From: Alphaproteobacteria bacterium
Lineage (GTDB): Bacteria; Pseudomonadota; Alphaproteobacteria; MPNO01; VGEU01
Assembly: GCA_016869145.1 (NCBI GenBank)
Contig: VGEU01000001.1
Location: 49,234 to 113,233 of the forward strand
DNA length: 64,000 nt
Reading direction: 5' to 3'
The translations under genes were made by a program, and so were the position numbers. This document shows, in pieces, positions 1 through 64,000 of this stretch; the stretch's first letter is position 1; the number at the start of each line of letters is the position of its first letter. A model generated the notes under the pieces. The model worked only from the letters and a program-made list of their open reading frames with translations, was not told the DNA's origin and made no database searches.

Positions 1-2088
1 ATCGTAGACGATGTGCTCGAGCATCGCCTGGCCGATGCCCTGCGCGAGCCCGCCGTGCACCTGGCCCTCGACGATCATCGGGTTGATGATCCGGCCGGCG
101 TCGTCGGCGGTGAAGTAGTCGCGCACACGTATCGCGCCGGTCTCGATGTCGACGAAGACGACGGCGAGGTGCATCGCCTCGGGATCGTTGGTATCGGTCG
201 GCTCGTAGAATTCGGTCTCCTCGAGGCCGGGCGCGATCGAGCGGTCGGGAGGAAGCCGGGCCGCGTGATAGGCGATATCGGCGACCTCGGCGAAGCCGAC
301 CGCGCGGTCCGTGCCGCCGACGCGGAAGACGCCCGCCTCGTAGTCGAGATCTTCGGCCGCGCATTCGAGACGATGCGCCGCGATCCGCCGCGCCTTGTCG
401 CGGACCTTGCGGCAGGCGAGCGCGATCGCGACGCCACCGACGGAGGCCGAGCGCGAGCCCCAGGTGCCGTTGCCATAGGGCACCTGGTCGGTGTCGCCCT
501 CGACGAGGTCGATGTCGGCGATGTCGATGCCGAGCTCGTCGGCGGCGATCTGGCGAAAGGTGATGTTGTGGCCCTGGCCGTGGCTGTGACTGCCGGAGAA
601 CAGCGTCACCTTGCCGTCGCTGTGGACGCGGACGATCGCACTTTCATAGCCGCCATGTAGCCCGCCGCGCGTCGCGAGGTTGCGGCTCGATCCGGTCCCC
701 GACTTGTCGAGAAAGGCGGCGAGGCCGATCCCCATCCAGATGCCCGCGGCGCGGCAACGGGCCTGCTCGCGCCGGAGGGCCGCGTAGTCGGCGACCGCGA
801 GGAGCTTGTCGAGGAGTGCCGGCGGATCGCCGATATCGTAGGTCCGTCCGAGGAGGTTGGGATAAGGGAACTGGTCGGCCCGGATCAGGTTCTTCCGCCG
901 CACCTCGACCACATCGAGCCCCATCTCGCGCGCGCCGTTCTCGAGAAGCCGTTCGTTGACGAACGTCGCTTCCGGCCGCCCCGACCCGCGATAGGCATCG
1001 ACCGAGACCGTGTTGGTGTAGACCCCGCGCACGCGGAGATGCACGGCCGGCGTGGTGTAGAGCCCGGTCACCGTCTGCGGGTAGGAGTTGCCGGGGATCG
1101 ACGGCGCGAACTGGGTGAGATAGGCGCCGAGCGCGGCTATGGTGTCGACCTTCATGGCGACGATGCGCCCCTCGCGGTCGAAGGCCATCGCGGCCCTCGT
1201 ATGGTGGTCGCGCGCCTGGCTGTCGGACATGAACGCCTCCGACCGGCTCGACGTCCATTTGACCGGTCGGCCCATCAGCTTCGCGGCCCAGGTGACGACG
1301 GCACCCTCGGCGATGTGGATCTTGAGCCCGAAGCCGCCGCCCACGTCGGGCGCGACGACGCGGATGCGGTGCTCGGGCTCGAACAGGAGGAATTTGGCGA
1401 GCCAACGCCGGAAATAATGCGGGATCTGCGTCGTGCACCACAGCGTGAAGCGCTCGGTCTCGGCCTCGTATTGGGCGAGGAACGACCGCGTCTCCATCGG
1501 GTTGCCGAGGACGCGGTTGCTGACGAGGGTGAGCTCGGTGACGTGGTGGGCGTCGGCGAAGATCGCCTCGACCGCGGCCTGGTTCCCCTTCTCGATCTCG
1601 AACACGAGATTGGAGCCGATCTCGGTGTGAAGGACGAGCGCGTCGGTATCGAGCGCCCGCATCGTCTCGGTCACCGCCGGCAATGGCGCGTAGGCGACGG
1701 CGACCGCCTCGGCGCCGTCGAGCGCGGCATCGCGCGTCTCGCCGATCACGCATGCGACGACATCGCCGACATGGCAGACCTTGTCCTTGGCGAAGATCGG
1801 CTTGAGCTTCTCATTCATCGGCCGGCCGTCGCTGAACGGCATCGGATGAACGCAGACGAGCTTGCCGAGGCCCGCCTGTTCCCAGTCCGCGATGGTCAGA
1901 ACCCGGAGCACCCCGGCGTGCGCGCGCGCCGGGGACGCATCGACCGAGAGGATACGGGCGTGCGCGTGCGGGCTCCGGACGAAGGCCGCGTGCAGCATGT
2001 CGGGGAGCCGGATGTCGTCGACATAGCGGCCGCGGCCGGTGATGAAACGGCGGTCTTCCGGACGGCGCAGCGCCTTGCCGAAATACAT
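1..2088 (-). CDS. Xanthine dehydrogenase / CO dehydrogenase family molybdopterin-binding large subunit (CoxL-like). N-terminus is in the window; the gene runs off the window start.
   Basis: Manual minus-strand translation from ATG at 2086-2088 with a GGGGGA RBS. It gives MYFGKALRRPEDRRFITGRGRYVDDIRLPDMLHAAFVRSPHAHARI..., and further in GGGFG, GSGRPEA, SRSASVGG and QVHGG-type motifs typical of the Mo-hydroxylase large subunit. It is not in the ORF track because no stop lies inside the window. Confidence 0.75.
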   Translation of the reverse strand, partial: MYFGKALRRPEDRRFITGRGRYVDDIRLPDMLHAAFVRSPHAHARILSVDASPARAHAGVLRVLTIADWEQAGLGKLVCVHPMPFSDGRPMNEKLKPIFAKDKVCHVGDVVACVIGETRDAALDGAEAVAVAYAPLPAVTETMRALDTDALVLHTEIGSNLVFEIEKGNQAAVEAIFADAHHVTELTLVSNRVLGNPMETRSFLAQYEAETERFTLWCTTQIPHYFRRWLAKFLLFEPEHRIRVVAPDVGGGFGLKIHIAEGAVVTWAAKLMGRPVKWTSSRSEAFMSDSQARDHHTRAAMAFDREGRIVAMKVDTIAALGAYLTQFAPSIPGNSYPQTVTGLYTTPAVHLRVRGVYTNTVSVDAYRGSGRPEATFVNERLLENGAREMGLDVVEVRRKNLIRADQFPYPNLLGRTYDIGDPPALLDKLLAVADYAALRREQARCRAAGIWMGIGLAAFLDKSGTGSSRNLATRGGLHGGYESAIVRVHSDGKVTLFSGSHSHGQGHNITFRQIAADELGIDIADIDLVEGDTDQVPYGNGTWGSRSASVGGVAIALACRKVRDKARRIAAHRLECAAEDLDYEAGVFRVGGTDRAVGFAEVADIAYHAARLPPDRSIAPGLEETEFYEPTDTNDPEAMHLAVVFVDIETGAIRVRDYFTADDAGRIINPMIVEGQVHGGLAQGIGQAMLEHIVYD

Positions 2089-2231
2089 GCGTGATCCCCC
2101 TCCCGGTGGCGGCCTCCGTGAGCGTCGGATGGAACACCGACAGGTGTCAATCGGGCGTCGCGCCGGAGCTGCTTTCCTAAATCCGCGGCCGGCCCTACCT
2201 TGATGCCATCGACCTATGATGGGAGGAACGA

Positions 2232-3260
2232 ATGAAGATCACAGGGAGGCTTCCGGCGGCGGCCGCGGCGGCGGCGCTCGTCGCGACGCTCGGGCTCACG
2301 CAGGCGCGCGCCGATACGGCCGCGGACTTCTACCGCGGCAAGACGGTCACGCTCGTCGTCGCCTCGAGCCTCGGCGCCTCGCTCGGGCTCTACGGCCAGC
2401 TCGTCGTCGACCAGATCGGGAAATACATCCCCGGCAATCCGACCGTCATCATCCAGCCGCGTCCAGGCGGCGGCGGCACGGTCGGCGTCGCCCATGTCTT
2501 CAACGTCGCGCCCAAGGATGGGACGGTGTTCTGCCTCATCCTCGCCCCGAGCGTCGTGATGCCGCTCTTCCGCGACGTCAAGTTCGATGCCTCGAAGTTC
2601 CGCTGGGTCGGCTCGATCACGCAGCGCCCGGTGGTCGTCTCGGTGCTCGACAACGCGCCGGCCCGCACGCTCGCGGATGCGAGGAAGACCGAGGTGATCC
2701 TGGGCTCCTCCGGCAAGGGCTCGGAGACCTATCTCGCCCCGGCGCTGATGAACGAGATGCTCGGCACCAAGCTCAAGATCGTCACCGGCTATCAGGGCGG
2801 CGCCGATATCAACATCGCGATGGAACGCGGCGAGGTGCACGGCCGCATGCAGTATTGGGGCGGCTGGACCAGCGTGAAGGCCGACTGGCTCCGCGACGGC
2901 AAGCTCTTCCACTTCCTGCAATACGGGCCGAAGATCGCCGATCTCCCGAACGTGCCGAGCTTCCGTGACCTCGTGAAGACCGACGAGGAACGCCAGATCG
3001 TCGACCTCCTCGAGGTTTCGCCCAATATCGGCATGGCGTTCTTCATGGCCCCCGGCGTGCCCGACGATCGCTACAACGCGATGCGCAAGGCCTTCGAGGA
3101 CCTGATGAAGGATGCGGCCTTCAAGGAGTCCGTCGTCTCCAAGGGGCTCGAGTTCGGCCCGATCGCGGCCGACGAGCTTGCCCGCATCACCGAGCGCGCC
3201 TACCGGACACCGAAGCCGATCATCGAGCGCATGCGCGACATCTTCGGCTTTCCCGGCTGA
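2232..3260 (+). CDS. Periplasmic solute-binding protein, divergent TctC/Bug-like family (paralog 1 of 3)
   Basis: 342 aa with an N-terminal signal peptide (MKITGRLPAAAAAAALVATLGLTQARA). Motifs FYRGKTVTLVV, IPGNPTVIIQPRPGGGG and KIVTGYQGGADINIAMERGEVHG are shared with the paralogs at 5668-6747 and 50076-51113. The PGxGG...DGxT pattern resembles the TctC family. Confidence 0.8.
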   Translation: MKITGRLPAAAAAAALVATLGLTQARADTAADFYRGKTVTLVVASSLGASLGLYGQLVVDQIGKYIPGNPTVIIQPRPGGGGTVGVAHVFNVAPKDGTVFCLILAPSVVMPLFRDVKFDASKFRWVGSITQRPVVVSVLDNAPARTLADARKTEVILGSSGKGSETYLAPALMNEMLGTKLKIVTGYQGGADINIAMERGEVHGRMQYWGGWTSVKADWLRDGKLFHFLQYGPKIADLPNVPSFRDLVKTDEERQIVDLLEVSPNIGMAFFMAPGVPDDRYNAMRKAFEDLMKDAAFKESVVSKGLEFGPIAADELARITERAYRTPKPIIERMRDIFGFPG

Positions 3261-3317
3261 GCCTGTCGCAACGGAAGAGGGCCGCGGCGCGCGCCGCGAC
3301 CCTCGTCCTGTCGGGGT

Positions 3318-5411
3318 TCAGATCAGGTTGAGATAGAAGATCGAGCGGAGGCCCGGGAAGAGATCCCCCAGAAGCGTCTGCGGCCATGGCTGGACCAGGA
3401 TCAGATGGAACAGCACGTAGACGAAGATCCAGACAGGCACCACGATCTTGAGCGTCGTCACCAGGCTCTCTTTGCCCTGGATGTGCATGTAGGCGATCAG
3501 ATAGACGAGCATCCCCGGCAGGATCCCGATCGTCGCGGCGATCGCGAGATAGCCGAGAAGCCAGGCGAAGAACGCGAAGGTGCGCCCCCAGAACTGTTGC
3601 TTGGTGAGGCTGCTGTAGTCGGTCTGGAGGTCGAGGTGGCCGGTATCGACCTGCTGCTGGCGACGCGGATCGAAGGCGAGGAACGCCTCCTTGGGCTTGT
3701 CGGCCGGCACATCGCCGCGCACCGGCTTGAACAGAAACCCGATCGCGAGCATCGCGACGGTGAAGACGACGCCGGACCACGCGATCACCTGCGGCACGAG
3801 CCGCGCGCCGAACTCCCAGCCGCGCGAGGACCACAGCGCATAGGCGAAGAACAGGAACACGAGGAACGTGAACACGAGATCGGGCGAGATATTGCCCGGG
3901 CTCCAGCGCAGCCGGGGCCCGCCGCTGCCGCGCGCCATGAACGAGCGGATGATCGGCGACAGGATGCCGTAGAGCGTCAGCAGCAGCATGACGACGACGA
4001 CCGGCCGCCACATCCAGCTCGCGCCATAGCGCTCGACCGAGATGAACATGTAGCGCTCAATCAGGCCGCCCAGGATGAATCCGAGCAGCATCGGCGGCCG
4101 CGGCCATTTGAGAAGCTTCATGATCCAGGCGAGCACGCCGATGCCGAGGAGAACATAGAGGTCGCCCCACGACTTCGAGCCCTCCATCGCGCCGATATAG
4201 GTGATGCCCATGATCAGCGGCACGAGGATGCTGGCGCGCACCAGCGCGAGCTTGGCGAGCTGGTTGGCGAAGAAGAAGCAGATGCCGGCGCCGAAGATGT
4301 TGGCGACTGCGATCGACCACACCAGCGTGTAGGTGATGTTGAGATTCTTGGTCAGCATCTCCGGACCCGGCACGATGCCGTGGATCAGGAAGGCGCCGAG
4401 AATGAGGGCCTGCGAGGCCGATCCGGGCACGCCGAAGGCGACCGTCGGAACGAGCGCGCCGCCCTCGCGAGCGTTGTTGGACGCCTCGGAGGCGATCACG
4501 CCGCGGATATCGCCGCGGCCGAAGGTCTCCTGCGCGCCTTTCTCGGTCCGGGCGGCATGGCCGTAGGCGATCCAGTCGACGACCGAGGACGACATGCCGG
4601 GGACGGTGCCGAGGCCTGCGCCTATCGCCGAGCAGCGGCACATCAGGAACCAGTGCTTCATCACGTCCTTGAAGCCCTCAATCTGGGCCGCCTTGGTCGT
4701 GATCATCGCCTTCTTGGCAACCGTCGACTGGGTGATCGCGAGATCGGCGATCTCGGGGATCGCGAACACGCCGAGGGCGATCGGGACGACGGAGAGCCCG
4801 TCCCAGAGATAGAGGGTGTCGAAGGTCCAGCGCAGCGTTCCCGTCTGCGGGTCGTCACCGACGGTCGCGAGCAGGATGCCCATCGCCGCGGCCGAGAGGC
4901 CCTTGAGCGGCGAGGAGCCGCTGAGCACGGCGACCAGCGAGAGGCCGAACAGGCAGAACGACAAGAGCTCCGGCGAGCCGACCAGGAGCACGATCGGCCG
5001 GAGCACCGGCACGAGAAGGCCGAGGAGGAGCGCCCCGAACAGCCCGCCGAGAACCGACGCCCCGAAGGCGGCGCCGAAGGCACGGCCGGCCTCGCCCTTG
5101 CGCGCCAACGGATAGCCGTCGAGCACGGTCGCGGCACAGCCGACGCTGCCCGGGACCCCGAACAGGATCGCCGGAATGCTGTCGGAGGTGACGTTGACCG
5201 CGAGCACGCCCACCATCATCGCGAGCGCCGCATAGGGGTCCATGTCGAAGGAGAACGGCAGGAGGATCGACAGCGCGACGATGCCGCCGATGCCGGGGAC
5301 GATGCCGACGAAGAGGCCGATCGCGACGCCCAGCACCAGGAAGACGAGCCGGGGCGGATCGAACAGGATGCCGAGGGCCGTCAGCGCGGAACCCAGCATG
5401 TCGACTTCCAT
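3318..5411 (-). CDS. Tripartite tricarboxylate transporter large permease (TctA family) with a C-terminal TctB-like small-permease extension (fused TctA-TctB)
   Basis: Start chosen at MEVDMLGSALT (M46 of the 742-aa ORF; RBS GGAGAGG). The TctA signature GIVPGIGGIVALSILLPFSF is present. About 500 aa of TctA-like TM helices are followed by about 200 aa of an extra hydrophobic 4-TM domain. Confidence 0.8.
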   Translation of the reverse strand: MEVDMLGSALTALGILFDPPRLVFLVLGVAIGLFVGIVPGIGGIVALSILLPFSFDMDPYAALAMMVGVLAVNVTSDSIPAILFGVPGSVGCAATVLDGYPLARKGEAGRAFGAAFGASVLGGLFGALLLGLLVPVLRPIVLLVGSPELLSFCLFGLSLVAVLSGSSPLKGLSAAAMGILLATVGDDPQTGTLRWTFDTLYLWDGLSVVPIALGVFAIPEIADLAITQSTVAKKAMITTKAAQIEGFKDVMKHWFLMCRCSAIGAGLGTVPGMSSSVVDWIAYGHAARTEKGAQETFGRGDIRGVIASEASNNAREGGALVPTVAFGVPGSASQALILGAFLIHGIVPGPEMLTKNLNITYTLVWSIAVANIFGAGICFFFANQLAKLALVRASILVPLIMGITYIGAMEGSKSWGDLYVLLGIGVLAWIMKLLKWPRPPMLLGFILGGLIERYMFISVERYGASWMWRPVVVVMLLLTLYGILSPIIRSFMARGSGGPRLRWSPGNISPDLVFTFLVFLFFAYALWSSRGWEFGARLVPQVIAWSGVVFTVAMLAIGFLFKPVRGDVPADKPKEAFLAFDPRRQQQVDTGHLDLQTDYSSLTKQQFWGRTFAFFAWLLGYLAIAATIGILPGMLVYLIAYMHIQGKESLVTTLKIVVPVWIFVYVLFHLILVQPWPQTLLGDLFPGLRSIFYLNLI

Positions 5412-5620
5412 GAACCTCTCCCCGTTCCTGGCTGTGGCCATAGCCCTCTCGGCGGGACCTTTGGTCGGCGTCGATGTCGCCGTCGCGTATGGTCGCGCGC
5501 CGTTTTTGCGGCTCGCGATCCGAGCCGAAACACCCAGCGCTGTCAATACGCGGATATGAACGGCCCGGCGCTGCGACGTTCGGCGTCACCGGTCCAGGGC
5601 CCGCCGCGCGGCCCCGATCC

Positions 5621-5671
5621 GGGTCAGGTCACCGGGTCATGTCACCGGGCAAGATCACCGGGTCATGTCAC
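5621..5671. repeat. Short direct repeats (TCACCGGG x3; GGTCATGTCAC x2) overlapping the stop codon of the binding-protein gene and lying in the 256-nt gap before the tctA-like gene
   Basis: Sequence gggtcaggtcaccgggtcatgtcaccgggcaagatcaccgggtcatgtcac read directly. Confidence 0.6.
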
Positions 5672-6747
5672 TTGCGGCCGATCGCCTGCTTCACCGCGGC
5701 CTTGGCCTCCGGCGAGGTCTTGGCGAGCTGGGCGAGATAGCTCCGCCCATCCTCGGGGCTCACGAGCTCCGGCTGCACCCCGATCACCCGCACATGGTCG
5801 TCGAGGAAATCCTTGTCTTTCATGAGTGAAACAAACGCCTTGTAGAGCTCGTTTATGGGCTCCGCCGGCGTGTTGGGCGGCATCAGTATGCCGCGCGACA
5901 GCCGCGTCGAGACGTCGGTAATAACCCGGTAGGCCTCGTATTGCGGGCCGGACGGCTTCTTACCGTGCGCCTCGGCGTAGACATCGGCGAAGGATTTGAT
6001 CCCCTGCCGCTCGTGCTCGGCGCTGCCGATCTCGCGGCCGTCGGGCGTGGAGACGCCATAGACCCACATCGGCATCGCGTGGCCGGGCCGGATCAGGTTG
6101 GGAAGCACCTGGCTGTAGAACGCGGGCGCCGAGCTCGATGTGAAATTGATCTCGCGCCGCTCCATCGCCTGGTTCACCTCGCCCGCCGACTGGAACCCGG
6201 TCACGACCTTGAACTTGGCGCCCATCATGTCGAGCGTGAGATGGAGCCGGACATCGTGGTTCGAGGACGCGGCGTAGCCGGCGGCGAACACATCGAACCC
6301 TTTCGCCATGTCGGCGGGTTTGGCGATCCCCGGCTTGATGTCCTTCCGACCATAAGCGACGATCCAGCCGCCGAGACCGGCGACGAGCCCGAACTTCTCG
6401 TACGGCACGCGGAGCACCGGGTCGTCGACCATCGGGGCGATCGGGTTGAGCGTGACGAACCCGACGGTCAGCCCGTCCGGCTTGCCCAGCACCCCCATCC
6501 CGAGCTGGTTGATCGCCGACATGCCCCCGGCACCTGCCACGTTCTGAACGACGATGGTGGGATTGCCCGGGATGTGCTTGGCCAGATGGCGGACATAGAC
6601 GCGCGCCTCGGTGTCGATGTTGCCACCGGCGCCGTAGTTGACGACGACGGCGAGGATCTTGCCCTCGTAGAAATTGGCCGCGTTCGCGGGGCCGGCCATT
6701 GCAGCCAGCACCAACGCGAACGCCAGTACCGAACGACGCTTGGTCAT
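5668..6747 (-). CDS. Periplasmic solute-binding protein, divergent TctC/Bug-like family (paralog 2 of 3)
   Basis: 359 aa with signal peptide MTKRRSVLAFALVLAAMAGPANA. Motifs FYEGKILAVVV, IPGNPTIVVQNVAGAGG and KVVTGFQSAGEVNQAMERREI. It lies upstream of the fused tctA-like gene on the same strand. Confidence 0.85.
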   Translation of the reverse strand: MTKRRSVLAFALVLAAMAGPANAANFYEGKILAVVVNYGAGGNIDTEARVYVRHLAKHIPGNPTIVVQNVAGAGGMSAINQLGMGVLGKPDGLTVGFVTLNPIAPMVDDPVLRVPYEKFGLVAGLGGWIVAYGRKDIKPGIAKPADMAKGFDVFAAGYAASSNHDVRLHLTLDMMGAKFKVVTGFQSAGEVNQAMERREINFTSSSAPAFYSQVLPNLIRPGHAMPMWVYGVSTPDGREIGSAEHERQGIKSFADVYAEAHGKKPSGPQYEAYRVITDVSTRLSRGILMPPNTPAEPINELYKAFVSLMKDKDFLDDHVRVIGVQPELVSPEDGRSYLAQLAKTSPEAKAAVKQAIGRK

Positions 6748-6810
6748 GGAGCCTCCTCCCGGACGACGCCGACGCGCCGCCCGCCCGACGATGGGTTGAA
6801 CGCGACAGAC

Positions 6811-7983
6811 CTAGTCCGGCCAGGCCTCCAGAAGCTCGATCGGCTCGCCGTACTGGCGCGCGGCCTTGATCACGCGCTCGGTCCGGAGCGCGGTCAGGAA
6901 GCCGTCCCGGATCAGGACGTTGTTTCCGGCCGTGACGGTCGAATCGAGGCTGATGAGGTCCATGTGGACCGGCGGCTCCTCCCAGTGCGGAATCACCTTC
7001 TTGACGTACTCGGAGGGCTTGGCGAGCTCGATCCCCCAGTGCAACGCGCCGGTATTGTTCGAGCCCGCGGGATAGATGCCGGTGCGCGGCGCTTTCGGGT
7101 TGAAACCGCAGCCGAGCTCCTGCAACACGCCGCCGACCAGCATGTCGCGGAGGATCTCCGCCTCCTTCGAGCGTCCCTCGACGCGGGTGATCTTGTCCTT
7201 CTCGAAGATGACGGCGATCTTTTCCTTGAACGGCTCGGGGAAGCCGACCGCCCATTGCGGATAGAACACGCCCTCGACGTCGTTGACCGCGTGCTTGTCG
7301 GCCTTGGTCTGGCGGTCATAGACATTTGGCCCGTGCGTCGGCAGCCAGTGGACATAGGCGCCGGGCTCGTCCGCCGTCATGTGGCCGCGCCAGCGCGTCT
7401 GATCGAGCATCCGGTTCCGCATGTCGGGGGTGAACCGCGCCCGCCAGTCGGAACCGCGCGGATCGGTGATCTTCAGCTCGAAGTTCTCGTTCTCGGGATA
7501 CATGTCCCGCGTGGCGCGGATGATCTCTCCGACGAGATCGACCGGGAAGCGTGCCTGCGGCGTCTTCAGCATGTCGAGATTGCGGAAATACGTGATCTTG
7601 ACCGAGCGCTGACCGGTGTCGCGGCGGACCTTGAGGCAATAGTCGTCGCCGATCGAGGCGAACCAGGTCGTGACGACGAATGTCGCCTTCTCATAGGCCT
7701 GCTTGAGCTCGTCGGGAAACACGCCGGAGTTCCAGTCGTGGCGCATGTACTCGTCCGGCTGCACGCCGCGAGCCCGGCAAAGCCCGCGGATCGCGTGGAA
7801 CACGCGCGGATCGATCAGCGGGTCGGACAGGAAGACGACCTTGTCGCTGGGCCGGATCGCGAACACCTTGTTGAAATTGTCGATCGCCTGGAAGTACTCG
7901 GCGACGCGGGTCGTCTCGAACGGATTGGGCGGCGTGATCGCCGTCCCCATGATCTTATGCTGGTCGACCGGATATTCGATCAT
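6811..7983 (-). CDS. Hypothetical protein, M29 aminopeptidase-T / NicX (2,5-dihydroxypyridine dioxygenase)-like fold (tentative)
   Basis: Start at MIEYPVDQHK (M60 of the 449-aa ORF; RBS GGGAG; 4-nt ATGA overlap with the upstream ykgJ-like gene). The C-terminal region (GSNNTGALHWGIE ... VHMDLISLD) resembles the GxNxS/TxxHxD metal-site pattern of the M29/NicX family. This is a weak assignment made from memory. Confidence 0.5.
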   Translation of the reverse strand: MIEYPVDQHKIMGTAITPPNPFETTRVAEYFQAIDNFNKVFAIRPSDKVVFLSDPLIDPRVFHAIRGLCRARGVQPDEYMRHDWNSGVFPDELKQAYEKATFVVTTWFASIGDDYCLKVRRDTGQRSVKITYFRNLDMLKTPQARFPVDLVGEIIRATRDMYPENENFELKITDPRGSDWRARFTPDMRNRMLDQTRWRGHMTADEPGAYVHWLPTHGPNVYDRQTKADKHAVNDVEGVFYPQWAVGFPEPFKEKIAVIFEKDKITRVEGRSKEAEILRDMLVGGVLQELGCGFNPKAPRTGIYPAGSNNTGALHWGIELAKPSEYVKKVIPHWEEPPVHMDLISLDSTVTAGNNVLIRDGFLTALRTERVIKAARQYGEPIELLEAWPD

Positions 7984-8387
7984 CGCTTGCTCCCGATGCC
8001 CTTGGTGACGGACTGACGGTCGTGCGGCTCGCCCGCTTCGCGCGGGTCGAGGAGCTTGTAGCGGCGGGCGAGATCGTGACCGGCCGCGCGCGACAATGGC
8101 TCGAGTGGCCCGCGACCGTGCGGGCAACGCATGTCCTCGACGGCGCCGAACAATCGGCACATGAACGGTCGTCGATCGTGGATATCACAGCGGCCCTGGA
8201 GCGACAACGGGCAGCGCCCGTCGTCGGGGAGCGCGGGCACCGCGTCGAGACCGCCGCGGCGGAGCTCGTGCGCGGTCCACGGCACCGGCCCGCAGCAATC
8301 GGTGCAGCCCTCGATGCAGATGAAGGACGGGATCTTCTTGTACAGGCGCTCGTGGCGCTTCGCGTCCCTCGCCCGGTCGGCCATCAT
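7980..8387 (-). CDS. YkgJ-family (UPF0153) CxxCxxCC zinc/iron-sulfur cluster protein
   Basis: 135 aa; the CIEGCTDCC motif (CxxCxxCC) plus additional Cys residues. It is translationally coupled to the downstream gene. Confidence 0.7.
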   Translation of the reverse strand: MMADRARDAKRHERLYKKIPSFICIEGCTDCCGPVPWTAHELRRGGLDAVPALPDDGRCPLSLQGRCDIHDRRPFMCRLFGAVEDMRCPHGRGPLEPLSRAAGHDLARRYKLLDPREAGEPHDRQSVTKGIGSKR

Positions 8388-8451
8388 CGCCCCCCTCGCC
8401 GGTCGAGGCGACGGCGACCGCCGCGCGCCCCGGTCGCGTATGCCCTCCCGG

Positions 8452-9690
8452 TCACGCAGGCGGCTTGTAGCTCGGAAACCGCTCGCTGACGTCGAGGTTG
8501 AACAGCCGTCGCGCGTTCTCGCCGAGGATGTTGCGCTTGGCCTTCTCCGACAGGAACGGAAGGTCCCATACGGTGTTGGGCAGATCCATATCCCAGTGCG
8601 GATAGTCGGAGGCGTAGAGAAGTTGCGTCTCGGCGTTGATGGCCCGGAACGTCGCCTCGAGGAGGTAGGTGTCGTTGGCGTGGTCGGGCCGTTCCATCGG
8701 CTGGGTCGTATAATACATCTCGCGCATGTATTCGGACGGCAGCCGCTTGAGCGAGGGACACTCCGAGGAACGCATGCGGAACTCGGTGTCGATCCGCTGC
8801 ATCAGCCACGGCACCCAGGCGATCCCCGACTCGATCCAGATCGTCTTGAGCTTCGGGAACCGCTCGGGGAGCCCGTTGACCACCCAGTTGGTGCAGTGGA
8901 CGACATTGTGCCAGGTGAAGCCGAGGGCGTGGACGGCGATGAAGCGGTTGCAGTTCTTGAGCAGCGGATCGTCCCAATTGAAGCCGGAATGGAATCCGAT
9001 CGGCTTGCCCATCTCCTCGCAGAGCGCATAGATCTTCATGTAGTCGTTGTCGTGGATCGGCTTGTGGCGGACCGTCGTCACCATGAAGCCGATGACGCCC
9101 GGGCAGTCGCCGAAGTCCTGGACCATCCGATAGGCCGCCTCGTGGTCGTTGAGCGGGAGGAACAGCATGGTCTTTATGCGCGACGAGCCGGGCAGGACCT
9201 TCTCGACGAGCCAGCGGTTATAGGCGCGCGCCAGGTTGGCCTCGACCTCGGCCTGCGGGTGCATGGCGAGACCGAGCATCGGGGTCGGGAACATGCAGGT
9301 GTAGTCGACGCCCATCGCATCCATCCAGCGATGGGTCAGATGGACGTCGCGGTGGCGGCCGTCCTTGGGCGTCGGCTCGATCCGGCGCAACGGATAGCGC
9401 GTGACGCGCCCGCCGATGTCCTGATAGCCGACGCGGCCCATCGAGAACATGCCACCGCGCTGGTTGACCAGGCGGCTCGCCTCGGCGAGCTGCTTGAGGA
9501 CCGGGTCCTCGATGAACTCGATGATCTCGCCGTAGGAATCGCTCTCGTAATGGTGCGAGTCGACATCGATGATCAGGACGTCCTGGAACTTCCGCTCGTC
9601 GCGTTGGCGCGCGGCATTGGCGAGGAGCGTCGTGGTGTCGAAGCTCTCGACACTGTGCTTGTAGTACTGCTCGCTGGTCGGAAGGTCCAT
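8452..9690 (-). CDS. Amidohydrolase_2 (ACMSD/LigW-type metal-dependent decarboxylase/hydrolase family) protein
   Basis: 412 aa. The N-terminus has IIDVDSHHYES, an internal HSGF motif and a C-terminal SDYPHWD motif, all typical of PF04909 amidohydrolase 2. Confidence 0.85.
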   Translation of the reverse strand: MDLPTSEQYYKHSVESFDTTTLLANAARQRDERKFQDVLIIDVDSHHYESDSYGEIIEFIEDPVLKQLAEASRLVNQRGGMFSMGRVGYQDIGGRVTRYPLRRIEPTPKDGRHRDVHLTHRWMDAMGVDYTCMFPTPMLGLAMHPQAEVEANLARAYNRWLVEKVLPGSSRIKTMLFLPLNDHEAAYRMVQDFGDCPGVIGFMVTTVRHKPIHDNDYMKIYALCEEMGKPIGFHSGFNWDDPLLKNCNRFIAVHALGFTWHNVVHCTNWVVNGLPERFPKLKTIWIESGIAWVPWLMQRIDTEFRMRSSECPSLKRLPSEYMREMYYTTQPMERPDHANDTYLLEATFRAINAETQLLYASDYPHWDMDLPNTVWDLPFLSEKAKRNILGENARRLFNLDVSERFPSYKPPA

Positions 9691-9803
9691 GGCTCTCTCC
9701 CCGGGTCCTGGGCTCGGCGCAGTCTAGTGCAGGATGCCGCCGGAACGGAACGGGCCGCCGACTGTCGCCGGCGGCCCGCCTCGATCACGGTCGCATGACC
9801 GCT

Positions 9804-10790
9804 TTACTTCGTCAGATTGGCCTTGAGCGCGATCTCGCGAAGCTCCTTCGCACCGTCCGCGCAGCACTGTTTGGTCACTTCCCACAGGCTCTCCGACCAC
9901 ACCTTGTTGATGAGGTCGATCTTGTCCTTGGGCAGCATGACGTCCTTGACGCCGAGCTTCATGAGCTCGTCGTCCTCGAGCTTCTGGATCGCATCGCCTT
10001 GGGCGGGCATCTCCTTCTCGAGGCGGAGGCCGACGTCGAGGAGGATCTTCTGCTCCTCGGGCTTCAACCGGCCCCAGCGGGCGAGGTTGACGAAGATCGG
10101 CACGTTCGAGGTGCCGAAGGTCGGCCGCATGCGGAACTTCGCGACCTCGAAATGCTTCATCGTGAGCATTCCCGCGGCCGGCCAGGCCGCGCCGTCGATC
10201 ACACCCTTCTCGAGCGCCGTGTAGATCTCGCCGCCGGGCAGCACGACCGGCGAGCCGCCGAGCGCCCGGATGACACCGTGATAGCTCTGCGTGCCGCGGA
10301 CCTTGCGGCCCTTGAAATCGCCCTCGGCCGTGAGCGGCTCCTTGAGGAAGATGTGGTAGCCCTGGTTGCTGCTCGCCGGCAGGCTGACGAGCTTCAACCC
10401 GTGCTGCTTCTGATAATACTGGTCGATGAAGTTCCACACCCCGGCCGAACGGCGCTTATCGACATCATACTCGATGGCATCCATGACCAGCGCGATGCCC
10501 TTCGCGCCGGCATGGTAGACGCCGTGGGTGAAGAGCATGTCGAAGACGCCCGACGTCACGGGCTGGAGCTGCTGGAACGGCGGCACCACCTCTTCGGAGA
10601 AGATCTGGATCTCGAGCTGCCCCTTCGAGGTCTCGGCGACCCATTTCTGGTAGTTGTCGATCGGCACGTAGGTCGGCCAGTTGTTCTTGCCCCAGCTGCT
10701 CAGGAGCCGCAGCTTGGTCTGGGCGTCGGCCGACATTGGCAGGCCCACGAAGATGCAGAGCGCCAGTCCCAGCGCCAGCAGACGTCGCAT
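9804..10790 (-). CDS. TRAP transporter substrate-binding protein (DctP family), tandem copy A
   Basis: Start at MRRLLALGLALCIFVGLPMSADA (signal peptide) inside the 569-aa ORF. It is about 75% identical to the copy at 10880-11866 (RGTQSYHGVIRALGGSPVVLP and AAWPAAGML are shared). Confidence 0.85.
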   Translation of the reverse strand: MRRLLALGLALCIFVGLPMSADAQTKLRLLSSWGKNNWPTYVPIDNYQKWVAETSKGQLEIQIFSEEVVPPFQQLQPVTSGVFDMLFTHGVYHAGAKGIALVMDAIEYDVDKRRSAGVWNFIDQYYQKQHGLKLVSLPASSNQGYHIFLKEPLTAEGDFKGRKVRGTQSYHGVIRALGGSPVVLPGGEIYTALEKGVIDGAAWPAAGMLTMKHFEVAKFRMRPTFGTSNVPIFVNLARWGRLKPEEQKILLDVGLRLEKEMPAQGDAIQKLEDDELMKLGVKDVMLPKDKIDLINKVWSESLWEVTKQCCADGAKELREIALKANLTK

Positions 10791-10879
10791 CGTATTCACT
10801 CCCTGTTGGTCATATCGCGATGGTCCGCAGTCTAACCATGTGACCGCGGGCCGTACAATATCGGTCTCGGCGGTGGCCG

Positions 10880-11866
10880 CTACTTGGTCATGCCCGCCTT
10901 GAGCGCGATCTCGCGGAGCTCCGGCGCGCCGTCGCCACAGCACTGCTTGGCGAGCTCCCAGAGGCTCTCCGACCAGACCTTCTTCACGAGCTCCGCCTTC
11001 TCCGGCGAGAGCTGGAGGTCCTTCACGCCGAGCTTGGCGAGCTCGACATCCTCGTTCTTGAGGATCGCATCGCCGAGTGCCGGCATCTCTCGCTCGAGCC
11101 GCAGCCCGGCGTCGAGCAGAACCTGCTGCTCGGCCGGCGTGAGCGTGCCCCATTTCGCGATGTTGATCAGGATCGGCTCGTTCGAGGTGCCGAAGGTCGG
11201 CCGGACACGGAACTTCGCGACCTCGTAGTGCTTCATGCTGAGCATGCCGGCCGCCGGCCAGGCCGCTCCCTCGACGACACCCTTCTCGAGCGCGGTGTAG
11301 ATTTCGCCCGGCGGCAGCACGACCGGCGAACCGCCGAGCGCCCTGATGACGCCGTGATAGCTCTGCGTGCCGCGGATCTTCCGTCCCGCCCAGTCGCCGG
11401 CCGGAGACAGCGGCTCCCTGAGAAAGACGTGGTAGCCGTGATTGCTGGCCGCCGGTATGGCGACGGCACGCAGGTTGTGGTGCCGCTGGTAGTAGCGGCT
11501 GACGAACTCCCACACACCCGAGGCGCGCCGCTTGTCCGGATCGTGGTCGATCGCGTCGAGGACGAGCGCGATGCCCTTGGCGCCGGCGTGGTAGACGCCG
11601 TGGGTGAAGAGCATGTCGAACACGCCGGAGGAGACGGGCTGGAGCTGCTGGAACGGCGGCACGACGTCGTCGGCAAAGATCGTGATCTGGATCGCGCCCT
11701 TGCTCATCTCGTGGACGTATTTCTGGTAGTAGTCGACCGCCGCATAGGCCGGCCAGTTCGTCTTGTTCCAGCTCGACAGCAGACGGAGCTTGGTCTGGGC
11801 GTCGGCGCTCGACACGGCGCCGAACAGAACTGACAACACGAACCCCAACGCGATGATGATCCTCAT
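10880..11866 (-). CDS. TRAP transporter substrate-binding protein (DctP family), tandem copy B
   Basis: 328 aa with signal peptide MRIIIALGFVLSVLFGAVSSADA. It is a paralog of the 9804-10790 gene. No DctQ/DctM genes are in the window. Confidence 0.85.
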   Translation of the reverse strand: MRIIIALGFVLSVLFGAVSSADAQTKLRLLSSWNKTNWPAYAAVDYYQKYVHEMSKGAIQITIFADDVVPPFQQLQPVSSGVFDMLFTHGVYHAGAKGIALVLDAIDHDPDKRRASGVWEFVSRYYQRHHNLRAVAIPAASNHGYHVFLREPLSPAGDWAGRKIRGTQSYHGVIRALGGSPVVLPPGEIYTALEKGVVEGAAWPAAGMLSMKHYEVAKFRVRPTFGTSNEPILINIAKWGTLTPAEQQVLLDAGLRLEREMPALGDAILKNEDVELAKLGVKDLQLSPEKAELVKKVWSESLWELAKQCCGDGAPELREIALKAGMTK

Positions 11867-12014
11867 GATGGCGCTCCCCGAATCCGAACCGTCACGGTCG
11901 CCGACAGTTTAGCCGTTCGGCCGGTTTGCGCAATTCGCGATCGGCCCGGCCGCTTGCCCGCCTCCGCCGCCGCCGATAAGGTCTCGCCACCGGAACGCAG
12001 AGGGAGCAAGAACA

Positions 12015-12776
12015 ATGGCAAAGCCCGTCACCCGCATCGGCACGCCGACGTCGCGCACCGACGTCCTCAAGATGCGGGGCAAGGACACGCTCAGCGATAT
12101 CGTCGGCAAGCGGTCCTTCACCGAGACGTTCTATTTCATCGTGACCGGCAAGCTGCCTAATGCCATGCAGACCAAGGTCTTCGACGCCTGTCTGATCATT
12201 CTGATGGATCATGGCATCACGCCCAACGCGCTGGTCGCGCGGATGGTCGAGGAAGCCTGTCCGGAAGACGTCCAGATCCCGATCGCGGCCGGGCTCCTCA
12301 TGGTCGGCAACAAATATGCCGGCACGATGACCGGCGCGGCGGTGATGTTGAGCGAGGGGATCAAGGCGCCGGACCACCGGGCCTGGGCGGCCGACTATGT
12401 CGCCAAGGCGCGCGCCGCCAAGCGACGGATCGCGGGCTTCGGCCATCCCTATTATTTCCCCGACGATCCGCGCGCCGCGCGCCTGTTTGAGGTGGCGCGG
12501 GAAGCCGGTGTCGATGGAAAATACATACGGCTGATCAAGCTGGTGAGCGAGGAGATCGACAAGGGCGGCAAGCACCTCACGCTCAACGTCACCGGGGCGA
12601 TGGGCGCCCTTCTCTGCGAGATCGACTTCCCGATCCCGGTCATGCGCGGCGTCTCGGTGATCGGACGCGCGGCCGGCCTCGTCTCCCACATCTACGAGGA
12701 GAAGACCAACGGCAACGCGGTCGCCAACGCGGTCATCGACCTCGTCAACAACGTCGAGTATCAGGACCCGGCATGA
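12015..12776 (+). CDS. Citryl-CoA lyase-like protein (short citrate synthase-family protein)
   Basis: 253 aa. The GFGHPYYFPDDPRA motif matches the citrate-synthase catalytic region (GFGHRVY..DPR). Its length fits the citryl-CoA lyase subfamily. Confidence 0.65.
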   Translation: MAKPVTRIGTPTSRTDVLKMRGKDTLSDIVGKRSFTETFYFIVTGKLPNAMQTKVFDACLIILMDHGITPNALVARMVEEACPEDVQIPIAAGLLMVGNKYAGTMTGAAVMLSEGIKAPDHRAWAADYVAKARAAKRRIAGFGHPYYFPDDPRAARLFEVAREAGVDGKYIRLIKLVSEEIDKGGKHLTLNVTGAMGALLCEIDFPIPVMRGVSVIGRAAGLVSHIYEEKTNGNAVANAVIDLVNNVEYQDPA

Positions 12777-12783
12777 CGGCGAC

Positions 12784-12806
12784 GGGGCGGGCCATCGGCC
12801 CGCCCC
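12784..12806. terminator. GC-rich hairpin (GGGGCGGGCC-atc-GGCCCGCCCC) downstream of the citryl-CoA lyase-like gene
   Basis: Perfect 10-bp inverted repeat with a 3-nt loop, seen directly. Confidence 0.5.
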
Positions 12807-12808
12807 GG

Positions 12809-12888
12809 CCTTGTTTCCCGGCTGGCCTCATTTCCCGGCTGGTCTTATTTCCCGGCCGGCCTTGTTTCAGGAGCCTTATTTCAGGAGG
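12809..12888. repeat. Five tandem ~14-17 bp degenerate repeats (CCTYRTTTC + CCGGCYGG or AGGAG). The last unit contains the GST stop codon.
   Basis: Sequence ccttgtttcccggctgg cctcatttcccggctgg tcttatttcccggccgg ccttgtttcaggag ccttatttcaggagg. Confidence 0.7.
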
Positions 12889-13481
12889 CCTTCGGCTTTC
12901 ATCGCCTCCTGCACCTTCGGCCGCGCGCCGACGCGGGCGTGGTAGTCCTTAAGACGCTGGTCGTTGATCTCGACGCCGACGCGCGCGCTCCAGTTCATCA
13001 CCGTGAACAGATAGGCATCGGCGACCGAGAAGTTCTTCCCCATCAGGTAATCCTTGCCCGCGAGCTCGCCCGAGATATAGGCGTAGCGCTGCGCGAGCCG
13101 CTCCTTGACGGTCGCCTTCACAGAATCGGGCGCCGTCGGGTTGAAGAGCCACGAATAGTTCTTGTGGAGCTCCGAGGTGATGAAGTTGAGCCACTCCTGC
13201 ACGCGGTAGCGCTCGACGGTGCCGTTCGTCGGCGCGAGCCCGGACTGCGGCGCCTTGTCGGCGAGGTACTGGACGATCGCGGGGCCCTCGGTGAGGCGCT
13301 GACCGTCGTCGAGCTCGAGCGTCGGCACATAGCCCTTCTTCGAGATCGCCGTGTAGTCGCCGCCGTCCTCCATCTTCCTGGCGCGGATATCGACCTTCAC
13401 CAGCGACACCGGAATCCCGGCCTCGCGCATCACGATGTGCGGCGACAGCGAGCACGCGCCGGGTGAGTAATAGAGCTTCAT
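12876..13481 (-). CDS. Glutathione S-transferase
   Basis: Start at MKLYYSPGACS (strong RBS AGGGAGGAAG). The GST N-terminal thioredoxin-like motif and C-terminal helical domain are present. Confidence 0.85.
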   Translation of the reverse strand: MKLYYSPGACSLSPHIVMREAGIPVSLVKVDIRARKMEDGGDYTAISKKGYVPTLELDDGQRLTEGPAIVQYLADKAPQSGLAPTNGTVERYRVQEWLNFITSELHKNYSWLFNPTAPDSVKATVKERLAQRYAYISGELAGKDYLMGKNFSVADAYLFTVMNWSARVGVEINDQRLKDYHARVGARPKVQEAMKAEGLLK

Positions 13482-13515
13482 CGCTTCCTCCCTCTTGCTG
13501 CTTCGATCGATCCAG

Positions 13516-15867
13516 TCACGCACGCTTGGCCGCCTTCAACGCGGCCCAGATCTTGGCCGGCGTCGCCGGCGTGTCGAGATGGGTCACGCCGCGGGTCGCG
13601 AGCGCATCGAGCACGGCGTTCATCACCGCCGGCAGCGAGCCGGCATTGCCGCCCTCGCCGCAGCCCTTGACGCCGAGCGGATTGGTCCGCGCCGGCACCG
13701 CATGGGTCGAGAACGCGAAGCTCGACAGCGTATCGGCGCGTGGCATGGCGTAGTCCATGTAGGACCCGGTCAAAAGCTGGCCGTCTTCGTCGTAGACGGC
13801 GCCTTCCATCAGCGCCTGGCCGGCGCCTTGGGCGATGCCGCCGTGCACCTGTCCCTCGACGATCAGCGGATTGAGCATGGTTCCGAAGTCGTCGACGACG
13901 GTGTAGCGCAGCATGTCGACCTCGCCCGTCTCAGGATCGATCTCGACCTCGCAGGCATGGCAGCCATTGGGATAGGTCGCGGGCGCGGTGTCGTGCGCGA
14001 GCGCGACGTCGAGTGACGTCGGCAGGCCCTCGGGCACGGTCGCGAGCGTCTTCACCTTCTGGGCCAGCGCGATCAGCCCGATGGTGCGGTCGGTGCCGGC
14101 GACGTGGAACGCACCGCCCCGATACTCGATGTCCTCGACCGCCGCCTCGAGCACGTGTGCGGCGAGCTTCTTGCCGTTCTCGATCACCTTCTCGGAGGCG
14201 GCGAGGATTGCGGTGCCCGAATGGATCGCCGATTTCGATCCGCCCGAGCCGCCGCCGATCACCATCTGGTCGGAATCGTCCTGGCGGACCGTGATGCGGT
14301 CGAACGGAACCTGGAGCTTCTCGCAGAGGATCTGGGCGAAGGTGGTCGCGTGCCCCATGCCGAAATCCTTCGAGCCGGTCCACAGCGTGACGGTGCCGTC
14401 GGGCTCGAAGCGGATGTCCGCGAGCTCCTTGCCGGGCGGCGCGGTGAGCTCGAGATAGGCGCCGATGCCGAAGCCGCGGAGCCGGCCGCGGGCTTCGGAC
14501 TCGCGCCGGCGCGCGGCGAATCCCGCCCGGTCGGCGCGCTCCATCGTCTTGTCGAGGACAGCGACGAAATCACCCGAGTCGTAGGTCATGTCGAGCGGCG
14601 TCTTGTAGGGCATCTGATCCCGCCCGATCAGATTGCGTCGCCGCAGTGCGACCGGGTCGCTCCCGGTCTCGCGCGCGGCCTGATCGATCAGCCGCTCGAG
14701 GATGTATTTCGATTCGGGCCGCCCCGCGCCGCGATAAGGCCCGGTCGGCACCGTGTTGGTCATCACGCATTTCATCGCGACGGCGACCGCCGGCGTCTTG
14801 TAGACGCTCACGATATTGCGGCTCAGCACGTTGGTCGGCGGCGCCGGCCCCATCGAGGTGAGATAGGCGCCCATGTTGCCGTGCCCGGTGATCCGGATCG
14901 CGAGGAAGTTCCCGTCCTTGTCGAGGGCCAACGCGGCATCGACGATGCTGGCCCGCCCCTGGTGATCGGAGAGGAAGCTCTCGGTCCGGTCGGCACGCCA
15001 CTTGACCGGCCGCATCAGCTTGCGCGCGGCATAGAGCACCGAGACGGATTCCGAATAAGGCTGGCCCTTCATGCCGAACGACCCGCCGACGTCTTGGCTG
15101 ACGACGCGGAGCTTCTTGGGATCGATCTTGAACACGCTCTGGGCGATGTTGTTGCGGAGCCCGAACACACCCTGCGAGCCGGTCCAGAGCGTCATCTTGT
15201 CCGACGCGGCGTCATAGGTCGCGAGCGCCGCGCGGGGCTCCATCGCGTTGACGACGACGCGGTTGTTGTCGAGGCGAAGCCGCGTGACGTGCGCGGCCTT
15301 GGCGAAGGCGGCGTCGACGGCCGCCGGATCGCCGAGGAGCCAGTCGAGGCAGACATTGTTCGGCATCTCGGGGTAGATCTGCGGCGCGCCGGGCTTCGCC
15401 CCTTCGACCGCATCGGTGACCGCCGGCAAGGGCTCGATCTCGAGCACGACGAGCTCGGCCGCATCCTGCGCCTGGTCGCGCGTCGCGGCGACGACAACGG
15501 CGACCGCGTCGCCGACATGGCGGACCCGGTCGACGGCGAGCGCCGGCCGGTGCGGGATGATGAGGGGCGAGCCATCGCGGCTCTTGAGCGGCACGACGCA
15601 GGGGAAGCCGCCGAGGCCATCGGCCGCCATGTCGGCGCCGGTGAAGATGTCGACCACCCCCGGCGCGCGTTTCGCCGCCGCGAGGTCGAGCTTTCGGATG
15701 AGCCCGTGCGCCACCGTCGAACGGACCATGACGGCGTGAACCTGGCAGGGCAGGCTCTCGTCGTCGGAATAAAGCCCGCGCCCGGTGAGGAGCCGGGGGT
15801 CCTCGGTGCGGCGGACCGGCTGGCCGATGCCGAAGCGGACGAGATCCAGGGCGCTGTCGTCGGGCAT
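13516..15867 (-). CDS. Xanthine dehydrogenase family molybdopterin-binding large subunit (orphan, no adjacent FeS/FAD subunits)
   Basis: 783 aa, N-terminus FGIGQPVRRTEDPRLLTGRGLY, with GGSFG, GAGRPES and QVHGGIAQG motifs. Confidence 0.9.
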   Translation of the reverse strand: MPDDSALDLVRFGIGQPVRRTEDPRLLTGRGLYSDDESLPCQVHAVMVRSTVAHGLIRKLDLAAAKRAPGVVDIFTGADMAADGLGGFPCVVPLKSRDGSPLIIPHRPALAVDRVRHVGDAVAVVVAATRDQAQDAAELVVLEIEPLPAVTDAVEGAKPGAPQIYPEMPNNVCLDWLLGDPAAVDAAFAKAAHVTRLRLDNNRVVVNAMEPRAALATYDAASDKMTLWTGSQGVFGLRNNIAQSVFKIDPKKLRVVSQDVGGSFGMKGQPYSESVSVLYAARKLMRPVKWRADRTESFLSDHQGRASIVDAALALDKDGNFLAIRITGHGNMGAYLTSMGPAPPTNVLSRNIVSVYKTPAVAVAMKCVMTNTVPTGPYRGAGRPESKYILERLIDQAARETGSDPVALRRRNLIGRDQMPYKTPLDMTYDSGDFVAVLDKTMERADRAGFAARRRESEARGRLRGFGIGAYLELTAPPGKELADIRFEPDGTVTLWTGSKDFGMGHATTFAQILCEKLQVPFDRITVRQDDSDQMVIGGGSGGSKSAIHSGTAILAASEKVIENGKKLAAHVLEAAVEDIEYRGGAFHVAGTDRTIGLIALAQKVKTLATVPEGLPTSLDVALAHDTAPATYPNGCHACEVEIDPETGEVDMLRYTVVDDFGTMLNPLIVEGQVHGGIAQGAGQALMEGAVYDEDGQLLTGSYMDYAMPRADTLSSFAFSTHAVPARTNPLGVKGCGEGGNAGSLPAVMNAVLDALATRGVTHLDTPATPAKIWAALKAAKRA

Positions 15868-15954
15868 GCGATACCTCTGGCAAAAGCGGGTGGCGAAAGC
15901 GGGCGGAGCCGTCTCTTTACCCGAGGCGGCGCGGAACCGGAAGTGAGGAGGTTG

Positions 15955-18099
15955 TCAGCCCGTGGCGTGAAGGCCCCAGAACGGTTTGCTGTAGCCGGGC
16001 GAACGCGGCTCCGGCCACGCGCCGTAGTAGCGGACGACCTCGTCCGGCGGCTTCCGCTTCGACCAAGCCCTCATGAACGCATCGAACGGCTTGCCCTTGC
16101 GCCGCCGCTCGCGACGGAGCGCGGCGCGGGCCCGTTCGGTCGCCGCACGGTCGACGAGGCCGGTCTCGGGATCGATCAGGACGCGATAGATGTCGCGTGC
16201 GACGGCCTCGGTGATCATGCCGTCGCGGAGGTCGCGGACGACCGCCTCGGGCTCGCGCTCGAGCACATCGCCATAGCCGCCGCCACCGCCCATGCTGAAG
16301 ATCATTAAGTCGCCTTCCTCGAACTTTTCCGCGCGCTGGCCGGACGGCTCGATGCGGTAGGTGCCGGCCAGCTTCTGCTCGGTGAGGAGCGCGTAGTAGC
16401 TGAGATCGACGTCCTCGCCCTCTGCGATGCGCGCGAAGAAATCGGACCTCTTGATGATGATGCGCGGATTGGGCGGGCCGTAATAGCCGCCCATCAGGCC
16501 GGGATTGTGGCTCAGCTTGTCGGCGCTGCCCCATGAGCTCAGGACACAACCGAGATGACCGCACGCGGTCGACACCTCGACGAGCGGCGCGCCGCCGCGA
16601 TATCTGCCGTAGCCGTGATAGTTGCGGTCGATCCGCCGATCGAGCACGAAATGCGGCAGACGGGTGTCGGTCTCCTCGGTCTCGCCCGAATCGGTGAACG
16701 GTCCCCAGAAGAACCCGATCGCGCTCTCGCCGTCGGAATCGAAGCGCGCCCCCTGCCCGGCCGCATTTGTCGCACCCGAGAAGTTCGCCGCCATATAGCC
16801 GCGCCGGTTCTCGCCCGAGAACACGAAGACGTTCTGGTTCCGCGAATGCGGTGCCTGGACCGCCTCGCGATAGGCGCTGTCGAACAGGAGCTTCGAGCCG
16901 AGGACATGCGCGCCGTTGACCACGCAGGCCGCGATCGAGGTTCCCATGCCGTGCGCGACGTCGTAGCTCGAGTTCGCGATCGACGGCCCCTCGACGAGAT
17001 AGCGGATCGGCTGCAGAAGGCCGGCGTTCGGTTTGAGCCCGCGATAGAAGTAGGAGAAGAGGTATACGGCGCTCGCCGCACGGACGAGATGCCAGGTGCC
17101 GTGCATCGGCCCGACCTTGTTCTCGGGCGAGACGCCCTGGACCAGGATCGTGAGCCCGTCACCCTCCTTGATCATCGTCACGGGTATGCGCGTCAGCCCG
17201 AGCGCGCCGCCGAGATCGTCGTCGTTGAACATGACCGCGCGGAAGATCCCGTCGTTGAGCTCGGCGATCCGCGCGCGCGCCTCGATCTCCGCCCGCATCA
17301 GGATCCGCCGCATGCCGCCGACGACCATGTGGACACCGCGCCGCTCGACCTCGCGCATGAGGCGGTCGCGGATCAGCTTCAGGGTCGCGACGCGCGAGCG
17401 GAGATCGGCGGCGAAAACGAACGGGTTGCGGACCGACCCGGTCATCATGTCGAGGACGTCCTGGTTGAGAAGCCAGTCGCTCCCGATCCGCATCATCTGG
17501 ATGTGGAGACCCTCCTCGTAGCGCGAGCGAGCCTTCGAGTTGAAGCCGCCCGGCGTCGGCGAGCCGGAATCGCCCTGATGGCCGCCACAGCTCACCCAGC
17601 CGACCAGCTCCTCGCCGAAGAACACGGGTGCGGCGGTGAACATGTCGAAGGCGTGCACGCCGCCCGCGGTCTCGTCGTTGAAGAAATAGATGTCGCCGTC
17701 GCGGAGCCCGACGGTCGGATTGGGACGGTAGTACTTGTTGACGTATTTGAGCTGGGCGTTGTTGAGCATCGTGTGGAAATAGATGCCCGTCGCGACCGCC
17801 ACCGGATCGCCCGAGGCGGTGAAGAGGCCGCAATTCATGTCGCCGGTGATGACGCTCTCGGTGATCGAAAGCGCCATGTAGACATCGCGCGCCTCTTCGA
17901 CGATCGCGGTCAGCTTGTGGTGAAGGAGCTCGACGTCGAGATCGTTCACACGCCCGATGCCTTCGGCCTCGAGCGCCGTGACCGGCTCGAGGCCGTGGCA
18001 GATCAGATCGGGGTCGACGCCCGGCCCGCGCCCATAGGCGTCACGGTCATAAGTGAGCCCCGCGGTGAGCCGGACGTGATGATCGAACAGGGCGCCCAT
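15955..18099 (-). CDS. Hydantoinase B / oxoprolinase (HyuB) family protein, acetone-carboxylase-alpha-like, tandem copy 1
   Basis: 714 aa, with GDMNCGLFTASGDPVAVATGIYFH, a glycine-rich GGGGGYGDVLEREPEAV segment and a C-terminal extension. It is about 70% identical to the next gene. Confidence 0.85.
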   Translation of the reverse strand: MGALFDHHVRLTAGLTYDRDAYGRGPGVDPDLICHGLEPVTALEAEGIGRVNDLDVELLHHKLTAIVEEARDVYMALSITESVITGDMNCGLFTASGDPVAVATGIYFHTMLNNAQLKYVNKYYRPNPTVGLRDGDIYFFNDETAGGVHAFDMFTAAPVFFGEELVGWVSCGGHQGDSGSPTPGGFNSKARSRYEEGLHIQMMRIGSDWLLNQDVLDMMTGSVRNPFVFAADLRSRVATLKLIRDRLMREVERRGVHMVVGGMRRILMRAEIEARARIAELNDGIFRAVMFNDDDLGGALGLTRIPVTMIKEGDGLTILVQGVSPENKVGPMHGTWHLVRAASAVYLFSYFYRGLKPNAGLLQPIRYLVEGPSIANSSYDVAHGMGTSIAACVVNGAHVLGSKLLFDSAYREAVQAPHSRNQNVFVFSGENRRGYMAANFSGATNAAGQGARFDSDGESAIGFFWGPFTDSGETEETDTRLPHFVLDRRIDRNYHGYGRYRGGAPLVEVSTACGHLGCVLSSWGSADKLSHNPGLMGGYYGPPNPRIIIKRSDFFARIAEGEDVDLSYYALLTEQKLAGTYRIEPSGQRAEKFEEGDLMIFSMGGGGGYGDVLEREPEAVVRDLRDGMITEAVARDIYRVLIDPETGLVDRAATERARAALRRERRRKGKPFDAFMRAWSKRKPPDEVVRYYGAWPEPRSPGYSKPFWGLHATG

Positions 18100-18141
18100 G
18101 GTCCTCCCTCCCGGCCCGACGCTGCCCGCCGCACGGCGCGC

Positions 18142-20286
18142 TCACGCACCGTTGCGATACAATCCCCAGAACGGTTCCTTATAGGATTCGAGGCGCGGTT
18201 CCGGCCAATTGCCGTAATAGGTGAGCACATCCTTGGGCGGCTTGAGCTTCGACCACGACTTGATGAACTGGTCGAAGGTCTTTCCCTTGGTGAGCCGCTC
18301 GTGGCGCGCCTTGGCGCGGCGCTTCATGGTGGCTGCGGGATCGAGAAGGCCGGTCTCGGGGGTGATCGCGACCCGATAGACCTTCTCTGCGACGTCCGTG
18401 GTGATGATGCCGGCATCGAGGTCGGCGAGCACCGCCTCGGGCTCGCGCTCGAGCACGTCGCCGTAGCCGCCGCCGCCGCCGCAGGAGTGGATGAAGATGT
18501 CGGCATCCGTGAACCGCTCGGCGCCCTTGGCGCTCGAGGACAGGATGTACTCGCCCTCGACCGTCCGCTCGGTCAGGAGCTTGTACTGGCCGAGCTCGAT
18601 GTCCTCGCCGGCGGCGATCCGTTCCTGGATGTCCGATTTCTTGAGGACGAAACGCGGGTTGGGCGGCCCGGCATAGCCGCCGAACAGCCCCATATTGTGG
18701 CTCACCTTGTTGCCCTGCCCCCAGGTCGCGACCAGGCAATTGCGATCGACGCAGCCGATCCCGATCTCGACCAGCGGCGTGCCGCCGCGGAACTTGCCGA
18801 AGCCGTGGAAATTGGTATCGAGCTTGCGCGACAGGATGATGTGCGGCATGCGGTCGTCGGCGTCCTCGACCTCGCCCGCGTCGCAGAACGGGCCCCAGTA
18901 AAAGCCGACCGCGTCCTCGGCATCCATGTCGAAGCGTCCGCCGCCGCCGCCGGCATTGACCGTACCCGTCATGTTCGCCGCGTAGTAGCCGCGCCGGTTC
19001 TCGCCGCCGATCGACGGCACCACGTAGTTGCGCGAGTGCGAGGCCTGCACGGCCTCACGATACGGGCTCCCGAACAGCATCTTGGCGCCGGCGATGAAGA
19101 GGTTCTGCGTGATGAAGGCGCAGGCCGACGGCGAGTTGCCGTGCGCGACCTCATCGGTCGCATTCACCATCGACGGCCCTTCGATCAGATAGCGCACCGG
19201 CTCGAGAAGGCCGGCATTCGGCATCAGCCCGCGGAAGAAGTAGGAGAACAGGTAGACGCCCGTCACCGCACGGGCGAGATGCCAGGAGCCGTGGAACGGC
19301 CCGATCGAGTTCTGCGGCGAGGTGCCCTGGACGAGAACGGTGAGCCCGTCGCCCTCCTTGAAGACGGTGAGCGGCACCCGCGTCAGGCCGAGATAGTTGC
19401 CGTGCTCGTCGTTGAACACGACCGAGCGGAAGATGCCGTCGTTGATCTCGCGGAGCCGCCCGCGCGCCGACTGCTCGCCCTTGATCAGGATGCGGCGCAT
19501 GCAGCCGACCACGACCTCGACGCCGCGTCGCTCGACCTCGCGGATGAGCCGCTGGCGCATCTGGAACATGGTGGCGACGCGCGACTTGAGATCGGCAATG
19601 AACACGAACGGGTTGCGCACCGCGCCGCCCATCATGTCGAGGACGTCCTGGTTGAGGCGGAAGTCGGAGCCGATCCGCATCGCCGGGATGTGGAGCCCCT
19701 CCTCGTAGCGGGTCGAAGCCTTGGGCGCGAAGCCGCCCGGCGTCGTCGAGCCGGTCTCGCCCTGGTGGCCGCCGACCTCGGCCCAGGCGATCAGCTCGCC
19801 CTTGTAGAAGATCGGCATCGCCGTGAACATGTCGAAGACATGGATGCCGCCGCCGAGCTCGTCGTTGAAGAAATAGATGTCGCCGTCCTGAAGACCTACC
19901 GTCGGGTTCGGCCGGTAGTACTTGTTGATGTACTTGATCTGGCCGTTGTTGAGGAGCGTGTGGAAGTAGATCCCGGTCGCGACCGCGACGGGATCGCCCG
20001 AGGCGGTGAATATCCCGCAGTTCATGTCGCCGGTGATGATCCCTTCCGAGATCGACAGCGCCATATAGACGTCGCGCCCCTCCTCGACGATCGAGGAGAG
20101 CTTGTGGATCATCAGATCGGCGTCGATCTCGGATACGCGCTCCATGCCGCGGCGCTCGATCTCGGTCACGGGCTCGAGGCCGTGACAGATCAGCTCAGGA
20201 TCGCAGCCGGGCCGCTTGCCGTAGACGTCCATGTCGTAGGTGAGCCCGTCGAAGAGCCGGGCGTTTTGTTCGAACAGCAAGCCCAT
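18142..20286 (-). CDS. Hydantoinase B / oxoprolinase (HyuB) family protein, tandem copy 2
   Basis: 714 aa, paralog of the 15955-18099 gene. No HyuA-type (ATP-binding hydantoinase A) gene is adjacent. Confidence 0.85.
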   Translation of the reverse strand: MGLLFEQNARLFDGLTYDMDVYGKRPGCDPELICHGLEPVTEIERRGMERVSEIDADLMIHKLSSIVEEGRDVYMALSISEGIITGDMNCGIFTASGDPVAVATGIYFHTLLNNGQIKYINKYYRPNPTVGLQDGDIYFFNDELGGGIHVFDMFTAMPIFYKGELIAWAEVGGHQGETGSTTPGGFAPKASTRYEEGLHIPAMRIGSDFRLNQDVLDMMGGAVRNPFVFIADLKSRVATMFQMRQRLIREVERRGVEVVVGCMRRILIKGEQSARGRLREINDGIFRSVVFNDEHGNYLGLTRVPLTVFKEGDGLTVLVQGTSPQNSIGPFHGSWHLARAVTGVYLFSYFFRGLMPNAGLLEPVRYLIEGPSMVNATDEVAHGNSPSACAFITQNLFIAGAKMLFGSPYREAVQASHSRNYVVPSIGGENRRGYYAANMTGTVNAGGGGGRFDMDAEDAVGFYWGPFCDAGEVEDADDRMPHIILSRKLDTNFHGFGKFRGGTPLVEIGIGCVDRNCLVATWGQGNKVSHNMGLFGGYAGPPNPRFVLKKSDIQERIAAGEDIELGQYKLLTERTVEGEYILSSSAKGAERFTDADIFIHSCGGGGGYGDVLEREPEAVLADLDAGIITTDVAEKVYRVAITPETGLLDPAATMKRRAKARHERLTKGKTFDQFIKSWSKLKPPKDVLTYYGNWPEPRLESYKEPFWGLYRNGA

Positions 20287-20342
20287 TGATCGTCCTCCCG
20301 CGCCGGCAGGCTACAGGCCGCCGGCCCACGACGCAAACGCCC

Positions 20343-21248
20343 TCACGCCCGCGCCGCCCGACCGGAGAGGATCACCAGCACGATACCGGCGATGATGGTC
20401 GCCATGCCGGCGATGAGGTTCACCGACACCGGCTCGCCGAGCGCGACGATCCCGATGAGCATGGCGAGCACAGGCGCGGCAAGATAGCCGATCGAGGCGG
20501 TGATCGGCGACAGGTTGCGCGAGGCGACATTGACCGCCCAGATGCCGAGCCCCGTGCACACGGGGCCGGCGATCGTGATCAGACCCAGCATCTCGGTCGT
20601 CCAGGTCATGCCGCGGTCGCCGTCGAAGATGAAGGCCGCGCCATTGGTGACGATGATCGCGCAGATGAGCTGCCACGGGACGAGCTGGAGGGGCGTCAGG
20701 TTCCACTTGTGGACCCGAAGCTGGATCATCGCGATCGCCCAGCAGATCGCGCAGACGAGGAGGAGCGCGTTCCCGATCACGACGTTCCGGTCCGACCAGT
20801 CGAAGTCGAGCGGGTTGAACAGGATGACGAGCCCGACCATGCCGAGCGCGAGACCGGCCGCCTTCATCCGGTCGAGACGCTCGCCGAGGACGAAGATCGC
20901 GATCGGCGTGACCCAGAGCGTGGTCGTGTAGCCGAGGAGCGTCGCCCGCCCCGCCCCGACATATTGGAGACCCAGCATGCAGAGGCATAGATAGATCCCG
21001 AGCATGAACACGCCGACCGAGATGATCGCCGGCGCGTCCTGCCAGCGCGGCCAACGGAGCTGACCGATCGCCGCGAGCACGATGAAGAGAGCGGCGAAAC
21101 CGGTCGTCATCCGCCACGCGCCGAACCAGAGGGCGGGCGCGGTCACCGCCCCGACCCGCATGAGCGGCCACAGGATCGCATAGTTGAGTACGCTGATGAC
21201 GAGGCAAATCCAGCCCATCCGCGTCGCAGACTGGAGGGAGCGGTCCAT
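20343..21248 (-). CDS. DMT superfamily (EamA-like) transporter
   Basis: 301 aa with 10 predicted TM helices and two EamA-like halves. The start could instead be at the internal MGWICLV. Confidence 0.75.
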   Translation of the reverse strand: MDRSLQSATRMGWICLVISVLNYAILWPLMRVGAVTAPALWFGAWRMTTGFAALFIVLAAIGQLRWPRWQDAPAIISVGVFMLGIYLCLCMLGLQYVGAGRATLLGYTTTLWVTPIAIFVLGERLDRMKAAGLALGMVGLVILFNPLDFDWSDRNVVIGNALLLVCAICWAIAMIQLRVHKWNLTPLQLVPWQLICAIIVTNGAAFIFDGDRGMTWTTEMLGLITIAGPVCTGLGIWAVNVASRNLSPITASIGYLAAPVLAMLIGIVALGEPVSVNLIAGMATIIAGIVLVILSGRAARA

Positions 21249-21275
21249 GCCGGCACGCAGCGCTCGACGGCGGTC

Positions 21276-22043
21276 TCAGCCGTGCATCGTGAGGCCGCCC
21301 GAGACGCTGATGACCTGGCCGGTGATGAACCCCGCGTCCCGGCTGACCAGAAACGCGACGATGCCCTCGATGTCCTCGGGTTGGCCGACACGCTTCATCG
21401 GGATCGCGCGCTGCAGCGCGTCATAGACCTTCTTGCCCTGCTCGCCCTCGCCGACGAAGGAGCGGAGGATGGGCGTATCGGTCGGCCCCGGACAGACGCA
21501 GTTGACCGTGATGCTCCGCGTCGCCATCTCGCGCGCCAGCGTCTTCGTGAAGGCGATCATGCCGCCCTTGCAGGCGGAATAGACGGATTCTCCCGACGAG
21601 CCGACCCGGCCGGCGTCGGAGGCGATCGAGACGATCGCGCCGCGACCGCGCTCGGCCATCCGTTTCACCACGTGGTGGGTGACGTTGAGCGGCCCGCCCA
21701 GGTTGATCCCGATCACCTTGTCCCAGAACGCGGGATCGCTGTCGACGAAGTTGAGGAAGCGGTCCCAGCCGGCATTGTTGACCAGGATGTCGACCGGCCC
21801 GGCCGCGGCCTCAACGGCCGCGACCGCTGCGCCGACCGCGGCGTAGTCGGTGATGTCGACGGTCCGCGCGACGGCACGACCGCCCGTGCTTCCGATCAGC
21901 CGCGCCGTCTCGGCGGCGGCCGCTTCATCGATGTCGAGCACGGCGACCACCGCGCCCTCGCGCGCCAGACGCCGACAGATCGCCCGCCCGATCGCGCCGC
22001 CGCCGCCGGTGACGATCGCAACCTTGCCCGCAAGCCCTTCCAT
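21276..22043 (-). CDS. SDR family NAD(P)-dependent oxidoreductase
   Basis: 255 aa with TGGGGAIG Rossmann motif, NNAG and the YxxxK active site (YSACK). Confidence 0.85.
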   Translation of the reverse strand: MEGLAGKVAIVTGGGGAIGRAICRRLAREGAVVAVLDIDEAAAAETARLIGSTGGRAVARTVDITDYAAVGAAVAAVEAAAGPVDILVNNAGWDRFLNFVDSDPAFWDKVIGINLGGPLNVTHHVVKRMAERGRGAIVSIASDAGRVGSSGESVYSACKGGMIAFTKTLAREMATRSITVNCVCPGPTDTPILRSFVGEGEQGKKVYDALQRAIPMKRVGQPEDIEGIVAFLVSRDAGFITGQVISVSGGLTMHG

Positions 22044-22136
22044 GGTCCCCTTCCCTCGATTGACGCGGCGTACTCTCTACGCGGCGGCGCCCGAGAGCAA
22101 GCTTGACCCGGGCCGGCCCGGTTCCGACAATCCGGC

Positions 22137-23759
22137 ATGACCGCCGCACCCGTCACGACGACGGCCTGGCCGCCGGCCACGGAGCCGTTCCTCCCCTTCG
22201 AGTCCGTCCGCGCCCTCCTCCGGAAGTACCGCGACCGGCACCCGGCAAAGCTCGCGCTCTACTCCCTCGACGAGGAGCGCGGCATCGACTTCGCGACGCT
22301 CGATGCGCTCACCGAACGCGTGGTGTGCTTTCTCCACGCCGAGGGCATCGGCCGCGGCGACCGTGTGGTGGTTCTCGCCGACGAGCGGATCGAGAAGCTC
22401 GTCCTGATGATCGCGGCGTGGCGGCTCGGCGCCGTCGCCTGCCCGTTCCACACCGAGATCAACCTCGATCATCTCCGCTTCATCCTGACCACGATCGCGC
22501 CGAAGATCGTGTTCTGGCACGAGAGCGTCGACGGGCCGTCGCTCGCCGGCCATCTCCGTGTGCCGGTGGTCCGTTTCGACCGTTGGCCGGCCGCCGGCGC
22601 CGACGCGGCCGAGCTGTTCACCCGCCTCGCCCGCGAGCCAGCCGGCGCCGCCCCCGACGTCGAGAACGGGCCCGACGACATCGCCTGCATCTTCTCGACC
22701 TCGGGCACCACCGACAAGCCGAAATGCGTCGTCTGGGACCATCTCGCGCTCTGGCTCACCACGCTCAACACGATCGACTTCACCGGCCAGAACGCCGATG
22801 ACCGGATGCTCGAGTACCGAACGTTCTCGTGGCTGTCACCGCAGATCATCTCGCTGTCGCCGTTCGTGATGCTGGGCTTCTCGCTCTATCTCGCGAACGG
22901 CTTCTCGCGGAGCCGGTTCTTCGACTGGATCCGGAACCACCGGATCACCGTCGTCGCCGGCGTGCCGACCGTGATCAACATGCTGCTCAACCGCCCGGTC
23001 GAGATCGGCTCGAACGAGCTCGAGAGCGTCCGCATCATGACGTCGTCGACGGCGCCGCTCTCGCCCGAGCAATGGCAGCGCTTCGAGACGATGTACGGCA
23101 TCCGCCTCCTGCAATTCTTCGGCGCCTCCGAGGTCGGCTGGTTCACCGGCAATCGTCACTACAATTGGAAGTTCGGCACCGTCGGCCAGCCGGCGATGTA
23201 CACCGATTTTGCGATCCTCGACGACGCGGGCAATGTCGTGCCGCCCAGTGTCGAGGGCGAGGTCGGCTTTCGCGGCCGTTGCACGGCGAACGCCTCGATC
23301 TCGCCCGACGGGGCCTGGGAGGACCGCGTGCCGACGCGCGAGACCGAGTATTCGCGCGCGGGCGATCTCGCGGTGATGGACGCGGAGGGTTTCATCACCG
23401 TCACCGGCCGGACCAAGGACCTGATCATCCGCGGCGGGGTCAACATCGCGCCGCTCGAGATCGACCGCGTGCTGATGCGCCATCCGCAGATCCAGGAGGC
23501 AGCCGCCGTCGGTGTGCCCGATCCGATCTTCGGCGAGGAGGTCGTCGCCTATGTCGTGGCGCGCGCCGCGCTCACGACGGAGACGGTGAAGGCCCATTGC
23601 GCGACGAGCCTCCCGGCCTCCAAGGTGCCGAAGGAGGTCCACTTCGTCGACAGCCTGCCGCGCTCGGACCGCGGCAAGATCCGACGGGCCGCGCTCAAGG
23701 ATCACTGGCTCGCCGCGCGCCAGGGCATCAGCAACCCTGACAAGGAGACCCTACGATGA
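22137..23759 (+). CDS. AMP-dependent synthetase/ligase (acyl-CoA or aryl-CoA ligase, class I adenylate-forming)
   Basis: 540 aa with the STSGTTDKPK AMP-binding motif, plus GEVGFRGRC and a C-terminal PRSDRGKIRR. Confidence 0.85.
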   Translation: MTAAPVTTTAWPPATEPFLPFESVRALLRKYRDRHPAKLALYSLDEERGIDFATLDALTERVVCFLHAEGIGRGDRVVVLADERIEKLVLMIAAWRLGAVACPFHTEINLDHLRFILTTIAPKIVFWHESVDGPSLAGHLRVPVVRFDRWPAAGADAAELFTRLAREPAGAAPDVENGPDDIACIFSTSGTTDKPKCVVWDHLALWLTTLNTIDFTGQNADDRMLEYRTFSWLSPQIISLSPFVMLGFSLYLANGFSRSRFFDWIRNHRITVVAGVPTVINMLLNRPVEIGSNELESVRIMTSSTAPLSPEQWQRFETMYGIRLLQFFGASEVGWFTGNRHYNWKFGTVGQPAMYTDFAILDDAGNVVPPSVEGEVGFRGRCTANASISPDGAWEDRVPTRETEYSRAGDLAVMDAEGFITVTGRTKDLIIRGGVNIAPLEIDRVLMRHPQIQEAAAVGVPDPIFGEEVVAYVVARAALTTETVKAHCATSLPASKVPKEVHFVDSLPRSDRGKIRRAALKDHWLAARQGISNPDKETLR

Positions 23760-24496
23760 CCACCCAGACCGTCCTCGTCACCGGCGGCGCGAGCGGCATC
23801 GGCCTCGCAAGCGTCGGCCTCCTCAATGCCGCGGGCCACAACGTCGTCGCCTGCGACATCCAGGCCGACAAGCTCGCGCGCGACGTGCCGAAGGATCCGA
23901 AGATCGCGACCGTCGCCGGCGACGTGACGCGGAAGGCCGACTGCGACAAGGCGGTCGCCGTCGCGCTCGAGAAGTTCGGCCGCCTTGATGCGCTCCTCCA
24001 CTGGGCCGGCATCCACGATGGCGGCACGCTAGAGGACATGAGCGAGGCCGAGTGGGACCGCGTCATGGCGATCAACGTCAAGGCCGCGTTCCTGATCGCC
24101 CAGGCTGCCGCGCGCCCGATGGTACGCCAGGGCGCCGGTGCGATCGTGCTCACGAGCTCGACCTCGGTCCTGTTCGGCGGCGCCGGCGGCGAGGGCCAGG
24201 TCGGGCCGGCCTATGTCGCATCCAAGGCGGCCATCATCGGGCTCACCCGCTCGCTCGCCCGCGGCCTCGGGCCGAAAGGCGTGCGGGTCAATGCCGTCAG
24301 CCCCGGGATCACCGAGACGCCCATGATCGGCGTGTTCTCGGACAATTTGCGCCGCGAGGCGGTAAAGCGCTTCCCGCTCGGGCGTTTCGGCCGCGCCGAG
24401 GAGATCGCGGCCGTCGGCTGCTTCCTGATCTCGGACGGCGCGAGCTTCATGACCGGCGAGGTCGTCCACGTCAATGGCGGGTCCAATTTCGGCTGA
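23756..24496 (+). CDS. SDR family oxidoreductase
   Basis: 246 aa with TGGASGIG and YVASK motifs. It overlaps the ligase stop by 4 nt, indicating translational coupling. Confidence 0.85.
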   Translation: MTTQTVLVTGGASGIGLASVGLLNAAGHNVVACDIQADKLARDVPKDPKIATVAGDVTRKADCDKAVAVALEKFGRLDALLHWAGIHDGGTLEDMSEAEWDRVMAINVKAAFLIAQAAARPMVRQGAGAIVLTSSTSVLFGGAGGEGQVGPAYVASKAAIIGLTRSLARGLGPKGVRVNAVSPGITETPMIGVFSDNLRREAVKRFPLGRFGRAEEIAAVGCFLISDGASFMTGEVVHVNGGSNFG

Positions 24497-24594
24497 CGCC
24501 CGCCCTTGGCACGCTATAGTGCCGATAGCGCACAGCACACGCCGGGCCGGGCACACGCGGGGCCTGGCACACGCGACGAATGAGGGAGGCCAGA

Positions 24595-25299
24595 ATGCAC
24601 AAGTTCGAGATGCCCAAGGACTATGTCCAGCGCGTGATCGACCGCCAGGGTCGCGCCCACACGGTCGAGAGCTTCGACACCAAGCGCACCGCCCTCGTCG
24701 TCGTCGACATGCAGATCTATTTCATGCGCGAGGACCAGCTCGGTGCCAACCCGATAGCGCAGGAGATCGTGCCCAACGTCAACCGCCTCGCCGATGCGGT
24801 GCGGCGGTCGGGCGGCATCGTGATCTGGATCCAGAACCTCGCGCCCTATGAATCCCTCGAAAGCTGGGATGTGCTCCGCGAGCGCTTCACCGACGACAAG
24901 ATCGACCGCCGCTGGGCGGCGATGCAGCGCGATGCGGAGCCGTTCCAGCTATGGCCCGGCCTCGACGTGCGGCCCGAGGACAAGCGCGTCGTCAAGCGCC
25001 GCTTCAGCGCCTTCATCCAGGGCTCGTCCGACATCGAGAACGTGCTCCGCGACGCCAATATCAAGACCATCATCGTCACCGGCGTCGCGACCAATGTGTG
25101 CTGCGAGTCGACCGCGCGCGACGCGATGATGCTCAACTACCGCTCGATGATGGTCTCCGACGGCTGCGCCACGGCGACCGACGAGGAGCACCACGCCTCG
25201 CTCTCCAATTTCTACATCCAGTTCGGCGACGTGCAGACGACCGACGAGATCATCGCCCGCCTCGATGCCTCGGCGCGGCGCAACCAGGCGGCCGAGTAG
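24595..25299 (+). CDS. Isochorismatase-family cysteine hydrolase
   Basis: Start at MHKFEM. ALVVVDMQIYF (Asp) ... K ... VTGVATNVCCEST (the catalytic Cys region) matches the isochorismatase or N-carbamoylsarcosine amidase family. Confidence 0.8.
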   Translation: MHKFEMPKDYVQRVIDRQGRAHTVESFDTKRTALVVVDMQIYFMREDQLGANPIAQEIVPNVNRLADAVRRSGGIVIWIQNLAPYESLESWDVLRERFTDDKIDRRWAAMQRDAEPFQLWPGLDVRPEDKRVVKRRFSAFIQGSSDIENVLRDANIKTIIVTGVATNVCCESTARDAMMLNYRSMMVSDGCATATDEEHHASLSNFYIQFGDVQTTDEIIARLDASARRNQAAE

Positions 25300-25327
25300 G
25301 CTGGCCGCGACGACACGGAGAACGACG

Positions 25328-25720
25328 ATGGGCAAGCGCGCACTGAAGCCGTCCTCCGTTCGGGCGAAGGGGAGCTACAGCCCCGGCTGGGAGGTCTCGA
25401 ACGGCCGCCTCATCTTCGTCGCCGGCCAGATCCCGTGGGACGAAGAGGGCCGTGTCGTCGCCAAGGGCGACGTCGCGGGCCAGACCCGGCAGGTGTTCAA
25501 AAACATCGCCGCCGTCCTCGCCGAGGCCGGCGCGACGCTCGACGACGTGATCAAGATCACCGTCTTCGCCGCCGACATCCGGTTTCGCGACCAGATCAAC
25601 CAGGTTCGGACCGAGACCTTCAAGGCCCCCTACCCGGCGAGCACCCAGGTGGCGGTCGCGGCGCTGGTCGATTCCGAGTGGATGGTCGAGATCGAGGCGA
25701 TCGCGTTCGTGCCGAACTGA
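25328..25720 (+). CDS. RidA/YjgF family protein (reactive-intermediate deaminase)
   Basis: 130 aa from MGKRALKP. GQIPWDEEGRVVAKGDVAGQTRQVFKNI and the C-terminal VEIEAIAF are typical of RidA. Confidence 0.8.
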   Translation: MGKRALKPSSVRAKGSYSPGWEVSNGRLIFVAGQIPWDEEGRVVAKGDVAGQTRQVFKNIAAVLAEAGATLDDVIKITVFAADIRFRDQINQVRTETFKAPYPASTQVAVAALVDSEWMVEIEAIAFVPN

Positions 25721-25767
25721 CGCGCCGACGCGGACGGCGACACCAGGGGACCAGTGGAGAGGGCGTA

Positions 25768-26967
25768 GTGGCCACCAAGCTCGTCATCAGGAACGTCCGG
25801 ACCATGCTCTCGGGCCGGATGGAAAAACCGATCCTCGATGCCGATACGATCGTCGCCGTCGACGGCAAGATCGCAGCGATCGGGCGTGAGAAGGACGTCG
25901 ATACCGGCCATGCGACGACGGTCATCGACGCCAAGGGCTCGTCAATCGCGCCGGGGCTGATCGACAGCCACGTGCACCCGGTCGCCGGCGACTGGACACC
26001 GCGCCAGCGCCAGGTGGACTGGATCGAATCCTCGATGAACGGCGGCGTGACGACGATGATCTCGGCGGGCGAGGCGCATTTCCCCGGCCGCGCCCGCGAC
26101 CCGGTCGGCGTCAAGGCGCTCGCCATCACCGCGCAGCGCTCGTTCGATGCCTTCCGGCCGGGCGGCGTCAAGGTCCTGGCCGGCGCGCCGATCCTCGAGA
26201 AGGGTCTCGTCGAGGAGGACTTCGCCGAGATGGCGAAGGCCGGCGTCAAGCTCCTCGGCGAGGTCGGGCTCGGGGGCGTGAAGTCCGGCGACGAGGCCAA
26301 GAAGATGGTCGCCTGGGCGCGAAAATACGGCATCCAGAGCACCATCCACACCGGCGGGCCCTCGATCCCGGGCTCCGGCCTGATCGACAAGGACGTCGTG
26401 CTCGAGGCCGACGCCGATGTGATCGGCCACATCAACGGTGGTCACACCGCGTTGCCGCTGCCGCAGATCTGCGCGCTCTGCGAGCTCTCAGCGCGCGGCA
26501 TCGAGATCGTCCACAACGGCAACGAGCGCGCCGGGCTCTACGCGCTCCGGATCGCGCGCGAGCTCCGCCAGATGAACCGCGTGATCCTCGGCACCGACGG
26601 GCCGGCCGGATCGGGCGTGCAGCCGCTCGGCATCATCCGGCTGATCGCGCTCCTCTCCGCGCTCGGCGACGTGCCGGCCGAGATCGCGTTCTGCTTCGCG
26701 ACCGGCAACACAGCGCGGATGCGCAATCTCGACCAGGGGATTCTCGAGGTCGGCCGCCCGGCCGATTTCGTCTTCATCGATAAGGCGCAGCATTCGGCCG
26801 GCCGCGATCTCCTCGACTCGGTCCAGCTCGGCGACATCCCGGGCGTCGGCATGGTGGTGATCGACGGGATCGTCCGCTGCGCGCGGAGCCGGAACACACC
26901 GCCCGCCGAGAACGCGCCCGAGATCGTCTCGGGCGGCAGCGGCGGCGGCGGCGGCGGCGGCCACTGA
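25768..26967 (+). CDS. Metal-dependent amidohydrolase (enamidase-like, dihydroorotase/imidazolonepropionase superfamily)
   Basis: GTG start with RBS GGAGAGGG. The protein begins VATKLVIRNVRTML; GLIDSHVHP (HxH) and downstream His/Asp motifs match the amidohydrolase family. It has an unusual C-terminal SGGSGGGGGGGH tail. Confidence 0.7.
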   Translation: MATKLVIRNVRTMLSGRMEKPILDADTIVAVDGKIAAIGREKDVDTGHATTVIDAKGSSIAPGLIDSHVHPVAGDWTPRQRQVDWIESSMNGGVTTMISAGEAHFPGRARDPVGVKALAITAQRSFDAFRPGGVKVLAGAPILEKGLVEEDFAEMAKAGVKLLGEVGLGGVKSGDEAKKMVAWARKYGIQSTIHTGGPSIPGSGLIDKDVVLEADADVIGHINGGHTALPLPQICALCELSARGIEIVHNGNERAGLYALRIARELRQMNRVILGTDGPAGSGVQPLGIIRLIALLSALGDVPAEIAFCFATGNTARMRNLDQGILEVGRPADFVFIDKAQHSAGRDLLDSVQLGDIPGVGMVVIDGIVRCARSRNTPPAENAPEIVSGGSGGGGGGGH

Positions 26968-27021
26968 GCGGAACGCAGGCAGCGTCGCGCTGACGCGGTC
27001 CGCGATCAGCCGAAACGACAA

Positions 27022-27050
27022 AGGGCGGGCCGTGGCCCGCCCTTCGCCTT
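27022..27050. terminator. Bidirectional GC hairpin (AAGGGCGGGCC-gtg-GGCCCGCCCTT) between convergent genes
   Basis: Perfect 11-bp inverted repeat flanked by A/T runs (aaa ... ttcgcctt; on the minus strand it is followed by tttgtcgttt). Confidence 0.6.
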
Positions 27051-27064
27051 CGTCTCGAGGACGT

Positions 27065-27880
27065 TCAGCTCCAGAACGCCGGCACGAAATCGTAGCCCGA
27101 CGCGGTCTTGCTGATGAAGCCCGTCGCCGGGAAGATCGCGTGATAGAACGAGACCTGAATGCGGTCCGCCGCCGCCATGTCGAGGAGGCGCTTGCGGGTC
27201 GCGATCGCCTGGTCGCCGTCCATGTCGAACATCAGGCGCCACTCCGGGTTGCGGGCGAAGAGGAGCGGATTGTTCGTGGTGTCGGCGACGTAGAGGAGGC
27301 GCGCATTGCCGGAGGCGATCGTGATCGCGGTGTGGCCCGGCGTGTGGCCCTTGGCATCGACTGCGGTGATGCCGGGGACGAGCTCCTTGCCCCACTCGTA
27401 CTGCTTGACGTCCTTCGCCATCGGGGCGAACACGCGGCGGATGACGTTGAAGAGGGGCTTCATCGCGTCCGGCGCCGCGCTCATGCGCGCATCATCCATC
27501 CAGAACGCCCACTCCGCCGCCGGCACCATGATCTCGGCATTGGGATAGACCGCCGCGCCTTCCTTGGTGCGGAGCCCGTTGATGTGGTCGGGATGAAAGT
27601 GGCTGATGACCACGGTATTGATCGCGTTCGGATCGATGCCGGCCGCGCGCATGTTGGCGACGAGGTTGCCCGTTGTCGGTGCGCCGTTGTTCGAGAAGCC
27701 GCTGTCGATGAGAACGAGGCGCGAGCCATTGTTGACGACGAGCGGGGTGAAGGTATTGGACCACTGGTCGGTCGGCATGAAGATCGCGCCGAGCGCCTCC
27801 TGGAAGTCCTCCTTCGACACGTTGCGGACGAAACCGTCCGGGATCGGCCCGCGCGTCGTGCCGTCGTGGAGCTGGGTCAC
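27065..27880 (-). CDS. MBL-fold metallo-hydrolase (lactonase-like), tandem copy 1, lacking a signal peptide
   Basis: 271 aa from GTG, with the HFHPDH (HxHxDH) motif and downstream His ligands. No start codon lies upstream within the in-frame remnant of a signal-peptide-like region (AAPPATPAAAQPSQPGFFRFKLGDFQ). Confidence 0.75.
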   Translation of the reverse strand: MTQLHDGTTRGPIPDGFVRNVSKEDFQEALGAIFMPTDQWSNTFTPLVVNNGSRLVLIDSGFSNNGAPTTGNLVANMRAAGIDPNAINTVVISHFHPDHINGLRTKEGAAVYPNAEIMVPAAEWAFWMDDARMSAAPDAMKPLFNVIRRVFAPMAKDVKQYEWGKELVPGITAVDAKGHTPGHTAITIASGNARLLYVADTTNNPLLFARNPEWRLMFDMDGDQAIATRKRLLDMAAADRIQVSFYHAIFPATGFISKTASGYDFVPAFWS

Positions 27881-27984
27881 CTGGAAATCGCCGAGCTTGA
27901 AGCGGAAGAAGCCCGGCTGGCTCGGCTGGGCGGCGGCCGGCGTGGCCGGCGGCGCGGCAACCCGCCCCGCCGCCCGTTGTGGTC

Positions 27985-28961
27985 TCAGAGCGTCGAGCTC
28001 CAGCGTTCGGGGATGAAGTCATAGTCCGAAGCGCTCTTGGCGATATGGCCCGTCGCCGGGAACGGCGCATGATAGAAGGCGATCCGCATGCGGTCGGCGG
28101 CCACCATGTCGAGGACCCTCTTCCGCGCGGCGATTGCCTTGTCGGGGTCCTGGTCGCCGCGGAACTTCCACTCCGGATTGCGCGCGAAGATCAGCGGATT
28201 GTTGGTGAGATCGGCGACGAAGATCATCCGTCCGTTGCCCGACGCGATGACGAAGGCGGTGTGTCCCGGCGTGTGGCCGCTCGCATCGACCGTCGTGATC
28301 CCGGACACGATCTCCTTGCTCCACTCGTATTGCTTCACGTCCTTGGCGATCGGGCCGAAGACGCGGCGCACGTTGCGGAAGGCGGGCTTCTGCGCCTCGG
28401 GCGCGGCCTCCATGCGCGCATCATCCATCCAGAACGCCCATTCCTGCGCCGGCACCATGATCTCGGCGTTAGGATAGACAAGCGCGCCCGCCTTGTCGCG
28501 AACACCGCTGATGCGGTCGCCGTGGAAGTGGCTGATCACCACGGTCGTGATCGCCATGGGATCGATGCCGGCGGCCGCCATGTTGGTGCGGAGCGCGCCC
28601 GTGGTCGGAGCGCCGTTATCGGCGAACCCGGTATCGAGAAGGATGCGGCGCGTGCCGGTGTCGACCACGAGCGGCGTGAACGAATTGGTCCACACGTCGG
28701 TCGGCAGGAACAGGCTCTCCATCGCCTTCTGCACGTCGCCGAGCGCGACGTTGCGCACGAGGTCTGCGGGATCGGCGCGCTGCCCTGCCCGTCATAGAGC
28801 TGAGTCACGACGAAATCGCCGATCTTGCGGCGGTAGAACCCGGGTGCCTGGCCAGCCGCCGGCGCGCCCTGCGCCGCGGCGGTCGCGATCGTCGCGGATA
28901 GCGCCGAAGCGGCGAGCGCGGCAGCGCCGAGCGTGAAAGCATCGCGTCGCGTGATGTCCAT
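27985..28961 (-). pseudogene. MBL-fold metallo-hydrolase, tandem copy 2 with a Tat signal peptide, interrupted by a -1 frameshift near 28765 (or a sequencing error)
   Basis: The N-terminal part is in one frame (MDITRRDAFTLGAAALAASALSATIATAAAQGAPAAGQAPGFYRRKIGDFVVTQLYDGQGSAPIP) and the body is in another (VRNVALGDVQKAMESLFLPTD...HFHGDR...). Alignment to copy 1 (GPIPDGFVRNVS) places the shift at PIP|xDLVRNV. Confidence 0.6.
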
Positions 28962-29161
28962 GGTATCTCCCCGTGTTGCTGTTCTTTGCGTCCAACCGTG
29001 CGACAATATTCTGCGTAATCTTACGTGTCGAACCGAAGTGCCAAAGCGACTCACAAAGCCGCGATCGAATGAACATGCGATGGGGCGCGAATCGCCGTGC
29101 GATGAGGGCTGCGCAGACACGCGAAGGGGCGGCACGGATGGCCGCCCCCTTGTTTCGTGAT

Positions 29162-29180
29162 CGTCGACAATTTGTCGACG
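29162..29180. promoter_or_regulatory. 19-bp perfect palindrome CGTCGACAA-t-TTGTCGACG in the promoter region of the MBL copy-2 gene, just downstream of the nicotinate-type operon
   Basis: Seen directly. It is adjacent to the GC hairpin aaggggcggc-acggatg-gccgcccctt (about 29121-29150). Confidence 0.45.
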
Positions 29181-29183
29181 GGA

Positions 29184-29768
29184 TCAGCGCAATCCGTCCT
29201 CGCCCTTGATCTCCTCTTTCTTGAGGCCGCCGACGCGCGGCAGCGGTCGGCCCGAATCCGTAACGACGACGGCGACCAGGATCTCGTTGGCGCGCGGCGC
29301 GTCGGGGAGCCCGACCTCCATGGCGTCGAAATGGCTGCGCACGAAGGCCGCGTCCTTGTGCCCGAGGGGAACGTCGATGCGCGAGCCGGGTCCGCCCATC
29401 TTCTTGGCCGACGGCACCAGCGCCGCCCCCTTCTCGACCGCCTTGCGGAGCGGTGCGCCGAGCTTCGGGTGGAGGATCGCTGCGGCGTGCTCCCACTCGC
29501 CGTTCTCGCCCACGATCGCGGCCTTGCCGTAGCCCTCGGCCCGGCTCGGCTGGATGCCGAGCGCTTCGACCGCCATGCCGCCGAGAATGGCGCCGAGCTC
29601 CTCGCCGATCCCGATCAGCTCGTCGAGGTTCTCGACATAGCGACCGGCACAGGGGTTCTCAATCACCGCGATCGCCGCCGCCTTGCGCGTCGGTGTCGCG
29701 AGCGCCTTGCCCATCTCGCGCCGGGTCTCGTCGACCACGGTCACGAGGCGTCGGATCACCGCGCTCAT
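29184..29768 (-). CDS. Amino acid synthesis family protein (PF06684/DUF1185), tandem copy 1
   Basis: 194 aa from MSAVIRRLVTVVDETRRE. It is about 40% identical to the upstream copy (IVGENGEWEHAA; VRSHFDAMEV; DAPRANEI). A 4-nt ATGA overlap with the upstream gene indicates coupling. Confidence 0.8.
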   Translation of the reverse strand: MSAVIRRLVTVVDETRREMGKALATPTRKAAAIAVIENPCAGRYVENLDELIGIGEELGAILGGMAVEALGIQPSRAEGYGKAAIVGENGEWEHAAAILHPKLGAPLRKAVEKGAALVPSAKKMGGPGSRIDVPLGHKDAAFVRSHFDAMEVGLPDAPRANEILVAVVVTDSGRPLPRVGGLKKEEIKGEDGLR

Positions 29769-30394
29769 TTCAAGCCGTCCTCGCCCTTGACGTCCTTGTC
29801 CTCGAGCCCGCCCGCGCGCGCGTAGATCCGCGGCCCCGTCGCCATCGACTGGATCCAGACGATCTCGTTGGCCCGCGGCGCATCCGCGATGCGGCATTCG
29901 ATGCAGTCGAAATGGCTCCGCACATAAGCGGCATTCACATGCGCGAGCGGCACGTCGACAACCGTGCCGGGTCCGCCGACCTTCTTGGTCGACGGCACGA
30001 TCGCCTTCGACGGCTTGATGATCTGGCGCATGCCATAACCGCCGGGATCGTGCCACAGCGCGGCATGCTCGAGCTCGCCGTTCTCGCCGACGATCGCCGA
30101 TTTGCCGTAGGCCTTGATGCGCTCCTTGCCGCCGAGTGCCGCGATCAGGCGTTCGGCCATCTGGATGCCGAGCGGCTTCAACGCCTCCATCAGCGGCAGC
30201 AGGTCCTTCACATGGCGCCCGGCATAGGGGTTCGCGGTCACCGCGGCGATATAGCCCTTGAGCTGCGGCGGATCGGCCGACGGACCGAATTCGTGCAGCA
30301 CCTCCTCGACATGGAGCACGAACTTGCGGACCTTGACGAGCCCGCCCCCTTCGGTCGCCGACGCATCGCGCGCGACCGCTTTCACCTCGTTCAT
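29765..30394 (-). CDS. Amino acid synthesis family protein (PF06684/DUF1185), tandem copy 2
   Basis: 209 aa, MNEVKAVARDASATEGGGLVKVRKFVLHVEEV..., paralog of the 29184-29768 gene. Confidence 0.8.
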   Translation of the reverse strand: MNEVKAVARDASATEGGGLVKVRKFVLHVEEVLHEFGPSADPPQLKGYIAAVTANPYAGRHVKDLLPLMEALKPLGIQMAERLIAALGGKERIKAYGKSAIVGENGELEHAALWHDPGGYGMRQIIKPSKAIVPSTKKVGGPGTVVDVPLAHVNAAYVRSHFDCIECRIADAPRANEIVWIQSMATGPRIYARAGGLEDKDVKGEDGLK

Positions 30395-31260
30395 CGCTCT
30401 CCTCCGTTGTCGAGGGCCGCGGGCACCGTGCCGACGACCCTGTACCGCCGTTTCAATACCAGCACCGCGCCCGTGACGAGTCCAGCCCGACGGAGCCGAT
30501 CGGCCTCTGCGGCGCCCTGCCCCAGCGCCTCTTCGATCGAACGCGCATCGAGCGCACCGACCGAGACCGTGACGAGGCGATCGCCGAGATCGCTGTCGAG
30601 CTCGATCGTGCTCGCCGGCGCGCGCGCGATCGCAGGATGGTCGATCGCGGTCGCGTTCGCGATCATCGTCGCCGCCGCATCGGCCGCGGCTGCGTCGTCC
30701 GCGAGAACCGTCACCGCGTCGGCGATGCCGAGCGAGAAGCTCCGCCCCGACCAGCCGCTCGTTGCGATGCCGCGGATCGGGAGCGCCGCCGTGAGCCGCG
30801 CCGTCGTGTCGATCGAGGGATTGTCGATATCGCCGACGACGCCGAGCCGGAGCTCTTCGCCGGGCGCGAGATATATCGCGATGTCGCCGCCATTGTTGAC
30901 ATAGGCCCGCGACAGCGTGCGGCCGCCGACAAGCGCGGCGATCATCTCATCGGCGACGGCGCCGGCGACGGCCGCCATCGGCGTCACGAGCCGGTCGCGA
31001 TAGGGCCAGCACGCCGCCACCATCCGCCGCGCGACCGGCCCTTCCGGCTGCCAGCGCGGCTCGGCGAGCGGCGTGCGCAAGGCAGGGAGCTCGGCGACGA
31101 GCGTCGGCAGGATGTCGGCGAAGCGCGCGACGGCCTGGCGGTAGGCGGCCGCGATCTCGTCCGGCGCGCCGAACGCCTCGATGACGAGATCGATCGGGCC
31201 GTGCTGGAGGTGGAGGCGGCGGCCGTCCGGCAGCAGCGCCGCGACCGGCCCGCCCGCCAT
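30391..31260 (-). CDS. Hypothetical protein, UPF0280-like (commonly found next to 6-hydroxynicotinate reductase-like genes)
   Basis: 289 aa, MAGGPVAALLPDGRRLHLQHGPIDLVIEAF.... The family assignment is from memory of typical neighbourhood annotations and has low certainty. Confidence 0.5.
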   Translation of the reverse strand: MAGGPVAALLPDGRRLHLQHGPIDLVIEAFGAPDEIAAAYRQAVARFADILPTLVAELPALRTPLAEPRWQPEGPVARRMVAACWPYRDRLVTPMAAVAGAVADEMIAALVGGRTLSRAYVNNGGDIAIYLAPGEELRLGVVGDIDNPSIDTTARLTAALPIRGIATSGWSGRSFSLGIADAVTVLADDAAAADAAATMIANATAIDHPAIARAPASTIELDSDLGDRLVTVSVGALDARSIEEALGQGAAEADRLRRAGLVTGAVLVLKRRYRVVGTVPAALDNGGER

Positions 31261-31279
31261 CTCGCACTCGGGCTCAGAT

Positions 31280-32767
31280 CTAGGCGAGCGCGGCGCTCCG
31301 GTCGAATGGCCACGGATTGTCGGGCCGCCAGGCCGACGGCTTGGCGCGCGGCATCTGCAGGACCTCCTCGATCCGCTTCATCCGGTCGGTGTAGCCGCCG
31401 AGCTCGACATAGTCCTGGTACGGCAATGTGAACTCGATCGGCGCGACGAGGGCCGGCGTCGGCACGTAGCCGAAGGCGCGATCGGGAAGACGCGTCACGT
31501 CGACCATCACGGTGATGCCGCCGCCCGGCCACACATAGACCGGCGCGCCGCCGACCGTCACGCGGGTGCGGAGATGCTTGATCGACCGTGTGAGCCGGAC
31601 CGGGTTCACCGTGACGCCCGCGCGGAGGCTGCCGCCGGCGCCGCCCATGAAGAGGACCGTGCATAGCGCCGGCTCGCAGTTCTCGCCGATGCGGTCGACG
31701 ACGAGCCGGATCGGATCGGGCATCGCCGCCGGCTTCGGTTTGAGCTGGTCATCGAGCACGAAGAAGGCCGAGTCCTCGCCGGTCGTCGAAACCATCAGGA
31801 GCCGGAGACCGGGCCACGCGGTCTTGGTGTCGATCCTCTCGACGATGGTGAGCGGGTCCTTGACGTCGGTGCCGCCCCAGCCGCTGCCGGGCTCGGCGAC
31901 CTGGAAATAGCGGCCGGGTGTCGATTTCCGCCCGCGCACACGGATGCCGGCATGCGGCATGTCGAGGAAGCGGCCGGCCTGGTGCTCGGTGAGGACGCCG
32001 GTGATATGGTCGTCGACCACGATCACCTCGTCGACATGACCGTGCCATTGCGGCGCGAAGATGCCGAGCGTCGCCGAGCCGCAGCCGACGCGCATCCGCG
32101 CCTCCTGCACGCCGTTGATGATCGGCGGCTTGCCGGCCTGGACGACGATCGTCGCGCCGTCGTCGATCGTCATCTCGACGGCTTCCTTGTTGCAGAGCGC
32201 GAGGAGCGCTGCGCAGGTCACCGTCCCCTCCTTCTTGCTGCCGCCGGTGAGATGGCGGACGCCGCCGAGCGCCAGCATCTGCGAGCCGTACTCGGCGGTC
32301 GTGACGTGACCGATCTGCTCGCCGTCGACGCGCACCGCGGCCGGCTCCGGGCCGATATAGCGGTCGGTGTCGATCTTGACCTTGACGCCGCAATAGCTGA
32401 ACACGCCCTCGCTGACGACGGTGACCATGTCGACGCCGTCATGCCGCGAGGCGACGATGAAGGGCGCCGGCTTGTAATCGGGATAGGTGGTCGTCGCGCC
32501 GATGCCGGTGACGAAGACCGGCGCATCGGGGCGCACGAGCGAGCCGTCCCAACGCTCCGCCGCCTCGAGGAAGGGCACGACCGCGCCCTTGTCGTCGACC
32601 GCGCGCTGGGTCACGACCAGCGGGTCCATGCGGACGAGCACGCCCGCGCTATTGCCGTAGCGGTCGCAGGCGCCGGTCTTCTCCGGCCTGATCCGGCACA
32701 GGACCGGGCAGGCATCGCAGGTGATGATGCCGTCCGCCTTGCCGCCGCCTTCGGTGATGTCGTTCAT
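31280..32767 (-). CDS. 6-hydroxynicotinate reductase-like iron-sulfur protein
   Basis: Start at MNDITEGGGKADGIITCDACPVLCRIRPEKTGACDRYGN (an N-terminal Cys cluster). 495 aa. A 4-nt overlap with the upstream Mo-subunit gene places it in the same operon. Confidence 0.7.
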   Translation of the reverse strand: MNDITEGGGKADGIITCDACPVLCRIRPEKTGACDRYGNSAGVLVRMDPLVVTQRAVDDKGAVVPFLEAAERWDGSLVRPDAPVFVTGIGATTTYPDYKPAPFIVASRHDGVDMVTVVSEGVFSYCGVKVKIDTDRYIGPEPAAVRVDGEQIGHVTTAEYGSQMLALGGVRHLTGGSKKEGTVTCAALLALCNKEAVEMTIDDGATIVVQAGKPPIINGVQEARMRVGCGSATLGIFAPQWHGHVDEVIVVDDHITGVLTEHQAGRFLDMPHAGIRVRGRKSTPGRYFQVAEPGSGWGGTDVKDPLTIVERIDTKTAWPGLRLLMVSTTGEDSAFFVLDDQLKPKPAAMPDPIRLVVDRIGENCEPALCTVLFMGGAGGSLRAGVTVNPVRLTRSIKHLRTRVTVGGAPVYVWPGGGITVMVDVTRLPDRAFGYVPTPALVAPIEFTLPYQDYVELGGYTDRMKRIEEVLQMPRAKPSAWRPDNPWPFDRSAALA

Positions 32768-35520
32768 GGCCGTTGTTCCTTCCGCGCCAGGATCGCCGCG
32801 CGCACGCGATCCGGTGTCGCCGGCGCCCGCCGGATGCGGACGCCGGTCGCCTGGTAAATGCCGCCGAAGATCGCGGGCGCGGTCGCGCACAGGACGTGCT
32901 CGCCGACACCCTTGGCGCCATAGGGCCCGGTCGGCTCCGGATCCTCGACGAGGATGGTCTCGATCTCCGGCACGTCGCCGAAGGTCGGGATGAGGTAGTC
33001 GTGCAGGTTCTCGGTGCGGCCGGGGATGTATTCCTCCATCAGCGCGAGACCGAGGCCCTGCGCGACGCCGCCGTGGATCTGGCCCTCGACCTGGGTCGGG
33101 TTGAGCGAGCGGCCGACGTCATGCGCGGCGACGATGCGGCGGACCTTGACGGTGCCGAGCTCGACGTCGACCTCGACCTCGGCGATCTGCGCCGCGAAGC
33201 CGTAGGTCGCGTATGGCACGCCCTGGCCCTTCTCGTCGAGCGGCTCGGTCGGCGGATCGAAATAGCCCTCCGCCATGATGACGTCCCCGTTGGGCCCGCC
33301 GGCCTCGAGCCGCCGGAGGTCGATCGTCTGCATCCGTCCGCGGTCCTCGACCACGATCGCGCCCGGCTCGAAGCGAAGCCACGCGTCCTGGCCGGCATTG
33401 GCGAGGCGGAGGATCTCGGCGCGGAGGTTCTCGCCCGCGCGCTTGGCCGCGCCGCCGGATACATAGGCCTGGCGCGAGGCCGAGGTCTTGCCCGAATCCG
33501 GCGTCAGGTCGGTATCGCCCCAGACCAGACGGAGACGGTCGACCGCGATGCCGAGCCCGTCGGCCGCGACCTGGCTCATCGTCGTGTTGGTACCCTGGCC
33601 GATGTCCTGCGCGCCCGAATAGAGCGTCACCGTGCCGTCGGCGGCGACCCCCATGCGCATGGTCGAGGGATTGGGCGCCGAGGTCGCGCCGCAGCCATAC
33701 CAGATCGCGCCCACGCCGACGCCGCGCCGGCGCACGCCGTCGCCCGTGCGGTTGAAGGCCTCCGCCTCGGCACGCGCCTTCCGCCAGTGCGGCCGGAGCG
33801 CCGCGAGGCACTCGGCGAGGCCCGCGCTCGCCTTCAGCACCTGGCCCGACGCGGTCGGCTGGCCGACCCGGATCGCGTTCTTCCAGCGGAACTCGAGCGG
33901 GTCCATGCCGATGCGCTCGGCCATCTCGTCCATCAGCGCTTCGTGCGTGATCGCGGCCTGCGGCACGCCGAAGCCGCGGAACGCCCCGGCCGGTGTCTCG
34001 TTGGTGAAGACCGCGCGCGTCTTCGCCCGCACCGCTGGCACGTGATAGGGACCCATCGCGTGGATCGGCACGCGGTCCTTCACGGTGAGGCCCCAGGATG
34101 TGTAGGCGCCGGTGTTGAAGTCCCCGAAGAACGTGAAGCCGCTGAGCGCGCCGTCCTTGGTGCAGCCGTATCGCGCGGTCATCCGCGCCGGATGGCGCTT
34201 GGTGGTGGAGGACATCGACTCGATCCGGTGGTAGACGCAGCGCACCGGCCGGTCGAGATGCCAGGCCGCGAGCGCGACGAGCGGCTGGACGGAGATGTCG
34301 AGCTTGCCGCCGAAGCCGCCGCCGCATGCGGTCGGAATGATACGGACCGCCTCGTTGGCGATGCCGAGCACCTGCGCGACCTCGTCGCGATCCATATACG
34401 GCGTCTGGGTCGTCACCGTGACCTCGACCCGGTCGCCGACGCGCCGCGCCCAGCCGGCCTCGGGCTCGATATAGGCGTGCTCGACGAACGCGGTCTCGAA
34501 CGTCCCCTCGACGACGACATCGGCGGCCGCGAGCGCGGCATCGGCATCGCCCCGCTCGACATAGCCGAAGGCGAGGATGTTGCCGGGCTTGTCGGTGTGG
34601 AGGCGGTGCGCACCCTCGGCGAGCGCGCTATCGACGCCGACGAGTGCGGTGCGCGGGGTGTAGTGGATCGGCACCTCGTCGTCGCGGATCGTCATCACGG
34701 TGTCGCGGTCGCCGACCAGCGCCGCGACCGCCTCGCCGCGGAAACGCACATCGCCGTCCGCCAGCACCGGCTGGTCCTTCACCTGCGGATAGACGCCGAA
34801 GCCGTTATTGCCCGGAACGTCGCGTGCGGTGAAGACGCGGACAAGACCGGGATATTTGCGGTGGAGCGCATCGCACGCGCCCACGGTGAAGGTCGCGCTG
34901 AAATGGGGCGAGCGCACGGCACGGAGCCAGAGCGCGTCCGCGGGCGCCTGATCGGCGCCGAAGATCTCGCGGCCGTCGAGCTTCTGGAGACCATCGACCT
35001 TGGGAAAGCGCGCACCGACCGCGCGGCCCGCATCGGGCGTGTTGTCGAGCGCCGCCGCCGGCACGCGGCCGGCGACATGGAGAACGGCGTCCACGATCTT
35101 GCGATAGCCGGTGCAGCGGCAGAGGACGCCGCCGAGCGCGTCCATCACCTCGTCCTCGCTCGGGCGCGCGGTGCGCTGGAACAGATCCGCCGCCGCCATC
35201 AGCATGCCCGGCGTGCAGATGCCGCACTGCGCGGCGTTGAAATGGTGGAAGGCCTGTTGCAGCGCGGTGAGTTTGCCGTCCTTCGCCAGGCCCTCGACCG
35301 TCTCGATGCGCCGGCCGGCGACCTGGCCGGCGGGAACCATGCACGCGCACACCTGCGCGCCGTCGAGGAAAACGGTGCAGGCGCCGCAGTCGCCGGCATC
35401 GCAGCCCACCTTGGTTCCTGTGAATCCGAGATCCTCGCGCAGCACATGGGCGAGGCGGCGGACCGGCGACACCTCGACCGAGGTTGCGCGGCCGTTGAGC
35501 GTGAAGGCGATGGTGGTCAT
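32764..35520 (-). CDS. Fused (2Fe-2S)-binding small subunit plus molybdopterin-binding large subunit of a xanthine dehydrogenase/nicotinate dehydrogenase-family hydroxylase
   Basis: 918 aa. The N-terminal part has both 2Fe-2S motifs (CDAGDCGACTV; CGICTPGM...CRCTGY). The remainder is CoxL-like with GGGFGGK, GFGVPQA and QIHGGVAQG motifs. Confidence 0.9.
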   Translation of the reverse strand: MTTIAFTLNGRATSVEVSPVRRLAHVLREDLGFTGTKVGCDAGDCGACTVFLDGAQVCACMVPAGQVAGRRIETVEGLAKDGKLTALQQAFHHFNAAQCGICTPGMLMAAADLFQRTARPSEDEVMDALGGVLCRCTGYRKIVDAVLHVAGRVPAAALDNTPDAGRAVGARFPKVDGLQKLDGREIFGADQAPADALWLRAVRSPHFSATFTVGACDALHRKYPGLVRVFTARDVPGNNGFGVYPQVKDQPVLADGDVRFRGEAVAALVGDRDTVMTIRDDEVPIHYTPRTALVGVDSALAEGAHRLHTDKPGNILAFGYVERGDADAALAAADVVVEGTFETAFVEHAYIEPEAGWARRVGDRVEVTVTTQTPYMDRDEVAQVLGIANEAVRIIPTACGGGFGGKLDISVQPLVALAAWHLDRPVRCVYHRIESMSSTTKRHPARMTARYGCTKDGALSGFTFFGDFNTGAYTSWGLTVKDRVPIHAMGPYHVPAVRAKTRAVFTNETPAGAFRGFGVPQAAITHEALMDEMAERIGMDPLEFRWKNAIRVGQPTASGQVLKASAGLAECLAALRPHWRKARAEAEAFNRTGDGVRRRGVGVGAIWYGCGATSAPNPSTMRMGVAADGTVTLYSGAQDIGQGTNTTMSQVAADGLGIAVDRLRLVWGDTDLTPDSGKTSASRQAYVSGGAAKRAGENLRAEILRLANAGQDAWLRFEPGAIVVEDRGRMQTIDLRRLEAGGPNGDVIMAEGYFDPPTEPLDEKGQGVPYATYGFAAQIAEVEVDVELGTVKVRRIVAAHDVGRSLNPTQVEGQIHGGVAQGLGLALMEEYIPGRTENLHDYLIPTFGDVPEIETILVEDPEPTGPYGAKGVGEHVLCATAPAIFGGIYQATGVRIRRAPATPDRVRAAILARKEQRP

Positions 35521-36359
35521 GTGGCGGTCCCCAGCTCGGCAAGCGCACGGCGCACCAGCGTGAGCGCCGCGTCAAGGCGATAGTCCCTGGTGCCGCGCAC
35601 GTCGTCGATCGGCGCCAGAGGTTCGAGATGGCGTGCGGTCGCGACATCGGCAAGCGCGCGCCCGATCGGGCGGCCCGCGAGCGCGGCCTCAAGGAGTGGG
35701 AGCCGACGTGCGACCGGCGCGCAGGAGCCGACGGCGATGCGCGCGGCGCCGACCGTACCGTCCGCCGCGCGCTCGATCACGGCGGCCACCATCACGATCG
35801 AGATGACGAGATATCGTCGCGCGCCGAGCTTGAGGAACGTGCTCGTCGCGACCCCGCTCGGCTTCGGGATGCGGATCGCGGTGACGAGCTCGCCCGGCAT
35901 GCGGACCGTGCGCCGGTTGCCGATGATGAACTCGGTCAAGGGGACCCGGCGCGTCCCCCGCGCCGAGGCGAGCTCGACGGCGGCATCGAGCGCGATCAGG
36001 GCCGGCACGCCGTCGGCGGCCGGCGAGGCGTTGCAGATATTGCCCGCGATGGTGCCGGCGTTCTGGACTTGGATGCCCCCCACCTCGCGCGCGGCGAGCT
36101 TCAGGGTGCGAAACCAAGCCGGCAGGTCGGCCGCGATCAAGCCGCTCCAGGTGACCAGCGCGCCGATCCGGATGTGATCGCCGGCATCCTCGATCCGCCG
36201 GAGCTCGGCGAGCGCGGAGAGGTCGAGCACGTCCTCGTCGACCACGCGTCCGACCCGCGCCGGGTAGAAATCCGTGCCGCCCGCGACGATCGCCAACGGC
36301 CGTTCGCCGAGCGCGCGGACGGCCTCCTCGACAGCGGTGGGGCGGAGATAGAAACCCAT
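35517..36359 (-). CDS. FAD-binding medium subunit of a xanthine dehydrogenase-family hydroxylase (CoxM-like)
   Basis: Start at MGFYLRPTAVEEAVRALGERPLAIVAGGTDFYP. AGGTDF and GNICNASPAADG are typical FAD-binding motifs. It overlaps the next gene by 4 nt. Confidence 0.85.
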   Translation of the reverse strand: MGFYLRPTAVEEAVRALGERPLAIVAGGTDFYPARVGRVVDEDVLDLSALAELRRIEDAGDHIRIGALVTWSGLIAADLPAWFRTLKLAAREVGGIQVQNAGTIAGNICNASPAADGVPALIALDAAVELASARGTRRVPLTEFIIGNRRTVRMPGELVTAIRIPKPSGVATSTFLKLGARRYLVISIVMVAAVIERAADGTVGAARIAVGSCAPVARRLPLLEAALAGRPIGRALADVATARHLEPLAPIDDVRGTRDYRLDAALTLVRRALAELGTAT

Positions 36360-36369
36360 CCTCGGTGCG

Positions 36370-36535
36370 CTCCCGGCTTGAAAAATTTGTTTGTATACAT
36401 ACAATAGTTCCGCCCGGCTCGCCGGCTGTCAAGCGTTCGCGCCGGCAAACAAGGCAGGTTAGCTGAGCCGCCTTCGATTGGCTTTGGCAACCCTGCGCGG
36501 TATATAGCATTCCGGCCGCGGAGAACGGTCCGTTC
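36370..36535. promoter_or_regulatory. Divergent promoter region between the Mo-hydroxylase operon and korAB, with a local AT-rich patch and palindromes (TGTATACA; GAACGGTCCGTTC)
   Basis: Sequence cttgaaaaatttgtttgtatacatacaatagttcc (about 36378-36412) and gagaacggtccgttctaa (about 36521-36538), read directly. It is unusually AT-rich for this genome. Confidence 0.4.
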
Positions 36536-36621
36536 TAAAGACATCCGTTCACGGGAGACCCCAGACCGCCCGATCCGCGGCCATGCGGCAGAACGCGTAT
36601 TCATCGTAGCGGAGCCTAACG

Positions 36622-38490
36622 ATGGCCACCAAGCTCGCGTCAGAACCCTCGGAGCGCCCGGCGCGACGGACGGTCGAGTCCGTCGTCATCCGATTCGCCG
36701 GCGATTCGGGTGACGGCATGCAGATCACCGGGACCCAGTTCACCCAATCGACCGCCCTGATGGGCAACGACCTCGCGACCTTCCCCGACTTCCCGGCCGA
36801 GATCCGGGCGCCGGTCGGCACGACCTATGGCGTGTCCGCGTTCCAGATCAACTTCGCGTCCTACGACATCATGACGCCGGGCGATGCGCCCGACGTCCTG
36901 GTCGCGATGAACCCCGCCGCGCTCAAGGTCCACCTCAAGGACGTGCGCAAGGGCGGCACGCTGATCCTGAATACGGGCGCCTTCAACGACCGCAATTTCC
37001 AGAAGGCCGGCTACAAGGCGAACCCGCTCGAGGATGGCTCGCTCGGCGGCTTCCGCGTGCTCCCGATCGATGTCTCCAAGCTGACGCTGAATGCGGTCGA
37101 GAAGACCGGGCTGTCGCAGAAGGATGCGCTCCGCTGCAAGAACTTCTGGGCGCTCGGCCTGATGTGCTGGATGTATGGACGCGAGCTGCAGCCGACGGTC
37201 GAGTGGATCAACAAGCGGTTCGAGAAACGGCCCGAGCTCGCCGCCGCCAACCTCGCCGCGCTCAAGGCCGGCCACGCCTATGGCGAGACGGCGGAGCTCT
37301 CCGGCTTCGAATCCGTCGAGGTGCCGAAGGCGCGCTCGTCGCCCGGCATCTACCGCGCGGTGACGGGCACCGAGGCGGTCGCGTGGGGTCTCGTCTGCGG
37401 CGCGCACAAGGCGGGCCTCAAGCTCTTCTTCGGCTCCTACCCGATCACGCCCGCCTCCTCCCTCCTCCACACGCTCGCCAATCTCAAGCAATACGGCGTC
37501 ACGACCTTCCAGGCCGAGGACGAGATCGCGGCCGTCTGCTCGTCGATCGGCGCATCCTATGCCGGCCAGATCGGTGTCACCTCGTCGTCGGGCCCGGGCG
37601 TCGCGCTCAAGACCGAAGCGATCGGCCTCGCCTTCGCGACCGAATTGCCGCTGATCATCGTCAACAGCCAGCGCGGCGGACCGTCGACCGGGCTGCCGAC
37701 CAAGACCGAGCAGTCCGACCTCTACCAGGCCGTGTTCGGCCGGAACGCCGATACGCCCGTTCCCGTCATCGCCTCGTCGACGCCCGGCGACTGCTTCTAT
37801 GTCGGCGTCGAGGCGGTGCGGCTCGCGACCAAGTACATGACGCCGGTGATCCTCCTCACCGACGGCTATCTCGCCAACGCGGCCGAGCCGTGGCTGATCC
37901 CCAATGTCGACGACATCGAACCGTTCCCCGTCAGCTTCGACATCGATCCCGAGGGGTTCCATCCGTTCCGGCGCGACGAGACGACGCTCGGGCGCAACTG
38001 GGCGACGCCCGGCATGCCGGGGCTGATGCACCGCATCGGCGGCATCGAGAAGGACTACAACTCGGGCCACATCTCCTACGAGTCGAACAACCACCACCAC
38101 ATGACCAAGGTCCGCGCGGCCAAGGTCAACGGCATCGCCAACGACATCCCGCTGCAGAAAGTCGCGAGCGGCACCGAGCGCGGCAAGCTCGCGGTCGTCG
38201 GCTGGGGCTCGACCTTCGGGGCGATCAACCAGGCCGTGGCGCGGAGCCGCGCGCGCGGGCTCGACGTCTCGCACATCCAGATCCGCCACATCTGGCCGCT
38301 GCCGCGCAATCTCGGCGCGCTCCTCGAGGGCTACGACAAGATCATCGTTCCCGAGATGAACAACGGCCAGCTCGTTACGCTCTTGCGGGCGCAGTATCTG
38401 GTGCCGGCCGAGGGCATCAACCAGATTTCCGGACTGCCATTCAAGGTCGCCGATCTCGAGGCCGAGATCAGCGCTCGCCTGGAGAAGTGA
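36622..38490 (+). CDS. korA: 2-oxoglutarate:ferredoxin (2-oxoacid:acceptor) oxidoreductase alpha subunit
   Basis: 622 aa, with GDSGDGMQITGTQF, the TPP-domain motif GSYPITPASS and the pyruvate/2-oxoacid ferredoxin oxidoreductase domain order. Confidence 0.9.
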   Translation: MATKLASEPSERPARRTVESVVIRFAGDSGDGMQITGTQFTQSTALMGNDLATFPDFPAEIRAPVGTTYGVSAFQINFASYDIMTPGDAPDVLVAMNPAALKVHLKDVRKGGTLILNTGAFNDRNFQKAGYKANPLEDGSLGGFRVLPIDVSKLTLNAVEKTGLSQKDALRCKNFWALGLMCWMYGRELQPTVEWINKRFEKRPELAAANLAALKAGHAYGETAELSGFESVEVPKARSSPGIYRAVTGTEAVAWGLVCGAHKAGLKLFFGSYPITPASSLLHTLANLKQYGVTTFQAEDEIAAVCSSIGASYAGQIGVTSSSGPGVALKTEAIGLAFATELPLIIVNSQRGGPSTGLPTKTEQSDLYQAVFGRNADTPVPVIASSTPGDCFYVGVEAVRLATKYMTPVILLTDGYLANAAEPWLIPNVDDIEPFPVSFDIDPEGFHPFRRDETTLGRNWATPGMPGLMHRIGGIEKDYNSGHISYESNNHHHMTKVRAAKVNGIANDIPLQKVASGTERGKLAVVGWGSTFGAINQAVARSRARGLDVSHIQIRHIWPLPRNLGALLEGYDKIIVPEMNNGQLVTLLRAQYLVPAEGINQISGLPFKVADLEAEISARLEK

Positions 38491-38491
38491 G

Positions 38492-39520
38492 ATGAACGTT
38501 CAGACCCCCGTCGCGAAGCTCACGCCCAACGACTACGCCTCCGATCAGGACGTCCGCTGGTGCCCCGGCTGCGGCGACTACGCGATCCTGAAATCCGTAC
38601 ACAAGGCGCTCGCCGACCTGCAGGCCCCGCTCGACACGACGGTGTTCATCTCGGGCATTGGCTGCGCCGCGCGCTTCCCCTATTACATGGCGACCTACGG
38701 CTTCCACACGATCCATGGCCGCGCGCCGGCGATCGCGACCGGCACCAAGCTCGCCAATCCCGATCTCGATGTCTGGGTCGTCATGGGTGACGGCGATGCG
38801 CTCTCGATCGGCGGCAATCACACGCTGCACGCGATCCGGCGCAACGTCGATCTCAACCTCCTGATGTTCAACAACGCGATCTACGGGCTGACCAAGGGCC
38901 AGTACTCGCCGACTTCGAAGGTCGGCACGCGCTCGCCCTCGACGCCTCAGGGCTCGGTCGACCAGCCGGTCAACGCGATCCTGTTCGCGCTCGGCGCCGG
39001 TGCGCGCTTCGTCGCCCGTTCGGTCGACACCAACCAGAAGCACTTGCCGGAGATGCTGAAGCGCGCGCACGCGCACAAGGGCGCCTCGTTCGTCGAGATC
39101 CTGCAGAACTGCATCGTCTACAACGACGGGGCCTTCTCCGACGTGACCGAGCGCGACGTCGCGCCCGACCGTCAGGTCGTGGTCGAGCACGGCAAGAAGC
39201 TCGTGTTCGGCAAGGACGGGAAGAAGGGTGTGCGCATGAAGCCGGGCGCGCTCGAGCTCGAGGTCGTGACGATCGGCGAGAACGGCGTAACCGAGGCCGA
39301 CATCCTGGTCCACGACGAGAAGAACCGCGCCATGGCGCTCCTCCTCGCAGGCATGGACGGCGGGGCGCTCCCGGTCGCGATGGGGGTCATCTACTGCAAT
39401 CCGGTCGAGAGCTATGACGTCGCGGTCCACAAGCAGATGCGCGAGGTGATCGAGAAGACACCGGCGATCGAATTCAACAAACTCCTCCGCCGCGGCAATA
39501 CCTGGACGGTGAACACCTGA
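38492..39520 (+). CDS. korB: 2-oxoglutarate:ferredoxin oxidoreductase beta subunit (TPP-binding)
   Basis: 342 aa, with WCPGCGDYAIL and the GDGD...N TPP-binding signature (VMGDGDALSIGGNH). Its start overlaps the korA stop. Confidence 0.9.
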   Translation: MNVQTPVAKLTPNDYASDQDVRWCPGCGDYAILKSVHKALADLQAPLDTTVFISGIGCAARFPYYMATYGFHTIHGRAPAIATGTKLANPDLDVWVVMGDGDALSIGGNHTLHAIRRNVDLNLLMFNNAIYGLTKGQYSPTSKVGTRSPSTPQGSVDQPVNAILFALGAGARFVARSVDTNQKHLPEMLKRAHAHKGASFVEILQNCIVYNDGAFSDVTERDVAPDRQVVVEHGKKLVFGKDGKKGVRMKPGALELEVVTIGENGVTEADILVHDEKNRAMALLLAGMDGGALPVAMGVIYCNPVESYDVAVHKQMREVIEKTPAIEFNKLLRRGNTWTVNT

Positions 39521-39548
39521 CCGTCGCGCGGCGGCCGGCGATGCGATC

Positions 39549-39578
39549 GGGCGGGTCCTCGACCCGCCCTTTTCGTTT
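39549..39578 (+). terminator. Rho-independent terminator after korB (GGGCGGGTC-ctc-GACCCGCCC followed by TTTTCGTTT)
   Basis: Perfect 9-bp stem, 3-nt loop and a T-tract, seen directly. Confidence 0.7.
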
Positions 39579-39679
39579 CCGGCCGACCGGAGACCGCTTG
39601 ATGCCCCGAAGGCCTTCGCTATCATGCGCGCGGGCCGATGCCAGACAGCAAGGAACGGCTCGCGTCTGGGGAGGCGAGA

Positions 39680-40999
39680 ATGGGCCGTAGCGTCGCGGTG
39701 GTCGGGTCTGGTCCGGGCGGCATGTACGCCGTCCAGCGCGTGCTCGACGAATGCGGCGACTGCCGCATCGACGTGATCGAGCGGCTGCCTTCTCCCTTCG
39801 GACTGATCCGCGGCGGCGTCGCGCCGGATCACCAGACCACCAAGAACGTGAGCCGCGCGTTCGAGAAGACCCTCCGGGATCCGCGCGTGCGCTATCTCGG
39901 CAATGTCGCGATGGGTCACGACGTGAGCCTCGCCGAGCTCGAGATCATCTACGACGCCGTCATCCTCGCCTATGGCGCGCCGTGGGACCGGAAGCTCGGC
40001 ATCCCCGGCGAGGACAAGAAGAACGTCTTCGGTTCCAACGCCTTTGTCGGCTGGTACAACTGCCATCCCGATTTCAAGGACCTCGACCCCGATCTCGACG
40101 TCGCAGGCGTTGCGGTCGTCGGCGTCGGCAACGTCGCCGTCGACTGCGCCCGCGTTCTCGCCAAGACGCCAAAGGAGATGGCGACGACCGATCTCGCCAC
40201 CTACGCGGCCGCGCGTATCCACGCGGCGCCGATCAAGGACATCTGGATGTTCGGCCGGCGCGGTCCGGCCGAGGCGGCGTTCACCAATGTCGAGCTCCGC
40301 GAGCTCGGCAAGCTCGAGGACTGCGCCACGCTCGTCGATCAGGCGCATCTTCCGGCCGCGATCGATTCGGTCGGCATGGACGACAAGGATTTTCGCGTCC
40401 GCTCGAAGAACCTCGAGACCATGCGCGGCTTCACCGGCGCCGACGCCGGCAGCAAGAAGAAGCGCATGCACATCGCCTTCTTCGCCTCACCCGTCGCCGT
40501 TCTCGGCGGCGAGCGCGTCGAGGGTATCCGGATGGAGAAGACCCGGATCGAGAAGGGACGCGCGATCGGGACCGGCGAGACCTTCGATGTGCCGTGCGGC
40601 CTCGTGATCACCTGCATCGGCTCGCGCGCGGAGGCGATCGAATCGGTTCCGTTCGACGAAAAGGCCGGCATCGTCCGCCACGAGCAGGGGCGCGTCCGGC
40701 CCGGTCTCTACGCCGTTGGCTGGGTGAAGCGCGGCGCCACCGGGACGATCGGCACGAACCGGCTCGATTCCTACGACGTCGTCGATCTGATGCTGAAGGA
40801 GATGGCCGCGCCCGACAAGCCGGGCGCGGCCGCGCTCGACCGGCTTCTGGCCGCGCGCAAGGTGCGCGTCGTCGGGCTCGCGGACTGGCAGAAGATCCAG
40901 AAGCTCGAAGAAGCGAACGCGCCCAAGGGCGCACCGCGGCGGAAATTCATCACGCCGGCGGAGATGCTGGCCGCGCTCGACAAGGCATCGGCGGCCTGA
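39680..40999 (+). CDS. FprA-type NADPH:ferredoxin (adrenodoxin) reductase
   Basis: Start at MGRSVAVVGSGPGGMY (dinucleotide-binding GxGxxG), with a second GVGNVAVD motif. The 440-aa length is typical of adrenodoxin-reductase-like FprA. Confidence 0.8.
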   Translation: MGRSVAVVGSGPGGMYAVQRVLDECGDCRIDVIERLPSPFGLIRGGVAPDHQTTKNVSRAFEKTLRDPRVRYLGNVAMGHDVSLAELEIIYDAVILAYGAPWDRKLGIPGEDKKNVFGSNAFVGWYNCHPDFKDLDPDLDVAGVAVVGVGNVAVDCARVLAKTPKEMATTDLATYAAARIHAAPIKDIWMFGRRGPAEAAFTNVELRELGKLEDCATLVDQAHLPAAIDSVGMDDKDFRVRSKNLETMRGFTGADAGSKKKRMHIAFFASPVAVLGGERVEGIRMEKTRIEKGRAIGTGETFDVPCGLVITCIGSRAEAIESVPFDEKAGIVRHEQGRVRPGLYAVGWVKRGATGTIGTNRLDSYDVVDLMLKEMAAPDKPGAAALDRLLAARKVRVVGLADWQKIQKLEEANAPKGAPRRKFITPAEMLAALDKASAA

Positions 41000-41063
41000 T
41001 CGCGCCGGAGGGCGCAACCGCTGCGAGCCGACCGGACCATTGGCGCAGCTCAGATGGCGCGGC

Positions 41064-42491
41064 TCAGATCGAGAATCCGCCGAGCTTGGTCTCGAGATAT
41101 TCCGCGATGCCGTCGTGGCCGCCCTCGCGGCCGAGCCCGCTCTCCTTCGCGCCGCCGAACGGCGCCGCCGCAGCAGTCGGGTTGATGTCGTTGATTCCGA
41201 CGATCCCGAAACGAAGCCCCTCGAACATCCGGAACGCGCGGCCGATATCGCGGGTGTAGATATAGGACGCGAGCCCGTAATGGGTGTCGTTCGCCATGGC
41301 GAGCGCATCCTCCTCGGTTTCGAAGGTGATTACCGGGGCGACCGGGCCGAAGGTCTCCTCGCGGTAGATCAGCATGTCCGGACGCACCTCGGCGAGGACG
41401 GTCGGTGCATAGAACGTGCCCTTGTCGAGGCCGTTCGAGATCAGCCGATGGCCGCCGCAGAGGAGCTTCGCGCCCTTGCCGACCGCGTCCTGAACCTGGC
41501 GATCCACCTTTGCGATCGCATCGGCATCGACTAGCGGGCCGATCGCGACGTTCTCCTCCATGCCGTCGCCGGCGCGCATCTTCTCGACCCGCGCGGTCAA
41601 CTCGCGCGTGAACGGCTCGGCGATCGAGCGGTGGACGAAGATCCGGTTCGGGCTGATGCAGGCTTGGCCCGTGTTGAGGAACTTCACGAGCGAGGCGCCG
41701 CGCGCGGCGTGGAGCGGATCGGCGTCGTCGAAGACGAGGAAGGGCGCATGGCCGCCGAGCTCGAGGCTGACGCGCTTCATCTGCGCCGCGGCGCGCGCGG
41801 CGATCATCTTGCCGATCTCGGTCGAGCCGGTGAAGGCGAGCTTGCGGATGCGCGGATCGGTGAGAAAGACATCGCCGACCGGCGCCGGGTCGAGCGCTGT
41901 GACGAGGTTCACGACGCCCTTGGGAATGCCGGCATCTGCGAATACGCGAAACATCTCGACCGCGCAGAGTGGCGTCGCCTCGGCCGGCTTCAGGACGATC
42001 GTGCAGCCGGCGGCGAGCGCCGGCCCGATCTTCCGCGTCAGCATCGAGATGGGATAGTTCCACGGCGTGATCGCGCCGACCGGGCCGACCGGCTGCTTCG
42101 CGACGATGAAACGCTGATCGCTGCGCGGCGCGGGAATGGTCTCGCCATAGACGCGCTTGGCCTCCTCCGCGTACCAGAGGAGGAAATCGGCGCCGTACTG
42201 CACCTCGTTGCGCGCGGCCCGGATCGGCTTGCCCTGCTCGGCGGTCATGGTCTTCGCGAGCTCTTCCTTGCGCTCGACCATCAGGGTCCAGGCCTTGTAG
42301 AGGAATTCCGAGCGCTGATAGGCGGTGAGCCGCGACCAGGTCGCGAAGGCGCGTGTCGCGGCGGCGACCGCATCGAGCGTGTCCTCGCGCCCACCGGCCG
42401 GCACCGTGCCGATGACCGCGCCGTTGGCGGGGTTGGTCACCTCGAACACGCCACCGTTCCGCGCCTTCCGCCACTCGCCGTCGATGTACAT
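41064..42491 (-). CDS. NAD(P)-dependent aldehyde dehydrogenase (succinate-semialdehyde dehydrogenase-like)
   Basis: 475 aa, with ELGGHAP (the catalytic Glu region), FLNTGQACISPNR (the catalytic Cys) and GxxxxG. Confidence 0.9.
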   Translation of the reverse strand: MYIDGEWRKARNGGVFEVTNPANGAVIGTVPAGGREDTLDAVAAATRAFATWSRLTAYQRSEFLYKAWTLMVERKEELAKTMTAEQGKPIRAARNEVQYGADFLLWYAEEAKRVYGETIPAPRSDQRFIVAKQPVGPVGAITPWNYPISMLTRKIGPALAAGCTIVLKPAEATPLCAVEMFRVFADAGIPKGVVNLVTALDPAPVGDVFLTDPRIRKLAFTGSTEIGKMIAARAAAQMKRVSLELGGHAPFLVFDDADPLHAARGASLVKFLNTGQACISPNRIFVHRSIAEPFTRELTARVEKMRAGDGMEENVAIGPLVDADAIAKVDRQVQDAVGKGAKLLCGGHRLISNGLDKGTFYAPTVLAEVRPDMLIYREETFGPVAPVITFETEEDALAMANDTHYGLASYIYTRDIGRAFRMFEGLRFGIVGINDINPTAAAAPFGGAKESGLGREGGHDGIAEYLETKLGGFSI

Positions 42492-42598
42492 CGCCCTCTC
42501 CCCGGTTCGATCCGATCTCCATACACCGGCCGGCGCGGTTTGACACCTGTCGGCGCCGCTGCCTACCGTTGCCCGTATCGCCAGAGGGAGACCGCGCG

Positions 42599-43003
42599 AT
42601 GGAACGCCAGCACATCAATCCGCCCGCGCTCTTCAAGCATCCGAGCTATACCCGCGTGGTCACCGTCCAGGGACCGAGCAAGCTCGTCTTCATCGCCGGC
42701 CAGACACCGTCCGACGAGACCTACCGTCCAATCGGCAAGGGCGATCTCAAGCGTCAGTACGAGCGCGTCATGGAGGCACTCGATCTCCAACTCCGGGCCG
42801 CCGGCGCGGGCTGGGACGACGTCGTCTTCCGCCGCATCTTCGTCCTCGACATGGACGCCTTCATCAAGGTCCAGACCGATCCGTCGACGACCTATCCGTG
42901 GCACCCCGACCGGCCGCCGCCCTCGACGCTGGTCGGCGTGACGAGGCTGTCGCACCCGGACTTCATGATCGAGATCGACCTGATGGCCGTCGTCGCAGCC
43001 TGA
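42599..43003 (+). CDS. RidA/YjgF-family protein (second copy)
   Basis: From MERQHINPPALFKHPSYTRVVTV... The alternative start at 42569 cannot be excluded. Confidence 0.7.
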   Translation: MERQHINPPALFKHPSYTRVVTVQGPSKLVFIAGQTPSDETYRPIGKGDLKRQYERVMEALDLQLRAAGAGWDDVVFRRIFVLDMDAFIKVQTDPSTTYPWHPDRPPPSTLVGVTRLSHPDFMIEIDLMAVVAA

Positions 43004-43006
43004 GCC

Positions 43007-43465
43007 CTATTCCGCGATCCGGGCGAGGAGGCGGACGAGCGTCTTCCGCTCCGCCGGGTCGAGGGGGCCGAGCGTCCGTTCGCTGATCGCCCGCGCGCCC
43101 TCGATCGCCGCCGTCATGAGCGCGTGGCCCGCCTCGGTCAGCGACAGGATGAGCCGCCGCCGGTCGTCGGGGTCGGGCCGGCGCGCGATGAGGCCGCGGG
43201 CGGCGAGACGCTGGATCACGCCCTGCATGGTGGCGGCGTCCATCGCGGTGAGCCGGCCCAGCTGGTTCTGCGAGGTTTCACCGACGTCGCGGAGCTTGAC
43301 CAGCGCCGCGAACTGGAGCGGCGTCAGCTGCGCGGCGCCGATGTTCTCGAGGAAGATCGCCGCGTGGCGCTGATGGGCGCGGCGGAGCAGATGCCCCACC
43401 TGCGCCTCGAGCCGGTATCCGGCCTCGGCCACGGCCTTGCCGGTCGGTCGTCCCGCCCCGTCCAT
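43007..43465 (-). CDS. MarR family transcriptional regulator
   Basis: 152 aa with a winged-helix region LTPLQFAALVKL...SQNQLGRLTAMDAATMQGVIQRLAARGLIAR. Confidence 0.85.
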   Translation of the reverse strand: MDGAGRPTGKAVAEAGYRLEAQVGHLLRRAHQRHAAIFLENIGAAQLTPLQFAALVKLRDVGETSQNQLGRLTAMDAATMQGVIQRLAARGLIARRPDPDDRRRLILSLTEAGHALMTAAIEGARAISERTLGPLDPAERKTLVRLLARIAE

Positions 43466-43523
43466 CGCGCCGCCAATCGTTCGTACACGAACGATGTCGG
43501 AGCCGGACCCGGCCTGTCAAGGA

Positions 43524-44747
43524 TCAGACGATGCTTTTGGACCGGAGCGCCGCGATCTCGGCTGGCGAGAGGCCCGCGAGACCGCGCAGCACCTCCTCGG
43601 TGTGCTGGCCGAGGGTCGGGGATGCGCGCTCATAGGCGATCGGCGTGCCGGAGAGCTTGATCGGGTTGGCCACCCCCGGCACCGAGCCGGCGGTCGGGTG
43701 CGGCAACTCGATCCGCAGCCCGCGCGCGGCGACCTGGGGATCGGCGAAGACCTGGGCGAGATCGTTGATCGGGCCGCACGGCACGCCTGCCTTGTCGAGG
43801 AGATCGATCCAGACCTGGCGCGGCCGCGTCCGCATGAAGTCGGTGATGATGGCGACGAGGGCGTCGCGATTGGCAACGCGCGAGACATTGTCCTTGAAGC
43901 GCGGATCGGCCGGGACCTCGGGACGGCCGGCGATCTCGCAGAAGCGGCGGAACTGGCCCTCGTTACCGATCGCGATGATGAGATAGTGATCCGCGGTCGG
44001 GAACGCCTGGTAGGGCACGATGTTGGGATGGGCGTTTCCCATCCGCACCGGTGCGACGCCGGTGACGAGGTAGTTGAGCGCCTGGTTCGCCATGCACGCG
44101 GTCGTCACGTCGAACAGCGCCATATCGACGTGCTGGCCTTCGCCGGTCTCAGCACGGCTGCGGAGCGCGGCGAGCGCGGCCACGGCCGTGTAGAGCCCGG
44201 TCAGGATGTCTGAGAGCGCGACGCCGATCTTCTGCGGCCCGCCGCCCGGCTTGTCGTCGGCCTCGCCCGTCACGCTCATCATGCCGGCGAGGCCCTGGAT
44301 CATGAAGTCGTAGCCGGCGCGCTCGGCGTTGGGGCCGGTCTGCCCGAAGCCGGTGATCGAGCAGTAGATGAGGCCGCGGTTCAGCTTGCGGAGGTCGTCA
44401 TAGCCGAGGCCGTAGCGGGCGAGACCGCCGACCTTGTAGTTCTCGATCAGGATGTCGGACGTCGCGGCGAGACGACGGATGACGTCCTGGCCTTCGGGTG
44501 TCGCGATGTCGAGCGTGACCGAGCGCTTGCCGCGGTTCGTCGACTGGAAATAGGCCGCCTCGGTCGTCGGCCGTCCGTCCGGCCCCTTGAGGAAAGGCGG
44601 GCCCCACGCGCGGGTGTCGTCGCCGGCGCCGGGGCGCTCGATCTTGATCACGTCGGCGCCGAGATCGGCCAACAGCTGACCGCACCACGGGCCTGCGAGA
44701 ACGCGGCTCAGATCGAGCACGCGAATGCCGACGAGGGGACCGCTCAT
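43524..44747 (-). CDS. CoA-transferase family III (CaiB/BaiF) protein, a candidate glutarate or dicarboxylate CoA-transferase
   Basis: Start at [37 protein letters not shown], a typical family III N-terminus, with the conserved Asp region (GYDFMIQ). Confidence 0.85.
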   Translation of the reverse strand: MSGPLVGIRVLDLSRVLAGPWCGQLLADLGADVIKIERPGAGDDTRAWGPPFLKGPDGRPTTEAAYFQSTNRGKRSVTLDIATPEGQDVIRRLAATSDILIENYKVGGLARYGLGYDDLRKLNRGLIYCSITGFGQTGPNAERAGYDFMIQGLAGMMSVTGEADDKPGGGPQKIGVALSDILTGLYTAVAALAALRSRAETGEGQHVDMALFDVTTACMANQALNYLVTGVAPVRMGNAHPNIVPYQAFPTADHYLIIAIGNEGQFRRFCEIAGRPEVPADPRFKDNVSRVANRDALVAIITDFMRTRPRQVWIDLLDKAGVPCGPINDLAQVFADPQVAARGLRIELPHPTAGSVPGVANPIKLSGTPIAYERASPTLGQHTEEVLRGLAGLSPAEIAALRSKSIV

Positions 44748-45961
44748 CAGCCGGTGAACGCCTGGATGCCGGTCTGTGCGCGGCCGAGGATGAGCGCGTG
44801 GATGTCGTGCGTGCCCTCGTAGGTGTTGATGGTCTCGAGATTCATCATGTGGCGGATGACGTGGTACTCGTCGACGATGCCGTTGCCGCCGTGCATGTCG
44901 CGGGCCAAGCGCGCGATGTCGAGCGCCTTGCCGGTCGAATTGCGCTTGACGAGCGAGATCGCCTCGGGCGCGCATTTGCCCTCGTCCATCAGCCGTCCGA
45001 GACGGAGACACGCGTGCAGCCCGAGCGTGATCTCGGTCTGCATGTCGGCGAGCTTCTTCTGGATGAGCTGGTTGGCCGCGAGCGGGCGACCGAACTGGCT
45101 GCGGTCGAGCGTGTACTGGCGCGCGGCGTGCCAGCAGAACTCGGCCGCGCCGAGAGCGCCCCAGCAGATGCCGTAGCGGGCGTTGTTGAGGCAGCCGAAC
45201 GGTCCGCCGAGCCCGCGCGCTTCGGGCAGCATGTTCTCCGCAGGCACGAACACGTCATCGAGCGCGATCGTGCCGGTCTGCGAGGCGCGGAGCGAGAACT
45301 TGCCGTCGATCTTGACGGTCGAGAGCCCTTTCATGCCGCGCTCGAGGATGAAACCGCGGATCGTGCCCTCGTCGTCCTTGGCCCAGATCACGAACACGTC
45401 GGCGAAGGGCGCATTCGAGATCCAGGTCTTCGATCCCTTGAGCACAAAGCCGCCGTCGACCTTGCGGGCACGGGTCTTCATGCCACCGGGATCGGAGCCA
45501 TGGTCCGGCTCGGTGAGGCCGAAGCATCCGGCGAGCTCGCCGGTCGCGAGACGCGGTAGGTATTTCACCCGATGCGCCTCGGTGCCATAGGTGTAGATCG
45601 GCCACATCACGAGCGAGGACTGGACCGAGAGCGTCGAGCGGTAGGCACCGTCCACCCGCTCGATCTCGCGCGCGATCAGCCCGTAGGCGACATAGCTCGC
45701 GCCGGCACAGCCATAGCCGTCGAGCGTCGAGCCGAGGAAGCCCATCTCGCCCATCTGGTTGAGGAGCGCGCGATCGAAGGTCTCGTGGCGGTTGGCCTGG
45801 ACGATGCCGGGCATCAGCTTCTCGGCCGCGAACTCGCGCGCGGCATCGCGGATCAGCTTCTCGTCCTCGCCGAGGAGATCGTCGAAGAGGAGCGGATCCT
45901 CCCACTGGAAATTCGCCCACTTCTTGACCTTGGGGCCGGCCGTCGCGGCGTCTAGTGCCAT
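44747..45961 (-). CDS. gcdH: Glutaryl-CoA dehydrogenase (acyl-CoA dehydrogenase family)
   Basis: Start at MALDAATAG; 404 aa. It has the typical GcdH N-terminus ([17 protein letters not shown]) and the C-terminal [14 protein letters not shown] motif. Confidence 0.85.
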
Positions 45962-46001
45962 CGCGTGCTCCTTTGGTGCGCGTGGTGCGCGGCGGATCCG
46001 G

Positions 46002-47060
46002 TCAGCCGAACTTCTTCTTGGCCGCATCGAGGAAGCTGAGGTCGACCATGGTCTCGTAGGTCTGCGTCTTGACCTTGGTCGCCTCGCTGAACCAGACCTT
46101 GCCGCCATTCTCGAACTGAGCCCGCGTGATCACGCCGTTGTAGTCGTAGATCGGCTTGAGATACGCGATCTCGCGCATCGCCACCTCGGGCTTAAAGTTG
46201 CCCATGAACCGGCCCTCGACGGTCTTGTAGAGCTGCTCGGGCGTGCTGTTCTTGATCAACTGGAGGGCGCGATAGACGGCGTTGACGATGCCTTGGGTCA
46301 GCGCGGGCTTGGCCTTGATCTGCTCCTCGAGCGCGAACAGGCACTGGCCCGCGAAGGCGGAGCCGAAGAACTTGTTCCACAGCGCATCGTCGGTGGCGTT
46401 GAACGCGGCCTCGCCCAGCTTCTCGTCGGCGATGGCGAAGAAGATCAGGGTGTTCGCCATGCAGGCGTCGACCTTGCCGCTCTTGAAGGCCCCGATCATC
46501 GGCGCGCCGTCGCCGGTCGAGACGAAGTTGACGTTGTCGAGGAGACCGGCCTTCAGAAACATGTGGGAGCCATAGAGCCAGCTCTGCGCGCCGACGCGCG
46601 TGACGGCGATCTGCGGCTTGGTGCCGTCGGGCTTCTTCAGATTGCCGAGCGCCTCGACGGTGCGGATACCCTTCTCCCACAACTCGTTCCGAACCATCAG
46701 GGTCATCGTGGCGCGGGTGTCGAGGCCCATCATGATCTTGGCCGACTTGCCGGCGCCGGTGAGATAGAGCGGATGGATCACGTCGCCCTGGGCATACGGC
46801 ATCTGCCCGGCCGCGACCATCTGGCGGGTGTTGGTGCCGGCGGCGCCGGTGACGACGCGGCCGTTGATGCCCTCGTCCTTGAAGTAGCCGGCGGCGGAAG
46901 CGACCATGAACTGGAGGCTGTTCGAGGTCTCGACCGGGATGCCGAGCAGCATCTCCTCCGCCTGCGCCCGGGCCGCACCGGCCCAGGTGAACGAGTAAAG
47001 CTTGGTCGCGGCCACGGCCCCGGTGCCGGCCAACATCGTCCGGCGATTGATCCCACTCAT
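46002..47060 (-). CDS. ABC-transporter-type periplasmic substrate-binding protein (NMT1/SsuA/TauA-like) with a Tat signal
   Basis: Start at [32 protein letters not shown] (twin-arginine motif). No ABC permease or ATPase genes are adjacent. Confidence 0.75.
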
Positions 47061-47279
47061 CGTCGCGCTCTCCCTTGGTCGATGCGAGCCGCGTCGGTAT
47101 GGCGGCGGCCCTGGCAGCCAGTCCAACTCATGTTCTCGAAGGCCGGACTATAACGTCTCATCGGCCTCGGGCAACGCCAAACGGCCGGCGATCGGCCGCG
47201 CCGAGCCGATCAAGTTGACTCGCTCAAGCGGCCCCTGCGATGGTGGCGACGCCGCCAACCGACAAGCTTGGAGTTCGCC

Positions 47280-48686
47280 ATGCCGCATACGCTCCGGTCG
47301 TTCCTCGACAACATCCATAACCGGATTCTCAACATCCACGATCCGGTGCGCCCGGAAACGCAGATCGGCATCCTGTGCTCGGAGAGCCGGAGCCCGCTGA
47401 TGTTCCACAATCTCGTCGGCTATCCCGGCTTCAAGCTGACCGACATCTTGATCAAGGACCGGCGCGGCCAGGCCGCCGCTCTTGGCCTCGACAACATCAA
47501 GGAGGTCTGCCCGTTCCTCGCCAAGCAGATGTCGGCCGGCCCCGGACGCTCCACCATCGTCAAAGACGGTCCGGTGAAGGAGGTCAAGCTGATCGGCAAG
47601 AACGCCGATATCCGTAAGCTTCCCATCCCGCAGCACAGCCACGGCGATGCCGGGCGCTATCTCGGCTCCGGCATCACGATCACCAAGGACCCCGAGACCG
47701 GCATCCGGAACGAGTCCATTCTCCGGATGCAGCTCACCGACGATCCGCACAAATGCCCGTTCTGGATGGCGGCACGACACAACTATAGCCACTATCTGAA
47801 ATACGTCGCGCGCGGGGAATCGATGCCGATGGCGTTCGCGATCGGCCTCCACCCGGTCTACGAGATCATTGCCAACTGGTCGGGTCGGCACGAGGACTTC
47901 GACGAGCTCGAATATGCGGCCGGCGTCCTCGGCGAGACGGTCGAGCTCGTGAAATGCGAGACCATCGACCTCGAGGTTCCGGCGCATGCCGAGATCGTCA
48001 TCGAAGGCCTCGTCCATCCGACCGAGCGCATGCCCGAGGGTCCGTTCGGCGAGTTCACCACCCTCGGCACCGGCGCCGAGGGACCGGCCCCGGTGTTCAC
48101 CGTGACCGCGATCACCCACCGCAAAGACCCGATCTTCCGCCACATGCAGGCGACGTGGTTCACCGACCACCAGCCGTTGATCACGCTTCCCATGGAGGCC
48201 GCCTATTACAACCGGCTGCGCGACACCCACGGCAACACCAAGGTCCTCGACGTGTTCGTGCCGCCCTGGGCGTCGCAGTTCATGATGGTGGTCCAGGTCG
48301 AGGCGAAATGGGACGGCCAGGTCACCGATATGCTCATGTCGGCGCTGTCGGGCCCCAACCTCCACGTCAAGGTCGCGATCGCCGTCGACGAGGACGTCGA
48401 TCTCTACAACGCCGAGGACGTCCTGTGGGCGATCGCCGCCCGCTGCAACCCGCAGACCGATGTCTGGGTGCATCCGAACTCGCGGCTCCACCCGCTCGAC
48501 GTCTCGATCCCGCAGATCGGCGACGAGTACACGGTGATGCGCGTCGGCGGCAAGCTCGCGATCGATGCGACCCGTCCGCCGACCTGGCGCAAGAAGGAGC
48601 GTGACAGTCTCGGCCGCGTCGATCCGATGGGCAAGCACGACCCGGCGATACAGAAGATCCTCGAGATGGTGCGCCTGCCGCGCTGA
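47280..48686 (+). CDS. UbiD-family (prFMN-dependent) decarboxylase, type B paralog
   Basis: Start at MPHTLRSF (RBS TTGGAG); 468 aa, with GRYLGSG, EGPFGEFTT and the UbiD fold. It is about 35% identical to the 55853-57295 gene. Confidence 0.85.
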   Translation: MPHTLRSFLDNIHNRILNIHDPVRPETQIGILCSESRSPLMFHNLVGYPGFKLTDILIKDRRGQAAALGLDNIKEVCPFLAKQMSAGPGRSTIVKDGPVKEVKLIGKNADIRKLPIPQHSHGDAGRYLGSGITITKDPETGIRNESILRMQLTDDPHKCPFWMAARHNYSHYLKYVARGESMPMAFAIGLHPVYEIIANWSGRHEDFDELEYAAGVLGETVELVKCETIDLEVPAHAEIVIEGLVHPTERMPEGPFGEFTTLGTGAEGPAPVFTVTAITHRKDPIFRHMQATWFTDHQPLITLPMEAAYYNRLRDTHGNTKVLDVFVPPWASQFMMVVQVEAKWDGQVTDMLMSALSGPNLHVKVAIAVDEDVDLYNAEDVLWAIAARCNPQTDVWVHPNSRLHPLDVSIPQIGDEYTVMRVGGKLAIDATRPPTWRKKERDSLGRVDPMGKHDPAIQKILEMVRLPR

Positions 48687-48739
48687 CGGCCTTCCGCCAG
48701 CACAGGCACCGGCACCGGCACCAGCAGCATCGTGCCCGC

Positions 48740-49957
48740 ATGACCTCGGCCGTCGCCCACGCCGACCATCGGGTCGAGAACAAGACGATCGGGTTCATCT
48801 CGATCGGGCATGCGATCAGCCATTTCTACATGCTGGTGCTGCCGCCGCTGTTCCCGGTCCTCAAGACCGAGTTCGACGTGAGCTGGGCGTGGCTCGGCGG
48901 CATCCTCACGCTCTCGGGCGTCGCGATGGGCGTGGCCCAGGTTCCGCTCGGGTTCCTGGTCGACAAGATCGGCGCGCGGCCGGTGCTGTTCTGGGGCTTC
49001 GGCATCATGGCCGGCGCGACGATGCTGTCGGGCTTCGCCGACACTTTCGTGCTCCTCCTCGTCCTCACCGTGATCGCCGGGCTCGGCAACTCGGTGTTCC
49101 ATCCGGCGGACTACGCGATCCTGTCGGCACGGATCCGTGGGCCCCGTCTCGGCCGCGCGTTCTCGGTTCATCTGTTCGCGTCCTATATCGGCTGGATGAT
49201 CGCGCCGGCGGTCATGATCGCCCTCAACGAGATCGTCGGCTGGCGCAACGCGCTGATCGTGACCGGCGCCGCCGGTCTCGTCTTCCTCGCCGTCATGATC
49301 TGGCAGCGCGACTGCGTCGACGACCGCAAGAACGTCGTCGCGCGCGGCAAGGACGCACCGGCGCCGATGACGCCGTTCGAGATGGTGCGCAACCCGCCCA
49401 TCCTTCTGTTCTTCCTGTTCTTCCTTCTGCTCGCACTCGGCGGCACCGGGCTCCACAGCTTCATCGTCACCTCGCTGGTCGAGCTCTACGGCGCCGATCT
49501 CCGCGTCGCCAACATCGCGCTCGCCGGTTTCTTCGCGGCCGGCGGCATCGGCATCCTCATCGGCGGCTACATCGCCGACAAGACCGACCGCCACGAGGAC
49601 GCGACCGCGATCGCCTATGTGATCGGCGCGGTCCTGATCGCCGCCGTCGCGTTTCCCGTGGTCGGCATCTGGGGTGCGGTCGCCCTCCTCTTCCTCGGCG
49701 GCCTCTTCAACGCCTGCGTCAGCCCCTCGCGCGACATCATGGTGCGGAACATCTCGCCACCGGGCCAGGTCGGGGCCGTGTTCGGGCTCGTCACCACCGG
49801 CTTCTCGGTCGGTGGCGCGATCGCCCCGGCGCTGTTCGGGTGGTTCAACGACATCGGCCATCCGCAATGGGTGTTCTGGTTCTCGGCGTTGACCTCGCTG
49901 CTCTCCATCCTCGCCGTCTATGCCGCCCAGATCGCGCACCGGCGCTCGCTCCGCTGA
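48740..49957 (+). CDS. MFS transporter
   Basis: 405 aa with 12 predicted TM helices and MFS motifs (GFLVDKIGARP). Confidence 0.85.
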   Translation: MTSAVAHADHRVENKTIGFISIGHAISHFYMLVLPPLFPVLKTEFDVSWAWLGGILTLSGVAMGVAQVPLGFLVDKIGARPVLFWGFGIMAGATMLSGFADTFVLLLVLTVIAGLGNSVFHPADYAILSARIRGPRLGRAFSVHLFASYIGWMIAPAVMIALNEIVGWRNALIVTGAAGLVFLAVMIWQRDCVDDRKNVVARGKDAPAPMTPFEMVRNPPILLFFLFFLLLALGGTGLHSFIVTSLVELYGADLRVANIALAGFFAAGGIGILIGGYIADKTDRHEDATAIAYVIGAVLIAAVAFPVVGIWGAVALLFLGGLFNACVSPSRDIMVRNISPPGQVGAVFGLVTTGFSVGGAIAPALFGWFNDIGHPQWVFWFSALTSLLSILAVYAAQIAHRRSLR

Positions 49958-50010
49958 TCGCGCCACCACTTGGCCGCTGACAAGCCCGGCCGAATCCCGC
50001 ACACTTCCGC

Positions 50011-50052
50011 GTCGTCCTGTGCCCGTCGTCCTGTGCCCGTCGTCCTGTGCCC
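50011..50052. repeat. Perfect tandem repeat 3 x 14 bp (GTCGTCCTGTGCCC) immediately upstream of the RBS of the TctC-like gene
   Basis: gtcgtcctgtgccc gtcgtcctgtgccc gtcgtcctgtgccc gtcatcc, read directly. The RBS GAGGAG is at about 50063. Confidence 0.85.
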
Positions 50053-50075
50053 GTCATCCGGTCGAGGAGTCCGTC

Positions 50076-51113
50076 ATGCGCCGCGCCTCTGCGTCGTTCA
50101 TCGCCGTCACCGCCTTGCTGAGCGGCGCCCTCGCGGCCGCCCCGCGTGCAGAGGCCGACGAGATCGCCGACTTCTTCAAGGGCAAGATCATCCGGATCAT
50201 CGTCGGCTTCGGCGAAGGCGGCGGCTACGATCTCTACGCCCGCTTCGCCTCCGAGCACATGGGCCGGTTCATCCCCGGCAACCCGACCATCGTCACCCAG
50301 AACATGCCGGGTGCAGGCAGCAAGCGCGCGGCGAAATTCGTCTACTCGGTCGCGCCCAAGGACGGCACCGTGTGGGGCATGGTGGCGCAATCGGTGCCGC
50401 ACGAGGCCGCGCTCGGCGACGCCGAGTTCGACTACGACGTCAACAAGTTCCAGTGGCTCGGCCGCATCACCTCGAACGTCGACGTCGGTGTCACTTGGCA
50501 CACCACCAATGTCCGGACCATCGCCGACGCCCAGGCGCGCCAGGTCGTCGTCGGCGGCACCGGCGCCGCCTCACCCTCGGTCCAGGTGCCCAAGGCGCTC
50601 AACCACATCCTCGGCACCCAGTTCAAGATCGTCACCGGCTACAAGGGCTCGGCCGATATCTCGCTCGCCATGGAGCGCGGCGAGGTCGACATGGTGGCCT
50701 CCATCGGCTGGCCGTCGATCAAGTCGACGCGGCCGCAATGGGTGCGTGACAAGCAGGTGAACTTCATCTATCAGACCGCGGTCGAGAAGCACCCCGAGCT
50801 TCCCAACATTCCGGCGCTCGGCGAGCTCGGCCGCAATGCCGACGAGACCGCGGTGCTCCACTTCATTGCCTCCTCTGCCGATATCGGCCGCGCGCTGTTC
50901 GCGCCCCCCGACACGCATCCGGGCCGGCTCGCGGCGCTGCGCAAGGCCTTCGACGCGATGGTCGCCGATCCCGTCGTCAAGGCCGACGCCGAGCGGCGGA
51001 ATGTCGACTTCGACACCGCGACCTGGCAGAAGCTGCAACAGCTCACCACCCAGATCGTAACGACGAAGCCCGAGGTGCTGGCCAAGGTGAAGGTCGCGCT
51101 TGACCAGAAATAG
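50076..51113 (+). CDS. Periplasmic solute-binding protein, divergent TctC/Bug-like family (paralog 3 of 3)
   Basis: Start at MRRASASFIAVTALLSGALAAAPRAEA (signal peptide). FFKGKIIRIIVGF, IPGNPTIVTQNMPGAGS and KIVTGYKGSADISLAMERGEVDM are shared with paralogs 1 and 2. Confidence 0.85.
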   Translation: MRRASASFIAVTALLSGALAAAPRAEADEIADFFKGKIIRIIVGFGEGGGYDLYARFASEHMGRFIPGNPTIVTQNMPGAGSKRAAKFVYSVAPKDGTVWGMVAQSVPHEAALGDAEFDYDVNKFQWLGRITSNVDVGVTWHTTNVRTIADAQARQVVVGGTGAASPSVQVPKALNHILGTQFKIVTGYKGSADISLAMERGEVDMVASIGWPSIKSTRPQWVRDKQVNFIYQTAVEKHPELPNIPALGELGRNADETAVLHFIASSADIGRALFAPPDTHPGRLAALRKAFDAMVADPVVKADAERRNVDFDTATWQKLQQLTTQIVTTKPEVLAKVKVALDQK

Positions 51114-51159
51114 GCCTGTCCGACACCGGCCGCGACAACCGCAGAAAGGAGCCCGGACC

Positions 51160-52053
51160 ATGTCCGCGACATTGTCCGACCGACCGAACGACGCCGATCT
51201 GAAGTCCCTCATGCCGCCACGCGCCGCACTGCACGCCCAGATCGATGCGTGGCTCAGGGAGGACATCGGCCGGCTCGACATCACGACCGAGTACATGATC
51301 CCGCGCGATGCGCGGGCCGAGTTCGTGATGAACACCCGCCACGACATCGTCGTCTGCGGCATCGACATCGCGGCGGAGGTGTTCCGCTTTCACGTGCCGG
51401 AGGCCGCGATCCAGATCCTGATGACGGATGGCACACGCGCGACCAAGGGCCAGGCGCTCTTGAAGGTGAGCGGGCCGGCACGCGGGCTTCTCACCGCCGA
51501 GCGGACCGCGCTCAACGTCCTCCAGTTCCTGACCGGGATCGCGACCCTGACGGCGCGCTATGCCGATCTCGTCAAGGGCACGCCGGCGACCCTCATCGAC
51601 ACCCGGAAGACGCTCCCCGGCTATCGCGCGCTCTCCAAATACGCGACCGTCGTCGGCGGCGCGCGGAACCATCGCATCCGCCTCGACGACGGCATCATCA
51701 TCAAGGACAACCACATCGCGGTGTGCGGCTCGATCACCGCCGCCGTCGCCCGCGCCCGCGCGCTGACGCCCTCGCTCACCAAGATCGAAGTCGAGTGCGA
51801 CACGCTCGCGCAGGTCGCCGAGGCCGCCGCCGCCAAGGCCGACGTCATCATGCTCGACAACATGGACGCCGCCATGATGCGCGAGGCGGTGAAGATCGTC
51901 GCCGGCCGCGCCGAGCTCGAGGCCTCGGGCGGCATCACGCTCGAGACCATCCGCGACAAGGCGATGACGGGCGTCGACTACATCTCGGTCGGACGCATGA
52001 CCCAGTCGGCGCCGGCCGCCGACATCGGGCTCGATGTGCATCTGATGGTGTGA
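51160..52053 (+). CDS. nadC: Nicotinate-nucleotide pyrophosphorylase [carboxylating] (quinolinate phosphoribosyltransferase)-family protein
   Basis: Start at MSATLSDRP (RBS AAAGGAG); 297 aa. The NadC signature LREDIGRLDITTEYMI is present, plus the KDNH catalytic region (IIIKDNHIAVCG) and GGITLETI. It is not flanked by nadA or nadB. Confidence 0.85.
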   Translation: MSATLSDRPNDADLKSLMPPRAALHAQIDAWLREDIGRLDITTEYMIPRDARAEFVMNTRHDIVVCGIDIAAEVFRFHVPEAAIQILMTDGTRATKGQALLKVSGPARGLLTAERTALNVLQFLTGIATLTARYADLVKGTPATLIDTRKTLPGYRALSKYATVVGGARNHRIRLDDGIIIKDNHIAVCGSITAAVARARALTPSLTKIEVECDTLAQVAEAAAAKADVIMLDNMDAAMMREAVKIVAGRAELEASGGITLETIRDKAMTGVDYISVGRMTQSAPAADIGLDVHLMV

Positions 52054-52058
52054 GCCCC

Positions 52059-52625
52059 ATGGCGTCATCGCGTCTGCCGCGCCGGCGCGCGCTCTGCCTG
52101 TTCTGCGGCGCCTCGGAGAAGTTCCCGCCGAGCTTCCGTGCCGCCGCCGAGGCGCTCGGCGCTGGCTCTGTCCGGAACGGCTGGCGGCTCGTCTATGGCG
52201 GCAGCCGGTCCGGGCTGATGGGCGCCGCGGCGCGCGCGGCGATGGCGGCGGGCGGCGAGGTGATCGGCGTCCGCCCGCGCGGCCTCATCGCGGCGGAAAT
52301 GCCGGCCGCCGAGATCACCGAGCAGATCCACGTCGACACATTCCATGAGCGCAAGGCCGTGATGGCGGCGCTCGCCGACCACTTCGTCGCGCTGCCGGGC
52401 GGGCTCGGCACGCTCGATGAGGTGAGCGAGATGATGAACCTCGCCGTCACCGGCATCCAGGCCCAGCGAACCTGGTTCCTCGATATCGATTCCTATTGGC
52501 GCCCGCTGATGGCGCTGTTCGCCCACTTCGATTCCTACGGCGCGTCGCGGCCGGGCTTCGAGGCCACCTATGCCGCCGTCGAGAGCGTCGATGCGCTGTT
52601 CGCCGCGCTCGACCCGAAACGCTGA
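52059..52625 (+). CDS. LOG-family nucleotide 5'-monophosphate phosphoribohydrolase (TIGR00730 Rossmann-fold protein)
   Basis: Start at MASSRLPRRRALCLFCGAS, 5 nt after the nadC stop. VYGGSRSGLMGAAA...PGGLGTLDE matches LOG-family motifs (GGGxxGLMG; PGGxGTxEE). Confidence 0.8.
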   Translation: MASSRLPRRRALCLFCGASEKFPPSFRAAAEALGAGSVRNGWRLVYGGSRSGLMGAAARAAMAAGGEVIGVRPRGLIAAEMPAAEITEQIHVDTFHERKAVMAALADHFVALPGGLGTLDEVSEMMNLAVTGIQAQRTWFLDIDSYWRPLMALFAHFDSYGASRPGFEATYAAVESVDALFAALDPKR

Positions 52626-52643
52626 CCGAGGGAACGAGACGCC

Positions 52644-53621
52644 ATGGTCCGACGTCGGTTGTTGCTCGCCGTGCTCGCGCTCGCAGGCGGTCTTGCCGTC
52701 GCCGGCGCGGCGAACGCCCAGGCCTATCCGACCAAGCCGGTCCGCATCCTCAACGGCTTCGCCGCCGGCGGCGCGCAGGACCTCCTCGGGCGGATCATCG
52801 CCGATCATCTGTCGAAGGCGCTCGGCCAGCCCTTCATCGTCGAGGCCAAGCCCGGCGCCGGCGGGATCGTCGCCGGCCAGATCCTGATCGCCTCGCCCGC
52901 GGACGGCCACACGCTCTATGTCGTGAGCCCCGGCATCATCGCGACCGCCCGGGCGATGAACGACAACATGACCTATGACCCGGCGACCGCCTTCGCGCCG
53001 GTCACCGTCCTCGCCGAAGCGCCGATGATCATCCAGATCGCCGCCGACATTGCGATGACGACCGTCAAGGACTTCATCGCCTATGGCAAGGCCAACCCGA
53101 CCAGGCTCAATCACGGTTCGCCCGGCGTCGGCACGGTGCCGCATCTCGCCGCCGAGCTGTTCCGCGCGCGCCTGGGGTTCGAGAGCGTCCATATTCCGTT
53201 CCGCGGCCAGGGGCCCTTCACCCAGGCCATCCTCCAGCGCGAGGTGCAATGGGGGTTCGGCGCGCCGATCTCGGCCCTCGCCGCGCTCCGCGGCAATAAT
53301 GGGCGGCTGATCGCCGTCACCAGCCGGACCCGCTGGTCGGCCGCGCCCGACGTGCCGACGCTCGCCGAGCTCGGCTTCGAGGACAGCGTGTGGTCGGTGT
53401 GGAACGGCCTTGTCGCGCCGGCCGGAACCCCGACCGCGATCATCGACCGCCTCGCCGGCGAGATCGCCCTCGCGATGAAGGACCCGGCCACCATCACGCG
53501 CATCCAGAACTCGGGCTACGAGCCGTGGACGCTGAGCCCGGCCGAGACGGCGCGGTTCTTCGAGGCCGAGCGGGCGCGCTGGTCGGCGGTCGCGAAGGCC
53601 AACAATATCAAGGCGGAATAG
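52644..53621 (+). CDS. Tripartite tricarboxylate transporter substrate-binding protein (canonical TctC/Bug family)
   Basis: 325 aa with a signal peptide; AYPTKPVRILNGFAAGGAQDLLGRIIADHLSKALGQPFIVEAKPGAGG is the typical Bug/TctC signature. Confidence 0.9.
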   Translation: MVRRRLLLAVLALAGGLAVAGAANAQAYPTKPVRILNGFAAGGAQDLLGRIIADHLSKALGQPFIVEAKPGAGGIVAGQILIASPADGHTLYVVSPGIIATARAMNDNMTYDPATAFAPVTVLAEAPMIIQIAADIAMTTVKDFIAYGKANPTRLNHGSPGVGTVPHLAAELFRARLGFESVHIPFRGQGPFTQAILQREVQWGFGAPISALAALRGNNGRLIAVTSRTRWSAAPDVPTLAELGFEDSVWSVWNGLVAPAGTPTAIIDRLAGEIALAMKDPATITRIQNSGYEPWTLSPAETARFFEAERARWSAVAKANNIKAE

Positions 53622-53692
53622 ACTATCATTTGACACCGACCGCCGACTGACGCATGTGAGGCGGGCACGGATCGACACTTTGGGAGAGAGCG

Positions 53693-55204
53693 ATGGCGAA
53701 GTCCCTGCGGGACATAGTCCCCGGCGGCAAGTCTGCGAGCAACCTTCAAGCTGTCCTGCCGTACAAGGACTTGCGGCAATGGCTTGAGGAAGCGAAGAAG
53801 CTCGGCGAGGTCGTCATCGCCAAGGGCCTCGGTGTCGAGGAGGAGATCGGCGCCGCCGCCGAGATGGTGATGCAGCGCGACGATGCGCCTTGCGTCGTGT
53901 TCGACGAGATCCCGGGCTACCCCAAGGGCCATCGCGTGCTCGTCAATTTCTTCGGCGGCAAGCGCAAGAACATGACGCTCGGCTTCCCAACCGAGCTTTC
54001 GAAGATCGACCTCTCGGAGGCCTACTACTCCAGCCAGATCAAGGAATTGCCGTCGATCCCTCACGTTATCGTCGAGAGCGGTCCGGTGACCGAGAACATC
54101 AAGGAGGGCGATGCGATCGACGTCACGGCCTTCCCGGCGCCGATGTGGCATCCGGCCGATGGCGGCCGCTATCTTGGCACCGGTTCATATGACGTCACCA
54201 TCGATCCCGATTCGCGGTGGATGAACCTCGGCACCTACCGCGTCATGGTGATGGATAAGAAGACGGTCGGCTTCTACATCTCGCCGGGCAAGCACGGCCG
54301 GGTCCATCGAGACAAGTGGATGGCGCGCGGCGAGCCGATGCCGGCGGTGATCGTCTGCGGCGGTGACCCGATGACCTTCCTCGCCGCCTGCACCGAGATG
54401 CCGCAGGGTCAGTGCGAGTACGACATCGTCGGCGGCATGCGCGGCGAGGCGCTCAAGTGCATCAAGGGCAAATACACCGGCATTCCCTTCCCGGCCGACG
54501 CCGAGATCGTGATCGAGGGCTTCGTCGACCCCAGGGAGCGCCGCCCCGAAGGGCCGTTCGGCGAGTGGACCGGCTATTACGGCTCCGACATGCGCGACGA
54601 GCCGGTGATGCATGTGAAGGCGGTCTATCACCGCAACAACCCGATCATCCTCGGCTGCCCGCCGCAGCGCCCGCCCGACGAGATGTGCCGCTATCGCGCC
54701 ATCACGCGCTCGGCGATGCTCCGCTCCAATGTCGAGAAGGCGGGTGTGCCCGATGTCGCCGCCGCCTGGGCGCATGAGGTCGGCAACGCGCGGATGCTCC
54801 TCGGCATCGCGATCAGGCAGCGTTATCCCGGCCACGCCAAGCAGGCCGGCCATGTCGCCGCGATGTGTCATGTCGGCGCCTATGCCGGCAAATATGTCGT
54901 GGTGACCGACGAGGACATCGACGTGTCGAACCTCGAGGAGCTCACCTGGGCGATGCTCACCCGCTCCGATCCCGCGACCTCGATCGACATCATCCATGGC
55001 GCCTGGTCGACGCCGCTCGATCCGCGCATTCCGCCCGACGAAAAGAAGAAGGGTAACATGACCAACAGCCGGGCGATCATCGACGCCTGCCGGCCCTTCC
55101 ATTGGCGGAACGAGTTCCCCAAGGTCAACGCCCCCTCGCCCGAGGAGGCGCGCCGGGCGCGCGAGCGCTTCGGCTATCTCCTCGAGGGCAAGGACAAGCC
55201 CTAG
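53693..55204 (+). CDS. UbiD-family (prFMN-dependent) decarboxylase, type A paralog 1
   Basis: 503 aa, with GGRYLGTGSY, EGPFGEWTGYYG and the C-terminal HAKQAGH...TDEDIDV. It is about 70% identical to the 57376-58884 gene, with long stretches identical at the DNA level in inverted orientation. Confidence 0.9.
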   Translation: MAKSLRDIVPGGKSASNLQAVLPYKDLRQWLEEAKKLGEVVIAKGLGVEEEIGAAAEMVMQRDDAPCVVFDEIPGYPKGHRVLVNFFGGKRKNMTLGFPTELSKIDLSEAYYSSQIKELPSIPHVIVESGPVTENIKEGDAIDVTAFPAPMWHPADGGRYLGTGSYDVTIDPDSRWMNLGTYRVMVMDKKTVGFYISPGKHGRVHRDKWMARGEPMPAVIVCGGDPMTFLAACTEMPQGQCEYDIVGGMRGEALKCIKGKYTGIPFPADAEIVIEGFVDPRERRPEGPFGEWTGYYGSDMRDEPVMHVKAVYHRNNPIILGCPPQRPPDEMCRYRAITRSAMLRSNVEKAGVPDVAAAWAHEVGNARMLLGIAIRQRYPGHAKQAGHVAAMCHVGAYAGKYVVVTDEDIDVSNLEELTWAMLTRSDPATSIDIIHGAWSTPLDPRIPPDEKKKGNMTNSRAIIDACRPFHWRNEFPKVNAPSPEEARRARERFGYLLEGKDKP

Positions 55205-55228
55205 GCCATCGACCGGACGGCCCAAGGC

Positions 55229-55254
55229 AAAGGGCGGCCCGCGGGCCGCCCTTT
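55229..55254. terminator. Bidirectional GC hairpin (AAAGGGCGGCCC-gc-GGGCCGCCCTTT) between the convergent UbiD and rhodanese genes
   Basis: Perfect 12-bp inverted repeat with flanking T-rich sequence (tttgtcgtt). Confidence 0.65.
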
Positions 55255-55278
55255 GTCGTTCCGGTTCGCGGCCGCGAC

Positions 55279-55653
55279 CTATTTGTCGACCGCGCCGCCG
55301 CCCTCGGCCCAGTCCTTGAACGCGCCGAGATTGAAGACCCGGCCATAGCCCATCTCCTTGAGGACATGGCCGGCGAGCGCCGAGCGCCCGCCGGAGGCGC
55401 AATAGACGAGGACCGTCTTGGCCCGGTCGAAATTCTTGTCGTGATAGGGCGAATCCGGATCGGCGCGGAACTCGAGCATGCCGCGCGAAACATGGACCGC
55501 GCCGGCCACCTTGCCGGTGTTGGCGACCTCGGCCGCATCGCGGACGTCGACGACGAGCGTCCCGCCTTTGGCGATCATCGCCTGCGCGTCCGCCGGCGTG
55601 ACCCGCGGCACCGCGGCATTGGCCGCCTCCATCATCGACTCCACCGTCTTCAT
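55279..55653 (-). CDS. Single-domain rhodanese-like sulfurtransferase
   Basis: Start at MKTVESMMEAANA (RBS GGAGGGA); 124 aa, with the active-site loop CASGGRS (CxxGxR). Confidence 0.8.
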   Translation of the reverse strand: MKTVESMMEAANAAVPRVTPADAQAMIAKGGTLVVDVRDAAEVANTGKVAGAVHVSRGMLEFRADPDSPYHDKNFDRAKTVLVYCASGGRSALAGHVLKEMGYGRVFNLGAFKDWAEGGGAVDK

Positions 55654-55852
55654 CGTGTCCCTCCGGTCTGGTTGATCATCAACGGGAGAATATGGTGCGC
55701 CGGCGCGGCTGCGAATAGCCCGAGCGGCCGCGAACGTGATCTGGTGCACGGTCTCCCGGTCAGAACACGGCGTCCCGGTTCGCGATGCGACCCGATGAAC
55801 GCCCGGAGACGGCGTCGATGCATGTCGGGTCGCCGCATCGTGCGAGCGCCGT

Positions 55853-57295
55853 TCACCCGAACACGTCGGGGAACTTGGCACGCACCGCTCGGGCGAGCTC
55901 GGGCGAGGTCTGGGCGACCTTTGGGAAGGTCTCGAGCCGCTCATAGGGGATGCAGGCGTCGATGACGGCGCGGCTGTTGTAGAGCTCCTTCCCCGTCACC
56001 ATCGGGTCGAGGCGCGAGGACCAGGTCTTGGTCAGGATCTGGATGTCCTGTTTCGGGTCCGAGCGCGTCCCCATCGCCCAGATGACGTCGTGGATGTCGG
56101 AGGGGTCGATATCTTCGTCGACGACGACGATGTAGCGCCCGACATAGCCGACCGGGTTGACCTGCGAGGCGACCATGCCGACCTGGGTCGAGTGGCCGAA
56201 ATAGCGCTGGCGGATCGCGACGACGACGAAGGTGCGCCCCGAGCCCGCCTGGTGCACCCACACGCCCTTGACGTCGGGAATGCCCGCGCCCTCGAGCGAG
56301 TCCATCAACGCCGCCGAGCGGATGAAGCAACGCTCGAACAGATGCGAGTGCGGCGGCTTCTGGCTCGCGGCGCAGGTGAGGATCGGGTCGTTCCGCCAAT
56401 AGGCCGCTTTGATCCGGATCAGCGGCTCCATCTTGGCGTCGCCCGCGTAATAGCCGGTCCATTCGCCGAACGGACCTTCCAGCACCTGCTCGTCCGGAAC
56501 GCACTCGCCCTCCAGCACGATCTCGGACTGCGCCGGGATCGGCAGACCCGTGATCGGGCCGGGCACGCAATCGATCGGCGCGCCGGCGATGCCACCCGCC
56601 CAATCGAGCTCGGCAACCGTGTCGGCGAGCGTGTAGCGCGCGGCGATGTAGCTCACGGGATCGATGCCGACCACGATCGCCATCGGGCACGGCTTGCCGC
56701 TCTTGAAGTATTTGTCGCGATGGATGCGGCCCTGCTTGCCGTTCGAGATGTAGGACGCGCAGCTATTGCCCGAGATCACCTGCACGCGATAGGTGCCCAT
56801 GTTGATGCGCCCGGTATCCGGATCGCGGGTGATGACGGCGCACGCGGTCCCGATATAGCGCCCGCCGTCGAGCTCGTGGTGGATCGGCACCGGAAACTTG
56901 AGGAGATCGACCGCCGCGCCTTCGGCGATGTTCTCCATCACCGGGCCGCGCTCGACCATGCGTGGCGGGATCGGCTTGTTGGTCTTGATCTGCTTGCGGA
57001 ACTGGTCGAGGAGCGCCATGCGGTCGCGGCTCGCGACGCTCGCATCGAGACCGAAGCCGAGCGCGAGCCGGAAGGGCGAGCCGAGCATGCCGTAGATGCA
57101 GCGGAAGCCCTTGGGATAGCCCGGAATGTCGTCGAAGAGTAGGAGCGGCGAGCGATCGACCTTCTCGCGGTAGAGCACCTCGGTGACCGCACCCATCTCC
57201 TTGTCCCAATGGGCCCGGTTCACCGTCTTGAGCTCGCCGCCCTTCTCGACCGCGGCGAGAAAGGCGCGGAGATCGGTTTGCACCGCGTTGCTCAT
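55853..57295 (-). CDS. UbiD-family (prFMN-dependent) decarboxylase, type B paralog
   Basis: 480 aa, with GGRYIGTACAV, EGPFGEWTGYYAG and the UbiD fold. Confidence 0.9.
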   Translation of the reverse strand: MSNAVQTDLRAFLAAVEKGGELKTVNRAHWDKEMGAVTEVLYREKVDRSPLLLFDDIPGYPKGFRCIYGMLGSPFRLALGFGLDASVASRDRMALLDQFRKQIKTNKPIPPRMVERGPVMENIAEGAAVDLLKFPVPIHHELDGGRYIGTACAVITRDPDTGRINMGTYRVQVISGNSCASYISNGKQGRIHRDKYFKSGKPCPMAIVVGIDPVSYIAARYTLADTVAELDWAGGIAGAPIDCVPGPITGLPIPAQSEIVLEGECVPDEQVLEGPFGEWTGYYAGDAKMEPLIRIKAAYWRNDPILTCAASQKPPHSHLFERCFIRSAALMDSLEGAGIPDVKGVWVHQAGSGRTFVVVAIRQRYFGHSTQVGMVASQVNPVGYVGRYIVVVDEDIDPSDIHDVIWAMGTRSDPKQDIQILTKTWSSRLDPMVTGKELYNSRAVIDACIPYERLETFPKVAQTSPELARAVRAKFPDVFG

Positions 57296-57375
57296 GGGCT
57301 CGTCCTCCCTCGACTACGCGAAGGGGCGGATCGACGACCCGCCCCTCCCGGTCCCATCGCCTGCACCGCGCCGGC

Positions 57376-58884
57376 TCACTTGGTGAGCCAGCCCCATTTC
57401 TCGCGCGCTTCCTTGGCGAGCTCGGGCGACGGCGCGTTGACCTTCGGGAACTCGTTCCGCCAATGGAAGGGGCGACAGGCGTCGATCACGGCGCGGCTGT
57501 TGGTGAAATTGCCCTTCGCCTTGTCCTCCGGCGAGATGCGCGGATCGAGCGGCGTCGACCAGGCGCCATGGATGATGTCGATCGAGGTCGCGGGATCGGA
57601 GCGGGTGAGCATCGCCCAGGTCAGCTCCTCGAGGTTCGACACGTCGATGTCGTCGTCGGTGACGACGATGTATTTCCCGGCATAGGCGCCGACGTGACAC
57701 ATCGCGGCGATGTGCCCAGCCTGCTTGGCGTGACCGGGATAACGCTGCTTGATCGACACCGCGACCAGCATGCGCGCGGTGCCGACCTCGTGCAGCCAGG
57801 CGGCGGTGACATCGGGAACGCCGGACTTGGCGATGTTCTCCTTGAGGAGCGCCGAGCGGGTGACCGCGCGATAGCGCGCGAGCTCGTCGGGCGGGCGCTG
57901 CGGCGGGCAGCCGAGAATGATCGGGTTGTTGCGGTAATAGATCGCCTTGATGTCGAGCACTGGCTCCTCGCGGTGCTTGGAGCCGTAATAGCCCGTCCAC
58001 TCGCCGAACGGCCCCTCTTCGCGCATGTTGCCCGGGCGCACGAAGCCCTCGATCACGATCTCGGCGTTGGCCGGGAACGGCAGCCCGGTATGCTTGCCGA
58101 GAACGACGTCGATCGGCTTGCCGCGGAAGCCGCCGACCACGTCGTACTCGCAGACATTCGGCGGTATCTCGCTGCAGCCCATGAGGAACGTCATCGGATC
58201 GCCGCCGCACACGATCACCGCCGGCATCGCCTCGTTGCGCTGCATGTACTTGTCGCGGTGGATGCGGCCGTGCTTGCCGGGCGAGATGTAGAACCCGACC
58301 GATTTCTTGTCGTGGATCATCACCCGGTAGGTGCCGAGATTGAGCCAGCCGGTGTCGGGGTCCTTGGTGACGTTGTAGCTGCCGGTGCCGATATAGCGGC
58401 CGCCGTCGTCGTCGTGCCAGAGCGGCGTCGGGAACGCGTTCACGTCGACCGCATCGCCCTCCATGATGTTCTCGGTCACCGGGCCCGCTGCGACCACGCG
58501 CGGCGGAATCAGCCGGAGATCCTCCATGTAGTTGTGCCGGAACGCATCCGTGAGCTCGATCTTGTTGAGCTCGGACGGGAAGCCGAGCGTCATGTTCATG
58601 CGCCGGCCGGAGAAGAAGTTGCACAGAACGCGCGAGCCCTTGATCGTGCCGGGCACGTCCTCGAACACGACGCAGGGCGCCTTCTCATCGTGCAGGATCA
58701 CCTCGGCCGCCATGCCGATGTCGCGCTGCCAGGACGCGCCCTTGACGAACTTCACCTCGCCGAGCTTCTCGGCCTCGGTCAGCCAGCCGCGAAGATCGTC
58801 ATAGGGAATGCGGAGCTCGTTGGCCCGATCGCTGCTGCCGGTCGCGGCGAGCTTGCCGATCGCGTTGCCCATGTCGTCGACCAT
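57376..58884 (-). CDS. UbiD-family (prFMN-dependent) decarboxylase, type A paralog 2 (inverted duplicate of the 53693-55204 gene)
   Basis: 502 aa. Its C-terminal half is nearly identical to that of the 53693-55204 gene (PAVIVCGGDPMTFL ... GHAKQAGH ... RPFHWRNEFPKVNAPSPE). Confidence 0.9.
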   Translation of the reverse strand: MVDDMGNAIGKLAATGSSDRANELRIPYDDLRGWLTEAEKLGEVKFVKGASWQRDIGMAAEVILHDEKAPCVVFEDVPGTIKGSRVLCNFFSGRRMNMTLGFPSELNKIELTDAFRHNYMEDLRLIPPRVVAAGPVTENIMEGDAVDVNAFPTPLWHDDDGGRYIGTGSYNVTKDPDTGWLNLGTYRVMIHDKKSVGFYISPGKHGRIHRDKYMQRNEAMPAVIVCGGDPMTFLMGCSEIPPNVCEYDVVGGFRGKPIDVVLGKHTGLPFPANAEIVIEGFVRPGNMREEGPFGEWTGYYGSKHREEPVLDIKAIYYRNNPIILGCPPQRPPDELARYRAVTRSALLKENIAKSGVPDVTAAWLHEVGTARMLVAVSIKQRYPGHAKQAGHIAAMCHVGAYAGKYIVVTDDDIDVSNLEELTWAMLTRSDPATSIDIIHGAWSTPLDPRISPEDKAKGNFTNSRAVIDACRPFHWRNEFPKVNAPSPELAKEAREKWGWLTK

Positions 58885-59080
58885 GTCCGTTCCTCCGCTC
58901 CGCTGTTGAAAGAGCCCGTTGTCGTGCCTGCGCCGTCGTTGTCGAGGTCTGAGGATGGCGGGCTCGCACCCGCCTCGATACCCCGGCCGACACCGTATTT
59001 CCAGCGTTTCCGCACCCGCCGCGGCCGGTCGATGCGCGCCGCTATTGCCACGGGCGCCTCGGGCCCCGATCGCCGCCCGC

Positions 59081-59320
59081 TCAGCGCCGCTTGAGCCAGC
59101 GGAAGAGGCGGATCACCGCGAGCACCGGCAGCACGATCGCCGCGCCGAGGAGAACATAGGAGCCGATCTTGATCCCGATCTCGGCGATGCGGTCCCAGCC
59201 GTCGCGGACCATGGCGACGATCCCCTTCCAGAACTCGACCGCGTCGATCCCGAAGAACGCGAGGACGAGACCGACGACGAAACAGATCAAGACGATCTTG
59301 AGTACCCAGGCCAGGTTCAT
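59081..59320 (-). CDS. Small hypothetical membrane protein (2 TM)
   Basis: From MNLAWVLKIVLICFVVGLVLAFFGIDAV...; a hydrophobic ORF sitting between annotated genes. No family assigned. Confidence 0.4.
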   Translation of the reverse strand: MNLAWVLKIVLICFVVGLVLAFFGIDAVEFWKGIVAMVRDGWDRIAEIGIKIGSYVLLGAAIVLPVLAVIRLFRWLKRR

Positions 59321-59374
59321 TCCGCCTCTCCGCCGCGCCGGCACCCCGCGTGTCTGCGCCATCCGTCGCTTCCC

Positions 59375-61711
59375 TCAAGCCGCGCGCTCTGCCGCGGCGA
59401 TGGCCCGCCACACGGTCTCGGCCGTGACCGGCATGTCGATCGCCGTGATCCCGAGCGGCGCGAGCGCATCGATCACCGCGTGGACGACCGCCGGCAATGC
59501 CCCGACGGTTCCGGCCTCGCCGGCCCCCTTGAGGCCGAGCGGATTGGTGCGGCACGGCACCTCGTTGGTCTCGATCGTGATCGGGCAGAAATCATCGGCG
59601 CGCGGCATCGCGTAGTCCATGAACGATCCCGAGAGCAGCTGACCGCTCGCCGGGTCGTAGGCGACGGTCTCCATCAGGGCTTGGCCGACGCCCTGCGCGA
59701 TGCCGCCGTGCACCTGGCCGTGGAGGAGAAGCGGGTTGACGACGCGCCCGACATCGTCGACCGCCGCGTAGCGGACGATCTCGATGCGGCCCGTCTCGGG
59801 GTCGATCTCGACCTCGACGATGTGGCAGCCATTGGGAAAGCTCGGCGGGCCGGTCACGAACGTGCCGGCCTCGTCGAGGCCCGGCTCCATGTCGCCCGGC
59901 AGGAGATCGGGGCGATAGGCGGCACGGGCAATCTCGGTGATCGCGATCGCGCGATCTGTTCCCGCAACCGTGAACCGGCCGGCGTCGTAGACGATGTCCT
60001 CGGGCGCCGCCTCGAGCCGGTGCGCCGCGATCCGGCCGGCCTTCGCCACCATCTTGGCGACGGCGTTCGCGATCGCGTTTCCGATCAGCGTCATCGAACG
60101 CGAGCCACCGGTGCCGCGCCCGAACGAGACGATATCGGTATCGCCCTGGACGAACCGGATCGCGTTCATCGGCACCCCGAACGCGGCCGCGACCATTTGC
60201 GGAAACACGGTCTCGTGCCCCTGACCGTTCGACATCGAGCCGACGATCAGCGTGATGTGGCCGGACGGGTCGAAGCGGATCTGGGCGCGGTCGTCGGTCT
60301 GGCCGGCGCAGCGCTCGATATAGTTCGCGATGCCGATGCCGCGGAGCCGCCCGCGTTCGCGCGCTTCGGTGCGGCGCGCGGGGAAGCCGTCCCAGTCTGC
60401 GATCGTCTTGGCGCGCGCCATGTTGGCCGCGAACTCGCCCGAGTCGTAGGTGAAGATCAACCCGGTCTTGAACGGCATCGCCTCGGGTGGGATGCAGTTC
60501 CGCCGGCGCAGCTCCGACGGATCGAGGCCGAGCTCGCGCGCCGCCTGGTCGACGACGCGCTCGATCACGTAGATCGCCTCCGGGCGGCCGGCACCGCGAT
60601 AGGGACAGGTCGAGTTGTTGTTGGTGAGGACGCCCGTCACCGCGACCGTGATCGCGGGTGTCGTGTAGACACCGGCGAGCATGCCGAGGCCGGTGACCGG
60701 CACGAAGGCGCCGAGATTGGCCACATAGGCCCCGACCGAGGCGAGCGTCGCGACGCGGAGCGCGAGGAACCGGCCGTCGGCATCGAGCGCGAGCTCGGCG
60801 GTCGAGACGTTGTCGCGCGCGTGGGCATCGCTCATCAGCGATTCCGATCGGTCGGCGATCCATTTGACCGGCCGCCCGCCGATCCGCCGCGAGGCGAGGA
60901 GGAGAAGGGGATACTCGGCATACATGTTGCCGCCCTTCATCCCGAACGAGCCGCCGAAATCGCGGCAGATGATGCGGATGCGGTTCTCCGCGATCTTCAG
61001 GATGTCCTGGGCGAGTTGCTGACGCGTGCGGTGCGGCCCCTGCAGCGGCGCATGCAGAAGATAGCGGTCCTCGGCCGCGTCCCACACGCCGATCGCGCCA
61101 CGCGTCTCCATCGGGTTGGCCGAGACACGGTTGTTGACGATCCGAACGCGCGTCACGTGCGCGGCGCGTGCGAAGGCGGCGTCGACCTTGGCGACATCGC
61201 CGGCGACGTGCTCGAAGGCGATGTTGCGCGGCGCCTCGTCCCAGACCAGCGGCCGGCCCGGATCGGTCGCGGTCGCCGTGTCGGTGACGGCGGGCAGCGG
61301 CGCATAGTCGACCTCGACCCACTCGGCGGCATCGCGCGCCGCCTCGGCCGTCTCGGCGACGATGCAGGCAAGCGCGTCGCCGACATGGCGCACCCGGTCG
61401 CCGGCGAGCAGCGGGCGGGTCGGGAGAATGCTCGTGGTCCCCGGCTTGGGTCGCGGGGCGACCTGGACCGGGATGTGCCCGAGACCCTCGGCCTCGACAT
61501 CGGCCGCGGTCAGCACCAGGAGGACACCGGGCGCCGTCGCGGCGCGTTCGGTGCGGAGCGCACGGACCCGGGCGTGGGCGTGCGGCGAGCGGACGAACAC
61601 GGCATGGGTCATGGCGGGCATGCGGACATCATCGACATAGAGCCCGCGTCCGGTCAGGAGCCTCGGGTCCTCGGTCCGCGGGACCGGCTGCCCGAACCCG
61701 AACTTCTCCAT
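59375..61711 (-). CDS. Xanthine dehydrogenase family molybdopterin-binding large subunit (orphan)
   Basis: Start at MEKFGFGQPVPRTEDPRLLTGRGLYVDD; 778 aa, with GGSFGMKG, GAGRPEA and QVHGGIAQG motifs. Confidence 0.85.
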   Translation of the reverse strand: MEKFGFGQPVPRTEDPRLLTGRGLYVDDVRMPAMTHAVFVRSPHAHARVRALRTERAATAPGVLLVLTAADVEAEGLGHIPVQVAPRPKPGTTSILPTRPLLAGDRVRHVGDALACIVAETAEAARDAAEWVEVDYAPLPAVTDTATATDPGRPLVWDEAPRNIAFEHVAGDVAKVDAAFARAAHVTRVRIVNNRVSANPMETRGAIGVWDAAEDRYLLHAPLQGPHRTRQQLAQDILKIAENRIRIICRDFGGSFGMKGGNMYAEYPLLLLASRRIGGRPVKWIADRSESLMSDAHARDNVSTAELALDADGRFLALRVATLASVGAYVANLGAFVPVTGLGMLAGVYTTPAITVAVTGVLTNNNSTCPYRGAGRPEAIYVIERVVDQAARELGLDPSELRRRNCIPPEAMPFKTGLIFTYDSGEFAANMARAKTIADWDGFPARRTEARERGRLRGIGIANYIERCAGQTDDRAQIRFDPSGHITLIVGSMSNGQGHETVFPQMVAAAFGVPMNAIRFVQGDTDIVSFGRGTGGSRSMTLIGNAIANAVAKMVAKAGRIAAHRLEAAPEDIVYDAGRFTVAGTDRAIAITEIARAAYRPDLLPGDMEPGLDEAGTFVTGPPSFPNGCHIVEVEIDPETGRIEIVRYAAVDDVGRVVNPLLLHGQVHGGIAQGVGQALMETVAYDPASGQLLSGSFMDYAMPRADDFCPITIETNEVPCRTNPLGLKGAGEAGTVGALPAVVHAVIDALAPLGITAIDMPVTAETVWRAIAAAERAA

Positions 61712-61788
61712 GCCCCGCCCTTCGTCCCGCCGGTGGTCTGATGCCACGGCGCATTGTACGGTGGCCGCCGCGTCGGGAGGAAGAACGC

Positions 61789-62925
61789 ATGACGGAGGTC
61801 GATCGCGGCGGCGGCCTGCTCCGGGCCGCGGCGCGGGCGCGCGAGGCGCATGGCTTCGCCGCGCGCCGCCTCGTCGATGCCGATCTCCGCCTCGTCGAGC
61901 TCGCGTTCTGGGACGAGATCGGCGATTTCGTCCCCGACCGCGTGATGCGCAACCTCGCGCTGGTGCGCCGCCCCGGCCGACCCGGGCTCCTGCCCCCGCC
62001 GGCGGGTTGGACCGATCTCGCCGGCCGCATGGTGCGGGAGGACGTGGCCGCGGCGCGCGCCGCCTGGCAGGGCAATGGCCACGCCGCGCCCGGCCTCCTC
62101 CGCCGCACCATGGCGGCCTTCGGCGTCGAGGCCGCGATCGTCGTGCCGACCGCCCTTCTCTTCCTCGGCGTCCACCCGCAGCCCGAGGTCGAGGTCAACC
62201 TCGCCCGTGCCTATAACCGCTGGGCCGTCGCGCGCCTCGCCGGCGAGGCCGGGCTCCGGCCGTTCCTGATCCTGCCATTCAACGTGCCGGAGGCGTGCGC
62301 GGCGATCGTGGCGGAGTTCGGCGCCGCCGACGGGATCGCCGGCTTCCTGGTCCCCGTGATGCGCACGCGTGGCATCCACGACAACGCCTACGCCCGCGCC
62401 TATGCCGCGATCGAGGAACGCGCGCTCCCGCTCGCCTTCCACGCCGCGTGGCACTGGACCGAGAGCGCGACACACCAGGCGAACCGTTTCCTCTCGGTCT
62501 ACGCGACCCAGCCGGCGCAGACGCTCGCGGTGCAGGCCACGCACTGGATCGTCAACGCGGTGCCCGAGCGTTTCCCCCGGCTCCGCGTGGTGTGGATGGA
62601 AGGCGGCCTCGCCTGGATCCCGTTCCTCGCCCAGCGCCTCGACACCGCCTACCGCGCACGCCCGTCGGAGGCACCCGGCCTGACGCGGCTCCCGAGCGAA
62701 TATCTCTGCGCCATGCATTTCGCGACACACCCGTGCGACGTCGACGAAGCGGGCCTCGCCGATGTCGTCGCCCGTGTCGGCGTCGATACGCTCCTCTGGT
62801 CGTCCGGCTATCCGCAGTGGAACTTCGATGGGCCGGCCTGGATCGACGGGGCCGCCGCGCTCGACGAGGCCGCGCGCGCGGCGATCCTCGGCGGCAACGC
62901 CCGGCGGCTGTTCGGCCTCGCCTGA
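61789..62925 (+). CDS. Amidohydrolase_2 (ACMSD-family)-like protein with substituted metal-binding and catalytic residues; a putative non-catalytic paralog
   Basis: From MTEVDRGG. It aligns along its length with the 8452-9690 protein (PEVEVNLARAYNRW; GIHDNAYARAY; PERFPRLRVVWMEGGLAWIPFLAQRLD; LPSEYL). However, the N-terminal D-S-H-H is replaced by D-L-R-L, and SDYPHWD by SGYPQWN. Confidence 0.65.
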   Translation: MTEVDRGGGLLRAAARAREAHGFAARRLVDADLRLVELAFWDEIGDFVPDRVMRNLALVRRPGRPGLLPPPAGWTDLAGRMVREDVAAARAAWQGNGHAAPGLLRRTMAAFGVEAAIVVPTALLFLGVHPQPEVEVNLARAYNRWAVARLAGEAGLRPFLILPFNVPEACAAIVAEFGAADGIAGFLVPVMRTRGIHDNAYARAYAAIEERALPLAFHAAWHWTESATHQANRFLSVYATQPAQTLAVQATHWIVNAVPERFPRLRVVWMEGGLAWIPFLAQRLDTAYRARPSEAPGLTRLPSEYLCAMHFATHPCDVDEAGLADVVARVGVDTLLWSSGYPQWNFDGPAWIDGAAALDEAARAAILGGNARRLFGLA

Positions 62926-62928
62926 GGT

Positions 62929-63738
62929 TCAGGCGAAGCGGATCGCGATCCCCTCGAGCGGCAGGCCGTGGAGACGGGTCGACCAGCTTTCCACGGACCG
63001 CACCGGGAACGCACGCGTCACGGTTCCGGTCGTCACGATCTCGCCGGCCGCAAGCGGTGGATTGTCCGGATCGCGGTCCAGGAGCGCCACGAGATGGCCG
63101 AGCGCGCGGAGCGGCCCGTCGAGTACATTGCGGGCATGGCCGCGGTCCATCCGCTCCGCGCCGCGGACGAGCTCGATCTCAAAGTCGCCGAGCGCCGCGA
63201 TCCAGTCGGTCCGCCCCTCATGCGCGGAGAGACGCGGGCCGATGAAATAGGCGCCATGCAGCCCATAGCCCGCGACCGCGTCGGGTGCGGCGAATTTCCC
63301 GCCGGGAAAGACCGACTGCACGATCTCGAAGCCGTGGCCGACCGAGTCGATGCAGCCGAGGAGGGCCTTTTCGTCCATGTCGGGTCGCGGCGCGGCGCGG
63401 AGCCCGAACACGATCTCAGGCTCGATCAGCGGCTCCGACAGCTCGGCGAGCCCGACGCCGTCGCGCGCGGCAGCGCCGTCGCGCACCGTGCGGTCGTACA
63501 TGTAGCCCCAGATCGGGGCGTCGACCTGGTATTCCGGCCAGATCGTCCGGTTTGAGAATCCGATCTTGCGCCCGACGACGCGCTCGCGCTTCGCCTCGCG
63601 CCGCGCGCGCACCCGCGCGGTGACGCGATAGGCCTCGGCGAGGCCGAATGCGGGAACGCAGCTCGTGAGCGGCCTCGTGCTGCCACCGGTTCCGAGAAGG
63701 CCGACCATCTCGGCTGCGATCACATCGACATCGACCAT
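62929..63738 (-). CDS. 2-keto-4-pentenoate hydratase / 2-oxohepta-3-ene-1,7-dioate hydratase family (MhpD/HpaH-like, FAH fold)
   Basis: Start at MVDVDVIAAEMVGLL; 269 aa. Conserved hydratase-family stretches include GRKIGFSNRTIWPEYQVDAPIWGYMYD and EPEIVFGL. Confidence 0.75.
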   Translation of the reverse strand: MVDVDVIAAEMVGLLGTGGSTRPLTSCVPAFGLAEAYRVTARVRARREAKRERVVGRKIGFSNRTIWPEYQVDAPIWGYMYDRTVRDGAAARDGVGLAELSEPLIEPEIVFGLRAAPRPDMDEKALLGCIDSVGHGFEIVQSVFPGGKFAAPDAVAGYGLHGAYFIGPRLSAHEGRTDWIAALGDFEIELVRGAERMDRGHARNVLDGPLRALGHLVALLDRDPDNPPLAAGEIVTTGTVTRAFPVRSVESWSTRLHGLPLEGIAIRFA

Positions 63739-63748
63739 GGTGGGCTCC

Positions 63749-64000
63749 TCAGACCTTGAAGACGCTCTGCACCTCCGGTGCGAAGAGTTCCTCGGGCGAG
63801 ACCTTGCGATGGCAGACACCCTGCTCGTGCGCATAGCGCAGAAACGCCTCGAGCGTGGTCCGGTTCTTCTCGATCCCGTAGGGGAAGAAGTCCTCGCCGA
63901 CCAGCGCCTTGGTCTTCTGTGCGGCGTCGTAGCACCAGGCGAACGGAAACCGCGTCGCGGTGATCTCGAGCGCGCGCGCCATCGAGCGGTTCTTCGCCTC
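63749..64000 (-). CDS. Hypothetical protein, C-terminal fragment (the gene starts beyond the window end)
   Basis: The minus-strand ORF continues to the window edge, ending ...EAFLRYAHEQGVCHRKVSPEELFAPEVQSVFKV-stop. The codon usage is consistent with neighbouring genes. No family assigned. Confidence 0.4.
   Translation of the reverse strand, partial: EAKNRSMARALEITATRFPFAWCYDAAQKTKALVGEDFFPYGIEKNRTTLEAFLRYAHEQGVCHRKVSPEELFAPEVQSVFKV

Follow-up and report, generated by a model that had tools for sequence, protein, structure and literature searches.

The window analysed here is a 64,000-nucleotide stretch of an alphaproteobacterial contig (VGEU01000001.1). Its positions 29184-36359 hold six minus-strand open reading frames, all with an ATG start and high GC3, and sequence composition gives a GC content of 0.65-0.71. 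The initial annotation had described these as one operon encoding the FAD and fused 2Fe-2S/molybdopterin subunits of a hydroxylase, a 6-hydroxynicotinate reductase (Hnr)-like protein, a UPF0280-like protein and two PF06684 proteins, and each reading frame and domain was found as claimed (Table 1). It had also stated that each gene shares 4 nt with the next. Such an ATGA overlap is present at FAD/Mo, Mo/Hnr, UPF0280/PF06684-A and PF06684-A/B, four junctions out of five, but Hnr and UPF0280 are separated by a 19-nt spacer. The operon probably ends at a GC-rich hairpin, GGGGCGGC-N7-GCCGCCCC. On its other side, in the divergent promoter region, lies an AT-rich palindrome, TTGTTTGTATACATACAA, which occurs once in the window (chance expectation, 0.13 matches) and is a candidate operator.

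Table 1. Genes and sequence features of the nicotinate-type locus, in window coordinates
Feature	Position	Strand	Evidence or remark
Acyl-CoA ligase; candidate glutarate-CoA ligase	22137..23759	+	AMP-binding + AMP-binding_C
Short-chain dehydrogenase (SDR), enamidase operon	23756..24496	+	adh_short_C2
Isochorismatase-family (RutB-like) hydrolase	24580..25299	+	PF00857
RidA-family protein, directly upstream of enamidase	25265..25720	+	PF01042, E = 3.5e-33
Enamidase (putative THON ring opening), 399 aa	25768..26967	+	PDB 2VUN
GC-rich hairpin GGGGCGGC-N7-GCCGCCCC	29126..29148	.	36 nt past PF06684-B stop codon
PF06684 protein, paralogue B, 194 aa	29184..29768	-	PF06684, E = 3.4e-71; PDB 2QTP
PF06684 protein, paralogue A, 209 aa	29765..30394	-	PF06684, E = 4.6e-67
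UPF0280/ApbE-superfamily protein, 289 aa; proposed Hnr accessory/maturation factor	30391..31260	-	NF003322
Hnr homologue, short form without ferredoxin domain, 495 aa	31280..32767	-	Similarity to E. barkeri Hnr
Fused 2Fe-2S + molybdopterin subunit (NdhS+NdhL+NdhM equivalent), 918 aa	32764..35520	-	Pfam domains
FAD-binding subunit of Mo hydroxylase (NdhF-like), 280 aa	35517..36359	-	PF00941 + PF03450
AT-rich palindrome TTGTTTGTATACATACAA, divergent promoter region	36387..36404	.	Candidate operator
2-Oxoacid:ferredoxin (acceptor) oxidoreductase (OFOR) alpha subunit, divergent	36622..38490	+	POR, POR_N, PFOR_II
OFOR beta (TPP) subunit	38492..39520	+	PF02775
FprA/adrenodoxin-reductase-type NADPH:ferredoxin reductase, 453 aa	39638..40999	+	PDB 1LQT, 1CJC
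Succinate/glutarate-semialdehyde-type aldehyde dehydrogenase	41064..42614	-	PF00171
MarR-family regulator; NicR-like by position	43007..43516	-	PF12802 + PF01047
Acyl-CoA dehydrogenase; candidate glutaryl-CoA dehydrogenase	44747..46129	-	Acyl-CoA_dh N, M, C domains

The hydroxylase and the reductase homologue

The hydroxylase is of the xanthine dehydrogenase (XDH) family, with FAD, 2x[2Fe-2S] and Mo-cofactor parts. Pfam places FAD_binding_5 and CO_deh_flav_C in the FAD subunit, and Fer2, Fer2_2, Ald_Xan_dh_C and MoCoBD_1/2 all in one protein. Homology to the four Eubacterium barkeri subunits is recovered in both search directions, at 38% identity for NdhF, 47% for NdhS, 41% for NdhL and 39% for NdhM. 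The fused subunit matches chains A, B and D of PDB 3HRD with 286, 223 and 138 bits. These three NDH chains total 647 bits, whereas no single PDB chain scores more than 412 bits. None of the equivalog cutoffs for named Mo hydroxylases was reached in the NCBIfam search.

The reductase homologue matched no Pfam or NCBIfam family. As the initial annotation had proposed, it is a full-length homologue of E. barkeri Hnr (40-41% identity over 457 aa, E about 1e-92 to 1e-107), and an alignment spanning Firmicute and proteobacterial Hnr sequences has 108 invariant columns. GenBank already names the protein '6-hydroxynicotinate reductase' (MBM3485080.1). The N-terminal Cys cluster seen earlier is present as the motif C17-x2-C20-x3-C24-x9-C34, but the architecture is unlike that of the E. 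barkeri enzyme, which has an N-terminal ferredoxin domain with two visible CxxCxxCxxxC motifs; Alhapel and colleagues, in 2006, reportedly gave the cofactor content of this domain as 2x[4Fe-4S]. A Fer4 family search found the dicluster domain in five of five Firmicute or deltaproteobacterial Hnr proteins and in none of eight proteobacterial ones, and the domain is in none of the 120 closest homologues of the window protein. The domain would have been lost here, leaving only the four-Cys site.

All Hnr sequences, fusion proteins included, share a single residue of the loop R-x-G-C229-G-S-A-T, namely C229. Position 233 is T in 130, S in 1 and A in 5 of 136 sequences, and in one fusion clade the loop reads A-C-G-A-A-I. 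The predicted model of Hnr is poor and gives no structural support for a flavin site.

Electron supply to the reductase

A divergent unit that the initial annotation had missed bears directly on its question of how such a reductase is supplied with electrons. It encodes a two-subunit 2-oxoacid:acceptor oxidoreductase, in which the alpha subunit exceeds the TIGR03710 cutoff (626.8 versus 482.75 bits) and the beta subunit, with its TPP domain, falls slightly below that of TIGR02177 (258.9 versus 261.9 bits). The third protein is similar over its full length (residues 18-447) to FprA (PDB 1LQT, E = 1.6e-91) and adrenodoxin reductase (1CJC, E = 2e-91). We propose that Hnr is probably fed by the FprA-type NADPH reductase and the OFOR, either directly or via a ferredoxin that would be encoded elsewhere.

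Related loci have comparable neighbors. OFOR alpha occupies the same divergent position in L029, L030, L031, L038, L040, L046 and L059 (our locus numbers), and FprA-like orthologues lie beside hnr in L031, L045, L046 and L050. In L045 and L050, the genes form one co-linear array, MarR-OFORab-FprA-FAD-Mo-Hnr-UPF0280-HyuAB, with gaps of 25-120 nt. Other loci encode an Fpr-type reductase, close to hnr in the case of L032, L033 and L114 and at a distance of about 7 kb in L035. Hnr itself carries a GltD-like NAD(P)H module, as a fusion or an insertion, in at least 14 protein clusters. The reductant modules beside or inside Hnr differ by lineage: OFOR plus FprA-like, Fpr-type, or GltD-like fusion.

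Putative accessory proteins

The UPF0280 protein has a precomputed PF27030 AbpE_bact match and is a member of subfamily NF003322 (374.7 bits, cutoff 290); this differs from COG2122 in that it is not in NF003321, NF003323 or NF003324. A Foldseek search with its AF2 model (pLDDT 91.9) ranks PDB 2O34 first, followed without a break by about 39 chains of ApbE, Ftp or FmnB proteins (E = 3e-5 to 8e-3, TM 0.3-0.5); the model thus has an ApbE fold. UPF0280 also has in common with these FAD:protein FMN transferases the motifs GGD and A-D-x-x-A-T, which align with V. cholerae ApbE; the GGD and D-x-x-x-T motifs of ApbE make up its Mg2+/pyrophosphate site. In contrast to the transferases, UPF0280 is cytoplasmic and shorter, and no equivalent of the ApbE catalytic His is visible in the aligned stretch. 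The Pfam ApbE profile PF02424 gives 15 bits, below its threshold of 25.6, and covers only profile positions 133-243 of 266; the E. barkeri orthologue reaches 29.5 bits, again over the C-terminal half only. The presumed target also differs, because the acceptor motif of the ApbE targets NqrC and RnfG, [S/T]-G-A-[S/T], is not in Hnr, which has G-C-G-S-A-[T] instead.

Gene order ties UPF0280 to the reductase. The gene lies less than 200 nt downstream of hnr in 58 of 66 related loci and is directly 3' of it in 15 of the 16 Firmicute or deltaproteobacterial loci that have both (in L011 the two are about 6 kb apart). It is probably an accessory or maturation factor for Hnr, from the ApbE superfamily. 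Our best single guess, a tentative one, is that it would install or process an Hnr flavin at the conserved G-C-G-S-A-T loop. This role is weakened by the ApbE match being confined to the C-terminal half, by the lack of a canonical acceptor motif and by the variability of T233, and L122, a member of the fusion clade with the A-C-G-A-A-I loop, counts against it by still having a UPF0280 gene.

The two PF06684 proteins match the family profile over its full length (positions 1-175 of 175; 225 and 239 bits versus a gathering score of 27). They share 44% identity, and A keeps all family-invariant motifs. Paralogue B shares 54% of its residues with the only E. barkeri copy, which is beside ena, and matches PDB 2QTP (SPO0826) with E = 1.4e-85; 3BYQ was also found in the PDB search. 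Both proteins are thus in the PF06684/DUF1185 family of BB2672 (3BYQ), SPO0826, TgnF and HcdD, of which TgnF likewise comes from a pyridine-carboxylate (trigonelline) pathway. Among short-Hnr loci, PF06684 is present in 10 of 10 enamidase-type but only 7 of 18 HyuAB-type loci (missing from 11), even though Hnr and UPF0280 are present in every one of them (Fisher p = 0.0016, uncorrected for phylogeny). PF06684 thus goes with enamidase in short-Hnr loci and is dispensable in other lineages; it is missing in four of four loci of one fusion clade, despite an enamidase-like gene there. Tentatively, A and B may be a dispensable helper, probably a hetero-oligomer, that acts around the ring-opening or aldehyde stage. 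The family owes its 'amino acid synthesis' name to LIV-type ABC transporter neighbors (PMC2954203), which in nicotinate clusters are probably the nicotinate-cluster transporter.

For both accessory families, we weighed a different role at the reductase. Rather than transfer flavin, UPF0280 might act on C229 of Hnr in sulfur or persulfide handling, or in the maturation of another cofactor, as its COG2122 relatives would. Its nearest solved structure is a COG2122 protein, DVU1097 (2O34), and COG2122 (DVU1097/MA1715) partners DUF39 and an NIL/ferredoxin protein in homocysteine synthesis, a similar case in which an ApbE-like protein goes with a two-electron reductive enzyme that is linked to ferredoxin and has essential cysteines (PMC5764234). 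The Desulfovibrio vulgaris Miyazaki F orthologue DvMF_0044 is genetically required with that enzyme, a persulfide role has been proposed, and COG2122-ApbE homology stops short of the flavin-binding region (PMC5764234). In UPF0280 the sequence match to ApbE is confined to the C-terminal half, and C229 is the one loop residue common to every Hnr. The partner enzyme here is a different one, however, with no Hnr-DUF39 sequence link detected, and UPF0280 retains GGD and D-x-x-x-T. In one fusion clade, loss of the Ser/Thr hydroxyl accompanies loss of UPF0280 (three of four loci), which fits a Ser/Thr-directed modification better than cysteine handling, and we regard the persulfide role as somewhat unlikely. 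The PF06684 pair, in turn, could serve the reductase step as Hnr subunits or a product tautomerase. The proteobacterial genes are translationally coupled behind hnr-UPF0280, keep that place in loci whose Mo enzyme or enamidase gene lies elsewhere (L031, L038), and do not occur in the fusion clade in which UPF0280, too, tends to be absent. We nevertheless judge this placement unlikely, given that in E. barkeri and its relatives the gene comes after ena and not hnr, that presence follows enamidase among loci that all have Hnr and UPF0280, and that the one biochemical report on a homologue has TgnF stimulating a semialdehyde dehydrogenase (PMC7913881).

The enamidase operon and candidate lower-pathway genes

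The initial annotation had pointed to an enamidase-like amidohydrolase in a nearby ligase/SDR/isochorismatase/RidA cluster, and this identification holds. The protein aligns over its full length with E. barkeri enamidase (PDB 2VUN; residues 3-386 on 2-385, E = 6.5e-112, 46% identity), retains the HxH motif and is encoded 2.2 kb from the operon end. Among its neighbors, the RidA-family protein has TIGR00004 and RutC-like matches and the isochorismatase-family hydrolase a RutB match (E = 9e-22), all below cutoffs. The SDR-isochorismatase-Ena order recurs in L030.

Beyond the divergent unit, the aldehyde dehydrogenase scores 582 bits against the TIGR01780 SSADH model (cutoff 646), and the acyl-CoA dehydrogenase has only sub-threshold NCBIfam matches. 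Homologues of the MarR-family regulator (46-67% identity) occur in 28 of 88 related loci, and the Pleomorphomonas copy is annotated NicR. A tblastn search of the window with all ORFs of the E. barkeri locus (L003; E <= 1e-6) found no counterpart of the fermentative genes downstream of ena (Hgd, Hmd, Mgm, Mii, Dmd, Dml). From this gene content and the published Azorhizobium pathway, we infer an aerobic lower pathway through glutarate in place of the fermentative one.

Proposed pathway and its alternatives

The best overall explanation is that the operon encodes the upper part of the 'hybrid' nicotinate pathway of E. barkeri and Azorhizobium, to which we give a probability of about 0.8. The assignment draws on homology, gene order and architecture, with identities to characterized enzymes of only 38-47%. 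In this proposal, the hydroxylase would convert nicotinate to 6-hydroxynicotinate, Hnr would reduce the C4=C5 bond to give 1,4,5,6-tetrahydro-6-oxonicotinate (THON), and enamidase would open the lactam and release ammonia to yield 2-formylglutarate, possibly assisted by the RidA and RutB-like neighbors. Decarboxylation to glutarate semialdehyde, oxidation to glutarate by the aldehyde dehydrogenase and activation to glutaryl-CoA by the CoA ligase could follow, with the acyl-CoA dehydrogenase acting next.

Two alternatives concern the substrate and the reductant. The low identities and the unreached hydroxylase cutoffs would also suit a module acting on another N-heterocyclic carboxylate, such as a hydroxylated pyridine dicarboxylate, isonicotinate or a picolinate derivative, within a broader pyridine-carboxylate island. 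The window contains three further XDH-family Mo subunits and, at 47-55 kb, two UbiD decarboxylases, a QPRTase-like gene and TctC/MFS transporters. We consider this improbable, since the three upper-pathway enzymes and both accessory families co-occur as in the E. barkeri nicotinate cluster, orthologous clusters are in bacteria shown to use nicotinate via THON (PMC3511419, PMC9304392), and the extra decarboxylases fit better as suppliers that bring dicarboxylates into the nicotinate route than as its replacement. The OFOR/FprA-like genes, for their part, could be an unrelated housekeeping or catabolic unit, with Hnr drawing on the general ferredoxin or flavodoxin pool. Consistent with this, of the 40 loci in which the upstream sequence extends for 6 kb or more, only 10 have an OFOR, FprA or Fpr gene next to hnr, and no ferredoxin gene that would link them was found near the operon or the OFOR-FprA unit. 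Chance neighborhood seems a rather unlikely account of the unit, because three NAD(P)H or 2-oxoacid modules, non-homologous or of different build, recur by or in Hnr in separate lineages, including one-strand arrays and true gene fusions.

Comparison with known nicotinate clusters

There is nothing unusual about the cluster as such, which is an alphaproteobacterial version of one known from earlier work. The same five families are found together in 88 proteobacterial or metagenome loci, as well as in about 15 Firmicutes and a single Deltaproteobacterium. According to PMC3511419 and PMC9304392, the E. barkeri nicotinate fermentation cluster was described by Alhapel and colleagues in 2006 as ndhFSLM, hnr and ena. 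Its NdhF/S/L/M, Hnr, enamidase, UPF0280 and PF06684 proteins all have homologues in the window, and it has a UPF0280 gene directly after hnr (34% identity between the two UPF0280 proteins) together with a PF06684 gene. Relative to E. barkeri, the window has one fused FeS/Mo protein instead of three, an Hnr without the 2x[4Fe-4S] domain, two PF06684 copies where E. barkeri and Firmicutes have one, and the adjoining OFOR and FprA-like genes, and it is without the fermentative lower-pathway counterparts.

The Pseudomonas putida nic cluster (NicAB, NicC, NicX) encodes an aerobic maleamate pathway that also starts with Mo-dependent 6-hydroxylation, under a MarR-type regulator, NicR. The proposed window pathway resembles it in this first step and in its regulator, and NicAB and NicR annotations occur in L035 and L036. 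However, after 6-hydroxynicotinate the ring would be reduced and hydrolysed, not decarboxylated or oxygenated, and the window hydroxylase is of the XDH type with an FAD subunit, unlike the cytochrome-c-linked NicAB.

A close parallel is the conserved cluster drawn for Azorhizobium caulinodans ORS571, Bradyrhizobium, Rhodopseudomonas and strain SG-6C (PMC3511419, Fig. 4), which is of the same kind, in an aerobic host with a glutarate lower route. The initial annotation had called the substrates of such proteobacterial clusters uncharacterized, which is contradicted by the THON route established in aerobic A. caulinodans (PMC9304392), by growth of SG-6C on nicotinate (PMC3511419) and by the description of this conserved cluster together with growth on nicotinate and 6-hydroxynicotinate (PMC3511419). 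Compared by published description, the window operon differs in having no internal ABC transporter and in its adjoining OFOR/FprA-like unit; its enamidase is in a separate operon with the ligase, SDR, isochorismatase-family protein and RidA. Descriptions of the proteobacterial nicotinate cluster date from 2006 and 2012, and these window proteins already have names in GenBank.

Results

The six minus-strand reading frames that the initial annotation assigned to one operon are all present at the coordinates it gave, with ATG starts and high third-position GC, and the high-GC host that it named agrees with a GC content of 65-71% in the window. Pfam and NCBIfam searches bore out the domain content protein by protein (see table); Hnr, the 6-hydroxynicotinate reductase homologue, matched no Pfam or NCBIfam family. 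The 4-nt overlaps said to join all consecutive genes are found at four of the five junctions, each as ATGA (FAD/Mo, Mo/Hnr, UPF0280/PF06684-A and PF06684-A/B), but Hnr and UPF0280 are separated by a 19-nt spacer. A GC-rich hairpin lies 36 nt past the last stop codon and probably marks the end of the operon. Upstream, the 262-bp divergent promoter region contains an AT-rich palindrome, TTGTTTGTATACATACAA, which occurs once in the window. This candidate MarR/NicR operator and the MarR gene may form a regulatory pair. Between the operon and the enamidase gene are two paralogous genes for MBL-fold, AidB-lactonase-like proteins, which we kept out of the module because none of 88 related loci has a counterpart.

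Features of the window and their counterparts in E. barkeri
Feature	Position	Strand	Length (aa)	Domains, motifs or profile score	E. barkeri counterpart
Whole operon	29184-36359	-			
FAD subunit		-	280	FAD_binding_5 + CO_deh_flav_C	NdhF, 38% identity
Fused FeS/Mo protein		-	918	two 2Fe-2S domains + molybdopterin domains	NdhS / NdhL / NdhM, 47% / 41% / 39% identity
Hnr	31280-32767	-	495	N-terminal C-x2-C-x3-C-x9-C motif	Hnr, 40-41% identity, 457 aa
UPF0280 protein		-		NCBIfam score 374.7 vs cutoff 290 bits	ORF directly after hnr, 34% identity
PF06684-A		-		full-length PF06684 member	
PF06684-B		-		full-length PF06684 member	ORF directly after ena, 54% identity
AT-rich palindrome	36387-36404				
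Enamidase	25768-26967				Ena, 46% identity, full length; 2VUN E = 6.5e-112
MBL-fold pair	27065-28758	-			
UbiD-family region	47154-55204	+			
UbiD-family decarboxylase	47154-48686	+			
UbiD-family decarboxylase	53660-55204	+			
Region with an XDH-family Mo large subunit	13516-20310	-			
XDH-family Mo large subunit	1-2238				
XDH-family Mo large subunit	59375-62194				

For comparison, the E. barkeri VPI 5359 locus (L003) was retrieved with the PDB 2VUN enamidase sequence, and the two clusters were compared in both directions. The proposed E. barkeri-type module holds for Hnr (40-41% identity), the Ndh subunits (38-47%) and the enamidase (46%); we regard the original observation as confirmed and its interpretation as supported. 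The same five families are clustered in about 15 other Firmicutes and one Deltaproteobacterium. Because the clostridial cluster also includes UPF0280 and PF06684 genes, these are not proteobacterial additions. Whereas the E. barkeri cluster continues past ena with genes of a fermentative lower pathway, these ORFs have no counterparts in the window.

By homology, the Mo hydroxylase would convert nicotinate to 6-hydroxynicotinate, Hnr would reduce this to 1,4,5,6-tetrahydro-6-oxonicotinate (THON), and the enamidase would convert THON to 2-formylglutarate and ammonia. The lower pathway would then run through glutarate semialdehyde and glutarate to glutaryl-CoA, with an SSADH-like aldehyde dehydrogenase, an acyl-CoA ligase and an acyl-CoA dehydrogenase of the window as its putative enzymes. 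Kitts and co-workers reportedly described the same glutarate-type lower pathway in Azorhizobium in 1992.

The biochemistry of the nicotinate pathway has been known since 1989-2006, and identical proteins, from a MAG labelled 'Alphaproteobacteria bacterium', are already named 6-hydroxynicotinate reductase, UPF0280 family protein and amino acid synthesis family protein in GenBank. A 2012 study drew the conserved cluster for Azorhizobium caulinodans, Bradyrhizobium japonicum, Rhodopseudomonas palustris and strain SG-6C, crediting the cluster comparison to Alhapel et al. 2006, and reported an Hnr homologue at 42% identity as well as growth on nicotinate and 6-hydroxynicotinate (PMC3511419). A summary of the THON route covers both E. 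barkeri and Azorhizobium (PMC9304392). The window cluster is a further copy of a known, already annotated pathway, and the new knowledge it brings is modest. Its worth is as a comparative case for electron supply, UPF0280/COG2122 and PF06684: how Hnr is supplied with electrons, and what each accessory protein does, can now be addressed in specific experiments.

Hnr belongs to a sizeable enzyme family without a Pfam model, a solved structure or a recognisable fold. Clustering at 90% identity leaves at least 8000 clusters in the family, and 297 of its members reach E <= 1e-30 in a library that comprises 1.84 billion representatives at 50% identity. Searched with a diverse Hnr profile, the PDB gave no match at E <= 10, a Pfam search returned only a sub-threshold match to GCV_T_C, and the AF2 model, with 37 close homologues as input, was poor (pLDDT 63.7). 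Comparison gave no sign of a suspected kinship of the Hnr core with DUF39, and an apparent Hnr-UPF0280 fusion, protein record P0278, proved to be a frameshifted translation.

All Firmicute and deltaproteobacterial Hnr proteins (5/5 tested) have an N-terminal domain of about 55 residues with two CxxCxxCxxxC motifs, which matches Pfam Fer4 at E about 1e-13. E. barkeri Hnr thus has a ferredoxin domain, whereas this domain is missing from the window Hnr, its 120 closest relatives and every proteobacterial sequence tested; these short Hnr proteins start at a four-cysteine motif, C17/C20/C24/C34. According to work by Alhapel and colleagues in 2006, E. barkeri Hnr is said to carry covalent flavin, one [2Fe-2S] and two [4Fe-4S] clusters. 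If that cofactor set is right, short Hnr would retain only the flavin and the [2Fe-2S] site.

Divergent from the operon are genes for a two-subunit 2-oxoacid:ferredoxin oxidoreductase (OFOR; alpha subunit TIGR03710, 627 vs cutoff 483 bits) and a full-length homologue of FprA/adrenodoxin reductase (1LQT, E = 1.6e-91). This OFOR/FprA-like unit also adjoins hnr in the related loci L029-L031, L038, L040, L046 and L059, and it belongs to a co-linear array in L045 and L050, MarR-OFORa-OFORb-FprA-FAD-Mo-Hnr-UPF0280-HyuA-HyuB, with gaps of 25-120 nt. In L114 and on two plasmids, one from Sulfitobacter and one from Comamonadaceae, an Fpr-type ferredoxin-NADP reductase of about 260 aa adjoins the hnr operon instead, and on a Neorhizobium plasmid fpr is found about 7 kb from hnr within the same cluster. 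A GltD/NfnB-like NAD(P)H module (Fer4_20 + Pyr_redox_2) is fused before the Hnr core or inserted into it in at least 14 protein clusters whose contexts look anaerobic. Genes for these fusions (P0260, P0395-P0407, P0249; loci L117-L122) are located within Mo-hydroxylase/enamidase clusters. On two anaerobe-type contigs (L117, 565-4969, and that of P0398), a multi-subunit OFOR is also seen beside the nicotinate cluster, joined in L117 by a separate GltD-like protein and a Fer4 protein.

Because three different reductant solutions attach to one enzyme, we argue that the OFOR/FprA, Fpr and GltD modules feed Hnr. Short Hnr would be reduced from NADPH via the FprA-like protein, from a 2-oxoacid via OFOR, or both. 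Of the 40 loci whose upstream sequence extends for 6 kb or more, only 10 have a reductant module, and no credible ferredoxin ORF emerged when the window and 11 related loci were scanned for motifs; the link is therefore recurrent rather than universal, and the electron path is one that we infer. These recurring modules bear on how aerobes power a ferredoxin-dependent ring reductase.

Discussion

At 58 of 66 proteobacterial loci (counted, like all neighbourhoods here, within flanks of at most 10 kb and without phylogeny correction), the UPF0280 gene follows hnr on its strand within 200 nt, and we consider UPF0280 likely to be an Hnr-linked accessory or maturation factor. An inserted MarR gene breaks the adjacency in four of the eight exceptions (L034, L070, L079, L089). 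The AF2 model of UPF0280 is confident (pLDDT 91.9), and a Foldseek search with it returned DVU1097 (2O34) first, followed only by ApbE/Ftp/FmnB flavin transferases. In the family profile, the N-N-G-G-D-I and A-D-A-x-A-T motifs of UPF0280 align with V. cholerae ApbE, and the loop R-x-G-C229-G-S231-A-T233 is the sole one in Hnr that resembles an ApbE acceptor. We propose, at a probability of roughly one in four, a model in which UPF0280 is a cytoplasmic maturation enzyme that modifies the G-C-G-S-A-[T/S] loop of Hnr, for example by ApbE-like covalent-flavin attachment, and in which aerobes run oxygen-sensitive chemistry with a stripped-down Hnr on its own NADPH- or 2-oxoacid-driven module.

Flavin attachment as such is a tentative reading. 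Fusion loci that retain G-C-G-S-A have UPF0280 directly downstream in 3/3 cases, and in one fusion clade A-C-G-A-A-I replaces the G-C-G-S-A-T loop and UPF0280 is missing at 3/4 loci; L122 keeps it, so that loss of UPF0280 with the Ser/Thr loop is not a strict rule. Only the C-terminal half of the Pfam ApbE profile matches UPF0280, with the window copy sub-threshold, which counts against a simple flavin-transferase reading. T233 fails as a strict flavin acceptor, since 5 of 136 sequences have Ala at this position and the fusion proteins have Ile or Cys; C229 is universal in Hnr. A sulfur- or cysteine-directed action of UPF0280 on Hnr is an about equally tentative alternative. Price et al. found that homocysteine synthesis requires COG2122, tested with the member from D. 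vulgaris Miyazaki F, as well as DUF39 and a NIL/ferredoxin protein, and DVU1097 belongs to the same family (PMC5764234). If our maturation model is true, the UPF0280/COG2122 family would gain its first biochemical function, and there would be a hint at what the family does for DUF39 in homocysteine synthesis. The family is widespread, and here its partner, Hnr, is assayable.

The role of PF06684 is another question that the cluster helps address. The two copies share 44% identity and both keep all family-invariant motifs; PF06684-B is close to SPO0826 (PDB 2QTP, E = 1.4e-85). When short-Hnr loci with 5 kb or more of sequence downstream are compared, PF06684 genes are found at 10/10 of the enamidase type versus 7/18 of the type with HyuA/HyuB, an ATP-dependent hydantoinase/oxoprolinase-type pair (Fisher p = 0.0016, phylogeny-uncorrected). 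In the A-C-G-A-A-I fusion clade it is missing at 4/4 loci despite an enamidase-like gene; a constant pairing with enamidase is true of short-Hnr and Firmicute loci and false in the GltD-fusion clade. HyuA/HyuB replace the enamidase at 18 of the 38 loci whose downstream sequence spans 5 kb or more (22/88 overall), for example in L035 (18638-22431), L036 (18008-21843) and many of L037-L116, usually directly after hnr-UPF0280. This arrangement suggests that the THON lactam can also be opened in an ATP-driven reaction.

The PF06684 family took its "amino acid synthesis" label from LIV-type ABC transporters encoded nearby (PMC2954203), and the label seems to be a misreading of context. In these clusters the transporters probably serve as the nicotinate-cluster transporter; in L032, L033 and L035 they are part of the catabolic cluster. 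Since the transporters belong to the catabolic cluster, the PF06684 name is probably misleading. TgnF, a PF06684 homologue of trigonelline catabolism, is reported to stimulate succinate-semialdehyde dehydrogenase (PMC7913881). With low confidence, we suggest that the PF06684 pair is a dispensable helper near the ring-opening or aldehyde stage.

Elsewhere in the window, the two UbiD-family decarboxylase genes share a plus-strand region with an MFS transporter, two TctC-type binding proteins and a quinolinate-phosphoribosyltransferase-like gene. This region may serve to channel pyridine dicarboxylates into the nicotinate route. The window also encodes three further XDH-family Mo large subunits, one of which adjoins two Hydantoinase_B-only proteins of about 725 aa and a GST. 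In L029 and L030, similar lone Mo subunits of 781 aa are encoded beside the PF06684 genes, and in L031 in their vicinity.

Follow-up and report, generated by a model that had tools for sequence, protein, structure and literature searches.

Background

The closest precedent for the locus described here is the KorAB of Thauera, which feeds electrons to a ring reductase, benzoyl-CoA reductase. In Thauera aromatica, KorAB and ferredoxin supply this enzyme (PMC9973337, citing Dorner & Boll 2002). In R. palustris, the benzoate clusters carry korAB patchily, with the genes present in strains BisB5 and BisA53 and other strains using a donor encoded elsewhere (PMC9973337). A two-subunit KOR also serves central metabolism in M. 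tuberculosis, where the aerotolerant KorAB makes succinyl-CoA (PMC2773412). Clusters with hnr, the gene for 6-hydroxynicotinate reductase (Hnr, EC 1.3.7.1), are known from the proteobacteria A. caulinodans (AZC_2790-2804), B. japonicum (blr3818-3830), R. palustris HaA2 and strain SG-6C, and a proteobacterial Hnr homologue is 42% identical to Hnr of Eubacterium barkeri (PMC3511419). In Bordetella, BpsR is a MarR repressor of nic genes that responds to 6-hydroxynicotinate, which it binds through Tyr15, His23, Arg26 and His32 (PMC6837509).

We analyzed a 64,000-nucleotide stretch of DNA from an Alphaproteobacteria bacterium (GCA_016869145.1 VGEU01000001.1:49234-113233), hereafter the window. We propose that it holds a nicotinate-degradation supercluster of the Azorhizobium/Eubacterium barkeri type, whose route would run from nicotinate (vitamin B3) through 6-hydroxynicotinate and 1,4,5,6-tetrahydro-6-oxonicotinate (THON) to glutarate and glutaryl-CoA. 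Because korAB and fprA lie inside this cluster and share a probable regulator-binding site with it, their products probably supply low-potential electrons for reduction of the pyridine ring, as judged from sequence.

As in Thauera and R. palustris, a two-subunit KorAB is encoded inside a catabolic cluster whose central reaction is low-potential aromatic-ring reduction, and its occurrence across strains is patchy. The ring differs, being a pyridone (6-hydroxynicotinate), and so does the reductase, which is Hnr as opposed to an ATP-dependent benzoyl-CoA reductase. Thauera and R. palustris encode a ferredoxin (Fdx/BadB), whereas the window's cluster has no ferredoxin gene. Further differences are that the window's korAB comes with an FprA of the adrenodoxin-reductase (AdR) type, that the regulator is a BpsR-type MarR, and that the hosts of window-type clusters are probably aerobic alphaproteobacteria.

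In the work of Ebenau-Jehle and colleagues from 2003, Azoarcus evansii is reported to have a three-subunit 2-oxoglutarate:NADP+ oxidoreductase, in which KorAB has a co-encoded flavoprotein linked to NADP(H) and is induced for aromatic-ring reduction. That flavoprotein, an Fe-S/FAD protein of larger size, is said to belong to the complex itself. In the window, a flavoprotein linked to NADP(H) is likewise encoded with korAB, but this is a 47-kDa protein of the AdR type that lacks an Fe-S domain and whose gene probably forms its own transcription unit.

With the published proteobacterial hnr cluster, our locus shares the Mo-hydroxylase, the Hnr homologue, an amidohydrolase, two conserved unknown proteins and, as proposed for the window, catabolism via glutarate. 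The published description includes an ABC transporter and unknown proteins, and neither korAB nor fprA (PMC3511419). The window's clade adds a korAB-fprA module to the hnr cluster and, in the window, the module is linked to genes for a CoA-transferase and an acyl-CoA dehydrogenase.

Gene content and layout

The nicotinate operon (29184-36359, minus strand), recognized from coordinates and from Pfam and NCBIfam matches, comprises six genes tightly coupled through ATGA start/stop overlaps. It encodes the FAD subunit (35517-36359) and the fused 2Fe-2S/Mo subunit (32764-35520) of the hydroxylase, the Hnr homologue (31280-32767), a UPF0280 protein (30391-31260) and two AA_synth (PF06684) proteins (29765-30394 and 29184-29759), all on the minus strand. 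Across a shared intergenic region of 262 bp (36360-36621), delimited by coordinates and alignment with relatives, korA (36622-38490), korB (38492-39520) and fprA (39680-40999) run in the opposite direction on the plus strand, which bears out the divergent arrangement given in a preliminary description.

The minus strand beyond fprA encodes an aldehyde dehydrogenase (41064-42491) that may act on glutarate semialdehyde in the THON route (PMC3511419). It is followed by genes for a BpsR-type MarR regulator (43007-43465), a Family III CoA-transferase (43524-44747) and an acyl-CoA dehydrogenase (44747-45961), the last two of which could activate glutarate and oxidize glutaryl-CoA, respectively. A 1992 study by Kitts is reportedly also a basis for the role of the aldehyde dehydrogenase.

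Domain, NCBIfam and solved-structure matches agree with the identities earlier assigned to korA, korB and fprA. KorA carries the Pfam domains POR (fused gamma), POR_N and PFOR_II, and its TIGR03710 score of 626.8 bits exceeds the cut-off of 482.75; it is the alpha subunit of a 2-oxoacid:ferredoxin oxidoreductase of the two-subunit type. The korB start lies 1 nt beyond the korA stop, and its product is the TPP/[4Fe-4S] beta subunit, with a TPP_enzyme_C domain (3.7e-31) and a score against TIGR02177 (258.9 bits) slightly below the cut-off of 261.9. Neither subunit contains a Fer4 domain in Pfam, and there is hence no delta domain of the 2x[4Fe-4S] ferredoxin-like kind, as expected of a two-subunit enzyme; none of the NCBIfam equivalog models attains its cut-off for KorAB. 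The closest solved relative of both subunits is the Magnetococcus marinus OGOR (6n2n_A, E 1e-71; 6n2n_B, E 1e-58), with whose beta subunit the WCPGCG motif of KorB, including the N-terminal CxxC of the [4Fe-4S] site, aligns. Unlike that enzyme, KorB carries a C-terminal extension of ~130 residues that does not align. KorAB may be specific for 2-oxoglutarate.

FprA, an NADPH:ferredoxin reductase of the AdR/FprA type, gives full-length alignments both to its M. tuberculosis namesake (1lqt; residues 19-444, E 1.6e-91) and to bovine adrenodoxin reductase (1cjc, E 2e-91); its VGSGPGG (N-terminal GxGxxG FAD motif) and GVGNVAVD (second dinucleotide motif) both align. The start at 39680 agrees with the JGI gene call and has GGAGG 7 nt upstream, and on these grounds the alternative start at 39638 is less likely. 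KorAB and FprA belong to the same families as M. tuberculosis KorAB (Rv2454c-Rv2455c; PMC2773412) and FprA. The M. tuberculosis proteins serve central metabolism, whereas those of the window are encoded in a catabolic island. To our knowledge, the M. tuberculosis genes are also non-adjacent.

Relatives of the window's Hnr homologue at 72-83% identity carry the name 6-hydroxynicotinate reductase at both NCBI and JGI, and no Pfam or NCBIfam model matches it. Alignment of homologues reveals the invariant cysteines C17-x2-C20-x3-C24-x9-C34 and five more; the AF2 model (pLDDT 45.7) is too poor for use. We know of ferredoxin dependence of Hnr solely from E. barkeri. A scan for ferredoxin-motif ORFs (CxxCxxCxxxCP in the window) found none in the window and none in the eight loci with linked korAB and hnr.

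A candidate operator between the divergent operons

The spacer had been described as AT-rich, which holds for 36376-36410 (26% GC) but not for the whole, at 59.5% GC against ~67% in the window. It contains two palindromes, each single-copy in the window, that had been put forward as a common operator. TGTATACA (36393-36400) is the core of a near-perfect 18-bp palindrome, TTGTTTGTATACATACAA (36387-36404), 28 nt from the ATG of the FAD-subunit gene, and GAACGGTCCGTTC belongs to a perfect 15-bp palindrome, AGAACGGTCCGTTCT (36522-36536), which precedes the korA ATG by 86 nt. When the spacer is dinucleotide-shuffled, palindromes of comparable quality turn up in 7-10% of cases (7% for the grade of AGAACGGTCCGTTCT), and neither of the two exceeds chance by itself; only the 18-bp palindrome is significant, because it is conserved in relatives. 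It is kept upstream of FAD/hnr operons in ~27 loci, 21 of which have a BpsR-like MarR gene within 10 kb, and a second copy stands 33-90 nt upstream of korA in the loci labelled L002, L006, L053 and L081. L007 has a single copy, placed nearer korA. The window, unlike these relatives, has no korA-proximal copy, and a different palindrome stands there. The GAACGGTCCGTTC palindrome is conserved in none of 160 related loci. The operator proposal is supported for TGTATACA but not for GAACGGTCCGTTC.

The product of the MarR gene matches BpsR (6pcp/6pco, E 1e-31), with residues 15-151 aligned to 13-149 of the chain, an offset of +2. Its Y17, H25, R28 and H34 fall on the ligand positions of BpsR, so that all four residues that bind 6-hydroxynicotinate are kept. 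Like BpsR, it is encoded next to nicotinate genes, and the 18-bp palindrome is its candidate operator. BpsR controls the maleamate-route genes nicC/nicE, whereas the window's regulator would control a THON-route cluster that includes korAB.

Facing korA, a sigma-70-like promoter candidate, TTGAAA-16-TACAAT (36378-36405, plus strand; 10/12 consensus match, 0.1 expected in shuffles), is overlapped by the operator palindrome. On the minus strand, a conserved TTGACA (36427-36432) is the likely -35 element of the hnr-operon promoter, whose -10 region would abut or overlap the operator. The conservation is that of the CTGTCAAG block, shared in the intergenic alignment by the window, L006, L002, L081 and L053.

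Immediately past korB, an intrinsic-terminator-like hairpin (39549-39569, plus strand) has nine pairs, of which eight are G-C, and a T-run behind it; an equivalent hairpin lies 3' of korB in L002. A promoter-like site, TTGATG-16-TATCAT (39598-39625, plus strand), precedes fprA, and a TATCAT/TATGAT-like element also occurs in L002 and L053. With both features between korB and fprA, the latter looks like a transcription unit separate from korAB.

Recurrence of the korAB-hnr linkage

The hnr-UPF0280 pair is present in 71 of 80 related hnr loci, as is the Mo subunit (71/80). Seven of the 80 have korAB within 10 kb of hnr, and the figure for korA is 7/62 when the count is limited to loci whose upstream sequence extends for 2 kb or more; our rough estimate of chance korA-hnr linkage, taking 20 kb out of ~5 Mb, is ~0.4% per genome. 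The linkage comes in three gene orders. In L014 and L015, korA-korB-fprA-FAD-Mo-hnr-UPF0280 form one co-directional operon, in which no gap exceeds 56 nt. The window, L002, L007 and L053 have pathway genes on either side of korAB-fprA, with fprA-korB-korA directly adjoining MarR-CoA-transferase-acyl-CoA dehydrogenase. Five of the seven linked loci (six of eight with the window) have fprA with korAB; none was detected in L006 and L067, where korAB or korA is linked to hnr.

KorA of the window forms a clade with those of L006, L007, L053, L002 and L081 (100% neighbor-joining bootstrap), and all six are hnr-linked, including L081, which was recovered without hnr as bait. KorA of L014/L015 and of L067 never joins this clade, and the linkage arose independently in at least two, perhaps three, KorA lineages. 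About 90% of hnr loci (73/80), including every cultured strain sampled, have no korAB nearby. Since hnr is absent from 79 of the 80 KorA loci closest to the window's and ~10 of the 80 have fprA without it, korAB-fprA also leads an existence independent of hnr. The preliminary interpretation is partly supported: the co-location recurs in three orders and at least two lineages, but it extends to only ~10% of hnr loci, and the module also exists without hnr.

A possible electron supply for ring reduction

Starting from the gene identities, the operon structure, the recurrent linkage and the conserved operator, we propose that a pre-existing korAB-fprA module was inserted between two pathway operons and placed under the pathway regulator. 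The BpsR-like repressor would bind the palindrome at 36387-36404, over back-to-back promoters, and leave it on binding 6-hydroxynicotinate. KorAB would convert 2-oxoglutarate and CoA to succinyl-CoA and CO2, reducing a ferredoxin encoded elsewhere, which would in turn pass a pair of electrons to Hnr, a putative iron-sulfur enzyme, to reduce the pyridine ring. The succinyl-CoA could be used by the neighbouring CoA-transferase for glutarate activation, and FprA, probably transcribed alone, would keep that ferredoxin in equilibrium with NADP(H). Taken as a whole, this account of a recruited, MarR-controlled module feeding Hnr via ferredoxin seems to us slightly better than an even bet.

Several points speak against coincidence: the linkage has persisted through three rearrangements and has at least two origins, a KorA clade with 100% bootstrap is hnr-linked throughout, relatives carry a nic operator just ahead of korA, and the module is embedded between pathway operons as opposed to the cluster edge. 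We hold it unlikely that korAB-fprA is a housekeeping TCA-variant module with no dedicated nicotinate role, in which 2-oxoglutarate would yield succinyl-CoA and the electrons would pass via ferredoxin and FprA to NADP+. Such a module would nonetheless fit the many KorA loci without hnr, some with fprA, the many hnr loci without korAB, the different palindrome where relatives have a nic operator near korA, the cluster's lack of a ferredoxin gene, and the role of the M. tuberculosis enzyme as an aerotolerant part of central metabolism (PMC2773412). Direct adjacency to the MarR-CoA-transferase-acyl-CoA dehydrogenase genes in L002, L007, L053 and the window, together with a korAB-fprA pairing that recurs without hnr, would fit a link through carbon and CoA: KorAB may be kept mainly to make succinyl-CoA for a succinyl-CoA:glutarate CoA-transferase, with FprA passing its electrons to NADP+ (a 2-oxoglutarate:NADP+ oxidoreductase) and Hnr using another source. 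Azorhizobium, according to the Kitts study of 1992, reportedly does activate glutarate with succinyl-CoA. Supply of succinyl-CoA seems quite unlikely as the main role, although it is compatible with electron supply to Hnr and does not exclude it; aerobes have succinyl-CoA in abundance as a TCA intermediate, so that a dedicated source seems unnecessary, and korAB in L014, L015 and L006 lies beside hydroxylase-hnr with no CoA-transferase or acyl-CoA dehydrogenase detected in the fetched sequence.

Very doubtful, in our judgment, is a reading in which FprA is the relevant donor and KorAB a passenger. NADPH from the hydroxylase would then reach Hnr through FprA, via ferredoxin or directly, which would make the conversion of nicotinate to THON redox-neutral. 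The 2-oxoglutarate couple is a stronger reductant than NADPH for a reaction that in E. barkeri uses ferredoxin; korAB or korA is linked to hnr in L006 and L067 with no fprA detected, and in the window and L002 fprA sits behind the terminator-like hairpin, without a nic operator. Consistent with FprA as donor are its full-length homology to AdR/FprA, its presence beside korAB in most linked loci, and the FAD subunit of the hydroxylase, which is of the xanthine-dehydrogenase type; in L014 and L015, fprA stands immediately upstream of the gene for that subunit.

Gene identities and pathway context

The window has a GC content of ~67%, and its coding frames are clearly marked by third-position GC. 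On the forward strand, korA (36622-38490, +) encodes POR, POR_N and PFOR_II domains and matches TIGR03710 at 626.8 bits, against a cut-off of 482.75, while korB (38492-39520, +), which starts 1 nt past the korA stop, encodes a TPP_enzyme_C domain. The nearest solved relatives of KorA and KorB are the two chains of the Magnetococcus 2-oxoglutarate:ferredoxin oxidoreductase 6n2n (E 1e-71 and 1e-58). The third gene, fprA (+), more probably starts at 39680, where JGI calls it and a GGAGG ribosome-binding site lies upstream, than at 39638. Its product, an NADPH:ferredoxin reductase, is similar along its entire length to M. tuberculosis FprA (1lqt, E 1.6e-91) and to bovine adrenodoxin reductase (E 2e-91). 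On the opposite strand, a six-gene operon spans 36359 down to 29184 (-), its genes overlapping at ATGA start/stop codons or lying at most 19 nt apart; it encodes a xanthine-dehydrogenase-type FAD subunit, a fused 2Fe-2S/molybdopterin (Mo) subunit, a 6-hydroxynicotinate reductase homologue (Hnr), a UPF0280 protein and two PF06684 proteins. Hnr has 495 residues; the source databases annotate its homologues as 6-hydroxynicotinate reductase. The domain and profile matches, the solved relatives and the operon layout bear out the preliminary description, in which korA, korB and fprA are divergent from the hydroxylase/hnr operon.

Judged from the sequence, the gene content around korAB-fprA matches the route of nicotinate catabolism that proceeds through 6-hydroxynicotinate (6-HNA) and 1,4,5,6-tetrahydro-6-oxonicotinate (THON). 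Beyond fprA lie genes for an aldehyde dehydrogenase, a RidA-like protein, a MarR regulator, a family III CoA-transferase and an acyl-CoA dehydrogenase. On the far side of the hnr operon are two genes of the metallo-beta-lactamase fold, one for an amidohydrolase and one of the isochorismatase family, so that korAB-fprA is embedded between two sets of pathway genes. PMC3511419 describes the THON route, via glutarate, for E. barkeri and Azorhizobium, and a conserved proteobacterial hnr cluster in which the first three genes of the pathway are joined by an ABC transporter and two proteins of unknown function. Neither korAB nor fprA is mentioned there, whereas the window's cluster has both. The RidA/YjgF-family gene (42599-43003) sits between the aldehyde dehydrogenase and MarR genes, and an imine/enamine deaminase of this family could be relevant to ring-opened intermediates.

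Linkage of korAB to hnr across genomes

The comparison covered 80 genome loci, each containing an Hnr homologue of 65-76% identity, and used every window protein as a query. Hnr is accompanied by the Mo subunit in 71/80 loci and by UPF0280 (window 30391-31260), directly after hnr, in 71/80; the two PF06684 "AA_synth" genes (window 29184-30394) follow in 42/80. We regard these UPF0280 and PF06684 genes as conserved unknowns of the THON route. UPF0280, which has only a sub-threshold ApbE match (E 0.019), might serve Hnr as a factor for flavin attachment or for maturation.

As a rule, hnr clusters are not linked to korAB: korA is found no more than 10 kb from hnr in only 7 of the 80 loci, or in 7 of 62 when only loci with 2 kb or more upstream of the operon are counted, and the linked arrangement is absent from all cultured strains among the 80. 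By our own rough estimate, which assumes one korAB in a genome of ~5 Mb, the chance rate is ~0.4% per locus. Among the linked loci (L numbers denote related genome or metagenome loci fetched for comparison), L006 has korAB divergent from the FAD, Mo and hnr genes as in the window, while in L002, L007 and L053 korA and hnr are immediate divergent neighbours, and genes for MarR, CoA-transferase and acyl-CoA dehydrogenase lie past fprA. L014 and L015 carry one co-directional string, korA-korB-fprA-FAD-Mo-hnr-UPF0280, with gaps of at most 56 nt. L067 is a weak case, since two unrelated genes, for cation efflux and an ABC membrane protein, intervene in the 2.2 kb between korA and the FAD subunit gene.

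Sampling in the reverse direction, from the 80 nearest KorA homologues in metagenome loci, we found hnr beside korA in only one, L081, the nearest of all. In about 10 of these 80, fprA adjoins korAB, upstream or downstream, at a locus free of hnr (L083, L086, L093, L096, L104, L114, L116, L122, L130), and this recurrent pairing may encode a 2-oxoglutarate-to-NADP+ electron route. In a neighbor-joining tree of 88 sequences, the KorA proteins of the window, L006, L007, L053, L002 and L081, all hnr-linked, form a clade with 100% bootstrap support, and those of L014/L015 and L067 never fall inside it. We read korAB-fprA as a module that existed before its link to hnr and has joined hnr clusters on two or more occasions; on this reading, the lineage of the window has kept the korAB-hnr link despite rearrangements and large base-composition shifts. 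The window's nearest relatives are Rhodospirillales-like alphaproteobacterial MAGs, and its segment 36607-47379 overlaps a JGI metagenome contig (L161; sample 3300020193, Ga0194131_10011205); the organism it comes from is thus uncultured.

A candidate operator shared by korA and the hnr operon

The preliminary description had pointed to two palindromes in a shared AT-rich intergenic region as possible common operators. The korA/FAD-subunit spacer (36360-36621) has a GC content of 59.5% as a whole and is truly AT-rich only at 36376-36410. The first palindrome, TGTATACA, forms the middle of TTGTTTGTATACATACAA (36387-36404), which is one mismatch short of a perfect 18-bp palindrome and occurs once in the window; comparable palindromes appear in ~10% of spacer shuffles, and it is therefore unremarkable alone. 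Across genomes, about 27 loci carry the motif TYGTWYGTATACRWACRA at a distance of 0-135 nt ahead of the FAD/hnr operon; in 21 of them a BpsR-like MarR gene is no more than 10 kb away, and random segments of the same loci match the motif far worse. A second operator copy stands 33-70 nt upstream of korA, just past a TTGACA box, in L002, L081, L053 and L006; L007 has one copy only, ~90 nt upstream of korA, and the window's spacer likewise holds a single copy.

The window's MarR protein (43007-43465, -) matches Bordetella BpsR (6pcp/6pco, E 1e-31) and retains 4/4 of the residues that bind 6-HNA in BpsR, as defined in PMC6837509. The conservation of the operator at hnr operons, its copies ahead of korA in relatives and the retained 6-HNA-binding residues are good indirect evidence that korAB of this clade belongs to a predicted 6-HNA-responsive regulon, and TGTATACA holds up as a shared candidate operator. 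A sigma-70-like promoter towards korA (TTGAAA-16-TACAAT, 10/12, 36378-36405) is overlapped by the operator, and a TTGACA conserved on the opposite strand (36427-36432), the likely -35 of the hnr promoter, would put its -10 at the operator's edge, so one repressor dimer could control both directions in the window. An Rfam scan of 36200-41200 returned no RNA family, and a known riboswitch in the korA leader is thus not supported.

The second palindrome, AGAACGGTCCGTTCT (36522-36536), fared differently. It is a perfect 15-bp palindrome with a single occurrence in the window, it occupies the place of the relatives' korA-proximal second nic operator, and palindromes as good arise in 7% of shuffles. 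We rejected it as a common operator, as it is conserved in none of the 160 related loci searched; it may reflect chance or a lineage-specific operator swap.

Transcription of fprA

Directly after korB, a hairpin of nine pairs (eight of them G-C) followed by a T-run (39549-39569) resembles an intrinsic terminator, and fprA has a promoter-like site upstream. In L002, a terminator-like hairpin of equal strength separates korB from fprA. The korB-fprA gap is 2-56 nt in L014, L015 and several hnr-free loci, and the hairpin is absent where the gap is so short. Given the hairpin in the window and L002 and the promoter-like site, fprA in the window's clade is probably its own transcription unit, with no nic operator, and we take its tie to the pathway to be looser than that of korAB. 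The proposal that korAB and fprA serve the hnr pathway holds in part, with good support for korAB and weak support for fprA; on the comparative genomics, a functional korAB-hnr tie is more probable than its absence in this clade.

Proposed mechanism and electron carrier

We infer the following mechanism. Binding of 6-HNA would free the BpsR-like repressor; KorAB would convert 2-oxoglutarate and CoA to succinyl-CoA and CO2, reducing a ferredoxin encoded elsewhere, which in turn would reduce Hnr. The succinyl-CoA might be used by the adjacent CoA-transferase, and FprA would link NADP(H) with the pool of ferredoxin, perhaps recycling the NADPH that the FAD-containing hydroxylase makes. The closest precedent is Thauera aromatica, whose benzoyl-CoA reductase is supplied by KorAB (cited in PMC9973337). 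In R. palustris, korAB is in the benzoate cluster of some strains only and others use a different donor (PMC9973337), the same patchy pattern as that of korAB in hnr clusters. KorAB of M. tuberculosis shows that such an enzyme can work in aerobes, its physiological acceptor being still unknown (PMC2773412).

Motif scans found no ferredoxin-type ORF in the 64-kb window or any linked locus, and no rubredoxin or Rieske candidate in the window. When conserved ORFs around hnr were clustered over the 80 loci, only ABC-transporter and hydantoinase families emerged, with no other electron-supply gene common beside hnr. Hnr has an invariant N-terminal C-x2-C-x3-C-x9-C and five further invariant cysteines, a pattern consistent with an iron-sulfur enzyme. 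A PDB sequence search found no solved relative of Hnr, Pfam gave no relative (a permissive search returned sub-threshold noise only), and an AlphaFold2 model built on 13 aligned sequences could not be used (mean pLDDT 45.7). An alternative that we consider improbable dispenses with soluble ferredoxin: KorAB and/or FprA would dock directly on the invariant Cys4 iron-sulfur module of Hnr, so that aerobic alphaproteobacteria would reduce the pyridine ring with a self-contained enzyme system powered by 2-oxoglutarate (or NADPH), in which one 2-oxoglutarate would supply two ring-reduction electrons plus succinyl-CoA for glutarate activation, 1:1:1 per nicotinate.

To our knowledge, no electron donor has so far been identified for the 6-hydroxynicotinate reductase of aerobic proteobacteria, and the literature searched contained no paper connecting nicotinate catabolism with a 2-oxoacid:ferredoxin oxidoreductase. 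The published description of the hnr cluster includes no donor system (PMC3511419). Supply of Hnr by KorAB, if true, would be the second case, after benzoyl-CoA reduction, of KorAB in a catabolic island powering dearomatisation, here on an N-heterocycle and in organisms presumed to be aerobes. It would offer a concrete in vitro system (Hnr and KorAB supplied with 2-oxoglutarate and CoA, to which ferredoxin or FprA may be added), define by the 18-bp operator a predicted BpsR-type regulon reaching past the classical nic genes, and suggest a physiological role for the widespread, poorly understood korAB-fprA pairing.

A possible wider catabolic island

Four UbiD-family decarboxylase paralogs occupy 47154-59112 (47154-48686, +; 53660-55204, +; 55853-57313, -; 57376-59112, -), interleaved with an MFS transporter, two TctC-type receptors and a quinolinate-phosphoribosyltransferase-like gene; the region looks like a funnel for pyridine-(di)carboxylates beside the nicotinate genes. 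The 64-kb window also holds three molybdenum-hydroxylase large subunits (13516-15954, 32764-35520 and 59375-62194), which together with the other genes suggest a large N-heterocycle catabolic island. Two tandem Hydantoinase_B paralogs lie at 15955-20310, with no Hydantoinase_A seen in the window. Hydantoinase A and B genes neighbour hnr in 26/80 and 18/80 loci (e.g., L014 12141-14393; L004 19675-21423), and they may provide an alternative ring-opening enzyme to the enamidase-like amidohydrolase.

Follow-up and report, generated by a model that had tools for sequence, protein, structure and literature searches.

The region at 41064-45961 of the 64,000-nucleotide stretch of DNA analysed here (the window) probably comprises the lower, glutarate branch and the pathway regulator of a reductive nicotinate island of the Azorhizobium/Eubacterium type, in which gcdH and caiB would serve nicotinate degradation. 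By homology, a molybdenum hydroxylase would form 6-hydroxynicotinate, Hnr would reduce it to 1,4,5,6-tetrahydro-6-oxonicotinate (THON), and enamidase would open the THON ring to yield 2-formylglutarate and ammonia. We propose that loss of CO2 turns this beta-aldehydo acid into glutarate semialdehyde, which an SSADH-type aldehyde dehydrogenase, with the gene at 41064-42491 as a candidate, would oxidise to glutarate. Strong homology and synteny suggest that CaiB/GcoT would then move CoA from succinyl-CoA to glutarate, and that GcdH would convert glutaryl-CoA to crotonyl-CoA by oxidative decarboxylation.

Degradation of nicotinate via THON and glutarate has been described for Azorhizobium caulinodans (Kitts 1992, as cited in PMC3511419 and PMC9304392), a route that fits a CoA-transferase together with GcdH. 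The nicotinate exit route proposed in the earlier note is supported by the enzymes and their synteny but cannot be called novel; as the island follows the known reductive route, the idea was largely right and not new. The new points are the residue match of MarR and the placement of its operators.

Gene layout

All five genes are real and have the coordinates first assigned to them, according to the ORF listing, composition, family searches and the gene calls that JGI made independently for an identical metagenome contig. The source DNA, from an uncultured proteobacterium that is probably an alphaproteobacterium, has a GC content of ~67%. The aldehyde dehydrogenase gene (41064-42491, minus strand, 475 aa; PF00171, 566 bits) is followed along the window by a Rid-family gene (42599-43003, plus, 134 aa; PF01042, 74 bits), marR (43007-43465, minus, 152 aa; PF01047 and PF12802), the family III CoA-transferase gene caiB/gcoT (43524-44747, minus, 407 aa; PF02515, 453 bits) and gcdH (44747-45961, minus, 404 aa; three ACAD domains). 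The overlap of the last two was read correctly: the gcdH TGA (44749-44747) and the caiB ATG (44747-44745) have one base in common. The five genes are not co-directional, however, and do not form the single module that had been assumed, as the Rid gene is on the plus strand and the others on the minus strand. The Rid gene converges on marR, with 3 bp between its end and the marR stop, and diverges from the aldehyde dehydrogenase gene, their starts being 107 bp apart. On the minus strand the order is SBP, gcdH, caiB, marR, so that marR, thought to sit immediately upstream of caiB-gcdH, actually follows caiB on that strand, 58 bp further downstream.

The upstream neighbour of gcdH encodes an NMT1-type periplasmic solute-binding protein (SBP; 46002-47060, minus, 352 aa; PF13379 and PF09084) with a signal-like N-terminus in which twin arginines are present. 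An AAGGAG lies in the 40 bp that separate it from gcdH, and the SBP-gcdH order recurs in locus L087, where the SBP is 83% identical. SBP, gcdH and caiB are probably transcribed together, with SBP as the first gene; a promoter-like hexamer pair upstream of SBP (47174-47147) is weak evidence, one such pair being found against 0.5 expected.

GcdH and CaiB

By its alignments, the gcdH product is a classical decarboxylating glutaryl-CoA dehydrogenase. It scores 605 bits against human GCDH (1sir) and 597 bits against Burkholderia GcdH, and it has Arg108 and Glu382 at the aligned positions of human Arg94 and Glu370. The caiB product is predicted to be a succinyl-CoA:glutarate CoA-transferase of the GcoT/SUGCT type. 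Among NCBIfam families it matches NF052585 (succinate--glutarate CoA-transferase) best, with 556 bits, short of the curated equivalog cut-off of 750, and the next family scores 312. It scores 355 bits against human SUGCT (9br7), and its Asp180 aligns with Asp212, the catalytic residue of SUGCT (PMC10871334). Transferases that adjoin gcdH share 61-68% identity with CaiB, and gcdH is followed by a caiB/gcoT orthologue in ~75 of 80 GTDB loci. Homology, conserved residues and this synteny thus point to a bona fide pair for the activation and oxidation of glutarate, as the earlier note had it; since SUGCT-type enzymes are promiscuous, the acid taken by CaiB could be another C5/C6 dicarboxylate.

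The pair resembles the characterised gcdR-gcdH-gcoT system of Pseudomonas putida, in which gcdH likewise precedes gcoT and the two are co-transcribed (PMC6667623); Pseudomonas-type proteins are ~68% identical to GcdH and ~64% identical to CaiB of the window. The window differs in the one-base overlap of the two genes, in the SBP gene upstream and in having, instead of the divergent LysR activator GcdR, a MarR gene downstream whose operators lie elsewhere. Human GCDH and SUGCT share both catalytic functions and the key residues (Arg94, Glu370, Asp212) with the window pair; unlike it, they are mitochondrial, their genes are unlinked and SUGCT is physiologically promiscuous.

Linkage to the nicotinate genes

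The hydroxylase-hnr operon (29184-36359, minus) has six genes, headed by that of the hydroxylase FAD subunit (35517-36359). The FeS+Mo subunit gene (32764-35520), hnr (31280-32767; 72-83% identity to proteins named 6-hydroxynicotinate reductase), a UPF0280/ApbE-like gene (30391-31260) and two AA_synth genes (29765-30394 and 29184-29771; PF06684 matches twice) complete it, all on the minus strand. The hydroxylase scores 286 and 223 bits against the L and M subunits of Eubacterium barkeri nicotinate dehydrogenase (3hrd), and the gene order is common to 10 related loci. Further away, on the plus strand, a second Rid-family gene (25328-25720; PF01042, 115 bits) precedes the enamidase gene (~25774-26967), whose product scores 377 bits (E 2e-111) against the E. 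barkeri enzyme (2vun), the runner-up structure reaching only 35 bits. The nicotinate genes were said to lie 5-10 kb away, which is roughly right for the hydroxylase-hnr operon, at 4.7-12 kb from the aldehyde dehydrogenase gene, and wrong for enamidase, at 14 kb. No gene for a 2-formylglutarate decarboxylase was identified in the window.

The physical link of caiB-gcdH to nicotinate genes holds. In the window and six further independent loci (L003, L083/084, L085, L090, L172 and P0029) gcdH-caiB abuts fprA-korBA and the ring-reduction genes hnr-UPF0280-AA_synth. With protein identities of only 60-80%, these loci have preserved the arrangement over considerable divergence. The linkage is frequent and not obligatory, since full hnr/enamidase clusters without gcdH-caiB within 10 kb are found in L173, L174, Sulfitobacter and Neorhizobium. 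In several related loci Amidohydro_2, Rieske, SnoaL and UbiD genes lie just upstream of gcdH with no enamidase within reach, and glutaryl-CoA may there be formed from another, though related, substrate.

It could be argued that SBP-gcdH-caiB is a general glutarate/lysine/tryptophan operon, as in Pseudomonas, and that its nicotinate neighbours are coincidental. The gcdH-gcoT pair stands alone, apart from nicotinate genes, in those ~75 of 80 GTDB loci, nicotinate clusters without a nearby gcdH exist, and SBP-gcdH of the window has no MarR operator. We nevertheless consider coincidence unlikely, given the recurrence in seven such divergent loci; moreover, lysine/5-aminovalerate genes and a LysR-type GcdR were not found nearby, and UbiD and gcdH of the TARA loci L088/089 have an operator-like site of 24.5 bits immediately between them.

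The reductive route proposed here shares its three upper enzymes (molybdenum hydroxylase, Hnr and enamidase) with A. caulinodans (Kitts et al. 1992) and E. barkeri (Alhapel et al. 2006). For the Azorhizobium, Bradyrhizobium and Rhodopseudomonas clusters, PMC3511419 reports no more than the enzymes of the first three steps together with an ABC transporter and two proteins of unknown function, whereas in the window the glutarate genes, a ferredoxin-reducing trio and a regulator are contiguous with the nicotinate genes.

The korAB-fprA trio

Between marR and hnr lie korA (36622-38490, plus; TIGR03710, 627 bits; 6n2n, 245 bits), korB (38492-39520, plus; TIGR02177, 258 bits) and a gene for an NADPH:ferredoxin reductase of the FprA/adrenodoxin-reductase type (39680-40999, plus; FprA 1lqt, 311 bits), a trio kept in that place in L003, L083-085, L090, L172, L174 and the P0029 locus. 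Hnr (EC 1.3.7.1) requires ferredoxin. We propose that korAB-fprA reduces ferredoxin as a low-potential source of electrons for Hnr and that KorAB would give one succinyl-CoA per ring reduced, the CoA donor for CaiB. In Thauera aromatica the KorAB that serves benzoyl-CoA reductase is likewise a two-subunit 2-oxoacid:ferredoxin oxidoreductase beside a ring reducer (PMC9973337, citing Doerner and Boll 2002, for KorAB as the ferredoxin reducer). Unlike in Thauera, Hnr is the reductase here and acts on a pyridone ring, an FprA-type reductase stands beside KorAB, and the succinyl-CoA would be used directly in the same pathway.

A different role for the trio is rather improbable, a little more so than coincidental linkage: KorAB would be a 2-oxoadipate:ferredoxin oxidoreductase that feeds glutaryl-CoA to GcdH, or glutaryl-CoA would come from substrates of the UbiD, Amidohydro_2 and Rieske enzymes encoded upstream of gcdH in the relatives, and CaiB would only salvage free glutarate. 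No other neighbour of gcdH-caiB-marR is as constant as the trio, and as the models matched by KorA and KorB are generic ones for 2-oxoacid:acceptor oxidoreductases, these matches leave the substrate undefined. The ferredoxin requirement of Hnr and the Thauera precedent argue for ring reduction instead, as do five loci (L003, L083, L085, L090 and L174) in which korA diverges from hnr and equivalent MarR operator sites in the divergent region are common to both, and L174, in which marR-fprA-korBA-hnr occurs without gcdH-caiB.

The aldehyde dehydrogenase and Rid genes

The aldehyde dehydrogenase is, by its family matches, of the succinate/glutarate-semialdehyde-dehydrogenase type and monocistronic. 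It scores 582 bits against TIGR01780 (SSADH), short of the cut-off of 646, and 504 bits against Escherichia coli GabD (3jz4), and carries the ELGG Glu244 and Cys278. The proposed oxidation of glutarate semialdehyde to glutarate would make it a candidate in this lineage only. The family is widespread and its neighbourhood is not fixed, with module genes near none of 80 close orthologues; the only linkage to marR is that in L087 (87% identity). Both this gene and the Rid gene are absent from six of the seven related gcdH-caiB-hnr loci and, contrary to the earlier view, are not constant members of the module; the pair is a lineage-specific insertion. The adjacent "RidA" is of the Rid/YjgF family, as its PF01042 match indicates, but is not an archetypal RidA: it scores 39 bits against TIGR00004 (cut-off 106) and shows PPST in place of the archetypal PARS motif. 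It is 79% identical to its L087 counterpart.

The chemistry first suggested, in which the aldehyde dehydrogenase oxidises 2-formylglutarate to propane-1,1,3-tricarboxylate and decarboxylation to glutarate follows, is quite improbable. The gene adjoins the module in the window and in L087, and as 2-formylglutarate is glutarate semialdehyde with an additional alpha-carboxylate, it might fit an SSADH-type active site. A substituted malonate, however, decarboxylates far less readily than a beta-aldehydo acid, and in the Azorhizobium pathway decarboxylation reportedly precedes oxidation to glutarate, so that on chemical and historical grounds decarboxylation followed by oxidation is the likelier order. 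Furthermore, the aldehyde dehydrogenase gene has no candidate decarboxylase gene linked to it, and its absence from the syntenic loci and lack of linkage among the 80 orthologues speak against the tricarboxylate as well.

The MarR regulator and its predicted operators

The marR product is predicted to be a BpsR-like repressor that responds to 6-hydroxynicotinate. It scores 113 bits against the BpsR structures 6pcp/6pco, other MarR structures reaching at most 44 except 2nnn at 136. Its Tyr17, His25, Arg28 and His34 align, four out of four, with Tyr15, His23, Arg26 and His32, which contact 6HNA in BpsR (PMC6837509), and are kept in 121-124 of 124 homologues. In Bordetella, BpsR is a 6-hydroxynicotinate-responsive MarR repressor of nic genes, and MarR of the window likewise lies by nicotinate catabolic genes; BpsR controls the oxidative (NicC/NicX) pathway, whereas MarR belongs to a reductive (Hnr/enamidase) one.

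Exactly two copies of a 20-bp palindromic MarR operator are predicted in the window, one in front of marR and one in front of the hydroxylase-hnr operon; the prediction is comparative and uses a PWM that was built from relatives only. Operator 1 (43476-43495, ATCGTTCGT-AC-ACGAACGAT) lies in the caiB-marR gap between a TTGACA box (43520-43515, minus) and the marR ATG. The palindrome occurs nowhere else in the window (0.05 chance matches expected) and scores 30.3 bits against a shuffle maximum of 16.6, and the TTGACA-spacer-palindrome layout also precedes marR in seven related loci. Operator 2 (36386-36405, TTTGTTTGTATACATACAAT; 29.9 bits) is 27 bp upstream of the hydroxylase FAD-subunit gene, overlaps a promoter-like TTGACA-17-AACTAT element on the minus strand and is, besides operator 1, the sole site above 8 bits in the 64 kb scanned. 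In control loci totalling 1.85 Mb the PWM found nothing of 17 bits or more, and no sites were found in the loci that have no marR (L172, L173).

The comparison suggests that marR has its own promoter, that MarR would repress marR and the hydroxylase-hnr operon through the palindrome and that 6-hydroxynicotinate would release it. MarR would act without detectable control of gcdH-caiB or the aldehyde dehydrogenase gene: the PWM found no operator before SBP-gcdH (best -6.8 bits) or the aldehyde dehydrogenase gene in the window, nor was a shared signal of any kind found there that ties either to the nicotinate genes. That MarR senses glutarate or glutaryl-CoA and regulates caiB-gcdH as an analogue of GcdR, as the earlier note implied, is the least probable of these readings, for although marR comes right after caiB in six loci, its predicted operators precede hnr/hydroxylase genes instead, the 6HNA-contact residues are kept, and marR stays with hnr where gcdH-caiB is absent (L174, Sulfitobacter, Neorhizobium). 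In the relatives and in cultured Sulfitobacter and Neorhizobium, where they stand before nic genes on plasmids, operator sites precede hnr, korA, nicA, fpr, hyuA and the enamidase gene.

Gene order and identity of the glutarate genes

An earlier note read five genes of this region, encoding an aldehyde dehydrogenase (ALDH), RidA, a MarR regulator, a CaiB-type CoA-transferase and a glutaryl-CoA dehydrogenase, as one module by which 2-formylglutarate would leave as a dicarboxylate. All five genes lie where that note placed them. The window has a GC content of ~67% and a third-position GC of ~0.85-0.92 sets its real genes apart; the ORF listing gives the ALDH gene at 41064-42491 (minus strand, 475 aa), a Rid/YjgF-family gene at 42599-43003 (plus, 134 aa), marR at 43007-43465 (minus, 152 aa), the family III CoA-transferase gene caiB at 43524-44747 (minus, 407 aa), the acyl-CoA dehydrogenase gene gcdH at 44747-45961 (minus, 404 aa) and a gene for an NMT1-type solute-binding protein (SBP) at 46002-47060 (minus, 352 aa), and the same six calls (352, 404, 407, 152, 134 and 475 aa) were made on an identical 10.8-kb JGI metagenome contig; the window thus derives from an uncultured organism. 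The overlap described for the last two genes is also real, amounting to one base that belongs both to the stop codon of gcdH and to the start codon of caiB. The arrangement, however, is not the one proposed. The order on the minus strand is SBP, gcdH, caiB, marR, which puts marR 58 bp downstream of caiB rather than immediately upstream, and the five genes do not form a co-directional unit: the Rid gene is on the plus strand, convergent with marR across a gap of 3 bp and divergent from the ALDH gene across 107 bp, and the ALDH gene is convergent with the gene at 39680-40999. A consensus scan of 40.9-47.4 kb, uninformative at 67% GC, gave one weak promoter-like site, 5' of SBP, and no terminators between genes. 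No LysR activator of the GcdR type was found adjacent to gcdH-caiB.

The GcdH protein carries all three domains of the acyl-CoA dehydrogenase fold (PF02771, PF02770 and PF00441) and scores 605 bits against human GCDH and ~597 against Burkholderia GcdH, compared with at most 257 against any acyl-CoA dehydrogenase that is not a GCDH. Its Glu382 and Arg108 align with human Glu370 and Arg94, the catalytic base and the carboxylate-binding residue, respectively, and the equivalents of human Ser98 and Tyr369 are also kept. CaiB is a full-length CoA_transf_3 protein (PF02515, 453 bits) whose top NCBIfam match, the succinate--glutarate CoA-transferase family NF052585, stands at 556 bits, 244 bits ahead of the runner-up (312) and below the curated equivalog cut-off of 750. 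It scores 355 bits against human SUGCT, and its Asp180 aligns with the catalytic Asp212 of that enzyme (PMC10871334). In ~75 of 80 GTDB loci, mostly from Pseudomonas, a transferase to which CaiB is 61-68% identical lies directly 3' of gcdH, and gcdH-gcoT of P. putida has been characterised as its glutaryl-CoA route for glutarate catabolism (PMC6667623). Strong homology together with synteny thus predicts that GcdH is a decarboxylating glutaryl-CoA dehydrogenase (EC 1.3.8.6) and that CaiB is a succinyl-CoA:glutarate CoA-transferase of the GcoT/SUGCT type, and the proposal of a glutarate exit through these two enzymes holds.

Linkage to a reductive nicotinate island

At ~25774-26967 (plus), an ORF matches the E. 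barkeri enamidase (2vun) at 377 bits and has essentially no other PDB match. The 495-aa product of hnr (31280-32767) is a member of a very conserved family: its relatives, which are 72-83% identical, are named 6-hydroxynicotinate reductase by NCBI and JGI, and among the homologues with a source name the nearest comes from a Rhodospirillales MAG. Upstream of hnr, a fused FeS/Mo protein matches both Mo subunits, L and M, of E. barkeri nicotinate dehydrogenase (3hrd; 286 and 223 bits). The window therefore encodes together a nicotinate-dehydrogenase-type hydroxylase, Hnr and the enamidase, and by homology these surroundings are a reductive nicotinate island of the E. barkeri/Azorhizobium kind.

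For homologues of MarR and Hnr, the gene neighbourhoods were scored with the window proteins. The pair gcdH-caiB adjoins fprA-korB-korA and hnr in the window and in the related loci L003, L083/084, L085, L090, L172 and P0029. With proteins only 60-80% identical to those of the window, these loci represent independent lineages. The sources of the related loci are lake and TARA ocean metagenomes, so that the layout is present in fresh water as well as in the sea. L172, on a 3.8-Mb contig, repeats the layout of the window and also has its hydroxylase, enamidase and isochorismatase-like genes. There are also hnr clusters with no gcdH-caiB within reach, namely L173, L174 and those on plasmids of Sulfitobacter pontiacus and Neorhizobium sp. 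NCHU2750. The claimed link between the glutarate exit and the nicotinate genes is strengthened both by this synteny and by the regulator described below.

Several smaller features accompany these clusters. Three genes come after hnr (29184-31260, minus), one UPF0280/ApbE-like and two of the PF06684 'amino acid synthesis' family. They are likewise 3' of hnr in every relative with the region visible (L003, L083, L085, L090 and L172-L176), the cultured Sulfitobacter and Neorhizobium among them. The encoded proteins may act as subunits of Hnr or as flavinylation factors, and might correspond to the 'conserved proteins of unknown function' of PMC3511419. An isochorismatase-like hydrolase gene (24529-25299, plus) precedes a second Rid-family gene (25328-25720, plus; PF01042, 115 bits) that is immediately 5' of the enamidase gene. 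This isochorismatase-Rid arrangement resembles RutB/RutC, an analogy which suggests that the two products might aid amide or enamine hydrolysis after ring opening; the isochorismatase-enamidase pair is seen again in L172 and L173. Between the enamidase gene and the hnr operon are two adjacent genes for MBL-fold homologues of AidB-like lactonases (27065-28791, minus), with sub-threshold scores of 149 and 123 bits.

In L083, L085, L090 and the P0029 locus, a same-strand Amidohydro_2 gene (ACMSD/LigW-type), a gene for a small Rieske protein and a short ORF precede gcdH in several cases, and a divergent SnoaL-like gene and two UbiD genes are also found 5' of gcdH. In these relatives glutaryl-CoA may arise from a related but different substrate. 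In L090 caiB is in fragments (6231-7449) and is possibly a pseudogene.

The aldehyde dehydrogenase and Rid genes are peripheral

The ALDH (PF00171, 566 bits) has the catalytic Glu244, within ELGG, and Cys278. Its best family is TIGR01780 (succinate-semialdehyde dehydrogenase, SSADH) at 582 bits, below the cut-off of 646, and it scores 504 bits against E. coli GabD; by sequence it is an enzyme of the SSADH type. Linkage was assessed in 80 metagenome loci with ALDHs 67-85% identical to that of the window, and in none of them did an orthologue of Rid, MarR, CaiB, GcdH or Hnr lie beside the ALDH gene. The one partial exception, L116, has a distant Rid-family gene (26-33% identity), and the commonest neighbour family is found in at most 9 of the 80 loci. 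With no neighbourhood kept, the ALDH was rejected as a core member of the module. The window and L087, its closest relative (ALDH 87% and GcdH 91% identical), are the only loci in which the ALDH-Rid pair separates marR from fprA, two genes that are directly tail-to-tail in the other related loci. The pair is thus a 2-kb lineage-specific insertion. Both genes, taken earlier for parts of the module, are peripheral to it.

Enzymes of the GabD/DavD type oxidise glutarate semialdehyde, and the ALDH may well do the same. In an Amphritea MAG (L065, 8841-12754) gcdH, caiB and an ALDH gene, whose product is 47% identical, run in one direction, an order that supports a functional tie of SSADH-type ALDHs to glutarate genes in some bacteria.

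The label RidA does not fit the product of 42599-43003. The protein scores 39 bits against TIGR00004, for which the cut-off is 106, and both Rid genes of the window encode PPST at the position of the archetypal PARS motif, which in E. coli RidA contains the essential active-site Arg105. As the cut-off is missed and PPST replaces PARS, the protein is placed in the wider PF01042 family only.

A BpsR-like regulator and its predicted operator

MarR, a winged-helix protein, matches P. aeruginosa 2NNN at 136 bits and Bordetella BpsR (6PCP/6PCO) at 113 bits, and other MarR structures at 44 bits or less. BpsR represses nic genes and is released from DNA by 6-hydroxynicotinate (6HNA), which it contacts through Tyr15, His23, Arg26 and His32 (PMC6837509). 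These residues align with Tyr17, His25, Arg28 and His34 of the window MarR, and the four positions are kept in 121-124 of 124 MarR homologues. We predict that MarR senses 6HNA and not glutarate, which differs from the ligand implied earlier.

The caiB-marR gap contains a TTGACA box and then a perfect 9-2-9 palindrome, ATCGTTCGTACACGAACGAT, which occurs once in the window; the same order of box, spacer and palindrome is repeated 5' of marR in seven related loci. A weight matrix built from the relatives only, leaving the window out, detects exactly two sites of ~30 bits in the 64 kb. One precedes marR (43476-43495) and the other, at 36386-36405, is 27 bp 5' of the leading gene in the hydroxylase-hnr operon (29184-36359, minus) and overlaps a TTGACA-17-AACTAT element. 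Shuffled sequence reaches 16.6 bits at most, and control loci totalling 1.85 Mb hold no site of at least 17 bits. Among the relatives, two sites are predicted in the korA/hnr divergent region, and in TARA loci sites precede gcdH and an Amidohydro_2 gene. In Sulfitobacter and Neorhizobium they precede enamidase/fpr, nicA, fpr, hnr and hyuA, and in the loci that lack marR (L172 and L173) there are none.

No operator was detected in the window before SBP-gcdH, in the Rid/ALDH divergent gap or at 3' junctions, where the best scores are -6.8, -19.8, -13.3 and -8.1 bits. Direct control of gcdH-caiB or of the ALDH gene by MarR in the window, considered as a candidate, was therefore dropped. From the positions of the predicted sites, we infer that marR has its own autoregulated promoter and that MarR controls the hydroxylase-hnr operon, and that in the window it exerts no detectable control over gcdH-caiB or the ALDH gene.

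Proposed pathway and electron supply

In the 1992 scheme for Azorhizobium, hydrolytic ring opening is reportedly followed by decarboxylation and then by oxidation to glutarate, and the last steps are said to be transthioesterification with succinyl-CoA and oxidative decarboxylation of glutaryl-CoA to crotonyl-CoA. CaiB and GcdH fit these last two steps exactly. PMC3511419 and PMC9304392, both citing Kitts 1992, describe aerobic nicotinate degradation in Azorhizobium caulinodans via 6HNA and 1,4,5,6-tetrahydro-6-oxonicotinate (THON), with complete catabolism via glutarate. As that route runs via THON and glutarate, what the earlier note put forward as a logical route is essentially a known pathway. 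The order given in the earlier note, in which oxidation to a tricarboxylate comes before decarboxylation, is unlikely; in the 1992 scheme decarboxylation reportedly comes first.

We propose that the Mo hydroxylase would convert nicotinate to 6HNA, Hnr would reduce 6HNA to THON, and the enamidase would open THON to 2-formylglutarate and NH3, each step being assigned by homology. 2-Formylglutarate would lose CO2, possibly spontaneously, to give glutarate semialdehyde, which the SSADH-type ALDH could oxidise to glutarate. CaiB, with strong homology and synteny behind it, would transfer CoA from succinyl-CoA to glutarate, releasing succinate, and GcdH, on the same grounds, would convert glutaryl-CoA to crotonyl-CoA and CO2.

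Kept between marR and hnr are korA, korB and a gene for an NADPH:ferredoxin reductase of the FprA/adrenodoxin-reductase type (36622-40999, plus). KorAB is a 2-oxoacid:ferredoxin oxidoreductase, with 6n2n as its top structure match. The protein at 39680-40999 had carried a GltD-like label from NCBIfam matches, which was replaced after a PDB search pointed to the FprA type (311 bits). No separate small ferredoxin gene was noticed near 36622-40999. KorAB and the FprA-type reductase would reduce the ferredoxin for Hnr, for which Thauera KorAB is a precedent (PMC9973337). On the three-subunit 2-oxoglutarate:NADP+ oxidoreductase of Azoarcus evansii as a comparator, the literature searched gave nothing usable. 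One 2-oxoglutarate passing through KorAB would yield two low-potential electrons, enough for Hnr to reduce one 6HNA, and the same 2-oxoglutarate would yield one succinyl-CoA, enough for CaiB to activate the one glutarate derived from that ring. We therefore put forward, tentatively and as a doubtful rather than a favoured generalisation, that gcdH-caiB-marR, fprA-korB-korA and hnr-UPF0280-AA_synth2 might form a self-contained, stoichiometrically coupled aerobic module for reductive pyridine-ring degradation, widespread in uncultured aquatic alphaproteobacteria and all under a BpsR-like 6HNA sensor acting via a new 20-bp operator.

Other lower routes can be envisaged. The genes at 21276-24496 encode an acyl-CoA ligase and two SDRs, one of which is BadH-like (347 bits, where the cut-off is 431), and on the Sulfitobacter plasmid genes for a CoA ligase, an acyl-CoA dehydrogenase, a hydratase and a 3-hydroxyacyl-CoA dehydrogenase lie beside the enamidase gene; both sets hint at an alternative, CoA-ligase-based lower pathway. 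Benzoate or cyclohexanecarboxylate (BadH-type) degradation as the source of glutaryl-CoA was rejected, as it would be represented by only the sub-threshold BadH-like SDR and the CoA ligase at 21-24 kb, beyond which no further bad genes were found.

For the nicotinate route via glutarate, the biochemistry of the Azorhizobium-type pathway has been known since 1992, and in the literature searched genes are assigned to the first three steps only. The window and its relatives provide candidate genes for the glutarate steps (a gcoT-type transferase and gcdH), in korAB and the FprA-type reductase a candidate electron supply for the 6-hydroxynicotinate reductase of aerobes, which depends on ferredoxin, and a candidate regulator, the BpsR-like MarR with its predicted operator. 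These assignments are concrete and testable at low cost. The gain is one of incremental annotation and not a new kind of system, and the novelty is modest: for a pathway already known, genes are assigned, a regulator is paired with a predicted operator and a plausible coupling of redox and CoA supply is put forward. The earlier interpretation is supported in part. The glutarate exit and its link to nicotinate remain; the tricarboxylate order is unlikely, ALDH and Rid are peripheral, the role and ligand of MarR differ from those implied, and the pathway itself was already known biochemically.

Other neighbouring genes

Genes of the hydantoinase/oxoprolinase family (HyuA/HyuB) are found at 15955-20310 (minus) in the window, at 1293-4722 in L174 and at 18638-22431 in L176. 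In L174 and Neorhizobium they adjoin hnr clusters that have no enamidase in the stretch viewed, and in Neorhizobium a 20-bit site resembling the MarR operator lies just 5' of hyuA. HyuA/HyuB may be an ATP-dependent, lactam-opening alternative to the enamidase. In the window, two large Hydantoinase_B ORFs adjoin another Mo-hydroxylase subunit (13516-15954) and a GST.

Beyond SBP, four paralogues of the UbiD decarboxylase family are encoded at ~47268-48686 (plus), 53660-55204 (plus), 55853-57313 (minus) and 57376-59112 (minus). Together with them, within 47154-59112, are genes for an MFS transporter, two TctC-like receptors and a homologue of NadC (quinolinate phosphoribosyltransferase), and the region may serve to funnel in pyridine-dicarboxylates or other aromatic acids. 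In the TARA loci L088/089, a gene for a UbiD to which the first one of the window is 74% identical is divergent from gcdH, with an operator-like site separating the two.
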